From the NCBI GenBank assembly GCA_010015805.1, contig ML978134.1, positions 620,001 to 684,000 on the forward strand: DNA of 64,000 nt, written 5' to 3'. How positions within the stretch are numbered: the first letter of the stretch is position 1; every line of letters starts with the position of its first letter. The DNA comes from Rhizodiscina lignyota. Its lineage: Eukaryota. Below the pieces are notes generated by a model. The model was given only the letters and a program-made list of their open reading frames with translations. It was not told the DNA's origin and searched no databases. The position numbers and the translations under genes were made by a program. This document shows, piece by piece, positions 1 through 64,000 of the stretch.

Positions 1-729
1 CCCGGGTTTGCGGCGCAGAGCGCCTTCACAGCAGTCGCGATGGCGGAGGAGGGTGTGATTGGAGCGGCGGAACCATTGGAGGGGAGATATGGACTTCTCA
101 CCTGCTTTGGCGATGGCAAGGGTCATTGGACTATGAAGCCTTTGAAACAGCATTGGGAGCTGCTAGGGACGGCAGTAAAACCTTGGCCGGCGTGCCGCTT
201 TGCGCACGGTCAGATCGAGCTCGCCGGGGAGATGGGTGAGAAGAGCCAAGGGAAGCGAGTGAAGAGTCTGACAGTCAAAATGGGACCAAGTCCATACCAA
301 ATCATAGGAGAGCCTGTAGAACACAAACTTCGGCCGAAGAACATTGTCGAGGCGCAGTTCAGCAGCTACTACCAAACAGCCGTTGCTTGGCTGCGAGGCT
401 CAAAGCTGGGCTGGAAGGTCTACGACTTGGTTGGCGACTCTGACGTCTTGGAATTTATAACGAAAATTACCATTGACGTCGACAAGTCGTATGACTTTCT
501 GGAGACGGCTATTGATGTTGAGTATGAGGATGGCTCGAAGGAGAATCGCTTCCTAAAGGCGCCGAAGGGAGAGCAGGTCAACCCCGTGACATGGGAAGGG
601 GAAAAGGAGAAGTTCATGGGTTTCGCTGAAGCCGTTTACGGAGAAAATAGGTGTAAGGAGATATGCGATGTAGTAGGCAAGTTGGAGCAGCATGGGATCA
701 GCGAGCTCATGTCGCTGGTAAGAAAGTGA
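1..729 (+). CDS. MmgE/PrpD family protein (2-methylcitrate dehydratase / aconitate decarboxylase-like), 5' end outside window
   Basis: Frame is open from base 1 (PGFAAQSAFTAVAMAEEG). Family-like motifs: LEGRYG, KPWPACRFAH, EAQFSSYY, PKGEQVNP. Confidence 0.85.
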   Translation, partial: PGFAAQSAFTAVAMAEEGVIGAAEPLEGRYGLLTCFGDGKGHWTMKPLKQHWELLGTAVKPWPACRFAHGQIELAGEMGEKSQGKRVKSLTVKMGPSPYQIIGEPVEHKLRPKNIVEAQFSSYYQTAVAWLRGSKLGWKVYDLVGDSDVLEFITKITIDVDKSYDFLETAIDVEYEDGSKENRFLKAPKGEQVNPVTWEGEKEKFMGFAEAVYGENRCKEICDVVGKLEQHGISELMSLVRK

Positions 730-1098
730 AAAAGCGCAGACATTGGAAAGAGAAGAGATGTCATCGTCTTTATTGGCGTAACTGGCTCCGTGGAATTTCA
801 AAATTCGTCGATCTCGCGAGGTATCACCACACCAGACTGCTTACCCGCCTGTCCCGGCCCTGTTGAGGACCGGGCATGACGAAGGATCCTGGATACATTC
901 GGAAGATATGCGTGGGCCTCAACTGCCCCGACGATCAGAATATTTATGGGCGCAGGAACTTGAGGGGATCGAATTGCCAGAGGGACATTTGATCAGCATC
1001 TCAACGATTAGTGAACCTTGCATTCCTAGCCGACGTCGCGATCTATTTGGTCGGGAGGGCGTTAGGTAGTTGGCATTCTGCCGCTGGTTCTAGGGAAA

Positions 1099-2481
1099 TC
1101 ACATGAAGTAACCGCCATTTGGTTTCTCAGCCAGTATAGGCTCTACACCTGGCTGGACCGAACCCCATGGCCCTTTTGTCAGCTCCCATTCATGATCTGT
1201 CAGCCCAAGGTGTGCCCACTTATTGTGTGCGGCCTCTTGATATTGTAAGTGTACGCAGTGGTCAGTGCAAGCCACATGGGCAGCTTCAAGAAATTGTCTG
1301 AACTTGTTTGCAATCCATTCTCCATGCATATGCTGTTCGAAGGCTGTGTACAGCTCGTCGAAGCCAGGACGAATGGTCAGAGCACCATGAAGCTGTCGCC
1401 AGCATCGTTCCATGCTTGCATCATATTTTTCCGGCACCATCGCTTGAGGCAGTTGAAAACAGAATAAATGGACAAGTGATAGGTCCCGAGCCGTCCACTG
1501 GTTCCTGAAGCTCAGGGCGAGGTGCAGAGAGAGGTATCGAACTATGTCCAAGAATAGCTCAGTTGCCTTCATAGAATAGTCGACTTGGAAAGTAATATCT
1601 GAGCCTTGCACGATTGAGAGCAGCCCATAAACCTTGTCTCGTGGATCACTGCATTTGTTAGCATGGAACTGGAGGAGAGCCGTGCGTAGTGGGCTCCTCG
1701 TGCGTGTCGTCGCATATGTGATCAGGTAGTTCACGTGCTTGGGTAAAGGAATTGTCCCAAATGTCCACCGGCGTATTAAGTCAAGATATTCCCAAGGCAT
1801 ATGTATATCGCCGCCATAAACAACAATCTTTGCCGCCAAGAGCAGCTCTTGAACAATCCATAAACGTTCCCAGTAGTCGATGGCAAAGAAACGCTGGACC
1901 GCCGGTTGTATATTGCTCCAGTCGGAAGGGCTCTCGAGTGATCCATACATGCCAGACGGATTATAGGTACCTCGAGAGTGTTTCACCAGATACCGCATGG
2001 TGGTGTCATTCTCCGAGTCGAGCAGCCCTAGCCAGACGATGACTTCGGATGCAGACGAATATATGCCGGACAGCATCATGACTTGTTGATTCTTTTCTGT
2101 CACTGTTTCCTGGTCAATGCACAGCTGATCAATCCAAAGCTCGTCGTGGCACGCTTGAGATCTCTGAAGTATTCTCAAGAAGTTGTATAGGTTTTGCCGC
2201 ACTTGTTTCGTCTTTCCATTGATCAAGATCTCGAAGGACGGAGTTGCGGGGCCCCATGTGTACGACAAAGCACGGTAGGTCGGCCACTTCTGCGTAGTGG
2301 CATCCAAGTCAACGTGACGAATTAAGCATTCGATGGGTCCGTCACCGCTTCCGGAAATTCGTATGAGGCGTATTTGCTTCTTAGAGATACTGAGCGGTTG
2401 GTAGACAAAAACATCTGTATTGGACAAGATCGGACTTTCTGATGCGTGCCCACCGTGCATAGAAAGTGATATTGCAGACAT
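1099..2481 (-). CDS. Heterokaryon incompatibility (HET) domain protein
   Basis: HET motifs YRALSYTWG, LWIDQLCIDQ, EKNQQV..IYSSASEVIVWLG, YWERLWIVQELLLA, CSDPRDKVYGLL. Intronless; first ATG at 2481. Confidence 0.92.
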   Translation of the reverse strand: MSAISLSMHGGHASESPILSNTDVFVYQPLSISKKQIRLIRISGSGDGPIECLIRHVDLDATTQKWPTYRALSYTWGPATPSFEILINGKTKQVRQNLYNFLRILQRSQACHDELWIDQLCIDQETVTEKNQQVMMLSGIYSSASEVIVWLGLLDSENDTTMRYLVKHSRGTYNPSGMYGSLESPSDWSNIQPAVQRFFAIDYWERLWIVQELLLAAKIVVYGGDIHMPWEYLDLIRRWTFGTIPLPKHVNYLITYATTRTRSPLRTALLQFHANKCSDPRDKVYGLLSIVQGSDITFQVDYSMKATELFLDIVRYLSLHLALSFRNQWTARDLSLVHLFCFQLPQAMVPEKYDASMERCWRQLHGALTIRPGFDELYTAFEQHMHGEWIANKFRQFLEAAHVACTDHCVHLQYQEAAHNKWAHLGLTDHEWELTKGPWGSVQPGVEPILAEKPNGGYFM

Positions 2482-3148
2482 ATTGTCCACTTTGTGCCCT
2501 CTGCCTGATGGACTGTTGCTTCGGTCACAACAGGACGCTACGACAATAGAGCTTCATAATCGGGAATGATGAAGATGTACGTGAAATCTTCAGGAAAAGA
2601 GGTTGGCAAATGGTGGAGAGCGGGCCGCGGCTTATTATCTGGGTGGCTCCTGAAACACGAGGCGCTCTGTGCTGGAAGTACATCTACAAGGCACTTCAGG
2701 AACAAGTCTGACCACCTTGAGCAGCCAATACCATGGCATTTAGCTCTTCACGAGACTAATGATGTCGACTCGAGCCAGCAGAAACGCGTTCCATCGTGAG
2801 CGCGATGCGCAATCGCTGTTCTATGTTGGTCACCATCCACAATGCACAGAACTGCGCCATATCTACTTAACGTGACACATTTGCCTGCTGCATATATTGA
2901 CTGGATCCTGAGTATCAAGTCTCGGGCGTCTCTAACCCCAGCAGATTGATGGGATGACCTGCTGTGCCGCAATTCTGGCGCCAGCATCCTTGCACGGAGG
3001 CTTGAAGGATTGTGCTCACCTTACACTCTCTCAAACCACTACTTATCGATTATGATCGCAGATACATGACTCTGACCACTTTATCAACCGTTCGTTAAGC
3101 TTCTTCTGCGATTCACCCATGAGAGGGCGACCTGACCAACTTTCATAA

Positions 3149-6100
3149 ATGGAAGATGATTCCTTGCAGGCGAATAACATCAAAGAGCTCGAAAAAGGGC
3201 GTGCTTTCATTGATAAGGTCAGGAAGAAGAATGGCGGGCTCACAAAGGCTCAACGAGAGCGTCTGCAGCGTGAAGACCCAGAGATTCTTGAATCGTTCGA
3301 TAACTTGCGCTCCCAATTGAGTTCATCCACGCAACTGTTAGTGTCATACCATAGACGCCTTGAGTCTATTGTGATTGAGTAAATCTTTTAACTATTCGTA
3401 GCCTCGCCGAACAGCTCTATACAAAACCTACACGCTTCGTCTACGAGCTCATTCAAAATGCGGAGGACAACCGCTACGAGAAGACAAACGAACTCCCATG
3501 GCTTGCCTTTACTCTGAAAGAGGACAAGGTCATCATCGACTCGAACGAAGACGGATTCACAGAAGAAGACATCAGCGCAATATGCGCTATCGCTAAAAGC
3601 ACCAAGTCGACACGCCCGGGCTACATTGGAGAGAAGGGCATTGGTTTCAAATCAGTCTTTAATGTTGCGCAAAAGGTACACGTGCAATCTGGGCCTTACT
3701 CTTTCGCATTCGAATACCGGAAAAGTGACAAGGACGACAACGGGCTAGGCATGGTCACACCCTTGAACGAAGATGCTAACAAGCTTCCTGAGCGTGTACG
3801 AACGAGAACGATCCTCTACCTTCTCGAAAATTATGATCGTGAACAACTTTTGCAAGAGCTTTTGGGTCTACCTGACACTCTGCTGCTATTTCTCACCAAG
3901 CTGAGACGCTTGACTCTTCGCTTCAAGGTTCCAGCGCAGGACATAACGGAGATCCAGTACCTCATGCCTTCTCATGTTGACTCAGATCCCGCAAACATTA
4001 CTCGGATCATCAAAACGACATCTGGAAAGAATAGCTCGGAGGTTGTGAGAAGGTTCTACGTCCAGAGGCACCACGTCAGCAACATGCCCGCGGATCCTGC
4101 TCGTAAAATGGTCCACGAAGCTGAAGTTGTTCTGGGCTTCCCCTTAGACGAGAGCAATACGCCTATCATCGAAGACCAGCACGTCTTTGCCTACCTTCCG
4201 CTGAAGAAGGCTGGTTATACGGTGCGTGCTGCACCATTTGTGCTCCCTGGAGTGATAAACGGGTTATAGATGCTGATCAAAAAAATACTTAGTTCCTCAT
4301 TCAGTCGGACTTCATCACCCAGGCCAACCGAGAAGATCTTGCAGACTCTGCATGGAATAGGCGTTTGATTGGAGAAGTGGCCGAAACATTCTGTAGCGCC
4401 GTGATCGACCCGAAGGGATTCCTCAACCACTCCAGACTGCGACACAGTTGGGTTCGCTTTCTTCCAACTTCGCACGTTGCGGATGAATTTTGGGGACGCC
4501 TGAAAGCCAACATAATAACTATGATGCGCGAAAAGCCCGTGTTCTACTCGGCAGATGAATCGCAGTGGCTGCCATCTTCTTTGCGTATCGTTGGCTCAAA
4601 ATTTCGAGATGAAGATGATGAGCCACTCTTGCGCGATCATAAAGGGCTTGCGGATGCGTACATCTCAAGATCATACGATACAGCCGACGACCTACCTGTG
4701 CTTCAACGTGCTCACCAAAAGCAACCCACTGACACATCGGCTGTCTTCAGGATATACTCCCGCTTGCAGAGATATTCCGACGCCACGGACGTAAGTAGTA
4801 TACGGTAAGTTACCCTGCTCCACTTTCATGCAAGCAGTTTTTGACATCTTTGCCATTAGTACAACCTTTAATGATGATCTCGTGCTGCTTCCTCCAGGCG
4901 ACGGCCGAAGTGTCTGCTGTTGGACAAGTGTCCAACATGTCCTTTGGGATGGCCCCGACTGGTATACTTACATGACCTGTCTCAGATCTTTCAACGAGTA
5001 CCGTTCGTTGCAATCCCTGTTCACTGAGGTCCTAGCCCTGAAAGATGCGTCGATACCTCAGTTTCTGGACTTCTTGTGCGAGATCTCTAGGGGAGGAAGT
5101 AGCTCGCCAAATTTGGACAAGGTCACTTCACTGTACGACAAGCTAGGAGAAGCATCAGGCGAAAATAACGCTTCTTCTCCGGAAGCAGTCCGGTAAGTTT
5201 GTAGCTTCTCAGCCACAGCCACTCGACTCTGACTGTGTCAGACTTCGCGTAGAGCAAGAGAAACTTGTCTACTACCCTGGAAGCAAGACCTGGCATGCTC
5301 CATCATCTTGTATATGGGCGCCGGCCAAGGTTCAACTACCAGGCAAAGTCTCTCTTGCTACAGCATACACGAAACAGCGTCGATTCTTCGAGGATGTGCT
5401 GGAAATACCCAAGCCAAGCGTGCACATGCATATTGCTGCTCTCCAGGACCGAGCACGAACGCATCCCAACAAGGCTGCAATCTTTCATGAGATGCAAAAC
5501 ATCTGCGCATTCAGCCCCTCTGCTGATTTGCTACGGGACAAGCTCGCAGATTGTACATGCTTCCCAATTCGGCGACCATCAGGCAAGATTGATTGGATGG
5601 CCAGCGCCGAAGGGTTCGCCATCGCAGATCGCAAAGAGTACGCTTCGATTTTTAGAGACAAAATCGACATTCTCGATTTCTCACTGGATGAGATACATGC
5701 TGTGCGAGCTGTACTTTCGGCGCTTGGCTTGGAAAGGCAGTTCATGTCAAAAGCAGTCAGAGAAGAGACCAAGGTCAAAGATGGAATGCCGCTTGACAGT
5801 CTTACAGCCGATTTGCGCAGCAAGGCCTACGCCATCTGTCGGTAAGTCTTAGCGTGGACACCCGTTCTCTATTTGTCTGTGCTGAAATATAAAGTTTCGC
5901 TGTCCACCTTGGAAGTAGTACTGCTAGGGCTGCCTTTTCAAAGCTCCAGGCTCTTGAAGTGTTTACAAGCGATGGTATTTCGAAGAGTGTGTCTATCACT
6001 CAAAACGGGCGCAGTCGGTCTGTGCAAGTGTCTACGGCCTACTTTCACGTAGTTCAGACCGAAGACCGCTTCAAGCTCTACGTACCCGAAGAATTGCGAC

Positions 6101-7359
6101 GAAGACATGTCTGCCTAGCTCGACAGTTACCTATCAAAATGCTCGAAAGCCTCGGCGTCCCCGACCTGACTTTGGGAGTTGGACTGGGCTCCATCATAAC
6201 AGCATCTAGCCTGTTTGTGGTAGACGCAATTCTCGATGAAGATGGCATCATCAGCCTCCCAGACCTTGGTCGTCCAGAAGAAGAGAGCCAAGATGCACCG
6301 TCGACAGTCAGCTCTTTTGCAGGGATCGCTAGCCCTGACTCTTCAGATGCGAGCGCAAATCGGATAACCCCCGGCCGAAGCCCGACTCTCGAGAGCCACA
6401 ACGTTTCCGAAATAGAAGTCGAGCCAGAAGTCATTGGTAGCCAACCAAGCTCTGTCTCTACATATCGTACAGCAGGACCCCATGCCCAGTACTCTCAAGC
6501 AAGAATCACTCCCATACGAGCGCCGTCCATTAATGAAGTTGATTCAAGCCAGCCGCCTTCGGAACCAATACCAGCGACACCACAACCAGAGGAGCCTGAA
6601 CTCTACGAAGATCTCCTCGATGCTGTCATTAATCAGGCAGCGAGCCTCGGCGGCCTTCCTGTTGCTGGACATCACTTGATATCTACAGATCCCGCGCAGC
6701 TTTGGATCGACACTAGCGTGGCAGTCCGCTCAATGGATCCAGGGGACTATTTGAACAAGATTGGCGCCGCTGGTGAATTATTTGTACGCTCTGCACATTT
6801 AAGGTCGTCCGCAATTCCCACTGATAAACTATAGGTATTCGAACTCCTGAGAAGTCTGGACCTGCCTGATTTTGGCCGTGCACAGTGGCGGAGCACAATC
6901 CGACACCGAGTCCGCGTCCATGGGCTCTACTGTAATTTGCGGCAGTGGACAGGATCGGAGACTGCAGACATTGTTTACCGCGACCGCCAATTGAAACTGA
7001 CGGAAATCCTCATCGAGAATGGGTACCTCTTTCCAACGTCAGGCCAGCCGCCCTTTTCCATTCCTGAAAGCGTTGCCGACTCGGCCTCATGGGAGAGGCG
7101 ACGACCCAAATACTACATCGAAGTGAAGACAACTCCCGGTCCGCTCGACGCGCCATTCTTCTGCAGCGAGGGCCAGGTCCAGAGGATGGAGGATATGAAG
7201 TTCAGGAACGCCCTGCCGTCTAAAATTTACTTGATCGCCAGGGTGTTTGGGCTCGGATCATCTGGCATGGGCGTCAAGTTGTACGTGGATCCTGCGACGA
7301 TGCGAGAGCATGGGCGGCTCAACTTCAGAGGTGGGAAGTATACCGTGACGCCAGGGTGA
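3149..7359 (+). CDS. Sacsin/NO VEIN-like GHKL ATPase with C-terminal DUF3883 (NOV_C)-like PD-(D/E)xK domain, about 1288 aa, 7 exons
   Basis: Introns 3337-3401, 4222-4292, 4805-4859, 5193-5241, 5842-5894 and 6784-6834 give one continuous frame (3867 nt). GHKL motifs YELIQNAEDN, DSNEDGF, IGEKGIGFKSVF. C-terminal IGAAGELF..ADIVY..YYIEVKTT. Confidence 0.85.
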
Positions 7360-7693
7360 GCCACTTCCATACATCGCCATGGATTTAGTCATTTCAGCCA
7401 CTCTTGACCATTGAAGATGATGTCGTGGAACTCATGTAACATTCGAAGAAGCGCTTCTTGTGAAACTCCTTCCAATATATCCTCGAAAATCGTTATTCTT
7501 CGGCCATCTTAATCTCTAGAAGTTGTTATAGTAGCTGATATCAGTCCCGTAACTGATAATCTCGGAAATATCTATAAGAAACGTCTGCGGGGCTTTGGGG
7601 GGGGGTCCGAAACTGGGACGCTAAGTAGAGCCGGAGAGACGCACAGGATGCGCCAAGATATTTTATTATTAGTTAAGTCTTACATAACCATTC

Positions 7694-10149
7694 TTATAGT
7701 TCTTCTCTCTCCTTCTTGGCAGCCATCTTCCGCGCATGGACTTCCCCCTGAATAGCACCAAGCAAGCCAATATGCCTAGCAAGATCCTGAGGCATATAAT
7801 CTGGCAAACCAACGTACGGATTCCCAGACTCCGCTGTTTCTAGAAGTTGTGCTGCAACCTTAGCATTATCGAGTCTTGCACCTTGACCTGTGAGCCACGA
7901 ATGGACACCATGGACGGCGCTTTCGAGAGCCCCGACTACCCATGCATGATGTGGACTCGCAGCCTCACCGACGATAACGAGATCGCCGGATGGTTCGATG
8001 ATGCGCGGCCAGATTGTGCTGAATTGCTGGGGACGGAAGAAGGCGAATGCGCCCATGGTGTGGGGATCGTGTGTCCAATCATGGGAGTAGTGGTCCATGT
8101 AATTGCATTTGATGGTGTTCTCATAGAACTTTTTGATGTCTTCTTCCTTGCCAGTCGTGGTATGCATACGTGCCAGGTCCCAGAGTAATTGATCTATGAG
8201 CCCCATGCGAGCGTCGTCCGCATTTCTTGCCTTGTGAAGATCGGTGTCGAGCTCGGGATGTTTCCAGTCATAGTCGGGCAGACTGGATATCATAGCGCCC
8301 ATACGTTCGGCATCTTGTTGCCAGCTGTACGAGCAGAGTAGGACTGCGTGTGTATCTGATTTATCTTCGATATTGTACGATGGGTAGACGCAAGTGCGAA
8401 TCATCAAGTCAGAATGGCCGAGACCGCCGGACGTGATTGGCGGCTGAAGACTGTGGATCCACCAGGCTGTCTTGAACTTGATTGCCACCTTGGCAGATGG
8501 GCCGTAGCCTAGCGATCGAGTAGCTTGCTTGGTACCGTAGTTCACCCCCGCAGTGGAAAGATCCATTTGTTGAAGACAGGCTAAGGTGGTCGAATTGAAC
8601 AAGACATTGTACTGCTTGGTTTCTACAGTTGGGTCGCCTGAGCCTTGAGAGTTGGAGACAGTCAGATTGATCCCTTGGTCATTAGGACTGCTCGACGTAT
8701 TATAAGTGCTGATTGCTGTACTTTTCATAGCGTATTGAGGCTTCTGGCCCTGGAGCGGTTTTTCCATTCTCTTGGCAAGTTCTTGTGCACCGCCAAGAAC
8801 GCAGTAGAATGGCCATGGGCCCTTCGATGGATCGTATGCGTAATCGAAGTCCAAGCTTTCGAAAACATTTTCGCTATGAGCTTGATCATACCAATCCATA
8901 CCACTGGAGCAATTAGACTATGATAGCTGCATACGCAGTGTGTTCGTTGGCTTACCCATTGAAAGTCTCCATCCATTCCACCTCATCATATGAATAAGGC
9001 CGACCAGGAAGTGGGGGCGGATCAGAAGAGTTGTCGTCTGACGGAGGAGCACTGTAATGGTTAGCCCAATGTGCTTCGCTTTGAATTAGCGGAGGCGGTA
9101 GGATGGTCCACTGATAATGAACAGAACGATCGAGCACGCACCTGATGAGATACTGACGAGTACTCTGCTCGTCATAGTTCATGAGGTAGGACCAAGCGTC
9201 GTCGTCGCCGTTAATGAATTTGTCGCGCAGGTCTTGGACTGACGTCTGGAAAGCACCTCCTGGATTGTTTCCAAGAAGACTATGAATGAGTTTCAGTCTA
9301 TATTCTTGCCTTTCTCACGAAGTCCACTTACTTGGTGCGGATACCAGTCTGGCCATTCTCATCGAAGCTGAACGCATCGAATGTAGGACTCGACTTCGCG
9401 ATGATGTTGTCTAGATCCCCAAACTGAGTGATATCGTTGTAGTGCCAATACTCTGCTGCGTAGGGGTTCTTCTTGTTATCTGGAGCAGGGTGGTAGATGA
9501 TATTGCCTTGGCCGTCTGTCGCTGGCTTCTTCATGTAGTATGGAACAAGATCACCAATTTCTGCATCGGCCAAGTCCTTGATGTTCATGCCAAGCTTGGC
9601 AAAGAGATCGAATATCCTAAACTTGTTAGTCCAGACGTGACAATCAATCCATTTTTAACATACCTCTGCATGACTGGGTTATTTGGAAATCATGGCTCCC
9701 ACATCGTAATATGTGTGAATGTCTTTATCAAGATCAACAATCTCTAGGAAATTGTACGTGTAGAGACGACCGCCGACTCTGCTCGAATCCGCGGCCTCGA
9801 TGATTTCGTAATCGAAGTGGATCTGGCCGGTACATTCCTGGTTTAGATAGTCAAAGATGAGTGCCGTGAACAAACCAGCCGCACCGGCTCCGACAATGCC
9901 GACTTGAACCGTACTCAAGTCGTTCGAAGTACGTCCTGGGAGTTCGAGTTCGAGCGGTTCGTTTGGGCCGATCTTGTGAAGCCCTCCGTCGAAAAAGGAT
10001 GGAAATCTCGGAACTGACCCGTTATCCTGCTTTCGCTCGCTCTCAAACTTGTCAACCCATCTATTGTGGACCACGTTGGCGCTGTTTCTAGCGACCCGCT
10101 TGGCCCACTCATTGCGAACCGATACAAGATTTTTCTGGGGAGTGGCCAT
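7694..10149 (-). pseudogene. Flavin-dependent L-amino-acid/amine oxidase with one frameshift near 9690 (pseudogene or sequence error)
   Basis: GAGAAG Rossmann motif, RVGGRLYT, YYDVGAM, C-terminal GEAASPHHAWVVGALESA. The expected GAMRFP reads ATG-A-TTT-CCA, two bases short. The downstream exons splice in frame. Confidence 0.8.
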
Positions 10150-11202
10150 TTCGGCTTAATAATATCAGATGGTTACAGTTGGTAAAGACGTGTGATAATG
10201 TGTTGGGAAATTATGATTATGGAGATTCAGCCGTCATCAATGTTATATAGCCTTCAAGTTTGAATAGCATGCAAATAGTAAATGCCAAGAGACGTTCAAC
10301 GGTGCAGTCTAGAGATCGGTGAAGGATAAGGTATACTACAACGAGATAGAAAACCTAGGACCTTTTGCCGAGAACCCCATCCAATGAACCTGCCACGATG
10401 GTGATTTTCTCACCACTATGAGAGTCCAGATCTTCAGCTGTTCGGTTAGGTTGTGCCACGAGGCCATCTTTTACTCATTCCCAGCACTGGGATGCAAGGA
10501 CGAGAACTTAAAACACGGGCCGTTCCTGGGGTAGTGACGGGCCGCAATCGCAGAAGGTTGCATGAGCTGAAAACTAGCAACTATCTTAGCATTGTGCGTT
10601 CCGATAAAGCCATTTGCATGAGGAGGGCGGTTCGATGGATGTTCAGCTCAACTTTCAGCTCATGCAAGCACTGTTCTTCACTCAACCAGGGCGCACCTGC
10701 GGAAAGTCCCTATTGTGCGTCGCTAACGACCTCTGCATGTTCTAGATCATTCTGTTGGTGTGTTTGTGATTAGCAGCAAGAATTTGGGTCTGATGCGAAG
10801 GACCTCCCGAGGTTGAGAGGGATGGTGCACGTGAGTCGGCTTGGCATCGACTCGGAACCTTCTCCACAGCGCCACGCCTTGATTTCCATACTGGCATTCC
10901 TTCTCTCACTCTACATTGCAGCTTTTGGCTCTAGACCGCCATGTTATATACACGCACCATGTTCTCTTTCTCTGCATCTTATTGATTGATGAAGCCGAAG
11001 AGTCTCGACCCCGTTATCCTGTATGAGAGAGACAATACGAGAGAGCTTCTTTCTGGATCTCCTGAGAGGATGGTAGCGGCCTCGATACTTTTGGTTTACC
11101 ATTGGCGATATGCAGATATCGGTTGATTTACCGTACATCACGTCCCGCAGACCCTCAAGAATGGCTGTAGATCTGCTCTATGCGCATACTTCCCATTCAC
11201 TT

Positions 11203-11478
11203 TCACCAAACCCGCCGCCTCATTCTCCTTCTGAGTCTTCTGGCTCCACTAGCAACAGGGAAGTGATAAAAGCGCCGACCGTTCTTGTCATTGGGAATTC
11301 TTGCGTTGTCGGCATCGAAGAGATATCCCCAGATTTTCTTGCGAAGCTCCAGAGGCAGCGGGAAGTTTGCAAGATTACTGTGATTTGAGGAGGAAGCGGT
11401 ATCGGAATCATCGCTCTTGAGGAGATCGACGGCCGTGGTAGAAAGCTTGTGGGGTGACCACTGCTTCGAGCCAGCCAT
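11203..11478 (-). pseudogene. Probable gene remnant with an F-box-like motif
   Basis: LPLELRKKIWGYLF resembles fungal F-box-like N-termini. The frame degrades into R-rich sequence and stops, and no clear continuation was found. Confidence 0.35.
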
Positions 11479-11741
11479 AATTACAATTACTGACGGCTTG
11501 AAATTTGGGGGACTTGAAAACGTGAAAAGAACTGGGGTGAGGTGAAAATAAGGTTGAAAGAGAGTTAACTGCCAGGCAGCAAGAGTAGCAGGTCGCAACT
11601 TCCCTTGAGTTGAAGTCCCAGTCGCGCGCCAAGACAGTAAGGCAGTTGCATCGTTAGCACGCCAAGCCTATTGGCTTGAATATTATCGAGCAGTCTATTC
11701 GATGCAAAAATCTCAGTTTTTTCATATTGGAGGCTACTGCA

Positions 11742-13720
11742 TTAAAGCATCCCTCTGCTTAGGAACTTGACTGGCAGGTCGACATATCGAGCCCGACAAA
11801 ATTCCGCCACCTGCTTGCCCAAGCAATCGTATCTGCTCGAGCAGCTTGCACCGCGACTGTAACTGTTAGCTATAATTCCTGTCTTCAAAGGCGCCAGACA
11901 TACTCAAGATGATCATGGAGAAGGAAATGTACTCCGTAAGCGTTTGGAAGCTCGAATCGGTCCTGGCCATGTTAGCAAAGTTTCTAAAGTCAGATACAGG
12001 GGCACGTACAATCTTCTTGCCATTATACTCCTCCGCAAGCAAGTACTTCATCGTCTCGGTGCTGAGCAGGCCCCTCAGCCAGTCCCACTCATCCTTATGC
12101 CGCACCCAGAACCCGACATTGCAGTTGCTGCCCTTGTCTCCGCTCCTCCCATGTACAATCCAGCCCAAAGGTCCACGTACTGTGCGGCCAAACCTTGACA
12201 TATCTACTGATCGAGCAGTCACGTCCTGGCTGGGCTGTTGCTTGGGATATGTCCTTGTGCTGTCCAGCGCCGGAGGTGGTATATCGATTGCTTCTCCACT
12301 TTCGAGGTGGACCTGGTGCTGGATGTCGCTTTGAGGCAAGAGAGTAACCCAATACTCGAATATGGGCTTTGGGAACCCAAGCCTTAAATCCAGATGGCAA
12401 GTCGCGCCTGGGTAACCCTCCATAATCGGATCGACGCAGGGCCTCAAGAACTTCGAGGGAGATAGATCCTTCTGCTCTTTCGCCTGCGCAAATACTCTGA
12501 AGTTCACGGTCGCCTTGTTCTGATTCGTGGGATTGTCAGGGACACTGCCATTCTGCGTGAACTCGAGCATCGTGAACTTGTGGATGTGAGGAGCAAGCAT
12601 CTTCCGCATCTGAGCTTCAATCATGCGGGCTTTCGCATCGATATCAAGGCCTGTAAGGAACCAGTTCATTTCGGCTTGGTAGCCTCCTTTGGCCGTGATA
12701 CCAATCTTGGTCGTCGGAGGAGGCGGAGAGCCTGTGACGCCGCGCAACGCTACTCGATCAGCCCCTAGCTGCTCGAACCAAAGGCCATCCAGGTTCGCGG
12801 TCACATCCTAAGGCTCCTTTATCAGTATGTTTCAAGTATGTAAATGCACGATTTCTTACGCTGTTGAAATACCACGGGCCTTGAATTTCGTATAGCAACT
12901 GGCTTGTACATGTGCCGACAGACACTTCTCCACACTTTCCTTTTTGCTTCGTGATTACAACCTGACCACTTCCATCAATCTCAGCGATTGGATATGCCAT
13001 GTCGTCCCAGCCTTTTGACTCCAAATCTTTGAATCCGGTGTAATTTCCACCAGTAACGTAACTCGAGCACTCAATCAAATGGCCTCCAACAAATGCGTTT
13101 GCGAGCTTATCCAGTTCATGCCTGCCCCAGCCATGCCACCATACTGCGGATGCTATGACTGGACTTGCATCTGAAACGCGCCCGCAAACCACAATATCTG
13201 CTCCTCTTTTGAACGCCTCCACAATACCCAGCCCACCCAGATATGCTTGTGCATATATTGGCTCAAATGTCCAGTCACTCAGGACCTCGCCCGTGCAGAT
13301 ATTCTCGAATTTGGTCCTCCCTTCTTTCACAGCCTTCTGCACGGCAGGGAAGCACTCATCCCCACTGACCCACGCAACACTCAGCTTTAGGCCCTTCTTC
13401 TTGGCCATTTCCCTCACGGCCTCTGCCAATCGCTTCGTGTCACTGGCGCCAGCATTCACGGCGAGCCTGATCTTGTACTTGGCAATGTTCTCTATCGCTG
13501 GTGCAAGGGCTTCGAGGAAGGTAGGTTCGTACGCAGGCACGTCGGGCGAGTCGGTGATGCTACCAGCACGAGCGGTCATGTTGAACTCCGACATCCAGTC
13601 ACCAATTATCACGTCAATTGGGTCGTTTGGAGCGTTAGCTGCAAGCTGAGCCATTGCGAGCCGTCGATCGGTTGCGGCGCCAGAGCAGCCAGCAATCCGT
13701 ATTGGCCTCTTTGCCGCCAT
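11742..13720 (-). CDS. AtuA / DUF1446 acyclic terpene utilisation family protein (4 exons)
   Basis: RIAGCSG..DR, GDWMSE, GADIVVCGRVSDAS, QLLYEIQGPWY, HGRSGDKGSNCNVG. Spliced C-terminus DRFELPN..HFLLHDHLDRGASCSSRYDCLGK..GML*. Confidence 0.92.
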
Positions 13721-14473
13721 ATTTGTAGTATCGATATCAATTAGGCTGCTCAATGTTAATGTAACAATCTGAGATACAATTGATTTTTACACGAGAAAGG
13801 AGCTTCGCCGTCACGGAGGTCGATACAGTGCTTCTGGAGAAACAAAAGAGACGGTGCGGAGATAATATAAGGAACAGAGCACCGAGCTTGAGGCAATGAA
13901 GGTTCCCATCTTGAAAGCTCCAATTGACCCTGGCCGAGGCTATGCAGCTGGATGCGGAGGTTAGGATTTTGGTCTAGAGAGAGCTTTGCGGAATGTCGGC
14001 TAGCAAGCGGGAGGCGGGATTCCGAACGGGGTAAAGGATAGGGGTGGGCTTGGCATAACAACTCCTGAGTTCTTGACAGCTTCACCAGAACGTGGAATGT
14101 CGAATAAAACGCACAGCATTGATATCATATTCTCTTTTCGAAGTCATAGACGTGTTTTTATATTCAAGAAGGATGGAGGAGTGTGGTCCTTGGCATATAT
14201 TACGTTATCTTTGCACATGGTACGGAGTATCAAGTCGCTGATTCCACATTATAATTATACCTATTTGGAAAAATCCTTCCTTACAAATGAGTGGAGATCA
14301 CTACAAAGTTGTAGTGTACATCACTTTCCTCCTCGATTGGCAAACACTGCAATATCGAAATGAATGTCTGATGCCTTCTCGTCGCAACATCAATCCATGC
14401 CGAGCGCTAATCAAAAACTCACCACAAAATGAATCGTACTTTTATTTCTCTTTCATCTCATCCTTGCTTTTTC

Positions 14474-15399
14474 CTAAAAATGTTTTTCATGATGAAACTT
14501 GTCCTTGTCATGATGGCGATGTTCGTCTGCAAATAAATGAGTTAGCTCGGGAAAGATATGAAGATGTGATAGAGATGTCCATTACCATGGTGATCTTCCT
14601 TCTTCCCAAAGTCCTCATTCCGTTTGAAATGTTCCTTGCGGCCGTGGTTACGGTCATGATCGCGGTCATGATCCTTATCGTGGTCATGCTCGTGCTTCTC
14701 TTTCCCAAACTCCTCATTCCTTTTGAAATGTTCCTTACGGCCATGGTCCTTGTTATGGTCCCGATCGTGATCCCGATCGTGGTCGTGGTGGTCCTTGTGC
14801 CTATCAAACGCTTCATCTCTCTTAAAATGATCTTTGTGGCCATGATCATGATCTTTGTGATCTTTGTGATCATCGTGGTGCTTGCCGTCGTGCTCATGCT
14901 TCTCAAAGTCCTCATTTCGCTTAAAGTGATCTTTGTGATCCTTGAACTTCTTCTTATCATCATGGTGCTTTTCTGGGCGGAAGTGATGTTCCTTCTTAAA
15001 ATCCTGCAAATGCTTAGCACCTGAAAAACATGTATGTGCACTCAATTGTATTGGAAGGCAAAAGAGCCGAGACTTACAGGTTCGGCTTCAGCCTCACGCT
15101 TAAAGTGATCCTTATGATCCTTGAATTTCTTCTTATCGTCGTGATGCTTTTCCGGGCGGAAGTGATGTTCTTTCTTAAAATCCTACAAAGACTTAGCACG
15201 TGCACAACTTCTATGTGTGCCAGATTGTATTCAAAGTGGACGATTCGAGACTTACAGGTTCAGCCTCACGCTTGTTCATGTTGATGGCATATTCCACAGC
15301 CCGAGCTTCAACGGCTGCCTGAAGCGCAGCCCCTGGCTCCGGAATGGCAGCTGCTTGAAGCAGCGGAGCGAGGAAGAGTGTAAGAGCAAAGAAACGCAT
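14474..15399 (-). CDS. Secreted KEX2-processed repeat protein (KEP): 239-aa precursor of six His/Asp/Lys-rich peptides
   Basis: Exons 15399-15256, 15182-15078, 15003-14586, 14526-14474, with canonical GT..AG introns and GCTAA branch sites. Signal peptide MRFFALTLFLAPLLQAAA. Six KR sites; EAEP/EAEAEP spacers; every unit ends in HF. Confidence 0.88.
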
Positions 15400-17664
15400 C
15401 TTGGGTGATGTGTGAAGTTGATGAGGAAAGGAGAAATTAACGTCTGGTGCTGGATAAGAGCGAGAAATAAGTAGGTGGAAGTGAATGTGGCTTCTTGGCT
15501 GGCCTGGATTTTAACTCTGGCTTGGACTTGAGAATCCGTCGAGCTTTATATACATGATTCTCTTTGCTGCTCAAGCTTCATCAACAACTTCCTCTGCCGG
15601 CCGCCCACATCCGCATCCTACTAAGCGGGAGCTGAGGACCTCTGCATAATTCTCGACCCCAAGCACAACAGACTTCTGCTCAAGGCCGTGCAACTTTACA
15701 ATTGCGGATCCTCAGCAACTACCATTCGCTACCTCACGGCGAATCCTTGGGTAGATGGTCGTGAAGCAGTAGGATACCTACATCTCCGCCGCCAACTGAC
15801 GTCGGATGATATCACGAACGCTCTTCGGTTTAAAATGCGAAGCTTAGAAGAAAGCTTGATGCTCAAATACTTCCATGTTAGATTATTGCGTGATTGAAGT
15901 CAACTGGCTGTTCCTGTTTACATGTCTTTGTGTGTTGGCGACCAGATGTCGCCGTTTGCTATTGTGAGGTTCTGGGACCCAGGTACTTGTTCTAAGGACT
16001 GGTATGCAACGTTTCCATGACACAGAAAAACTGAGGAGGTGCTTCCAGCCCTATGCATCTATTTCCAATTTTGGAGTTGTCTTGCGGAACTGTATGGCGA
16101 TCGCCACACAATGCTGGCAAGCACGCAAATGCTACTTACCGCAAACGGACGCCCGTAGTATTCCGAATCGAGAGGAGCCCAGGTTTCCCCACAAAACATG
16201 CACCGAATTTGACTCTCATACCCCTGGTTTATACCTCTCTTGTCTACACAGAAAGGAATAAGTCTGATTTTTCATACAGGCTGTGCACGTGTCTCCAATC
16301 CCAATTCATTTCTCCCGCGGTCGATGGGGTCGCCTCCGTGAACAAAATCGAACCCCGTCATTGAACCACTTTCTGCTCAACTACAACTATATTCTAAAAT
16401 GTTATTGCCCTGAGCTGAGGTCTTTCCCATTCCCCGCTGTTCTCCGCAATTTCGATGAGCTTATGTAATTGATCAACCGGTGACGGCGGCGCGGAATCCC
16501 TCGATGCGTAGCCGGAGCAAAGCTCACCAGTCGAAGTGCTCAATGTAGGGCTTCAATATTGAGCTTCATTAATCCTACCTCAGGCTGACTGCATGGCAGT
16601 ACTTGCTCGACAAGCCGGAATACTGGTCCACGTTGACCGCGTCAGCGTTTCAGCACTCGATCGAATTCTGAGATTATTCGCGCAGCGAGGAAATATTTGT
16701 CAACAAATGCTTATGTCCACCAACGGGCAATACCAGGAGCAAACGTAAAGTTGTACAGCCCCCTGTGATAGGCTAGAGGACTTTGGACTTCACAATTCAT
16801 TGGGCAAGTCGAGAATGGGATCAGGATGAACTGAACGAACCGACCTGGCCAGCGTTCCGGTGAAGTAGCGATCACTTGTGGATGTGCAGATGTGCCTACA
16901 TAGTGGATTCGCCAAGCAAGAATTGCCATGCAATAGCTGGACGCAACAACCTCTTGCGGCTTGTCTTGGTCCGAGAGACGGCCGCTTCAACGAGCCTCAG
17001 CTTGTCAGAGAGACCAGCAACTGCAATCCGGGACACCCGAGATTGTTAATACAAGATCCTAGTCAATCTGGAATACAATGTAGCGACATATGCAGAAATC
17101 ATGAGACAAGACTCCAGTACACAAATGGAGTCCCGCTTCCCGCCAGATGCCTAGCACCGTCGATGATCGCCACCGCGGAGCCCAGGCCTTTGCCTGACTT
17201 ATGGACGGCAGTGCAAGAAGAGCAGATCACAGTGTCAGGCTGCTCGCTGCTGTCCGACTAAGCCAGCCATGCGAAGTAGATCTTCCATTTGGCGGCCGCT
17301 ATCCCAAGTTCAGATTCTGGATGGGTGAACGTTTTGCAGTTTTCGATATTTCTTGACCTTTTCGGGGCTCTTATCCGGTAAGCATCGTGAATATCGGGTT
17401 GTCTTTGTCGGACTCTGACCAGTGCATCAAAAGCATTACCGCGATATACCCGTCGAAGCCATAAGGACGAACGAGATCATTCACATGTGCGTTTGGATCT
17501 CTGGTAAGCATTGCGCATATCAGGAATGCCCATATGTCCTCGAGCTCTCTTCATTGGAGGGTGTCCTTTAGCTATGTTGAGCGAGCACTTGATATTCAGC
17601 GATGGGCTCGGCTTGATGTTCAGCGGCGAGCTCGGTATTGTCAGAGACTCAGTGCGAGCCGCTG

Positions 17665-17696
17665 TCCTCCTCCTCCTCCTCCTCCTCTTCTTCCTC
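17665..17696 (+). repeat. (TCC)n microsatellite
   Basis: tcctcctcctcctcctcctcctcttcttcctc. Confidence 0.8.
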
Positions 17697-18005
17697 GTTA
17701 ATAGCAATGCCCTCAACATCACTATTATCAGAGATCTAACCGTGTCGTTCAACGGTAGACTAATGATAATCTCGCTAATCTCACTACCACTATCCATCTT
17801 CGTCTTTGTCGAACGTCCCAGCCTCGATGAGCGGTGTTAATTTAGAAGGATTTGAGGGGCCAATAACAGTCGATAGTACTGTTTCACTGTAGATGGAATA
17901 CTGACAGAATTGAGGGCATACGACGGTCGGGTTGGCTACCACTTGACGCGGAATCGGAGGTCGTAGCTTTCGAGGAGGTCGCAGAGGTCGCAGTCTACCC
18001 AAACC

Positions 18006-20862
18006 TCAGGTGTTCGGATCTATTGATGGTGGCCGACGCAGTTCTCTGTAGACTGCGATAGGTGTGGCAATACACAGCAATACAAGGGAAGCGAATAGGA
18101 GTCGTATTGGTTCCCACTTCGGGGACGGGCCAAATATGCCATCGTACCCAGGCAATCTGAGACTTCGAACAGGCCCAGAAGAATCCTAACATAGCCATTA
18201 GCATATGCTCATCACTTAAGACTAGCACAAAATGAAAGTAACGTACCCAAGTTCCTCCATTGGGGCCTGTCGTCGACAAGCTAGGGGGGCAATCTTCGTC
18301 GCGAGTACCCCAATCGCTCTCTTCTCGGCTCAGCACCAATTCCAGAAGTCCGCCATCTAAGAAGAATGCATGATCGATCCAATTCCGCATGTACGGCTGG
18401 CCATCGAGTGACGCGCTTTGTATATATATCGCTTCGTACTCTGGGTCAAAGTTGACGGTGCGGATCGTGGCTACGTTGCCTGTCTGTGGGTTACGGATGC
18501 TGACTTCGCGGAAGAATGGAGGGAGGATAAGGTAGACGTTCTGTCCGGCATTGGGAAACAAGCCCAGCATGGTCAGAGCCGCAAAGGAGCCCATTGCTCC
18601 GCTATCATCGTTTCCTTTGAGCAAGCGATTAGCAGAATGTCCAACATGAGCTTCAATTCCGTTTGTGGGAAGCGTGGAGTGGGCTTTACCAGGTATTCCC
18701 CCCAACGTATTGTTGAATTGTCTCGGAATATATGTATGTGCGCGTTTCGCCGACAAACCCGGCCGACCTGCATAATGATACAAGAATGGAGTTAGGAAGC
18801 CTTGCTCATCTCCCATTTCCAACAGCCCTGACTCGTGGAAGAAATCGAGACGCTTGATGAAGGAATCACGGCCGCCAAGAGCTTCAATGAGAGAGGCGAT
18901 ATCTCCGGGAACGAAGAAAGTGTATAGCCAGCAGCTGCCCTCGTAGGTTTCGTGGCCGTCCCAAGAAAGAAAGCAACTGTTTGGCTCTAACAATGGTGAA
19001 CACAGCACCGGATCTTGATGTGCCCAGGATCCGTTCGAATGCTTGGGCTGCAAGACACCATCGAAGCCAACACTGTTTCCATTGATCGCTGTACTTTGGT
19101 TGACTTTCAGTAGATTCTTCCAGTTCTCCGACCGCTTCATATATTTCCTGTAGTCTGCTGTTTTATTAAGGCCCTTGGCAATTTGTGCGACAGAGAAGTC
19201 GTTGTAAGCATATTCCACGGTGCGAGAGATACTCCTCGTAAGAGTTCCATATCCCAGGGTGTCATTGTCATGGATTGGAATGTATCCCTTAGTCTTCCAG
19301 CTCACTAACCCCCCACGGCCCTCCCAGCTCCAGCGTTCGGGCTCCTCCTCCGCGTCCTTGAGCACCGCCTCGTAGCCCGCGCTCCAATCTATTCCCTCCT
19401 TTAGACCCTTGACATATGCATCGGCTAGGACCACGTCGGCGTTAGATCCCCCTTGGGTCCACCCTTTGCACAATGACATGCGACAGTCAGGGAGGTAGCC
19501 TTCGTGGGCATAGGTGTCAATCAAGCTTCTAACCATAAGAGTCTGGGCTCGCGGGTCAAGAATGGTTAAGAGCGGGTGCTGAGCGCGGAATGAATCCCAG
19601 ATGCAATAGAATGAATCGTAGTATGGCTCCATGCTGTTCCAGAGTGGATTTTCGCCAGTGTAGTCTTGAGGGCTTAGGAAAGAGCGATAAATGCCACTCC
19701 AAAAGACAGCCTTGAGGTCCCGTGAGACCCCTTGATCATCAGAAACCGAGACCACTTCTAGCTTCTCTCTCCACGCCTGTTGTGCTGTCGCTAACGTGTC
19801 ACCGAAGTCAAAGTTTGGAATTTCTCTCGCCGCATTTCTGCACGCCTGCTCCGTGCCTTTAAAACTTAACCCAACTCGCGCCAGAATTGCATTTTCGCTG
19901 GACGAAAAATCGAATCGAGTGAATGCACCTCGGGGCCTGAATGGATATGAAAACATTCCGCTGCCGTTGTAGAAGCCCAGGGTACCATCAGCAAACGCAC
20001 CCGCGTCGCGGACCGCAGCTCCTGCATAGTCTACGCAGAACGAGAGACGATAGTGCCCTGTACCGAAACTTGGCGTAAAGGTGCCACTTCCGGTGATCCT
20101 GCCCGTCGTTGTATTGTAAGAGAGCTCGGTGTTCCTTTCGGAGCCAGGAAGATCAGTGAGCTCGGTTACAATGACTGGATTGGGATTCCTGGTGGGGCTG
20201 TTCTCAGTTTCCAGAAACGTGAAGCGATAGAGGGCAGTGTGGTTCGACACTGTCATCTCCGCTTTGATTCCGGAATCGAGCGTGATTGCAAAATAGCCAG
20301 GGTAAGCCTCGGCCGAGTCGTCAATCCGCTTGACCGCACGGATATGGATACACTGTTCCAAATCGTCTCCAGGGCAATTGAGTGGAAAGAGGGGGAAATT
20401 CCCCAGTGATGTAGCTCCGCCGGTGCCCGAATCATGCACTAAAATGTTCGTGTAAGTACATTACGGCTTGAGATATACAATGGGGTTTGTACTGTGTGAA
20501 AATCCCTTAATCTCGCTCCGGTCAGAGCCGTAACCGCCTTGGTTTTCTCCTTTTACATCGGCAACAGCTTTTGCCATACCTACACACCAAAGGGATCGAA
20601 CTTAGCAATGGGGATCATCTTTGGAATCAGACATAAGCCGCTCACCGAAGGGTAGGCTTGCGCCAGGGAAGACATGACCTGCCATCAAATCAGAAACTTT
20701 TGACAAGTATGGAGCACAAACGCCGGCGAAGCTGCGGGGATCCGTCTACTTGCCTCCACTAATGGTACCGATCAAAGGATTCACGTAGCTGTAGCCACTC
20801 CCACCACCTAGGACCGCTTGCGGCCCAAAGAGGGTGCAGAGCGAAAAGATGCCCAGCCTCAT
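18006..20862 (-). CDS. Secreted alpha-1,2-mannosidase, glycoside hydrolase family 92
   Basis: Spliced N-terminus YVNPLIGTISGGHVFPGASLPFG. Motifs HDSGTGG..SLGNF, IWDSFR, TQGGSNAD, SRTVEYAYNDF, GNDDSGAM. Last exon 18185-18006 is inferred. Confidence 0.92.
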
Positions 20863-21662
20863 GATACATGGAGACGACCGAATGACGGAACAAGGTTACT
20901 GAAGAAACAACGCGCAAAGAAAGCGCTTGAACGTTGAGACGAAGATTGATGCTTCGTGGCATCGAGGTTATGTAAAGGCTTGGAGCAGGTTCCAGCTACA
21001 CGCATTGGCATGCATGGGGCACCCCACACCCCATGTTTCATTTCCGTTAACGGAATAGTCTCATTAAAAATAGATTTGTTTACTTCATCTGAATCATCTC
21101 AGAAATCTCAATCCTATGAAACCACGAACATGGATTTTGCCAATCTACGGTGTACTATCATATGTACATGACATCCACCAGTTAAACAACATCCTAGGCA
21201 TGAGCGAAAGGCTGTGATCTACTCTATGAGGTAACTACATGTATGATTTTGTACTAGGCACAGCGCGTTTCGGGTCGCAGGTCCCCCTTTTGCAACAAAA
21301 TATATTTTGGCCAGCTGGCTCGAGCTTGATATGGCCAACGCTGCTCATCGGGAGATTTACAGAGATTAGGTGACCACGTGCGAGTGGAACTTCCTTGTCT
21401 CGATTCGACACGTCTTGCACACAAACCATCCTCAACCCTTCTACCAAATTTCGATATTATCAAAATATATTCAGGTAAAGAATACGATGAATTTAACTGA
21501 CTGTTATGTGCTAGAATATAAAGCTGGTTTGAAATTGTGACATGTAGAGCAGCGCTGGCAACGCAGCCCCAACCAGGTCCAGAATAATTACTCGGAAACA
21601 GAATATGGGAACATGCTCGATATAAGAAGCAAAATGCTGTTGCGCAGAGGTGTAAAAATCGC

Positions 21663-22741
21663 TTAGGGAGGACCACCGGCAGGCCCGCTCTTGTCCCAAT
21701 ACCCTGCGCCTTTGTAGCTGCAAGGCCCAACAACACAGTAATACGAGACACCACCAGCGTTGTTCGCATTGGGCGAATACATGACAAAGGGCCCCCCGGT
21801 AGAGTCTTCATTACAAGTAGTGTCGTAATTGTTCTGGACAGTGTATGCGGTGTCTAAGAAACAGGGTCAGACGATCGATTGGCCGATTGCTATGCTCCGA
21901 AGTTCAAACTTACGCGCTGTCCCGTACCAGATGCACACTGTCTCACCAGTGCCTGCAGTGCACTGATACTCATTGCCTGTTTCCCAGGACTCATCGACGG
22001 AGAAGCCACCGCTGATCCACTCGGTCGCAACGAGGTCGGCGCTCCAGCCGACGCTGAAACTTTGAGAGTCTTCTTGGCCAACCGTACATTGGACGGCAGC
22101 GCCACAGCTTATGGGGCCCTAGCTGTGTCAGTTTAGGTCCAAGAGGGAAGGTATGAGTAACTCACGCTAAGCTGCGAGTCCCAGTAGTTCTGATGCGGAT
22201 TGCCATCGGCGATCATGCTGGTACTTTGGAAGACTGTGCACGCTGGAGGGGCGTCTGTGCGTTTTGATTTCTTCGTGACTGGCTCGGACTTTGGAAAGCC
22301 GTAATGCTTCGGGAAGTGGATCGAGCTTTCAGAGAAACAATCCTCGGTGACATTGGTAGGAATGGAAGTGTAAGAAGTGCCCTTCGATGGGATGCTGCAG
22401 ACTACCTTGGCAAAGTCGCCGTTGTACATCTTAGAGCAGACAATACCTCCAGAGTGGTCGGGCTTCGAGTGCACCTTGTAGTTAGAGGAGCCATAAGTAA
22501 CGGTGCCGGATCCGTCCGCGTCAACGTCGAAGGAGATTGGTTCCTTAGCAAAGTTTCCGTCATCGACCTTGTCGCTGCAGGCCTGGCCGAGAAGAACGGT
22601 CTCATCCCCATTCCACACTTGGAGAGACTTGGCTGAGGAGCCCTTCTCATGCCTCCAAATGACAGAGATGTCGCCGTGCGAGGTAGGAGCCGCAGCCGCC
22701 AGCGGCAGCAAGGTGATCAGGAAAGGAGCGAGAGAATACAT
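21663..22741 (-). CDS. Secreted Cys-rich protein of unknown function (about 323 aa, 3 exons) with an internal KR site
   Basis: Signal peptide MYSLAPFLITLLPLAAA. Introns 22165-22119 and 21913-21854 give a continuous frame ending YYCVVGPCSYKGAGYWDKSGPAGGPP*. Confidence 0.85.
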
Positions 22742-24562
22742 GATAAAGGGGAGAAATGAATGTCAGGAAAGAAGAAGAAGTAGTGTTGTGAAGTTGTTTG
22801 GAGATAGGATGAATGAGAGAGAAACGACACATTTATATGTTTCCTGGAGATGGTTTTCATCTTCCAAGATCTTCTCATTACCATAACAAGATGCTATTTT
22901 TACATATCGTCGACAGCAATCTCCACGAGGGGCGGTGCGACGGGTCATTGCAATTGCGATGTGGAGGTCTAGTGTTGATGGTTTGTGCCATAATGGCGTC
23001 CAACACGAGGAGCCGTCTTCACATTCGCGCTTCTGATATGCTTGATTTCTCGAGGCTTAGCAGTAAAGCGGAGCAATTCGAGCGAATCTTATCCGCCATT
23101 CATTTCGGAAACTTTGCGTCGAAACTGTCCATGTAGGGTAGTACACATTGTGGCTGAAAGGCTATGGAAGAGTCCGTGGGAGAGTTCAAGTACGGTAAAG
23201 CTTCACTACTAGGGCCCCATATTAGCATCGGAGGCGTTTCATGCCTTACAATGGAGTCTGCGGGGTCAACCAAATAATGGAAACAGGAAAATATATGTGA
23301 ACGTGAAATCCTGACTGAGAACGAGATATTTGAGAGTGCCTGATGTGGAGCGGGAGCTGAACATGCCAAACCGACTCAGAATAGACCCCAAAGAGAGCAG
23401 CAAAACTACACAAACCATTCCTCCGTAAGGACATGCTCGATCCAGAGAACCGACTCAATGCTGTGGACGTTGGATGACCAGGTTACTCGCGTGCGGCCCA
23501 GAGCAAAAGTTAGGACTCCTAGGTTCGAGCTTGGCATGAAGTTGTTGTGGAGTTGCGCCTCAAAAGCTCGGGACCGAGAGGGCTCTGAGGAGGGTCGGGA
23601 TCAACAGGCACAGTCCTGATTTATCTAGTAGGCCAATCAAGCCCACAAGCCCAGTCGCACGTGGATCTGCGCCTGAATGGGAGGCCTGAGTGCGGCCTGG
23701 CCCAGAGCGTTATACACGATCTTTCCAATGGGAATCCCAGAATATCCATCTCTCATCTCCTCGAATTGGTCAATGTAGTTTAGCGACGTAAAGTACTCTA
23801 AAGCTCCGAAATGAGGTTCTATCTGGAAACACAACTGGGGGCGGAGGTGCACAAAACTTGTCCCTAACGATCAACTTCGGATTATCCGCACGCATAACAT
23901 TCCATCAATCATCACCTGTACAGCCGTCAAAGTAATGCTAGTGTGTTTTCATGGTCAATATCGCTCCGCGAACGGCTTCACAGCAAACGAACTAGCCAAT
24001 CATCGGTGAACCCCCCTGATTATTAGTCGCGCACGAAAATAGAATGTTCCTGCGTCTGGACTCCACTTCCAGAGAGCCTACAGTATCCTAGAGGTCAAGC
24101 TGCTTCAATTTCAGATTGACTTCCGTACCCTCGTTTCAAATGCAAAATCTTCGCATCATCCTCTTCACGAACACACCAGTAGCGGGGACAATTCACGATG
24201 GCAATGAGAATCTACAACGAGCATGATGGCTATCGCTTGATTCGAGTGCCGGGGGTATGAACGCCTTGATTCGCTTTCTTCAAGTGGTATCTGTGTATGT
24301 ACTGTACGCCATTAACCACAGCGCTATGCAGGAAAGCCACGATTTCCCATCTACCGAATTCATATCGACATCAACATCGACAGCACTTGCCGCTTATCGT
24401 ACGTAAGCCAAGCAGAGTGCGGTCTGGCTTCGAAAGAGACGCCGCCCAATAGACCTGGCTAGACAGTCCTGCGGCCGCATCATGAGAGTATTTACAGCCA
24501 TCCAGAACCATCTTTCTTCTCATCTTACCTCTGATGAGTTTCACCTCCTCCTCGTTTCCCCA

Positions 24563-27500
24563 TTATCCTCTGGCCAACAAGCTCCTAATCTTCTCCTGCT
24601 CGGCAGCTGAGAGAGACTGGAAGACATCCTCGAAGCCCGGCTTCGCAGCTTGTTCACGGAAGAACTGAATCAGGTACGCCTGCGTTTCGTCATCACGTTG
24701 ACGCTGGGGCATGTCTTCCGCGAAAGCCATGAGTTCTGATAAAGTTTTAGCATGTTCTCAATCATGCAGAGGAAGGGAAGAAGCATACCAGCTTTCGACA
24801 TGCCCAATCCCAAATCTACTATGGGGTTGGGCTCATCTTCCCAATCACCCTCGTCACTGCCCTCATCTACACTACCGGTGCCGTCTTCTACTCCGCCAGC
24901 GCTACCCGCAGAATTATTGCCGATGCGCCTTGCGCTTCCGCTGGCTGACAGCAACTCTTCGACCAGAACCTTGATGACTTTGATCGGCGCAGGAACAGTT
25001 GTGTACTGGTCCGGATGCTCTCGGGCACGGGACCGAGTCATAATGCGGCCAGTTAGCGAAGGGTTGATGATGAGGTCACCCTTCACCATAACTTGAGCGA
25101 GGCGAGGATCATGTAGGTCGTATAGCTTTGAGAGCGCAATGACGCTGATACTCTATGTTAGCGATAGATCCCTGTTCTGAGACCAACTAGTGAAGAGGGA
25201 GCGGCACTCACTTTTGCCTGATCTCATCGTAACCTGCGAAATTAACTGAATTCTCCAGCCATTTCGACATAACCACCTGCAGCCCGTTCTCTGCGTCAAC
25301 TTGCACCTGAGAGAGAAACTCCACAACTTCGCCGGCATTGTGGAGACTCAACCTCGCAAACACGAGAATCAAGCTCTGGATGAATTGTGCGCTTGTCGCA
25401 CTAGCTAACCGCACTGCCACAGCTTTTAGCAGCTGCAGCAAGAACGGGCCGAGCCTCTCGCTCCCGGCCTTCTCGACGACCTCGGCCGCTAGACCGCCCA
25501 CTTCGGCTGCGGCGTTGTCGTCGACAGTCGGTCCCAGAAGTCGATCGATGATGACGAGCACAATTTCAAGCCCAGCTTTGCCAGACTCGGGCTCGTGCCA
25601 CTCGAAGAGCTGTTGATAGTCGTGCATGAGAATGTTCTTCACGCAGGAGGTACATGATTTCAGAAGCTCCTCGTCCGTCGAATAGAGGAGTTGTCGCTGC
25701 AGTTTCGGCATAACTGTAGCGACGAAGCCTTGTGGAAGAGGTTCGGAGCCATGCGTTGCGAGGATGTCCAAAAGCTCTGCAGCAAGATTGGTTAGGGCAT
25801 TCTCCTCGGTCAGCGTACCAACGTCAAAGGCACCAGTCAGCGACGGAAGGACATGACGGCAGAGCTGCATATAAGCATCTGCCCCCGTCGCGGATAGTGT
25901 GCCAACAACTTCTTCAAATGTTTCATCGACGAGACTGATGAGGTTGAAGTTATTGGCACCATGCCTTGCGAGAGTGAAGAGCATGTCGAGCCCAGTTCCC
26001 TGAAGGCATATCGTTGTGTCAAGCAGGATGGCATCGCGAAGCGTTTCGACAAGAGTTGTCATCAGATCCTCACTCTCGGTAAGCTCTTGTAGGTCTTGCG
26101 CTGCCAAGTAATTTGACAGAGCGGAGATGATAGCATTTTGCATCGGCAGCATGACGTCGGGTGTGAGAGCTTGTGAATAGTACTGCATCGCACGAATACA
26201 GGATACTTGGACGACTTCAGATGAATCATTATTGATAGCTTGAAGGGTAGACTCCACGAACGAAGGCGCCGTCGATCTCATAGCATCAACGGCAGCACGT
26301 GTGAGGCTACCGGCGACCAGAAAACCACGAGCCCGAAGGAATTCCTCTTCTTGCTGCATAGCGTGTCGGATGAATTCCGTGAAGGAGAGAGCTGCTTCAG
26401 GGCTGAAGTTCCGATCCAAGTCTCGGAAGTCAATCAGGAGTTGATTGAGCAGGTACAGCGCGGCCTCCTTTAGCTTCCAGTTCTGTTCTGTCGAATAGAG
26501 CGATGCGGCATACGCCAAAAGCCCATCCACTGTAACTTGAGGAATCCATTCAGCAAGTTTGATGACAAGTTCCCCACAGGCACTTCGCGGTGTGTAGTTG
26601 GCAGTCACACTGGTCTCTTCCGAAATGAAGATGTTGACGTCGATGTTCCACAATCCTTCCTCTTCCGTTGTTATCTGCGCATACGCGACAGACATCCGCA
26701 TAACTTCAATCACCCAGCTAGTCTCACCCGCATTCTTTCCTCGTAGCTGTTGCTCGAGCTCTTTGCGAACTGGTGGGGCGCGCAGAATGGCCTGCATGAA
26801 ATCAAGTTCTTCAAGGACTAAGAAATCGAGCGAATACGGCAGGTTGTCGGCGTCTTCTAATCGACCTTGTCGTTGCTCTACAATGAACATTTGGTGATAT
26901 GCGCCTCGAACAGCGGTCAACTCATCCCAGATCGCGGAAAAGAGAACCGTGCTCTGCGGTGCTAGACTTGATGGTAAAACGGATCGTATTCTCATGAGCA
27001 CTTTGACGACTTGATTCTTCAGTGCGGTCATGCCCCGATAATACACAGTAGCGTCATCCTCTTTGCCATCTTCGGTCTCCGGTGGTGGTTCTGGCAGCCT
27101 TGTCTTGAGAATATTCAAGAAGAATGGTACCCAGTGTGAGAGCGCCTCATCAGTGAATGCCTTGACTGCTGCTTTGTGCACTTCCATTACTTGCTCCAGT
27201 ATGTCAAAGCAACCACGGAACACGTGGACAGCTAATGCTCTCAGCGTAGCCTTCCTCGAATCGTTGGCCGCAATGTCAAAAATTGACTTGATCAGCTCTC
27301 TCGCCACGGCAAAGAATTGTTCGTCGTTGAAGCAGTCATCCACAAGCTCGCCCAGTACCTTCAAGGCACCGTGCAGTTGCGCGTCTGAGCCAGTCTGAAT
27401 GACGTGCAGGACAGCAGGGAAAAGTTCTGGCCACTCCTCAGGGAAGTCTGCATTGGCAATCTTGCTGACAACGTAGCTAGCGGCACGTTTTATCTTCTGC

Positions 27501-27811
27501 TCTTCAATATCACTTGTGGCAAGCTCCAGAAGTATGTGCCGCAGTTGTCGCTTATTTTCATCGCTAACGAGTACTTGGCCCTTGAATTCGTCAAACTGAG
27601 GAGTCCACGCAGCTTGTATGAATGTCCGTAGGTACAGCAGCGAGGCTTGTCTAATGTTGACAGGTACTGATTCGTGTGACGCGACCGAGACGAGGCTTAT
27701 AGGGAAGGACGGCTCTGTGTACAGCGCCTGAAGCTGTAATTCGGCGTTCTTGCGGGGCCCTTCAGCCGAGCTCTGGGTCTCGGAAAGAAGGTGTATAACT
27801 TGCTGCTCCAT
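24563..27811 (-). CDS. KAP114: Importin-9 / karyopherin Kap114 (importin-beta family)
   Basis: IBN_N-like N-terminus, KIANADFPEEWPEL, HEAT repeats, WLENSVNFAGYDEIRQ, RIMTRSRAREHPDQYT, acidic loop. Last exon ends QAYLIQFF..LLARG*. Confidence 0.88.
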
Positions 27812-28398
27812 GATGGATCGTGATCTATGAAGCTATTAGCTATAGCAAAGGAATGGTTCGAGATTCCATCAAAGGGCGGTAAGGACCGGCAGAGGAGCGA
27901 CGAGTGAAGCGGGAGGTTTGCTGCCCGAGGAAGAGTCACGTTTGTGCAGCGGTCGAAATAGCTGGGCCGACAAACGCTTTGCGAGGCTGCAAAGTAGAGC
28001 AGAGAAGAGGTGATGGAGTTTGACGCGTCCTCTGATGGTTGAATTTGAGCGAGGCGTTGCAGGGGGAGGGGGAGGTGGAGAGGTTGTTGTGGTTGGATAG
28101 ACGTCAATGCAATATCAGAGGCAGTCTTGGCGCGTCAACAGCTACAAATATTCCGCACGCTAGCGACGCCCGCCGCGTGTTAGCGAAAGAGCTTTGAGCG
28201 CCGGCAGCGGCCGGTGTCGGTGCTGCCCCTCCCCACACTTGGGCACAAGGCAACCAAGATCTGCCATCTGCCCCTCGGTTATTGTTGCCGTAGGTAAGCA
28301 GCCGCCGGAATCGACGCGTCTTCCAACCTTCACGCGTCTTGCTGTCTCTCAGAGTCCACCCCAATGATGGTCGATCCATTGCTGCTTTGCCCTACAAA

Positions 28399-29253
28399 AT
28401 GGAGGACACTTCCGCCAATACGTTGACGTCTCTTACGTACACGTTCACGTCCTTCCTGACCATTTGCGTCCACACGATTCTCTACCAGCGCACCATCTAT
28501 CCTCGCGAATCCTTTCTTACCACTCGCGCCTACGACTTTCCCGTAGCACAGTCACGACATCCGAAAGTATGTCGGTGGATCAGTGATGCGGTGGCCGCGG
28601 TGGAAGCGCAGATGCTACGTGCTAACGACAAAACCGGGGAGGCTGGTGGCTGGGTCGAGAAGATTGTACTCGTAATATTCAGTGAAGAGAGCGAGGTCAT
28701 GGAAAGATATGTTTTCGACGTCTCAAAGCTTCCCCGCGTGCCGGGCAAGGAGATTGAGACTAGATTCATTCGCGAACAAGCCCCAGTTGGAGGCAGTTCG
28801 AAAGCTCCACAACGAGGGCAACCACATTTCATACCTCCATCACAACTCGAGGTTGACCTCGCAGAGCAGCTTCGTGCCAGCCTCTCCCAAATGTCAAATC
28901 TCAACTCCAGACTTGCGCCCCTGCCGAAGAACTGCACGTTTTCGCTCGCAATCGAGCTCTCGGATCCGGCGGACCCACCTGTTGGACACCCACGGCCGTG
29001 GATCCCAGTGGATCCTCGGCTACAGCGATGTGTCGATGAAGGCAACCGTAATGAAAGCACAGAAGAGAAGACAGGCCTGGGGAAGGCTGCAGTTGATGCT
29101 CATAGCAAGAAAACCACACCTGTGAGGAAGGTTGATGCTGGTGAGATGATATTCGAAATGTGGATTGAAGAGGCAAAAGCAAAGTTGGACGGGATGTCCA
29201 AGGAGAACCGACCATCAATCCCAACTTCGCAGCAGAACCTTGGACAAGGCTGA
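28399..29253 (+). CDS. REV7: HORMA-domain DNA polymerase zeta accessory subunit Rev7
   Basis: FLTICVHTILYQRTIYP..F, PVAQSRHPKVCRWI, ERYVFDVS, LPKNCTFSLAIE, PWIP. Confidence 0.9.
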   Translation: MEDTSANTLTSLTYTFTSFLTICVHTILYQRTIYPRESFLTTRAYDFPVAQSRHPKVCRWISDAVAAVEAQMLRANDKTGEAGGWVEKIVLVIFSEESEVMERYVFDVSKLPRVPGKEIETRFIREQAPVGGSSKAPQRGQPHFIPPSQLEVDLAEQLRASLSQMSNLNSRLAPLPKNCTFSLAIELSDPADPPVGHPRPWIPVDPRLQRCVDEGNRNESTEEKTGLGKAAVDAHSKKTTPVRKVDAGEMIFEMWIEEAKAKLDGMSKENRPSIPTSQQNLGQG

Positions 29254-29364
29254 ACATGACTTTAAACCGCAAATTGTGGCGTATCGCAGCCTCTAAAGAT
29301 CTTGATATTGAACTGTGAACTCTGCTCCTAAGCTTGTCCAATCTACCCCGCACTGGTCACCAAA

Positions 29365-30159
29365 CTAAGGCTTTTGGGCTTCTCGCACGAGCAGCCAATT
29401 CTCAGCGACGTGGTTGTCTTCGATATCCGGATACTTTTTCATATCAATCGGAAATTCGTCCAGCACGACAAAGCCGCACTGCTCGAACATATGCTTTGAA
29501 CTCGGTCTCGCAGGCACGAATGTCCGAGCACCAGCTTCGTCTGCGATTTTGTTGCAGTACTTCGTCAAAAGAGTACCGAGTCCGCGCCTTTGGTAGTCTG
29601 GATCCACCATGGTGCCACGTCGATCTGCGCTGCGTTTAGAAAATTGACATCTCTGTGCGGAGAGCAACGCTCGTAAATACTTACGAAAGTCCTTCTCAGG
29701 ATCGTATCCGTATGGTGCCGCGCATCCGAGAAACGCAAACATCTCCTTCATCAGTCCCTCGTGCATTCCTGGCGCTGGCGGCGGCAAAATCTTTCCACTC
29801 GCCATTTCCTTCTCCTTTTCTGACTGTGGGCCCGCATATTGGAGGCATGTCCATGCGATTATCTTCCTAATCAATGTAGAGATCAGCTTTCGACCATGTC
29901 GACGGGATTCATGCCCAATCTAGCGCATAGTTGATCGTAGATTGACGAACCCGCTCTCATCCTTCACACCGAAGTAGTGGTAATTAGGCCCACTAAAGCC
30001 TTCAATGAAGATATCCTTCATCCATTTGTGTTGGGCTTCACGTGTGACGTTGCGATTTGTTGGTTCCCACAAGTCGTCCGTTTTCCAGGCATCAAGAATG
30101 ATGTCCACGACTCGGTCGCCTTGTGCGTGCCCATCAAATGGAGTGACTGTGTATCCCAT
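29365..30159 (-). CDS. GNAT family N-acetyltransferase (about 3 exons)
   Basis: Acetyl-CoA motif A VDPDYQRRGLGTLL and FEQCGF. N-terminal exon MGYTVTPF.. on the same strand. Confidence 0.85.
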
Positions 30160-30792
30160 TTTCGAAGCTGAGCTTGGCTTCACGGATAGAGAGTCGAAGA
30201 GAACTCTCAAAGGGTTGGTGAGCGCATCGAGACATCTTAAATATCTCTATTCCACGGACAGTCCAATTCTGCTAAAATAAAATAAGGCAGTTGCTGCGAT
30301 TTGATAGCAGGGGAGTATGTAAGCTTACTTTGCGATGGTCATTACTCCGTATACCTATCAAATAGTTGCCTAAGTAGGTATAGGTAGAACGTCCTGGTAA
30401 CCGAAAAGGGCACAAAATGTTCTAGTCTTCAGCCTCACCATTGGACTTCTTAACTGTTTAACCCTGTATATAAATCGATTTTAGGTTTGCACGGAAAGTG
30501 CTCTTGGAGATTTGAACCTCGAAGGGTTCGAGCAACGTGATGCAGTTGTAAGGATTCAACTTGCCGCGACTGAGAAGTTTATAATTTGAGAACATCCATA
30601 AAAGTCGCTGTGCTGAATGCTTTCTCTCAGCCGCACCTCTTTCCGTTTAGAGATAGATACCGCGCCACAGGACCGAAACGAAATCCAACAGCATTTGTTT
30701 TCAATGATAAGGCTCTCCACATATACGCTCACCACATACACCCCCGGGCCTGGGGTTGGTTCAATGTCGTGTATCAGAAATCACCTCAATTC

Positions 30793-33700
30793 TTAGTAAG
30801 CGTCCGGGCGCGGCCGCCATGCGGGCATCGGGCTCAGCTCCACTGGCCCGTAGCTCGTTTGAATTAGAGCTGTCGACTCCAGGTGTAAGCCTTCCACTTT
30901 CGCGCCTGTGGAGTTCATCGCCCACAGGGATAACGCGATGTAGTTCGTTCCGTCATAATTGAGGATTCCCTCAGGAACCGGAAATGCCGTCTGCGGCCCA
31001 ATATGATTGACTATCTCGTTCGTCAGTCGAGTCGCGGGATGCGATGTGCAGCAAGAATCCTCACTATACTTCCCAAACTGATATCCATTGACGTACAACT
31101 GGCTGCGGTAGGGGATTCCTGACGAGTTTGTAAATACAAAACTCAGTGGGATATCGTAGCCCTTGGGCATATCCAAATCGAAGGACGCGCTTGTGCGATA
31201 AAGATCAGTACTGTAATTGCTCGGCTTCGGACAAACAACTGATCACTCACAAATAAAAGGATACGCCAGCGTTCGAGACACCCGCTGAAGGACTACCGGA
31301 CGAGAATTTGTCCGTAGGAGGCCCCGGCAGGTGCCAGCCTTGACGCTCTGCAAACATAGCGCCCTCATTCAACGGACCGCGAACTCGATCCTGGTAGTCT
31401 TCTCCGCCGAGATTACCGGTGACCTTCCAAGAGATCTCAGAGGCGGACCGACCCGCAAGTGTGTAGTCCAAGATGCCGCGAGGCATTTTCATCTGATCCA
31501 ATCAGTTTGCGAACAGAAATGAACTCGGAACAGGATACGTACTGTATCTGAGTAGATCGGCCCACTCTCTTCATTCCCCATGTGGTCAATCAGCACCGTC
31601 AAGACATAGGGTTTGCCGCGTGTCAATGGAGGCAAAGTCAGGTTCTGAGTAAAATGCGACTCATCCCCATCTCCGATCCAGGACCCCAGGAAATGCTCAC
31701 CAACCCACACAGATGCGCCATACCCTTCACCGCCTTGAGTCTGGATGGAAAATGCCGACTCCTTTCCGTTGGCAGTGAAATGACCCCTGTAAATCAAGCT
31801 TCCGCCGTTATATCCGTAATCGCTTGAGTACAAGCTGGTAGGCGTTGTCAGGTTTCTGGTCTCGGTATTATTCGTGTACGTATGGTCAGCCTTCGTCCAT
31901 TTCGAATCATCGTATGAGGGTTGGATTTCCGGGAGGCTATCAACCGTCTTCCAGTGCAGAGACAACAGATCCGGAATATGACTCTTAGGAACCTCGAACT
32001 CAACAACAGCCGAGATTGCTCCAGTAGCGTGGCTCTCTTCAAGATGACTCGCGCGTCTGCCATTAAAGGAGAGACCGTCAACTTTGGTAGGCGCACTTAT
32101 CACCTCGAAGGAAGTGGTTGCATTGAGATCGCCAGTCAACGCCAGCATGCCAGTCTTGATATCTGCCGTCCGGAGGAGATAGCCTGCCTTCACGATGACC
32201 GGGTCCGATTTTGAATAACGGCTTCCATCTTCGGCAGGTAAGTCGAGAACCCAATAATTATACGCGGAATTGCGATCTGTACTTGTCAATTTACGCTGCA
32301 GCATGATACAACGATTACACCTTACCAAGGAGATAGATGGTCAGTGAGCCTATGTCAACTATGGCCCGCTGATCACTGACGCGCCATTGGAAGGTTAGCC
32401 TGCCTCCTGCTATTTTGGACTTTCCAATATGCCCTTCAATTATTTTGGGGTGCGCATCTGTCTCCAGTGCTATCTCATGAGTCTCCCCCGGTCCTCCATA
32501 TAAAAGTACAGTCGTCTTTGAACCATAGCTCGTCCTAAGCAAAATCAATAATTGATCATAGCGGGAAGGCTGTTGAACCGTACCATGTGAAGACTTCCGC
32601 GGTGGAGTAAAGCAGCACATGAGAGCCCACAGGATAGTCAATAACGTGCACCTTCACAATTAGCTTTGAGGTTCGCGGGAAAGAGCATGTCTCAAAATTA
32701 GACATATTGTATTGACTTACTTTCGAATCTCGGCCGTTTAGGGTCAAACTCCCGCCCAGCTGCGGAAGCGTCAGGTTTCCAGCGGAGCTCGGAACTCTTA
32801 ATGTATATGGAGTGGTCGCTGTGCTGGTCCAGTCCGTGTGGCGAACGACATAAAAGCTGGTAAGATTAGTCGTAAGAGGAGTTACGTTGATTTCTGAAGT
32901 ATTTGCGTATTCGGATTGGTTTGTCTGGTTGTGAGGTTGTGCAATCAGGTACCCGGGAGAGACCTTAAAGAAGTTCGCTTGAAGCTTGAGTTCCGAGTAC
33001 TTTTCTCGCCAGACCGTACGGTCCTCTTTGATGGGACCCCCGTAGTCATAGCTAGTATAGCCGACAGCAAATCCTAAGTTACCCCAGTTGGTGCCTCCGT
33101 AGCCCTACCCTTTTATTAGATTCCTTCTTAGAGTCAGTCTAGATACTTACCATGTACAGATTGAATATCTTTACACCAAAACTGTAATCGTTTTTGTAGT
33201 ATACTCGTTCAAATTCGTTGTTCAACAAGATCGCACAGTCATCGTATCCTGGCCCACCCCATGGGTCAAAAGAGCCACCTTGGAACTGCTCTGGTCAGCC
33301 TGCTGTGCCACGTACTGTACAAGATAGAACTTGTCGTATACCTCTACGATTGCGTATGGGGTAGAGGGACTTTGCTGTTCATGAACGGCGTAAAAGTCGG
33401 TGGGGAAGTAACTTCCGGTCCAGTTATATGGGTGAGAGCAATCAAAGCCTGTCCAAGAAATCAGTTGTCATTCAGCGCCAGTTCTGCCAGCACTCACCGA
33501 GCGGGTATGAGTCATGGCCGTATATGTCGACTTCCCCAAGACCTGTACCAGGGGCGAAGTATCCGTAGTTCAGACCGTCATTGTTAATAAAAGGTACAAC
33601 GATACCGGCTTTTCGATACGCGTCTTCAACTGCTTGCATGTATGCCTTGTCAAGGACATGTCCGTCCTCTGGATGACTGTACTCGCTGTACGAGAGTCAA

Positions 33701-34538
33701 TTCACGCGAAATTTACGCTGTTGCATAATGCTTACTTCTCCGGTTGGAGTAGGAGGATCGGGCCACCTTTCGTGATTTGCCCTTCAGCCATTATAGGCCC
33801 AATTTTGCTAATGTACCCTTCAACGGCATTTAGAAAATCCGGAGCACTCGTGCGAATATGCCCTCTCGTTCGTTGGATCCATCCCGGGAAGCCTTGACCA
33901 TGATCAGCACATTGTAGCGTTCATGGCTCGGGTCAAAATCGCAAGACCTACCACCTCCGGAGCTCTCCGCATTGATATATGGTCCGGGTCTCTGAAGAGC
34001 ATCAGCAGATCTAGAAGGCCGGGTGACTACCAGAATTTCTCACGGCAAGTAGGTATATGCCGGCATCTTTCGCGGCTTTGAAAAATGGTTCGAACCCAAA
34101 GACACCTTCTGCAGAAAAGTCGCCTTGCTTGCCTTCGAGCAAAGCCCAATCGACGTAGAATGAGACAGTATTGAAGCCAAGAGCTTTGATCTTCTGAAAG
34201 ATGTCAAGCCACAGACCAGGAACTGGCAGTCTGCATTTCATATGAGCATGTAAAGTTTCGAGATTGATTGCAGACACACGTACCGAAATGGATGAAACTC
34301 GCCGCTGTATATCATGAGACGCTCGCCATTGATCATAAGAGAATGCTCATCCCAGGTGACCTTAAAAATTAGGATCTATCATAGCTTTGGGTTTCACATA
34401 TGATTTTCCTAGACATACAATGTTCTGAAGCAAATGTTCTCTCTTCTGCGGGAACAAGCCATGGGTAGAGCGGCCATGCACACCACATGTCCCGAGATGA
34501 AGAAAGACCCAGCACCAAAGAAATGTCACGAAAAGCAT
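30793..34538 (-). CDS. Secreted beta-galactosidase, GH35 (LacA-like), multi-exon
   Basis: Signal-like [96 protein letters not shown]. Confidence 0.93.
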
Positions 34539-35325
34539 TTCGAACGAATTGATTCACCAACCTGCGATGCCATACCAGCGGACGAAATCTATGTATCATA
34601 CAGACCACAAAAGATCATCAAGGTAGATCCCTTGCGCGTCGGTAATAGCTCGTCCGTCAGTCCATTTATTCTGCGGAGAGAACAGACGTTCAGCAGCACC
34701 ACGCTCATACTAATTCCCCGCATTCTCACAAGAAGATCTTCGTAGGGAAGAAATCTGGCAATGGGACCTGCAGGAGCCAAAGTTGCCATTCTTCTACTTG
34801 AAGAGAAGGTTTGGACGCGTAGCGTGTGGGCGGAAGACGCGCCCAATGGCACCTTACCGATTTCGGTTAAGGGCCACGGATCTCAAGCCACCAGGTTTCC
34901 CAGCCTTTTCAATTTGCTTTCTTTCCTCGAAGAACAGCAACATAGCTTTCCAACCTCATCATTACTAGCTTTGGGTCAATCGCTCATCACTTCGTACAAG
35001 CGGACATATCGTGACACAGCTGTATTCGCGGTACATATCTCTCCCGACCATGTGTAGGAGCGAATCGATCGTCTCGTGCGTACCCAGCATGACCCATGTG
35101 CAAGATTCTCCGCATCATCGGTCGGCAGCGCCTTGTGCACAATAATTCTCTATGGATGATCCCAAGGCAGAGAGTAAGGATCTGCGGGCTATTTCTGACC
35201 GAGTTGCTTCTTCTCCGTTGGGACTGCACTCTAAGTGCGTACAGCTGATATACAACCTCGTTTGCGTAGGTCATTAATTTGTTCCTCAATTGCCAGTCAA
35301 AGCCGTTCCTGGTGACTCTCCAATC

Positions 35326-37101
35326 ATGTTGATGCTCGTTCCGTTCTTTCTATTATTTACTTTGACCATCTCAACAGAGGTTACTTTGAAACCTTGGAAG
35401 TATCGATTTGATTCGGACGGGAATCTACTCGATGCCCACGATGGCAAGCTATACTACTTTGAAGAAAAGTATTATCTCTATGGAACAGCATACAACTGCG
35501 GGTTTCGTTGGCGAACGGCGAACTTCACGTCGCCATTCTGTGGGTTCAAAAGCTACTCGAGCACGAATATGAAGGTGTGGAAGGATGAGGGCTTCTTATT
35601 CAACGCCAACACGACAGAATGGCAGGGCCGTTGTGCCTATGAAGCTGCATGCTTCCGACCGAAGGTACTCCAAAACCCGAAGACGAAGGAATATATCATG
35701 TGGATGAACGAAGGGGCTGCCGAGTATAGCTACACAACGTTTACTTCCAGCCATCCCACTGGGCCTTTCGTAGAGAAGGCCCAACCAGTGATGGCATATG
35801 CTCGAGGGAGTGAGAGCTATGGAAATGGAGATTTCGGGATCACTATCGGGCCAAACGGGACTGTAAGTGTACATCAACTCGCTGCTCCATGTGCTGATGA
35901 CGAGGAAGGGCTACATTGTCTACGATACCACTCCAGTCGTCTCAACACATGGCTACTTGGAGATTTCGAATATCACGTTTGGGATCGTTCAAGAACTCAG
36001 CGATGATTATACCTCCACAAAGCCGAATTGGATGATAACTGGCAACGTAAACAATATTGAAGCATGGGACATGTTCTATCGAGGTGGCTGGTGGTATCTA
36101 ACGGTGCGTAAGCTGAGCGAAGAAGATATTGTCTGCTGATCTAGATTCAGTTCGGGCATATATGTGGTTACTGCACTGCTACTGATACGTCATACATAAA
36201 GAGCAAAAGTCCGTGGGGACCATGGCTCGAAGAAAATCGCGTCCGTCTCACAAATACCTCCTGCGGTGGTCAAAATACGATGGCGTCCCAGATTCCAACT
36301 AATGCCAATTCGAGCGGACTGCAAGATACGTGGATCATCGGCTCTGACTTGTGGACAGGAGACGTGAATGAAGGCAAAGCGGGCTTGCACTGGGAACCTC
36401 TTCGATTTCTACCCAATGGTGATATCGAACCAATTAGCTGTAATGCGCAAGAGTATCACACAGATATCCCCGTATCTGAATCCCCAGTCAAGGATGTTGT
36501 CGAAGATGCGGCCGTTCACAGTACTACAGGAGATTTTAACTGGAATTGCGGTTTTGGAATCCAGGCGAAGAGCATTCTCTTCCAATTCTTCCAAGCCACC
36601 AAAACAGGAAATGTCACAGAATTTGGCGTCAATGTTGCTCAACAAGCGTAAGCACAATATCGGAACTCTCAGCTTCTCGGGACACTAATTGACGATATAA
36701 GGAACAATGCGGACATGTCGATGAGCCTGATACAGGTCACTAGCAATATAGGCGACCTCTACACCACTCAAGGCCGTACCGACAGTCTCTGGGGCGGTAC
36801 GTACCCAGTTGCCAATATTGGCTGGTCCTTCCCGATGGTTAAGGGACAACCAAACGTCACAGTAACAGAGGTACGAACTACTGTGAACGCTGTGAATGTG
36901 TTCCTAATTGTTTACTAGGGTACATGGTACGGCATACAGCTATCGTCTAGGGCAGCGTCCATTCCATATTGCTATCTCGAGCGGAACACGAGTGCTGAGA
37001 CGGGCGGCACAAGGAGCTTCATGGCCGAGCAACAGCAGGGACGATATCCGCTTACTCCCATACCGGGGAAGGAAATGCGGTTCTATTTGCAAATCGAATA
37101 A
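35326..37101 (+). CDS. Secreted GH43-like five-bladed beta-propeller glycoside hydrolase with C-terminal extension, multi-exon
   Basis: Signal peptide, LLDAHDGK..YYLYGTAY, FRPKVLQNPKTKEYIMW, NGDFGI, IEAWDMFYRGGWWYL. Later exons splice through to ..EMRFYLQIE*. Confidence 0.78.
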
Positions 37102-37642
37102 ATCTGATCTGCGAGATATCTCAATTAAATTTTGGTGGTGATACGAAGTATTCGCCAATGTAACGTCGTAACCCAAAAGTTCATCGCATACATCACTGCC
37201 TCCTGGGTATACCACATTGTTCCACTTCGTGTGCTCTGGGGCCTCAGGGTAACTTCATGCCTGCCTCGTAAGGCCCCGGCTCAAGAAAATTCCGCAGTAT
37301 CTCATTTCCCCGCAGAACTAATACGGCGTGCATTTGTTCCTGAACACTTTGGGAAATGATCAGCGAAGCGGAGAAATCGTGCATCTCACGAACCACGGGC
37401 TATGTTTACCGCGATCCATGAGTGATTTGCTCTAGGGTGCGAATATTCTTTACGTTGGTAGTGGAAGCTTCAGGCAAGTCCGCTAACATTAGCACTCCCG
37501 ATGTCATCTGGGAAGTCAATTTGCTCTCAAAATGTCGTCAATGGCAATTCTACTGTCACCTTTACATTATGCTGCGGCTTTGACCAGAGTATCTCAGTTG
37601 GTCCATCTTTTGAACTTTATGGCCTCGAAGTGACTATTAGAA

Positions 37643-40149
37643 ATGTTGGCGAGTTTCTTCATCCTCCTTTTAGCTGGTCTGGTCGCGCAATTGGCTATTG
37701 CAATTGAGCTCCCAGAGTCGTACAATGTCGTCTGGACTTCGCAAAGCAGAAACTCTTCGGAATCTATGCCACTTGGTGGTGGTGGCATAGGCGCCAACGT
37801 ATGGGTCGAGAACAGTATGCTACAAGGATCCACAGAGACGTTTGATACATCTAATCTTCCATGCAGGCACTGTTCTACTGTACATCTCAAAGAACGGACT
37901 TTTCGACGACAATAACAGCTTGGTGAAACTCGGCCGTGTACGATTGACGTTAGAGCCAAACCCATTCACCAGCCACTTCTCGCAAACACTACATTTGAAT
38001 GATGGATATATTCAAATCAAAGGGAGAAACAGTGCCACTGTCAAGCTATGGGTGGACGTATTCAATCCGGCCGTCCATGTTGAAATGGATTCTGCTACAC
38101 CAATCTCAGTGGTTGCCGCATATGAGAGCTGGAGGTACCGTGATCGCGCCATGGATTCAAACGAGCAAGGTCAGTACCTCATTTCTGCCACGAAGGATAT
38201 TTCTTACCACATACAGACCAGTCGGACTGGGACGTCTTCCCCGATCTCGATCCAGCTCCTGTCACAAAGGCAGACAATATTAGCTTCTACGACGGCGGCG
38301 TGCGGATGATTCATCGCAATACCGAGAACACGACTTTAGACGTAACCTTCAAAGAGCAAGGCCTGGAGGATCATATCCACGAAGCGTACAATCCTCTTGC
38401 ACACAATACAGTAGGTTTGACCCTCGCAAAGGATTCCTATTCTCTGTTAATCACGAACAGTATGGCATGTGGATGTATTGTCCCGATCTCCGCCCCAATA
38501 ATATATCATCCGGATTTTACGTCAACACGGACTACAAGTCATGGAATCTTGTTTCTACATCTCCGAAGACGAGTTACAAAGTCGTGATAGTTGCTCAACA
38601 GGCGCAATCACCGTCTTTGTCTAATTTCCAGTCTGCTCTCCAGTCAACAATATCTCGAAGCATTAACCAATCGCAAGCACTGACTGCCTCTTGGTGGCAT
38701 AACTTCTGGGACAGAAGCTATATTCTTATCAATGAGGAAGCCGGACCAGAAGATACAGGATTCGTCGTTGGAAAGAATTACCAAATCTTCCGCTACATGC
38801 AGGGCTGCAATTGGGGCAGCGACTGGCCTTTGCGATTCAATGGGGGACTCTTCACCTTCGACCCGGTGTTCGTGAACGAGAATTACAGCTATACACCCGA
38901 CTTTCGTCGATGGACGGGCGGTGTCTTTACTGCACAGAATCAGCGACTGGTGTACTGGCCATTGCTTAAGAGCGGCGATTTTGATCTCATGAAACCTACC
39001 TTCGAGTTCTACAGACGTATCACTGGGACGGCCATGTTGCGTGGAAGAACATATTTCGGCCTCAATGTGTCGGTGTTTACGGAACAGGTAGAATCGTATG
39101 GCCTCCCAAATATGCTTGAATACAACACCGATGTCGAGTTCTACAGCCATCCCCGGAATCCCGGTTTCCCTCGGGGCATAGAATTCAACAGCTGGCTAGA
39201 GTGGCTGCAGGACACAGCGAACGAATTTGCGGATATGATTCTCCAGGCGAACATGTATTCCGGATTCGATGTCACGCCGTACATGGCTTTTATTGAATCA
39301 CAGCTTCGGTGGTATGACCTGTTCTATCAGCAATTCCACAGCACCGTTGATACTTTTAGTCGTGCTGCTGAGCCGCTTAATCTCAGTAGTTCAGGGAATG
39401 GTCCGCTAGTTATTTACCCCGGATCGGGCCAGGAGACGTATAAGTGTGCATACAATCCTGCGTCGACGGTCAGCGGTCTGAGAAAGGTGCTCTCGGATCT
39501 TCTGCAAGTGGCGCCAACATACGCGATTGCCAACCGGAGCTACTATGAAGGCTACCTTCAGCGCGTTCCTGAAACACCTATTCGGTATCAGCAAGGTCAC
39601 ATCTGCATAAGTCCAGCGCAAGCATACACTCGCATTCAGAATGTCGAAATACCCCAACTCTATCCGGTCTTCCCATGGGGCGAATATGGCCTGGGTCAAC
39701 CGAATCTCCAAACAGCGATCAATACGTACCTCTACGACACCGAAACTCAAGCGTTCCACGACCCGGACGTGGGATGGAAGCAAGACCCCATCTGGTTCGC
39801 TCGTATGGGTCTAGTAGCGAATGCAACGAACTCGACGATTTATCGCTGGGCTGATTCTGATGTGTATCGATTCCCGGTATTCAAGGGACCAAACTTCGAT
39901 TGGGCGCCTGATATCAATCATTTTGGGAGTGCATCAATTGCACTACAGGAGATGCTTTTGCAGACTTTCGCGAAGAATAACACACAGATTCGTTTGCTTG
40001 GAGCGTGGCCAGATGAGTGGGATGTCAAGTTCAAACTCCTTGCGCCCATGAACACCACGGTTATTGGAACTGTAAGTCGAGGAAAATTCGATCAGTTGGA
40101 CTTGGCGCCGAGTAATAGAATGAGCGATGTTGTATATAAGCAAGACTGA
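37643..40149 (+). CDS. Secreted DUF5703-type putative glycoside hydrolase (GH95-like helical barrel C-terminus), multi-exon
   Basis: Signal peptide, YNVVWTSQSRNSSESMPLGGGGIGANVWVEN, LVKLGRVRL, WWHNFWDRSYI, PLRFNGGLFTFD, QNQRLVYWP, PQLYPVFPW, LQEMLLQ, IRLLGAWP. Confidence 0.82.
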
Positions 40150-40372
40150 GAGTCACGAAGCAATAAGAACAGACTAAGAAGTTCCTTTGGAGGAAGCACG
40201 TAATTTTCCTACTTACTATGATAGATATCTAAACCAAGATATAACTATTTCTTGATACTTCCAAGGCTGTACTTGGTTATCAGATACGCTATGCCGCTGA
40301 AATGCCCAAACAAGTATATTCAAAAAAGGTCCCGCATATCTCACCGTCGTCTTTTGAAGTACCATAAAATCA

Positions 40373-41680
40373 TCATGCTGGTCCTGCCACGACCTCTTCC
40401 TCGACGCCATTGATCTCTTCTTCTCCACCGCCACTATCACCATTACTCGTAATCGGCATGCCCGTCGCCGCCGCCAATCGCTCCTCCTCTTTCCGCATAC
40501 GAGCGACCTCTGTCTCTCTCCGCATAGCCTCCAGATTCCACACACCATCGTCGTCGTCGTCGTCAGCATCGCTGTCAGAGTCTTGCTGCCAGTCGCCGCG
40601 CTCGAACATCGCTCTGCCCGTCGCTTCCTTCATCTTGTTCGCCTCTTCTTCCGCCGCCTTCTTGTCTAACCGCTCTTTCTTCCATTTGGCAAAGGTGTCG
40701 GGCGTGACAGGTGTGAGAGTACCTGTGAGCTTGTGCCGCTCGGATTCGAGGAAGTCTTCGAGGGTGAGGGTGGCGAGTGGTGATTTGTCCATCAGGGCTT
40801 TCTCGGCGGCGCGTTGTTCTTTTGTTTTTAAGACGAAGCTAGAATGTCTAGCATTAGCCTCCACAGCACAATGACAGCCAGAATTGGGGAATACTTGCCC
40901 TGGAGGTAAAGAGTGTCTGTACATGCACTTATCTCCACCGTTTGGACACGTCCAGAACCATCCATACTTTCCATTCTCAACAGCATCGATGAAGTACTTG
41001 CATACTTTGTCCGTCGTCGTCTTCGGATTCCCATGTTTACTCATTATCACTTTCTGTAGCTTCTCTTCGTCCCAATCCGCCATATCATCCTTCTTCTTCT
41101 CCTCCTCCTCATCCTCCTTTTCTCTTGTATCCGTGTACAGACTCTTCTTCTCGCCCCTACGCTCTACCGCCAAGTCGTGGCTGAATTTGCATTTCTTGCC
41201 CTTCTCACATGCGCCCTTCTTGTAGAACTGGCACACCACTGTCTTCGGGTCGACGCCGAAGGGGACCTTCTGTACCTGCACGGGCTTGAAGAGTTCGGCT
41301 GTCTCCCTGCGCGCGTCCTCGGCGGCTTTCTTCTCCCGCTCGCGCTGCTCCTTCTCGGCATCCTTGCGCTTCTGGTCGGGCGACTTTGCGGACGCGGCTT
41401 GCGCTTGAAGTTGCTTGATTTGTTTCTGTGCGGCGCCTCCTTTTTTCTGCGGGGTAGAGTTGTATGTTAGCATTGCTACTCATTGAGATGTAGCTTCGGA
41501 CAGTGCGCATGAAGAAGCGATGAGTGTACTGGCTAGCAATGTTCAACTCACGTTTTTCATGCCAAAGCTCTGTGATGAAAATTAGCTTTCTGGACATTTC
41601 CACAGAGTCTATAAGTAGCTCACCTTGTCAACAGCAGACTTGTCCGACTTAGCCTTGGGCTGATCTTTCTTTGGCGCCAT
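40373..41680 (-). CDS. TMA46: Translation machinery-associated CCCH zinc-finger protein Tma46 (DFRP1/ZC3H15)
   Basis: MAPKK..VDK, 18-nt micro-exon [73 protein letters not shown]. Confidence 0.95.
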
Positions 41681-42211
41681 GGTGTCGGACGAGAGAGTGA
41701 CTGAGACTGCCGATGCTCGACGATGAGGGAACTTTCAGCAAGTATGATAGTAATAAATGAAAGACCAGGAGCAAGAAAGCAAGCAAGAAAGCTAGTAATG
41801 GTACTCGATGACTCGTCCCGCGGGCGTCCAAGGGTTTGCCGTGAATTGGAGGCTTGAAGATTGTGTCTTTCACCCCACAGCCGCGCTCAAAATGCGGCGT
41901 CATTTCGCCAAGGCCCGGTTTTCCAAATCTGGACAACGAGCAAGCTGTCCACGAGTAGCATCGCAAATCAGACACTACGACGAAGACCGGCGAAATCGAT
42001 CACAATTAATTCACCGGAGCTCGTACGAGAGCTGTCCGCTCTTTTCTATAACTGTGAGCACTCATGGAGGCAGGCATGCCATCGAGAAGCTCAAGAAAGC
42101 TAATGTATACGCAGCTTCATCACCAAACAATATTTGTTACAACTTTCTCAGTTCCAATCGACCTTCGCAGAGTTCAGAGCATCACATACGAAGCACGAAC
42201 ACACAGACACA

Positions 42212-42385
42212 ATGATAACAGACGCCACACTCTACTCTCTTGCGCTCTTTCTCGGTGCCGCAGCCATGCTGCTCATTATCCTCTACCACTTCCTCGAGAT
42301 CAATGCGAAAGACGACAGCAATGCCCCGCTGTCAAAGGAGAGGAAAGCAGATGCGGTGCCAGCTGGTGGGAAAGCCAAGAGCTGA
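42212..42385 (+). CDS. OST4: Oligosaccharyltransferase small subunit Ost4
   Basis: MITDATLYSLALFLGAAAMLLIILYHFLEIN matches the Ost4 signature. Confidence 0.93.
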   Translation: MITDATLYSLALFLGAAAMLLIILYHFLEINAKDDSNAPLSKERKADAVPAGGKAKS

Positions 42386-42673
42386 GGTGTGGAATGAGTT
42401 GTGGCAGAGAGAAGCGCATGTACAAGAGCAGAACACGTGGAGCTTTGGACCTCTGAAAAGGAGCTGATGGTTCATAACGGGACTTGCAAAAGGCGCATTC
42501 GTGTCGTGTCATGAAAGGGATGCATATGCTGGGGTATCTTTAAACAAACACTCGTACAAATCGCGATTCAAGAAGAATCGCGTAGCTCCACTGATCCAAC
42601 CTCAACATCTCAATCCTCTTCGTCCACAACTCTCTCCTGAATCTCCATCGTCCACAACCCTCCCTTCAACCCT

Positions 42674-42933
42674 CATCCATTGCACCCATTCAGTGCACTT
42701 GTCCACAGCACCCGTCCACTGCACTCATCCACAACGCTCATCCATTGCAGCCGTTCACTGCATCCGTCCATAGCATCCGTCCACAGCACTCATCCACAAC
42801 GCTCATTCACGACGCCCATCCACAACGCTCATCCACAACGCTCATTCACGACGCCCATCCACAACGCTCATCCACAACGCTCATTCACAGCATTCATCCA
42901 CGACCTTCATCCACGACCCTCATCCACGACCCC
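42674..42933. repeat. 13-bp minisatellite, 20 units, consensus CATCCACAACGCT
   Basis: 20 phased units with no indels. Units 10-15 form a 39-bp higher-order duplication. Confidence 0.92.
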
Positions 42934-42934
42934 C

Positions 42935-45900
42935 TCAATCCTCATCGTCAACAACCATCTCGTCGTCCTCATCATCCATCAAGCCCTGTCTCCTCTTGCC
43001 GTTCGCGAGCGTCACACCATCCCTATCCAATCCAACACCAACCTGTCTCTTCTTCCGTTCCGTATCCTTCTGAGTCTCCAGAGCCGTATGCTCCAGCGTC
43101 TGCTTGCTGACTGGCGGCCTGCCTCTACCGCGCGGTGCGAACGGCGGAGCCGAAGCACCATTCGAAGAACCCAGCGCCTCTCGAATTGATGATCGAGGGG
43201 ATGTCGTGATGCGCGGAGTTACACGTCGACCGTGAGTGTCGCTTAAGTAGGACTCTGACGCCTCGGATTCGTGCGCGTCTGACTTCACATTAATATTCCT
43301 CAACAGCAGGATGTTTGCATACTGGAACTTACCGGAGAGTCCACTTGCCTGTCCATCACCCAGGGTCCACGCGATGGGGTCGAAATGCTCCTTTTCCATA
43401 TGCGCCCACCATTCCGGTTGACTTGCGAAATCCTTTCTGAGCCTCTGCGTCCCGCTGAGTCCAGTTTTGCGGTTCAGGATGGTCACATCCTTGCCACATG
43501 AACCCCAGAGACAATCGAAGCCACCATGCGCAGCCTCCTTCTCATGTGCCTTGGCCACGTGACTGCGCAACGTTTTCAAGTTGTGCAACTCTGCCGTGCA
43601 GTCCTTCCACTTGCAATGATAGACAGTGAACTTTGGCTCCGGGCTCACATTTTCTCTTCGCTTCTCGCGCACTTCGGCGGATTCGGTTGCAGCTTTAGTC
43701 CTATTGGCCAGAGCGATCGTTTGCGGGTTGCCATGAATCGCTTTTCTCCAGCCGACAGGACGGCCTCGCTTCCTAGCCGCCGGCGAACCATCCGCATTTT
43801 GAGCGGCACGGAAAGCAGAATAGCCTGTAACAGGCATGCTCGGTGCTGAAGATGGTGTTTGTCTTGAAATCTGCTTCGATCCTCGCGCGGAAGCCGAGAT
43901 GGGGAGAGCTTCGGAGTTATGTTCCGCCGAATCCGAATCATCTCCTTTGGCTGGTCGCGTGCTGAATGAAGGATAGGCATTGCGAGGCGGTCGGCCTCTG
44001 CCTCTGCCTCTCGTGCCGATGGAATGTGGTCTGTTTGATAGTAAACTGTGGCTTTCTGGCTTCTTTTTCAGCTCACCTCCACCGCCGACTGTACGGCGCA
44101 GGAGAACGCGCGTCTGGAGCTGTTCTGGGCCGTTGTCCTCTTCATCAGCGTCATCCGCATCTACCATGACCGAGTCCTGGTCTTCCGTATCGACTTGTGG
44201 TAGAGGCAAAGGCTCGCCAGGATCAATAAGGTCCCATCGTAGAGTTGCCAAATCTGCCTTTTCGCCAACTTGTGGCAGGTGGCTCCGCACTGTTTCGAGA
44301 TGTGCATTAAGATGGAACATATCCGGGTGCCTGCCTGTTGCGAGCAATACATCCCTTGCAACAGTTCGGACATCATACACTGACCTGCGCAATGCTTTGT
44401 GTCGCTCGATTTGCTCCACAACATTCACACCCCTGAGCTTCTCGCCTGACGTAACGCCTGCCGGTGCTATATGGGGCGGTGGAAGCTGCTGAGGTGCGAA
44501 GCCATGCGCCTGAGGGAGCTGCTGAGGTGCAAAGCCATGGGGCGGAGGCGGAGGTTGTGGTCGGTGGGCTATCAAGGGCTGATTGTAGTTGTAGCCGGGA
44601 CCTTGATACGGGTACGCTGAAGCGGTCGGTGGCGGCCATTGGAATGGTGTTCCTTGGTATGATGGAGGCGGTCCATAACCCATCGAAGGTACTGGCGGGG
44701 CGCCAAAGTATGGCGGCCTCTTCGGTTCTGATTCGTCGTCTGAAAGGCTAGTGAGGTCGACAATGTCGTTGAAGGTGCGCTTTCGTGCGGCCTCTTCTTT
44801 TGAAGCGGGAGGCTTGCTGGGCGACGCAGACCGAGCCACGGCCTCCGGCTTGACCATCTGTGCGACAGGTGCAGCAGGAGTTGTGGGTTTCGAAAGCTGA
44901 TGTGGTGCCGCACCCTGTGCATTTGGGGGGAAATATGGACTTGAGTACTGCCCTGGGGTTCCAGCATCCGTGGGTTGCCATCCGCCGTTCACAAATCGCT
45001 GGACTTGTGCAAGCGTACTCCCAGGCCTTGGGATATGATCTGGAGGAGGTGCTGGAGGCGGAGCTGGAGGAGGAACTGGGGGAGGTACATTACTTCTGCT
45101 AGTTTCGCCTGTAATCTGCCCATTCTTCTGTTGCGCTTCTTGTCTCTCCCTCTTCTCACGCTGGCGTTTCGCAGCAGAATTGACATCGGGGACCGCAGTA
45201 AGGAGTGCACGGGCAAATTGGGCACGATCGATCGATAAGCCACGGCCTTCTAGCCTCTCGCATAGGGTGATGTAAGAGGGGTTCATGTTTAATAATGCAA
45301 GGATGTCTTCAGCCTTTGCCTGTCGCTCTTTGTTCTCTGGCTTGTTGTTTATAAAGTTCGCCGCTGAGTATGCGAGCTGATTCTTCTTTTCAGGCGGCCA
45401 GATTGTCCCCTTATCTGGTGACCTTGGTCTGATACGAGGAGGTGGATTAGCCCGATCCCAAGATGATCCTGCCAGTATCTCTCCAGCTAGCTGAGCTGGG
45501 CCCTTGGCAACTCCCTCCACTGACACGTTCATCCCTATCGGTGCAGGTCCAGGCCTCGGCCGAGGATTCTGCGCAGCCCTACCTGGAGGTTCCGTTGTCG
45601 GACGTGAAGGTGCAGCAACCGGTGGTCGCGATGTTGGTATCGCAGACGCAGGCGTTGGCTCTGGTGGCTGCGCCGAATGAGGTTGCGGCACATTAGTGCT
45701 ATCCTCGCCGCCTGCGTGAGTCATAAACTGGCGAAGTAGCTCAGGATTCTTCGCCTTCATAGCCTTCAGCATGGCAAGCATCTGCGCATCTTCGTCGTCA
45801 TCGTCCGCGCCATCGACCTGCGCCGGCGTTGATTTCTTGCCTTTGCCCTTGGCCTTTGCTTCCTTCGGTTGTTTGGGCTGCTTTGGTGGCTTATCTTTCT

Positions 45901-47038
45901 TCGGTTGCTGCTGCTGCCCGCTTTGCATCGCAGGTTGTTGCAAGCTGTTTGCCTCCTGTTCCCTTTGAGAAGCTGCAGCTTCAGCAGCAGCTTGCTCCGC
46001 TCGTCGCTGCTCCTCTTGCTGCCTCAATTTCTCCTCTTCCCGTCTTCTCTCAGCCTCCTCCATTGCTTTTCTTCTCTCGGCCTCCTCCGATTGCTTTTTA
46101 GCTCGATGTGCTTCTTCAGCGGCTTTCCTTCGCTGATACTCTGGCCAAGGATCGTAGACTTGGCTCGGGTCTACAGTGATTGCCTGGCTCTCCTGTGCAG
46201 ATGTGGTGCCCGCGCTGGCATACGTAGGCGACGGGTTCGTTGGCTGCGATTGATGTGTTATACTAGTCCGACGCTGGTTCTGAGACACGCTTGGAAGAGT
46301 TCGCGCTCTTGGATCGGCGTAGGTAGTAGTGTTAGCGTTTGCAGCACGCTGCGCGGATGCAGTTAAGTTGTGTGCTGCTTGAATTTGAGCTGGACTGGCA
46401 GAACGTTGTACTGTGTTGGCTGATTGGACGCGCTGCGATGGAAATTGGGTATTTGGAAGGCCACTTGTGGTTGGCGATTGAATTGTAGACCGTGCGGCGG
46501 ATCTCATAGAATTTACGCTATCAGGGCGCGATTGCCGCTGCGCTTGGACAGTGGAAGAATTTTGGCCATCATGGGTAGAATATGAGTAGCTGTTGGTCGA
46601 TGTGCTGCCATGTGTTGATGTTGCAGGATATGCGCTCGCCACTTGAGGACTGCTCGTCGCTGTGTCCAATGAGGGGTATTGTGCGGAAGGGTATGTAGAC
46701 GTCTGGTACTGCGCCGCAGCAGCTGGGCTACTCACACCTGCTTGTCTTGACTGTGTTGCATTGCCCAGATTGCTGAGTGTTTCCGCGGCCCGTCCCAAGC
46801 TACTATCATTCGAGTTCAACCCGTACCAACTGTGCGCGTTCGAGTAGCCCGATTGTTGATCGTACGCTTGTTGTTGAGGATATGTCTGGTACGAATTCGA
46901 CGTAGAGGGGGTGCGAGAGTGTTGATAGTGAGGGTCGGATGGTTGATTGTGTGTTTGGTAGTTCGAGTAGGATTGTTGCTGGGACTGCTGTTGTGCTGGT
47001 TGACCGTAGTAATTGGGATAGAAGTCCCCAGGTGCCAT
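42935..47038 (-). CDS. Large Q/S/P-rich nuclear protein with AT-hooks and a C2H2 zinc finger
   Basis: 1367-aa ORF. AT-hook-like GRGRGRPP, RKRGRPVG, RGRGRPP. Zinc finger CKWKDC..HVAKAH plus CLWGSC..HMEKEH. Probable short in-frame intron near 43280-43333. Confidence 0.85.
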   Translation of the reverse strand: MAPGDFYPNYYGQPAQQQSQQQSYSNYQTHNQPSDPHYQHSRTPSTSNSYQTYPQQQAYDQQSGYSNAHSWYGLNSNDSSLGRAAETLSNLGNATQSRQAGVSSPAAAAQYQTSTYPSAQYPSLDTATSSPQVASAYPATSTHGSTSTNSYSYSTHDGQNSSTVQAQRQSRPDSVNSMRSAARSTIQSPTTSGLPNTQFPSQRVQSANTVQRSASPAQIQAAHNLTASAQRAANANTTTYADPRARTLPSVSQNQRRTSITHQSQPTNPSPTYASAGTTSAQESQAITVDPSQVYDPWPEYQRRKAAEEAHRAKKQSEEAERRKAMEEAERRREEEKLRQQEEQRRAEQAAAEAAASQREQEANSLQQPAMQSGQQQQPKKDKPPKQPKQPKEAKAKGKGKKSTPAQVDGADDDDEDAQMLAMLKAMKAKNPELLRQFMTHAGGEDSTNVPQPHSAQPPEPTPASAIPTSRPPVAAPSRPTTEPPGRAAQNPRPRPGPAPIGMNVSVEGVAKGPAQLAGEILAGSSWDRANPPPRIRPRSPDKGTIWPPEKKNQLAYSAANFINNKPENKERQAKAEDILALLNMNPSYITLCERLEGRGLSIDRAQFARALLTAVPDVNSAAKRQREKRERQEAQQKNGQITGETSRSNVPPPVPPPAPPPAPPPDHIPRPGSTLAQVQRFVNGGWQPTDAGTPGQYSSPYFPPNAQGAAPHQLSKPTTPAAPVAQMVKPEAVARSASPSKPPASKEEAARKRTFNDIVDLTSLSDDESEPKRPPYFGAPPVPSMGYGPPPSYQGTPFQWPPPTASAYPYQGPGYNYNQPLIAHRPQPPPPPHGFAPQQLPQAHGFAPQQLPPPHIAPAGVTSGEKLRGVNVVEQIERHKALRRSVYDVRTVARDVLLATGRHPDMFHLNAHLETVRSHLPQVGEKADLATLRWDLIDPGEPLPLPQVDTEDQDSVMVDADDADEEDNGPEQLQTRVLLRRTVGGGGELKKKPESHSLLSNRPHSIGTRGRGRGRPPRNAYPSFSTRPAKGDDSDSAEHNSEALPISASARGSKQISRQTPSSAPSMPVTGYSAFRAAQNADGSPAARKRGRPVGWRKAIHGNPQTIALANRTKAATESAEVREKRRENVSPEPKFTVYHCKWKDCTAELHNLKTLRSHVAKAHEKEAAHGGFDCLWGSCGKDVTILNRKTGLSGTQRLRKDFASQPEWWAHMEKEHFDPIAWTLGDGQASGLSGKFQYANILLLRNINVKSDAHESEASESYLSDTHGRRVTPRITTSPRSSIREALGSSNGASAPPFAPRGRGRPPVSKQTLEHTALETQKDTERKKRQVGVGLDRDGVTLANGKRRQGLMDDEDDEMVVDDED

Positions 47039-47508
47039 TTCTCAAATCTCTCACTCCTGCTATACCCTTCCACCTCCCATGCGACCGCGACCTGAGTCGC
47101 AGGAAAGGTGTAGGAGATGTAGCGTGGCTTGATCAACACTTGAGAGTGAATAACACCAGGGAAAGCGGCACTCAGCAGCCCTTCAACTTTTTCTTGCGCA
47201 ACGATACGACGTGGAATACAGACATAAATCGGTGGCCAGTTGAGCTTGATTGTGGAAAGGTTTTCAGAGTTTGGCTGTCAGGGATTATTGTCGTGTGTTT
47301 CACGGAAAGTTGGTGCGCGTATGATCAGAGAGTGTGATGCTCCACATGCGGAGGTTCAAGTGCTCGCGAGTCGCGACGCATCAACAATCCCTGCTCGTGC
47401 CAAGCCTCGGCAAATCATCGGTCCACACACGACAGAGCAAATTCACCAGCACCCTAGAGACATCAACTCGAGCATCGACAACCTCACCCACCCTTCAATA
47501 CCGCCATA

Positions 47509-48073
47509 ATGACGAAGTTGAACAATGGTACGCCCACCCGGACAATGCTGATACGTATATAATTGACATTTAACCTGCAGGTATCGCCTCCTCGCGGAGA
47601 AAGTCGCGCAAAGCGCACTTCGACGCCCCCTCCAGCGTTCGCCGCAATATCATGAGCGCTCCCCTCAGCAAAGAGTTGCGCGAGAAGCACAATGTACGAC
47701 AGCATAAGTCCCTCTTCTCCTTGCTCCTCCTGCCAAAGCTCGACATTTTCCACTACTAGTAACAGTGCGGACAGAATCACTGACTCAAGAGTATCAACAG
47801 GTCCGATCGATCCCCATCCGCAAAGACGATGAAGTCCTCATCATGCGCGGCAGCAACAAGGGCCGTGAGGGCAAAGTCACTTCAGTATACCGCCTCAAAT
47901 ACGTCATCCACGTCGAGCGTGTGTCGAAGGAGAAGTCGAACGGCCAGAGCGTGCCCATCGGTGTCGCCCCGAGCAAGGTGCAGATCACAAAGCTGAAGCT
48001 GGACAAGGACAGGGAGAACATTCTGGAGAGGATAAGCAATGGACGAGAGGTGGTGAAGAAGAGCAAGTCGTAG
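47509..48073 (+). CDS. RPL26: 60S ribosomal protein L26 (uL24), 3 exons
   Basis: [35 protein letters not shown] / [12 protein letters not shown]. Confidence 0.97.
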
Positions 48074-48582
48074 AGCGTTTCGAGATGGGGGTAAGGATCG
48101 ATGATGGAGGTTTTCATGGGCTCTGAGACAGCGACAGTTTCCGTTGCCTTTCCTGCACTAGTGGAGTACTTCTAGGGGAGTACAAATACGGTGCTCTCAA
48201 ATCGGCACCAAATGTCACAAGTTTTCAAACATCAGCACATCCACAATCCTGCATGGTCTTTGACCGCTAGATTATCTACTCGGCAGCCGCTTCCAATGGG
48301 TACGCAATGGTTGCAAGAAGTTATACGACTAGCGAAGAGCGAAATTATGGCTTATTCAAAGCTGGAGCCATTCTCGCCTGCAGACTCTACTCGAGACATC
48401 TGTTGATGAACAGAGGAGTTTGATGGTGAGAGACATTCACGAACAAAGTGGTATCTCCTTTTCTTTTAGATTGAGTTGAAATGGATGAGAATGGTATTTG
48501 ACACGCTTTTACTCTGCCCTATGTATTGGTACATGTGCATATTATCACAAGAACAGTGGAGGTGAGAATGTCGGCAGGCCGT

Positions 48583-49836
48583 TCACCACCTTTTGCTTCG
48601 CGCGTCTCCACCAAAATCTTTGCCTTGGCGCTCCCGTTCGATCCGAGCATCGAATTCCTTTTGCGCCTCAGTCTTAGCAAGCTGCCGCTCTTCTTCCGCC
48701 GATGAGAAAGAAAAGCTGCCTCCCAAAGTCGACCCTTGGCTCTGCTCACGTTGAGCGCCACCACTCTGCTGTGATGACGGGCCGCTTTGCTCGCTAGAAT
48801 TAACCTGTCTCCGGATTCTTGCCCAAGCTGACTCTGAAGAGGAACTGCTCTGAGCACTTTGGGATCCTTGCGAGGCCGGGGCAGGCTGAGATGTGCTCTC
48901 AAAATCGAAAGAATCTTGCCGGTCTGGTTGCTGTTGGGGCTGTGCATGTGTCTGTCTTGTAGGCGTCCTGTCGCCTTCAGCACGCTGCTGCATCTCGTGC
49001 ACGCGCATCTGCTCGTCACTCAATACGCTGGCATCTGTGCCGCTGCCGAATGAGTCTGTAAAAGCTCCTCCTGTCGGCGACATATCATCAAAATCGTCCC
49101 GGCCTCTCCGATTGGCGGTTGAATTGTGGGGCGCCACTCCATCTGTGTTACCGATATCCACGCCTTCTGAAGTCTCGTGTTGCTGCTGCGGCAGACCTCT
49201 CTTCTGGTTCTCCCGGCGTTTTTGCGCTTCTTCGATTGCATGGGTCATTCTCCTCTGCATCTTCTCGTTGATCTCCTTGAGCCTCTTATCTCTTTGCAAT
49301 GTAGCCATGGCTGTGAGGATAGCAGAGTTCCTAAAGACGAAGTCGCCCAGCAGGCCAAACAGTGTCACATACGGAATAGCACGTAAGGCGTGCCATCCCA
49401 TCCTTGCCATTTGCCCTCTGAGCGCACCAAGCTCATTTGGATTGAATTTCTCCAGGTCCGGCGAATAGAATGGAAATCGGTATTTTGGCGCACCCTTGTA
49501 GCAGAAATATGCACCTACACCTATGCCCGTCACATCACCCCAGGACGACCGAGATAATACCTTGCTGTACATTTCCGCGATGGCCTGGACTTCGTCGCCC
49601 GTGAGTGGTCTTTGCATAAGGCGGGAAGTGCCTGCGCATGTTTCGCTTATCCGGGCGAGGCGGTAGGACTGGCTATAGCCCAGGAGTGGACCTATGATGG
49701 GTGCAGGTTTGGAGAGCGTGGATAGATCAATCGGATAGGCGTTGGTGGCATTGTTGGTTGAATATCGATCCGTGTCTGACGGAGCGGCGTCAGGCTGGAA
49801 GCCGGTAGAGTCGGCTGTGGAGTCTTCGAGAACCAT
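48583..49836 (-). CDS. Hypothetical membrane-associated protein
   Basis: 417-aa ORF with two modest hydrophobic segments around YRFPF, then DDMSPTGG, SAWARIRR and AQKEFDARIERER blocks. Function not assignable by eye. Confidence 0.75.
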   Translation of the reverse strand: MVLEDSTADSTGFQPDAAPSDTDRYSTNNATNAYPIDLSTLSKPAPIIGPLLGYSQSYRLARISETCAGTSRLMQRPLTGDEVQAIAEMYSKVLSRSSWGDVTGIGVGAYFCYKGAPKYRFPFYSPDLEKFNPNELGALRGQMARMGWHALRAIPYVTLFGLLGDFVFRNSAILTAMATLQRDKRLKEINEKMQRRMTHAIEEAQKRRENQKRGLPQQQHETSEGVDIGNTDGVAPHNSTANRRGRDDFDDMSPTGGAFTDSFGSGTDASVLSDEQMRVHEMQQRAEGDRTPTRQTHAQPQQQPDRQDSFDFESTSQPAPASQGSQSAQSSSSSESAWARIRRQVNSSEQSGPSSQQSGGAQREQSQGSTLGGSFSFSSAEEERQLAKTEAQKEFDARIERERQGKDFGGDARSKRW

Positions 49837-50852
49837 TGCGAATGGCTAGGGTAGCGTGGTGTGGGCAGAGTCGAGGTTGGGATTAAGGATTGCGGCACGG
49901 TCGACGTCGATTTTGTCGCAAAGTTATTGGAGCTGCTGGAGATTGGAGGTAATTGTATCCTGTTACACGACGTCTGCACTCACGGCTGCGCCCAATTGAC
50001 GGCATCAAGCTACGGCAAGGCTATCCAGCATGCAATCGCGGTGGTTTGAGGCAGCATGGACAAGACGAGAAGTGAGCCTGCTGCTGCCACGATGATATGG
50101 GCAGTGTGGAGTACGAGAGGCTAAAGGCCGTTGCCCGTTGACGTAGGCGGACGCGGCGGCTATTGCACCAATGGCCTCGAGGAGGGATTGATCGGTGCAG
50201 GGAGGCAATCTGCACGTTCCCGATCTCGTGCTAAGCGCTCGCTGCAAGGATGGACCAGATGAGTTCGATCGCCGAGTGAAGCGATGGATGCATTGCAACA
50301 AAAGGCGGCGGCCATCGGCCTTCAGCGCTGTGCTGCTGCCCCTTGTCGCCCGCTCTGCCAATTCACCCTCACGCTCTTTCCGATTGCCGCTTCCAGTCAT
50401 TCCTTCATGAGACATGATATATCATATACGAGCAAAGTGTCCGCGCTGACACGTGCAACGCCTGTGTATGGTTCCCCCGCAGTCTTCACGCTGGGCGACC
50501 GACGGGTCACACACGACGACGAGGCCGCCAGGCTGGGACGTCTGGAAAGGCAGTCGCGCTTGACGCCCGTGTTGAAATACCGTCCATGCCCTTCCGTCTC
50601 CCGCGAACCCTTCACTGACCCTCTGCATCGTTTGCTGTTCGAATTAATCTGCGCGTCGTCTCTCAGCATTGTTTCACTCCTTCCTCCCCTCCTCCGCTCC
50701 TTCGCCCGCCCCCGTGATGCAGGCAAGGCCAATAGCAACCTCACGCTCTGGCACTCCAACATCCCGCGGCCACAGGCCAACACTCCTTCAACGTTGCTGT
50801 GTTTTGTATTCACCACTTGTAATTGAGCTCTCTCGACTCTAATTTCTCCGAC

Positions 50853-53800
50853 ATGGCTGAGGTGGAGCTCCCATCAAGCGACGTCGTTGAAATGGCCTCC
50901 GATTCTGGGTCTGCAGAGCCAGATGCTGAGCTGGAATATAACCAGGCACACATCCCACTTCCTGGTGGCGAGGAATTCGACGACATCTTCTTCCCCAGAG
51001 GTCTCGACAATGCCTTCATGAATCAAAGAAACCCTATTCCAGATGACCTTTGGGAAATGTTTGAGCACCGGCTAGTCCGAACACCAACACCACAAAACCA
51101 AATCCCATTTCAAAGAGCTCCCATGCCTCTTCCCCGATCATCTCCCACTCCACAGTCTCCGCCGACAGAGGAACAGGCAGAAATGGGCCTCCTCCCGGGA
51201 TCAACTTACGACACGCCTATAGACCTTGAAGACATTGATTATACGCCCGTGTTAACGGAGGAAAGTTGCCTGCAGCAAGTGCTTCAAGTCCTTCCAGAAA
51301 TATCTCATCAGCACGTTAGAGATCTCTACAACGAAGCTCCGCCAGCGCCCTTTGAAGGTGAGTCTATCTATTCTTTTCTAATTCACTATCAAATCCCCCT
51401 TTTAGCCACCAGGAGTGAAGCTTCGCTGCCTAGAAGGACTTTTTAAACTACCCAGTTCAAGAAATTTGTTTTTGCAAGTGATGCCCACATTGCCGGCGCG
51501 CCAAGCACAGCTAAGAGAACAGCTACACGACTGACTCCACAAACACTTCGCTAACTTTCTCCCCCAAATTTAGGTGCCGAATGGCTAGCAGCTTTCATTG
51601 GCAACATCGTGGAGAGTGGCAAGTATCCCACTGAGAGAGAGGCTCAGAAAGGTGTCAAGCGGAAGAGAGACGCAGAGCTCTTCAACGAATCTGTAGAGGA
51701 GCAAGACACTGCAGGCAAGGAATATTCGGACGTAGCGTAAGTTAATGGGCGGTTATCGGACCGCCCTCTTCTCCTCAATTTCCACGCGTCGTGCAGCGCA
51801 GCCGTTCTGTTGCCACTCTCATGCAGTTTCACTGCATAGTCTGGAGCAACGGTGACGCAGTCCAACCAGTCATTACTAAACGCATTCCTAGATTCGTGCT
51901 GAGCATGAGGGAGTCTATATACCCCCTGCTACACGAGCGCTTAATCTCTCTGTCACAGAAGCTTAGCTGTCACTATGCGCCCCCTGAATCATTACTTCTT
52001 ACGTTACTCTATTTAGGCTTCAACTCCTCAGTCAGGAGTTTCCAGACCTCATCCAGAAGCACATCAAAAGTCGCCTCGCGACTCTCGTGACACTTTACAA
52101 GACCTACGCCGTTCTGGAAGTAGACAATCAAAACGATACCTTCAAACTGCGGGGTAAAAGCCGCAGAAAGCGTACGAAGATCGACGAATCTGACCTGTCG
52201 CCAACCCCTTCGCCCACTATGTCAAGGCGCCCCGGACTCCTTTCAGAGTTGGCTGGATTTGAGCGGGCCTCTAAAGAGCTACAGGCAGCGCGAAAGAGAA
52301 GAGATCAAGAAGCTGCCAAGAAGCAAGAGGCTGACGCTGTCGCTCGCGCGGAGGAGGAGAATATCCGAAAAGCACAAAAAGAGAATTTGATGCAAGAATG
52401 TGGTTGCTGCTACGGAGACCATCCCTTGAATCGAATGATTGCTTGCAATAACCGCGATGTCGAATCGATACACTGGCTGTGCTATGGCTGCGTCAAGACA
52501 TACGTCGAGACGGAGATTGGCTTGTCTAGGCATAACGTGGTGTGTTTCCACGTCGATGGATGCACTGCATCGTTCAGGCTATCCCAGTTGCGCCTGGCTG
52601 TTCCTTTACCAACGCTTGAGAGGCTCGAGAAACTCCAGCAGCAAGATGATATCCGCCTAGCAAAGGAGGGTGGTGGACTTGAGGGCCTCGAAGAGTGTCC
52701 ATTCTGCGACTTCAAAGCTGACATGGAAGTGCCCAAGGATGAGGATAGAGAGTTCCGCTGCCAAACCGACGGTTGTGGCATTGTGAGCTGTCGGTTCTGC
52801 AAACTCGAAACGCACGTTCCTCTTAGCTGTGAAGAGGCCGCCAAAGACAGAGGCATTAATGCTCGTCATCAGGTTGAGGAAGCCATGACAGAGGCTTTGG
52901 TTCGGTCTTGCAAGTATGCGCCCCTTTCCCTCTGTATTATCCAGTCTCAAAGGCGATGTTACTGACTCGTTCACAGCAAATGCAAGAACAAATTCATCAA
53001 AGAGTTTGGCTGCAACAAGATGACCTGCACAGTCTGCCACAACATTCAGTGCTACGTCTGCTCCCAAAACGTGACTGACTACAACCACTTCGCTGATGGT
53101 GGGCTTTACGGCGGTCCAACGACCCAGCGCAGGAAGTGTCCTCTCAACGACGATGTCAATATCCGACACGAAAACGAGGTGAAAATGGCTGAAGAAGAGG
53201 CACTGAAGAAAGTCCGCGAGGAGCATCCAGATCTCACAGAGGAAGAGCTGAAAATCAAGGTCTCAGACGAGGTCAAGGCCGCTGAGCGAGGCAGGAGGAA
53301 CATGTTCGCCGGTGGACATCCTTTGGGTGCTTACGCCAATGTTGTTTTGGGACAGGGTGCCCCTTTCCTGTTCGCTGACGTTCATGCTCCTGGACCACAC
53401 CGACCGCCGCCTTTGCCCCCTAATGCGGGCGAGATAAGGGTGATGCATCGAGCTCCGCCAGAGCATAGATGGGCGATGCAGGCTGTGGGACAACAAGCCG
53501 CACCACAAAGACCTCATAGAAATGGCCATGGTCCGCCACCACCGCGACCAGTACCATATCATGGCCCGCCACCACCGATGAATGACTTCCCGCAACGAGA
53601 CTTCGACTATCAGTTGGCATTGCTGGATGCAAACCAACGGAGACAACAGCAGCTCGCCGAACAGCAGGCGCTATTCAGGAACGAACTTGATCGTCCTGCA
53701 TTTGGAGTTGTTAGAGAGCAGCAGCAACTGGAGCAGGAAGTGCAGCACTTAGAGCGGTTGCAGCAGGGGCGGCAGGCACGGCAGCACCTGTTACAGCAGG

Positions 53801-54192
53801 CGCAACAACACGCACATCAGGCGGTACAGCAGGCACACCAGCAGGCACAACAAGCGCATCAGCAGGCACAACAAGCGCACCAGCAGGCGCAGCAGGCGCA
53901 ACAGCGAGCCGCACAGCACCAGGAAATGCAATTCCCGCAGTTCAACTACGCCCCGATGGCGGCTCCGGCCTATGTCCCTGGTGTGGGATATCACATCCGC
54001 GGCGCCGCTGATGCCGCTGGGGCGCCTCCGAGACCATACCCTGGTATTCCCGCGTATGGCAACCAAGCGCATTCAGCGCGAATACCTGTTAGATTCGCCC
54101 CTCCTCCTGCCATCAATCGCAACGGCACAGTAAATAGAGATGCATGGCTTGAAGATGATGCTTGGCTTAAAGACCTGGAAGACTTCGAATGA
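50853..54192 (+). CDS. RBR (RING-IBR-RING2) E3 ubiquitin ligase, RNF216/TRIAD3-like
   Basis: RING1 CGCC..C..HWLCYGC..C..C; IBR CPFC..C..C..CRFC..H..C; RING2 C.KC..KEFGCNKMTC..CYVC. Introns 51358-51573, 51737-52016, 52914-52976. Confidence 0.9.
53795..53905 (+). repeat. Coding 21-bp repeat encoding QQAHQQA
   Basis: cagcaggcacaacaagcgca(t/c) repeated within the RBR gene. Confidence 0.8.
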
Positions 54193-54915
54193 GCTGGGCT
54201 GGAGGGGATCTTGTCCTCCAATTGCCGATTACTTCACATTATCTACGCACAAACGGAAGAGATTACTTCGACACAGGACAACGGTACGAAATCAACAAAT
54301 CGACGGAATCATGCACTCAAAATTGGAATTGCCTGGGTTTTAATTTGCTTTTAAGGGCAGGCGGCGGGGTCAGTAAACGGCACTGGAGCGTGGAGCGCTT
54401 ACGGTCCCTTCCACTTGCATGGGATTGAGGAAAGATAATGAGCCCCTTTCTTGCTTCAGCATGGCGGCCTTTTCTTTCATTCACTGTGAAACAGTATGAT
54501 GTCTTTTGCTCATTATGACTTTATAGTTCGCTAGGATACCCAATTCCGAGAGCTAAGATCGTCGGTTCGACGACACATTCACTTAATCATGAGTGCTGTT
54601 GATGTAACTTCATTACACACGATTGAGATTTCAATGACGGACCAAATGTGCGTCCGACACCTCGATAGCAGAACACATCTAGATGCATGGTTTCCCGTTC
54701 TTCTGTGATCCCGTTCTCCTCCACTCCATCATGTCTTGGGCCCTGGATTGATGCGGAGATACGACCTCAATCGTGCAGCAACAATAGAAAGCTGCCTCGC
54801 GTATGGTTCAACAATATTTCGGAATTGACCTTGCGGGTGGTCATTCTCTTTCAAGAAGATCTGATGCTCCAAAATCGTGACACCTGAACGTATGATGCCA
54901 AGTGGAACACACGTT

Positions 54916-56159
54916 TCATACGCCAGTAAATCCCTCCAAAGCAGCCATGACCTCCTCACCGACACCGCCTTTCTCAATCACTGCCTTGACAATCTTGCCC
55001 ATTGTCGCTCTCTTGATCCCTCCTCTTGGCGGTGTCCACACGCCTTCCGCCTCCATGCCTTCTCTCGCTGCCAGGAACTCTACGCTCGAGACAGGTGCCG
55101 CACCGCCAGTCGCCGAATTGAGAGAATTTGGCACACCAAGCTGTGTCAGCCGCGACGGTGGATCGACGGTGCGAACCGCCAGGAGTTGTAAAGGTCTGCT
55201 GTTGCTCTTCGGAGTGACATTCAGCCTAACGCCTCCCTCTACGTCCATGAACGACTCGTCTTCTCCGGGCTCATTCGACGCAGACGCCACTTCTCCTGCG
55301 GACACGGCAAGCACGCCCTCTGCGGCTGCTAGTTCCTCCTTGCTTGGGTCGAAAAGGATGTTGTCGCCGACGGTGACGACAAGCAGGGTGATCGGCGGCT
55401 TGTCAATTCGGTCTTTGGAATCTTTGCGGAAGGGGTACAGATATGTTGAGGCCTCCCAGTCGTCGTCGAAGAGCGGGTCTTCGTCGCCTTCGGAGATCAG
55501 TCGCGGGAGGCGGGCGGAGAGGAGAGCAAGGTGCATCGTTAGGGACAGGAGGGGGAGGGGGTATGATAGTGGTGGTGACAGCAAGAGGATCTGGACATGG
55601 CAGATTAGCTGAAGCGTCCAACATGAACTATTTGACCGTCCCACGGCTGGTGCACTGGGTAGCTTACGTCGATATACAGCTTCCAGTGAAATCTGCTGTT
55701 GATCCACAGCCTATCTCTTAACCTCCCACTCGCGACCAATGCCTCTCCCAGCATCTGCGAGAGAAACACAGGCAGAGCATCATCGTCTCTGTAGCCAGGC
55801 ACATCAACCGCAATCTCAACCCAGCTGCTCTTCCCCCTCCCTCGTCCCTGGCCCTCAGCCGCGTCATTCGCCTCATCGTCTTCATCTCCCATAGCCGCGT
55901 CGATCAAGCCCTCCCTAATCGCCCCGACCGCTCTGGATCTCTCCTTCTCCACCTCGGCCTTCACGCCCACAATTGCCTCTGCTCCATCGCTGAAGCACAC
56001 CCTCGCACTGCCGTTTGCATTCGGCAGTATCTCCGTCTCTGCAACCAGCGGTCGGAACTGGCGCGCGCCGCGACCATCAGGCCGGACTGGTGGATGGAGC
56101 GAAAGCGAGGCGTGCAGGTAGGAGAGCTCGGCGGGGGAGAGGAGGGTTGGCGGCGCCAT
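54916..56159 (-). CDS. RRP42: Exosome complex RNase PH-like subunit Rrp42
   Basis: LLSPAELSYL..RPDGR..QFRP..NGSARV..IVGVKAEV, WKLYID / ILLLSPPLSYP, FDDDW. Intron 55667-55591. Confidence 0.93.
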
Positions 56160-57294
56160 TGAGGGATTTGACGCCCTGGAGACGAGGTTGGGTTTCGAGG
56201 TTTAGGGCCGCCGAGAGAGTTGGAGAGGGGTGAAGTTTGGGACGGGGCCAATAGAGCATTTATGCGCGTCGAGGATGAAGCTAGAACGTGCGGTGGTGGA
56301 CGTGGTGTTTACGTCACCAATTCTGAAGGTCGGTTCTGATGCTTCAATTCCAGGTGAAATTATTATAGGCTGTGAAGTGTGCAATACGGGATCTAGAATT
56401 TATGCGGATGTTTACTCTAGCGAGCCAGCCTGCGAAAAAGCTTCAGAACAACGTATAGTAGCCCTGCAAAGCTGGAGAGAGTCGAAATTTCGATCTCCAA
56501 TTCTCAATTCCAGGCCCTCAATTTTCAGAATATGCTAATTTTAGGGGTTTCGCACTAATAGACGCGGCCTTGGCAGGGCAGCAGTGAAGAATTAAGAAGT
56601 CTACATAATCCTATGGAAACAGTAGCTTCAATCTAGACTTCAACTCTCAGATCGGCCAGAACCGGGCAGAAATGGACTTAGAAGTGCGCAGGTAAACACT
56701 GCGTGATGTATTGCGCTTGTCGGCAGGCAACGACAGCGACATGTAGTTGCAGTGCAGATTCCAGAGTACGATAGAGTGGAGCTGTTGCCTGGCTGTTGTG
56801 CCTCCACCCATCTCAGCACTCCGCGGAGTCGTTTCCGCGGCAGAGCCGCAATCAATGCAGCTGCGTTGCCGCTCTGCGGCGCCTTGACTGGCTAATATTT
56901 CCTGCTTCAATCTCGTCGTGCTGCAGCATATCGTATTTCGGGACTTCGCTTCGAGCACTAACATGCTCAACCACCCTTGCCATCGCACCCCTTGCCACCA
57001 TCTATACCCTATAGCGAGGTCGGGCATGCGAATCAACCTTTGAAGCGTGGCTAGAGCCAAGCATGTGTATTACCTTTACCATATAAGGCTAGCACTGGTG
57101 CTGTATTGATGAGTAAGGCGCCAAAGGAGGGTGTCATGTGGGATGTCAAGGGTGAATGGGCACGCTACCCCCAGAAAGCTGTGAAACGATATTTCCATAT
57201 TGGGATTGGCATCTGCAGGCATCTCGCACACCGTCCCACCTCGCGTGCCAGTCCACAACCACTCGTTACACCGTTACACATATCTTGGCCGATC

Positions 57295-57410
57295 GTCTTG
57301 CCCGCGCCTCTTCCCGCTCATCTAGCCCGCGCGTCTTGCCCGTCTTCCTCGCCTGTCTTGCCCGCGCGTTTTGCCCGTGCGTCCTGCAAGCGCGTCTCGG
57401 CCGGGCGTCG
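57295..57410. repeat. Degenerate 13-bp GC-rich tandem repeat, consensus GTCTTGCCCGCGC
   Basis: About 8-9 imperfect copies. Confidence 0.7.
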
Positions 57411-60400
57411 CATTCGCATACCTCTTCAGCAAATGCCCCTTCGGGGCCATGCGCGCCGCCGAATATGGTCTGAGCTAGGGATTGCAACCGAGTTTTCAGT
57501 AGTAGGAGACAATCTCAGTTTAGAGCCCTATGCTCTCCAAGTTGTTATACTGAAGTCCTTTGGTGTATGCCCAACAGACGTAGTGCTATCGCGCGCTAAA
57601 GGGAAGGCATCGGCCAGGTGGCTTGCCAAGCTGACTGTGCTCCTCGTGGGCAAATCCCTATTTACGAACTCCTTCTCTAGGTCAGTTATATCCCGCGCCA
57701 TAAAAGCTTAAAATGCATAAGCTGGTGGGAGGATCGCTCAGAACGACAAGGGGCAGTGCCTCTGTGCTCGAAATATGCTGTATCACTCTCCGTCTATCCA
57801 ACGATGTTGCAACATGTGCCCATGTTCCATTCAGGATGTGAAGCACAGCATATCCTATTCAAGCCATGCGAAGCCGTTCATTCTTCGCTTCCAAAGAAGA
57901 GTTATGCAAGTGTTGCTGCATGGTCGGCATGCCAGGATCTGCGGAGGAGCCGACTGGACAACAGCCACACATCCATGTGACCACATCTTACAGTCGTTTA
58001 CGACACAGTCGTCCAAGAATTTATCGTTTTTTTTTTGATATTCGAACGAGCGGAGTAACTCCGAAAGAGTGGGTCATGGGGCGTCGTAGTAATTCGTTGC
58101 ATCGAAATGGCGAGATCATCCCTGACGATCTGTAAATCAGCTTCCGGCGTCATCCGTACGTTTTAATCGTCATAGACATTGAATCATAACGAACTTACCT
58201 ATATGCATGCGATGTTGATGTTGTTAAGAAATGATGGCAGCTCACAGCATCAGAGGTGCCTTCTATGCTCGGGGCAAAGTTCAAAATCCGTGGACACGTG
58301 AAAATTCGAGCCTGGGAATTCTGCAGCCTTGTCCTCAATCTGGTAAATCTGATAACGATTAAACGATTTAAGTTCCGGCACCCTGCAAGGCAAGAATGGG
58401 TTATTCAACATACCTGTCTCTTATTTGACAATTTTGATGTCGACCCCAATTCACTTGTTTTTGTAGCCTCAATGCTCTCGAGGGCCTAGATACACTCCCT
58501 CATAATGGCGTAGTCCCTCTAGCTGGCCGCGAAGCCTCAGTTTCACCTCCACAGCTGCGAATCCAGCAAGAGGATGATAGGGCCCAAAGCCACAAGAGTA
58601 ACAGCATGCCGGCGACTGTTGCCCATCAGTGGTGTCCTCAAGTGCTCGTCGCACACGCCAATTCAGCCGAGAGACGACATTATCCCAAACTCGCAGCCTG
58701 TCGAATCGCTCCCGCCATTCCCGGTTTTCGAAGATGACGCTCCAGATATAGCTGCGGAGCTGGCGAGGCATGGTCGCCAGGTGAGGAGGAGGAAGCAGAG
58801 GACAACAACACGAGAAAGGAGCTCACATCCCACGATGAACAGTAAAAATTAAAGTACCCGAGCGGCCGGAGCCAAACCAGCGACGGTAAAGGGATGAAAT
58901 AGCTCGGTTTAAGCTGTTACTTTTATGAGGCAATTTACTTATATCTCTAGAAGCGAGATAAGGGCAAATTGAATCTTGACGTCGACTATCTCGTTGATGA
59001 ACAGGCGCCTCAGCCACAGGGGACTCGGCGTGTCGGCCCTGCTATTGTAGTACTGGTCGTACTCGACGCCGACGCAATGTAACAAAGGAGATGGAACGTG
59101 ACCTTCAGAATAATAATCATGCCGGCAGGCAAATAGTCACCAACGAGCGAGGGCTCGCAAGTGGAATGTCGTCCTTCGCCCGAATGCCCACACCAATGGA
59201 ATTAGCATTACCGGTATACAGTGCAGGCTAAGCAAAAGTCCAGGTTCGTCCAGAATAGACCCGGTCGCCGCAAGTCGGAGGTCGCTGCAAGTCCACAACG
59301 GCGATCTGAGGGGAACTGGACTGGCCTAGTCTAGTGTGACTTTAACCTCATTTAGCGGTGCTGCTTATCCTATCGTATTCGATAGGCGTTGGTTGGTGGT
59401 TTGGTGGCGTTAGGACGTGAGGTCGATTTTCGTGGAGGTTTAGACCCCTTCCCAAACGGCTATCACAACCGCCCCACAAAAGGGCCGATACCAATGGAAC
59501 AAAGCAACAGCAAATTTAAATATCCAATCAGGTCTATGGAAGTCGGTCCAAACCAGATGAGACCAGGACTCCTGTTACTTCTCAGTCAAGATCATATCCG
59601 GATTTGCTGCTTGGTCTGATCTGGTCGGGCTAGCCCTGGACTGGACTGGCAGGTTGCCAACTCTGTGCGCACAGAGGTGCATTACGCACGCGACCATAAG
59701 AATATCAGCAGCTAGACAAATGCAGTCCATGATCCAGAGCGGGCAAGAACGAAGACGTTGCTCCGGAACTGGCACAAGAGGTCGCTAGCTGAGCACGCCG
59801 GTGGGTTTCTCATTGCTCTCCATGTTCTTCGTTCTTTTGACTTTTGAACCTCCACAAAATCAGCATCAGGGATGATGTAAATATCGATCTCCGGCTGCGA
59901 CAGCGCCGTCTGTGAGTATCGATAATATCATCGCAGGCCGCGCTGTACGATGCTTTGAAATGCTATCAGCCGGCAGGAACTGCAGCGCCGTCACCGCTGT
60001 CGGATCCTATGCTTTAATAAAGAAACATCCGAGTACTTTAACTGGTTATCGTCGAATATTCTGGATGATACGTGGTAGATGCAGGTTCAACGCGCGACAG
60101 TATATTGTACGGTGATCTCGTTGGCATCGATAATATTTATCACCATCAGCGAGAATTTGCTGTAGAGAACGTATCTGGAGTAATAATTCGACAGGCTAGG
60201 CGTAGAGTTGAAAGAGTTTGGGAACGAGAGAGACAAAAGGGGGTGAAGAAGGTCGGTAATGCCGGCGTGGATGTCATCGTACGATATGACGTAACTACAT
60301 TCGTTTGCTCTCACCTCTCTATCTCAATTCTATACAAATCACATAGGAATATAGACACTCGCTATAACCTATTTTAGCGTCAATTCAAACTTACAATACT

Positions 60401-61298
60401 ATTCGACGCGGCTATGATTTAGTCTCCCTATACCTTTCCTCAAATTGTTAGCTCCCGTCAAACAGCGACCTCCAACCTCAGTACACCACCCTAAATCACC
60501 ATCAACGCCTTCAACAAGCTATACAGGAAGTGCCGAAAGTGATCTGCCATCGACTGCTTTCCCAGCTGGTCGATCTCCCAGTATAGATAGGACCAAGCCA
60601 ACTAGTATTCGAGGTTCCAGCGCTCTGCTCAACTCTTGGGGAAGGCCTTTTGACTCGGAAAAAGGCCCCTTGGTCGCGTTGAGATCAGGCTAGTAAGATG
60701 GCAGATACTCCAGGACATAGCCGTGAGCTTATATTGCCTCTCTCACTCCTGTGCTGCGACGAAATGACGCGTTATCCCGGACAGTCACTGATCTCGGAGC
60801 AGGAAACGGCTGGCAGTACGACAACAACTCGTCAAGCGAGGCCTCACGAATCTCCTCCGTAATTAGGCATCCCTAGCCTCCAGTTCGAGCAGTCCGCGGA
60901 ACTCCTTCCCATCTCAATTGTGCTCTACAGGCTTGAACTGTAAATGAGTCCAATCTACTCCGTACCTCCCCTACAATCGCGTCACCGCTACAGCCGCAGT
61001 ACGATACAGCATTATCGCATTGTGACAACTCTGTGTTGATAGCCAGACATATTTAGCGCTATTTTGATAGGAAATACGCGTTGACGGCTGCGAGGTAGGT
61101 CTTCGAGGTTACTATTTACGTTCACTCGCGGTCACAAAAAGTTTTCGAAACATCAGGACGACGATAGTATACGTATTCTTGGCATTAGGGGGTGATGTCG
61201 ACTTTTCAGGAGGCTGTACGATGTAAATCAGTAGAGACGGCTAACTGCTCACAGCTACGATTTTACGTGGAAAATCCGGTTTGCCGCGCCGAAACGAG

Positions 61299-61340
61299 AT
61301 CGAACATCGAACATCGAAAATTGAAAATCGAAAATCGAAA
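61299..61340. repeat. 7-bp tandem repeat ATCGAA(A/C) x6
   Basis: atcgaac atcgaac atcgaaa attgaaa atcgaaa atcgaaa. Confidence 0.8.

Positions 61341-64000: not shown

Follow-up and report, generated by a model that had tools for sequence, protein, structure and literature searches.

Rhizodiscina lignyota represents an isolated lineage of the Dothideomycetes, and one locus in the 64,000-nucleotide stretch of its DNA analysed here (the window) raises two questions, namely whether a secreted precursor of histidine-rich peptides is encoded on its minus strand and what such peptides might do. Our analysis establishes that the gene model holds, that the encoded peptide is under selection, that the precursor has the architecture of a Kex2-processed repeat protein (KEP) and that it has no detectable relatives. 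We judge the locus to be a genuine KEP, orphan and unannotated, whose cargo is unusual. Judging the processing from sequence features and the function from composition and analogy, we consider it probable, by no means certain, that the precursor is processed into six peptides ending in His-Phe, which would act as extracellular metal ligands and/or pH-switched polycations.

Gene model and locus

The four-exon minus-strand model (14474..15399) splices exactly as the first-pass annotation had described it and yields a protein of 239 aa; the outer coordinates, the four exons and the six units ending in HF, the last of them at the stop codon, were all reproduced. The elements of the locus are the following.

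15399-15256, minus strand: exon 1
15255-15183, minus strand: intron 1, 73 nt, donor GTAAGT, branch site CTAAG
15182-15078, minus strand: exon 2
15077-15004, minus strand: intron 2, 74 nt, donor GTAAGT, branch site CTAAG
15003-14586, minus strand: exon 3
14585-14527, minus strand: intron 3, 59 nt, phase-1, donor GTAATG, branch site CTAAC
14526-14474, minus strand: exon 4, stop codon TAG at 14476-14474
15545..15552, minus strand: TATA box (TATATAAA), ~146 nt upstream of the start codon
14441..14446, minus strand: AATAAA polyadenylation-type signal, beginning 28 nt past the stop codon
14242..15024, plus strand: antisense open frame of 260 aa, hydrophobic residues, no Pfam family

All three introns are canonical fungal introns with YAG at the 3' end. 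Retention of intron 1 or intron 2 introduces in-frame stops, and retention of intron 3 puts unrelated residues in place of the last His-rich unit. Pyrimidine-rich tracts are located downstream of the TATA box and no ATG is present between it and the start codon. The plain list of open reading frames indeed misses this model, as had been claimed: its longest frames at the locus are a stop-to-stop piece of 181 aa and the antisense frame of 260 aa. Codon usage of the precursor gene shows no strong bias in comparison to the neighbouring GH92 gene, which flanks the locus together with an AtuA-like gene, and no second His-rich or KR-repeat frame is present elsewhere in the 64-kb window.

We also inspected 1 kb of sequence in front of the start codon for the consensus motifs GCCAAG (PacC-type), CAAGGT and TTTGCKCR (copper-response). 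This sequence contains one PacC-type GCCAAG at -100 and no CAAGGT, and the copper-response element TTTGCKCR was not found in it. Since a single hexamer is expected by chance, the GCCAAG carries no inference.

The public protein set contains the product of a neighbouring gene, while the 239-aa precursor is absent from it. The gene is real and protein-coding, and the public annotation appears to have skipped it.

Architecture of the precursor

The precursor of 239 aa consists of a signal peptide, a pro-region and six His/Asp/Lys-rich units, which fall into two classes.

15346..15399, minus strand: start codon and 18-residue signal peptide (by inspection)
15268..15345, minus strand: pro-region of 24 residues with the first KR (Kex2-type site) at its end
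15096..15267, minus strand: unit 1 (class A), 27-aa core with HF end, plus KR
14917..15095, minus strand: unit 2 (class A), 27-aa core identical to that of unit 1, plus KR
14818..14916, minus strand: unit 3 (class B), 31-aa His/Asp-rich core with HF end, plus KR
14719..14817, minus strand: unit 4 (class B), 31-aa core with HF end, plus KR
14620..14718, minus strand: unit 5 (class B), 31-aa core with HF end, plus KR
14474..14619, minus strand: unit 6 (class B), 28 aa, interrupted by intron 3, HF followed by the stop codon TAG

By inspection, residues 1-18 are basic at the N-terminus and hydrophobic in their core (mean Kyte-Doolittle hydropathy of 2.39 over residues 3-14), with AAA before the predicted cut. 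The first two units are each split by an intron: exon 1 closes with an EAEP spacer and, after intron 1, exon 2 supplies the core and KR of unit 1, while exon 2 in turn closes with an EAEAEP spacer and, after intron 2, the start of exon 3 supplies the core and KR of unit 2. When these spacers are left aside, the units measure 27, 27, 31, 31, 31 and 28 aa. The KR pairs occupy residues 43, 76, 111, 144, 177 and 210, and other basic sites inside the units are KK, KKK and RK. The X-A/X-P dipeptides of the Ste13 type, which the first-pass annotation had counted as part of the processing grammar, are indeed present, in front of two of the six units only.

A secreted protein that stays uncut, in which KR is just part of the repeat, could in principle account for this layout. 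It would be a single intact His-rich disordered protein, for example metal-buffering or antioxidant like Serendipita Dld1, or a dehydrin-like protectant, and His-rich proteins that fungi secrete intact and that have metal-related roles are on record (PMC9610748; bioRxiv 10.1101/2025.11.04.686606). The number of KR pairs (6) is by itself unremarkable, since 20,000 composition-matched shuffles give 3.2 +/- 1.5, which suits an uncut protein. Their placement points the other way: KR is confined to the six unit boundaries and RR is absent from the protein. The junction is the best-conserved stretch of the units, with H, F, K and R, followed by E (+2) and F (+4), invariant in 4/4 aligned junctions, while whole segments in the same alignment are only 44-46% identical to the first one. 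HF ends all six units, the final one abutting the stop codon, and X-A/X-P spacers follow two of the KR pairs. All these features are hallmarks of released peptides. An uncut protein is therefore unlikely in our judgement. Non-randomness lies in the restriction of KR to the unit boundaries, each of which carries it, and in the purely synonymous divergence between the two class A units.

Selection on the duplicated unit

Units 1 and 2 encode the same peptide from DNA that has 9 changes among the 29 third codon positions and none among the 58 first and second positions. All nine differences among the 29 codons compared are synonymous, so silent sites have diverged by 31%. The adjoining introns 1 and 2 can also be aligned, with 55 of 76 columns identical (72%) and 21 different, and from its sequence unit 2 is evidently a tandem copy of unit 1, intron and exon together. 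First and second positions differ from third positions (Fisher, p = 2e-5) and from the duplicated introns (p = 3e-6), while the third positions cannot be told apart from the introns (p = 0.81). Selection thus acts on the gene: the duplicated unit has diverged at silent sites only, and the introns are no more than 72% identical. Among units 3-5, pN/pS is 0.25-0.40. That class A has kept every amino acid since an old duplication points to a sequence-specific interaction and not to composition alone, which counts against a role as a generic chelator.

The same comparison bears on two readings that deny the gene. One takes the locus as non-functional, a decaying or never-expressed repeat array with splicing only in silico, in keeping with the failure to find either an annotated protein or any relatives. 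Against it speaks the purifying selection seen in the duplicated unit (p ~1e-5 to 1e-6), as do a frame kept intact over three introns and the presence of a signal peptide, a TATA box and a polyadenylation signal, making this reading highly improbable. The other takes the hydrophobic plus-strand frame of 260 aa as the real gene, since no open frame at the locus is longer. Here all nine unit differences would change amino acids, while all are silent in the minus frame, and the frame matches no Pfam family; this reading can practically be dismissed. The plus-strand frame is an artefact of CAY, GAY and AAR codons (His/Asp/Lys) read backwards and not a gene.

Membership of the KEP class

By the published in-silico criteria, the predicted precursor qualifies as a KEP. 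Two surveys have catalogued such proteins, Le Marquer et al. 2019 (PMC6339444) and Umemura 2020 (PMC7329392), and both demand a SignalP-positive N-terminus; in our precursor, residues 1-18 form an ER signal peptide by inspection. The Le Marquer pipeline cuts at KR or RR and requires at least 4 fragments, at least 3 of them similar, with repeats making up at least 15% of the protein. The six KR pairs give 7 fragments, 6 of which align as repeats, and the repeats (residues 45-239) cover 195 of 239 residues (82%). No transmembrane segment follows the signal peptide, as residues 45-239 contain only H, D, K, E, F, R, G, N, A and P, and the pro-region is without a long hydrophobic run. The secreted KEP architecture that had been proposed, in which a signal peptide and a pro-region with KR at its end precede six repeats bounded by KR, is thus borne out in silico.

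Like known KEPs, the precursor has an ER signal peptide, compact similar units parted by KR, X-A/X-P after some of the sites and no further domain. It differs from the catalogued members in its cargo, which consists of 27-31-aa His/Asp/Lys polyampholytes in two classes. It resembles the singleton KEPs in having no homologue, and such singletons make up 2,560 of the 7,878 catalogued KEPs. The suggestion of an undescribed fungal peptide system was therefore overstated, as the precursor belongs to a known class in which homologue-less members are already numerous. Protein-based KEP surveys are blind to this gene because it appears to be unannotated.

Search for relatives

No relative was detected in any of the collections searched. 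Word-indexed searches retained 0 of 731 candidates for exon 3 at E <= 0.001 (proteins of 76-244 aa) and 0 of 147 candidates for exon 1 at E <= 0.01 (proteins of 85-2000 aa). A phmmer search of exon 3 against 1,835,955,588 representative proteins gave no matches. Neither exon 3 nor the exon-1 frame matched a Pfam family, and neither the PDB at E <= 10 nor the ESM Atlas gave a match to the precursor. Two scans of metagenome contigs gave 167 and 479 pattern matches, none of which was upheld by tblastn.

The sensitivity of phmmer was gauged with mutated variants scored at the same database size, carrying substitutions only and no indels. The protein found itself at E = 2e-77 and none of 20 shuffles was found. 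With 20-40% of residues substituted all 30 variants were found; at 50%, 5/5 uniform and 3/5 composition-kept variants reached E <= 0.001, and at 60% these numbers were 5/5 and 0/5.

Literature combining Kex2-processed repeats with histidine-rich proteins gave no match, and no such precursor was present among the matches listed for Kex2 together with secreted histidine-rich proteins of fungi. The supplements of the two KEP surveys, which perhaps do not include full sequences and in which cells were read up to 400 characters, contain none of 5 sequence motifs (PMC7329392) and none of 6 (PMC6339444), and Rhizodiscina lignyota does not appear in the supplementary files of either.

Proposed processing of the precursor

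The layout suggests a route along which the peptides may be released. The precursor would enter the ER via its 18-residue signal peptide, Kex2 endoprotease in the Golgi would cut behind each of the six KR pairs, and Kex1 carboxypeptidase would strip the trailing K and R, so that all six peptides would end in His-Phe. The last unit would need no trimming because the stop codon occupies the place of KR. A Ste13-type dipeptidyl aminopeptidase would take E-A and E-P off the first two units; as such dipeptides precede two of the six units only, the N-termini of the class B peptides are uncertain. The internal KK, KKK and RK sites might be additional points of cleavage or might stay uncut. This grammar of KR/Kex2, Kex1 and Ste13 with X-A/X-P is described in PMC6339444, and in four species of mushrooms linear KEP-derived peptides have been identified by mass spectrometry (PMC9769878).

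Comparison with known peptide systems

One close parallel is offered by the Ece1p/candidalysin precursor of Candida albicans, a secreted polyprotein whose 271 aa compare with the 239 aa of our precursor and to which the latter shows no sequence similarity in any search. The peptides of Ece1p are reportedly dissimilar to each other. Kex2 cuts Ece1p after KR and Kex1 then trims, which frees a linear unmodified peptide of ~31 aa (PMC5784256), while its counterpart in R. lignyota is predicted. The abstract of that study does not call the Ece1p peptides repeats of one another. The first-pass annotation had considered the cores too long for alpha-pheromones, and they do lie outside the 9-24 aa of those peptides (PMC6339444) and lack Trp and Cys; this length is no bar to Kex2/Kex1 release, as the 31-aa peptide of Ece1p illustrates (PMC5784256).

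With MFalpha1, the alpha-factor precursor of yeast, and with the ascomycete alpha-pheromone precursors our precursor shares a signal peptide, a pro-region, KR with E-A-type spacers, a last repeat ending at the stop codon and the Kex2/Kex1/Ste13 logic. It differs from them in peptide length (27-31 aa), in the lack of Trp and Cys and in having Ste13 dipeptides in two of six units, and neither exon 3 nor the exon-1 frame matches the MF_alpha family of Pfam. The released peptides could nevertheless be signals of a pheromone- or hormone-like kind, acting via a receptor, in place of metal binders or antimicrobials. Such a role would fit the alpha-factor type of architecture with its Ste13 signatures, and also the class A amino acids, which are fully kept (0/58) against 31% silent divergence. 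The same peptides fall outside the pheromone length range, have no Trp, Cys or Pro-rich motif, and combine extreme charge with low complexity, which is unusual for receptor ligands; no 7TM gene is found among the Pfam matches in the window. We regard signalling as decidedly unlikely.

A further reading holds the precursor to be that of a RiPP, with cores modified or cyclised in a dikaritin-like manner by enzymes encoded elsewhere in the genome. KEP architecture is common to ustiloxin-type precursors, and DUF3328 genes usually go along with the KEP types G-3 and G-8, in which di-histidine motifs occur. The dikaritin criterion is a DUF3328 (UstYa) gene within ~10 kb, on average 3 genes from the precursor. 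As the first-pass annotation had stated, no such gene is visible nearby: DUF3328 is absent from 61 ORFs of at least 70 aa (7,513-25,152) and from 40 further ones across the window (39 long frames of at least 150 aa, and P0001). The cores are without Trp and also without Tyr, the cross-linked residue in ustiloxin, phomopsin and asperipin, and are far longer than the 4-residue cores of ustiloxin and phomopsin, which renders a RiPP very unlikely. Judged by these features, the predicted precursor belongs neither with the alpha-pheromone precursors nor with the DUF3328-linked RiPP precursors.

Human salivary histatin 5, a cationic and His-rich peptide of 24 aa, is random coil in water and has Cu/Ni and Zn sites with which it binds these metals; it arises by proteolysis from a larger protein and has antifungal activity (PMC7409060). 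The predicted R. lignyota peptides are likewise short, linear and His-rich, with class A close to histatin 5 in size and charge, a likeness of composition only, as no match to the precursor was obtained in Pfam, the PDB (E <= 10) or 1.84 billion proteins. They show no homology to this animal protein, come from another type of precursor, possess no ATCUN site and, in class B, are acidic to neutral at pH 7.4. Extracellular His-based metal binding in fungi is represented by Serendipita indica Dld1, for which roles in metal ion homeostasis are listed (PMC9610748), and by the His tail of the AA14 LPMO PcoAA14A, which binds copper and is antifungal (bioRxiv 10.1101/2025.11.04.686606). Dld1 is an intact protein and the PcoAA14A region is the C-terminal tail of an enzyme, neither consists of KR-delimited released peptides, and no sequence relationship to either was detected.

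Properties and possible function of the peptides

Class A is predicted to comprise two identical cationic peptides of 27 aa with a calculated pI of ~9.7, and class B four related peptides of 28-31 aa, mostly of (K/R)-D-H triads, with calculated pI of 6.3-6.7. At pH 7.4 the calculated net charge of class B is about -2 to -5, and at pH 5 it flips to about +4 to +6; charge and pI were computed with pKa settings specific to this analysis. The cargo contains 23% His and only 10 residue types, with a GRAVY of -2.79, and the units lack Cys, Ser, Thr, Tyr, Trp and N-glycosylation sequons. The peptides are predicted to be linear and disordered, with which an AlphaFold2 model of exon 3 (single sequence, no alignment; mean pLDDT 54.2, pTM 0.17, no secondary structure) weakly agrees.

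From composition and analogy, the peptides outside the cell may bind Zn, Cu or Ni through their histidines and carboxylates, and/or behave as histatin-type polycations switched by pH. For the metal-binding or histatin-like role put forward earlier, only composition speaks. Several observations count against a generic chelator. None of the peptides has His at position 3, so no ATCUN-type site is present. The surroundings of this wood-dwelling fungus are expected to be acidic, and under such conditions histidines are protonated and bind Zn poorly. No metal-related gene was found among the neighbours in the Pfam-scanned ORFs of the window. A membrane-active peptide is disfavoured because hydrophobic content is very low, Phe being the sole hydrophobic residue.

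By analogy, a more specific scheme can be tentatively entertained, which we hold to be possible and on balance doubtful. One gene would encode a two-component, Kex2-released His-rich cocktail of a strictly conserved cationic peptide in two copies and four pH-flipping (K/R)-D-H peptides, combining extracellular metal capture or withholding with a pH-gated antimicrobial action, that is, a ribosomal 'metallophore'. If true, such a role is one not yet described for any KEP.

Implications

The synonymous-only divergence of the duplicated intron-plus-exon module makes selection provable for an orphan gene without an orthologue. The locus also indicates that short multi-exon genes for peptide precursors can be missing from public protein sets, and protein-based KEP surveys would therefore undercount them. 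KEPs are widespread in fungi and their functions are largely unknown (PMC9769878). The six peptides predicted here are directly synthesisable for metal-binding and pH-dependent antimicrobial assays because they are short, linear and without Cys or glycosylation sites, and the R. lignyota KEP thus offers an unusually concrete and cheap hypothesis on KEP function.

Gene model and product

Reading the minus strand between 14400 and 15600 and splicing it by coordinates exactly reproduced the four-exon model of the first-pass annotation, which had proposed a secreted Kex2/Ste13-type precursor of histidine-rich peptides. The elements of the gene are as follows.

15552-15545, minus strand: TATATAAA, the box called the TATA box, from which an ATG-free stretch runs to the start codon
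15399-15256, minus strand: exon 1
Intron 1, minus strand: 73 nt, donor GTAAGT, branch site CTAAG, YAG acceptor
15182-15078, minus strand: exon 2
Intron 2, minus strand: 74 nt, donor GTAAGT, branch site CTAAG, YAG acceptor
15003-14586, minus strand: exon 3
Intron 3, minus strand: 59 nt, donor GTAATG, branch site CTAAC, YAG acceptor
14526-14474, minus strand: exon 4

Retention of intron 1 or intron 2 would bring in an in-frame stop, and read-through of intron 3 swaps the last histidine-rich unit for unrelated residues. An AATAAA begins 28 nt past the stop codon. The product of 239 aa consists of a predicted signal peptide of 18 residues (hydrophobic core, A-A-A ahead of the predicted cut), a pro-region of 24 residues and a series of units delimited by KR at residues 43, 76, 111, 144, 177 and 210. 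As had been claimed, the spliced translation contains six units, every one of which ends in His-Phe, and the final His-Phe abuts the stop codon.

Selection on the peptide sequence

Selection was tested by means of an internal duplication within the gene itself. Units 1 and 2 are part of a tandemly duplicated intron-plus-exon module (15004-15255). Its two introns are homologues, with identity at 55 of 76 aligned columns and throughout the first 10 bases, and each interrupts the coding sequence at the exact boundary of E-P spacer and peptide core. Across the 29 codons shared by the two units (the 27-aa core plus KR) all residues are identical; third positions differ at 9 of 29 codons, and none of the 58 first and second positions does. 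First and second positions differ significantly from third positions (Fisher p = 2e-5) and from the duplicated introns (p = 3e-6), whereas third positions do not differ from the introns (p = 0.81). Divergence at silent sites is thus about equal to that of the introns, whereas the class A peptide, encoded by units 1 and 2, was held unchanged. Gene conversion as the cause of this identity is ruled out, since it would also have wiped out the silent differences, which persist. For units 3-5, pN/pS is 0.25-0.40. Together these data are strong internal evidence that the gene is real and that selection acts on the peptide sequence.

The longest ORF at the locus is a hydrophobic antisense frame of 260 aa (14242-15024, plus strand), which could mislead ORF-based annotation. 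It was rejected as a gene: all nine differences between units 1 and 2 change its amino acids, and the frame is a mirror-image artefact of His/Asp/Lys codons.

Peptide cargo

Residues 45-239 use just ten residue types (H 45, D 38, K 38, E 23, F 17, R 15, G 6, N 5, A 4, P 4), with a GRAVY of -2.79 and no Cys, Ser, Thr, Tyr, Trp or N-glycosylation sequon. Two peptide classes can be distinguished, with pI and charge calculated from pKa values of our own choice. Class A comprises two identical 27-aa copies once E-A and E-P are removed (pI ~9.7, net charge ~+2.5 at pH 7.4). Class B comprises four peptides, 28-31 aa long, in which (K/R)-D-H triads and HxH, HxxH and HxxxH spacings abound (pI 6.3-6.7, net charge ~-2 to -5 at pH 7.4 and ~+4 to +6 at pH 5).

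Alignment of the four junctions inside exon 3 identifies them as the best-conserved part of the units: H, F, K and R are invariant, as are the following E at +2 and F at +4, and whole segments share 44-46% identity with the first. KR is confined to unit boundaries and RR is absent; KK, KKK and RK occur within units. The count of six KR is not significant by itself (3.2 +/- 1.5 in shuffles); it is their placement and conservation that carry the signal. AlphaFold2 prediction of exon 3 with no alignment gave a mean pLDDT of 54.2, a pTM of 0.17 and no secondary structure, which is compatible with disorder and weak evidence for it.

Neighbourhood in the window

The genes around the precursor are listed below; importin-9, HORMA, GNAT and GH35 genes lie farther away within the window.

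7694-8917, minus strand: flavin amine oxidase
11866-13786, minus strand: AtuA-like gene (acyclic terpene utilisation family), directly downstream of the precursor
17995-20460, minus strand: GH92

The AtuA-like gene spans two frames that overlap (12758-13786 and 11866-12807), implying an intron or frame change near 12760-12807. The 2.6 kb that separate the precursor from GH92 are gene-poor and contain a short (GAG)n-type trinucleotide run (~17660-17700). Elsewhere, a HET-domain gene (1099-2553, minus strand) adjoins a plus-strand frame (3379-4269) that has sacsin/HATPase-like matches, a pair (1099-4269) typical of fungal incompatibility or NLR-like content. A 1368-aa open frame (42935-47041, minus strand) has no Pfam family at E <= 0.001, and likewise the long frames 48583-49845 (minus strand), 51988-52965 and 52966-54192 (both plus strand).

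Family scans of ORFs bear out the earlier statement that no DUF3328/UstYa gene lies nearby. No match was obtained in 61 frames of at least 70 aa around the precursor (7.5-25.2 kb), out of 110 such frames between 3.4 and 26.9 kb; of the other 49, some fall beyond 7.5-25.2 kb and the rest belong to or overlap with the AtuA, amine-oxidase and GH92 genes, whose main frames were scanned separately and gave no DUF3328 match either. The 64-kb window contains no paralogue of the precursor.

Comparison with known classes

Identity as an alpha-pheromone, already doubted in the first-pass annotation, is rejected on three counts: size (the peptides have 27-31 aa, alpha-pheromones 9-24 aa), residue content and family match. 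A dikaritin precursor was likewise rejected, with no DUF3328 in the nearby frames scanned and no Tyr. By contrast with the suggestion of an undescribed peptide system, the precursor falls within the Kex2-processed repeat proteins (KEPs) by every in-silico criterion of Le Marquer et al. 2019 (PMC6339444) and Umemura 2020 (PMC7329392), namely a predicted signal peptide, no transmembrane segment, seven fragments of which six resemble one another, and a repeat region that makes up 82% of the protein. The di-histidine KEP types G-3 and G-8 of Umemura are not comparable because they are DUF3328-associated. Motif searches turned up no similar sequence in the supplements of the two surveys, which may not contain full sequences and neither of which lists Rhizodiscina lignyota.

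Annotation and relatives

The searched protein collections contain the R. lignyota proteome, and the precursor is absent from them. The GH92 frame (17998-20460, minus strand) matches an NCBI R. lignyota protein at 705 of 731 aligned positions, the remainder being a 25-residue gap and a single mismatch where the alignment begins, and its next-best matches reach <=66% identity. This match assigns the window to R. lignyota or to a genome identical with it. The public GH92 model lacks 25 residues present in the translated open frame, implying an in-frame intron, and has extra N- and C-terminal exons outside the frame.

No relatives were found among 731 (exon 3) and 147 (exon 1) word-sharing protein candidates, and phmmer of exon 3 against 1.84 billion representative proteins returned 0 matches. 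Sensitivity was controlled locally at the same database size with mutated and shuffled variants of the precursor protein, which itself would reach E = 2e-77. With 20-40% of residues substituted, 30/30 variants were found; at 50%, 5/5 uniform and 3/5 composition-kept variants (E <= 0.001); at 60%, 5/5 and 0/5; of the shuffles, 0/20. From the blank searches and this control, the gene appears unannotated, and the 1.84-billion-protein library is predicted to hold no annotated relative that is more than about 50% identical. Searches of Pfam, PDB and ESM Atlas were blank as well, as were two scans of metagenome contigs by pattern matching followed by tblastn. The searches covered protein collections and metagenome contigs, so other fungi may carry orthologues that lack annotation.

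R. lignyota is described as the type species of Rhizodiscinaceae in the Aulographales, saprobes on leaves and wood (PMC7082219). Sampling of the lineage is sparse, and because it is isolated, orphan status is only mildly informative.

Proposed processing and function

The layout of the precursor agrees with the Kex2/Kex1/Ste13 route known from alpha-factor and KEPs (PMC6339444), each step being read from sequence logic. Signal peptidase would take off the signal peptide and Kex2 would cleave after each KR; Kex1 would then trim K and R from the C-terminus, so that each peptide ends in His-Phe like the naturally terminated last unit, and Ste13 would act on units 1 and 2 only, stripping E-A and E-P. 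Experiments on Ece1p/candidalysin have shown that the same enzymes release linear peptides of similar size (PMC5784256).

Composition points to His/carboxylate metal coordination and/or pH-switched polycation behaviour, for which histatin 5 (PMC7409060), an AA14 LPMO His tail that binds copper and is antifungal (bioRxiv 10.1101/2025.11.04.686606) and Dld1 (PMC9610748) may serve as functional analogues. Several points argue against a purely generic chelator: the peptides have no ATCUN site, and the residue-for-residue conservation of class A hints at a specific partner. Wood is acidic, so the histidines are expected to be protonated, and no metal-related gene or promoter motif was found near the precursor. 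On balance we lean towards a real KEP that is cut into these peptides, which act extracellularly through their histidines.

The precursor is thus a real KEP, orphan and apparently unannotated, with an unusual cargo (long, histidine-rich and of two classes), and not a new kind of system. Homologue-less KEPs are common. The peptides are easy to synthesise, making these hypotheses directly testable.
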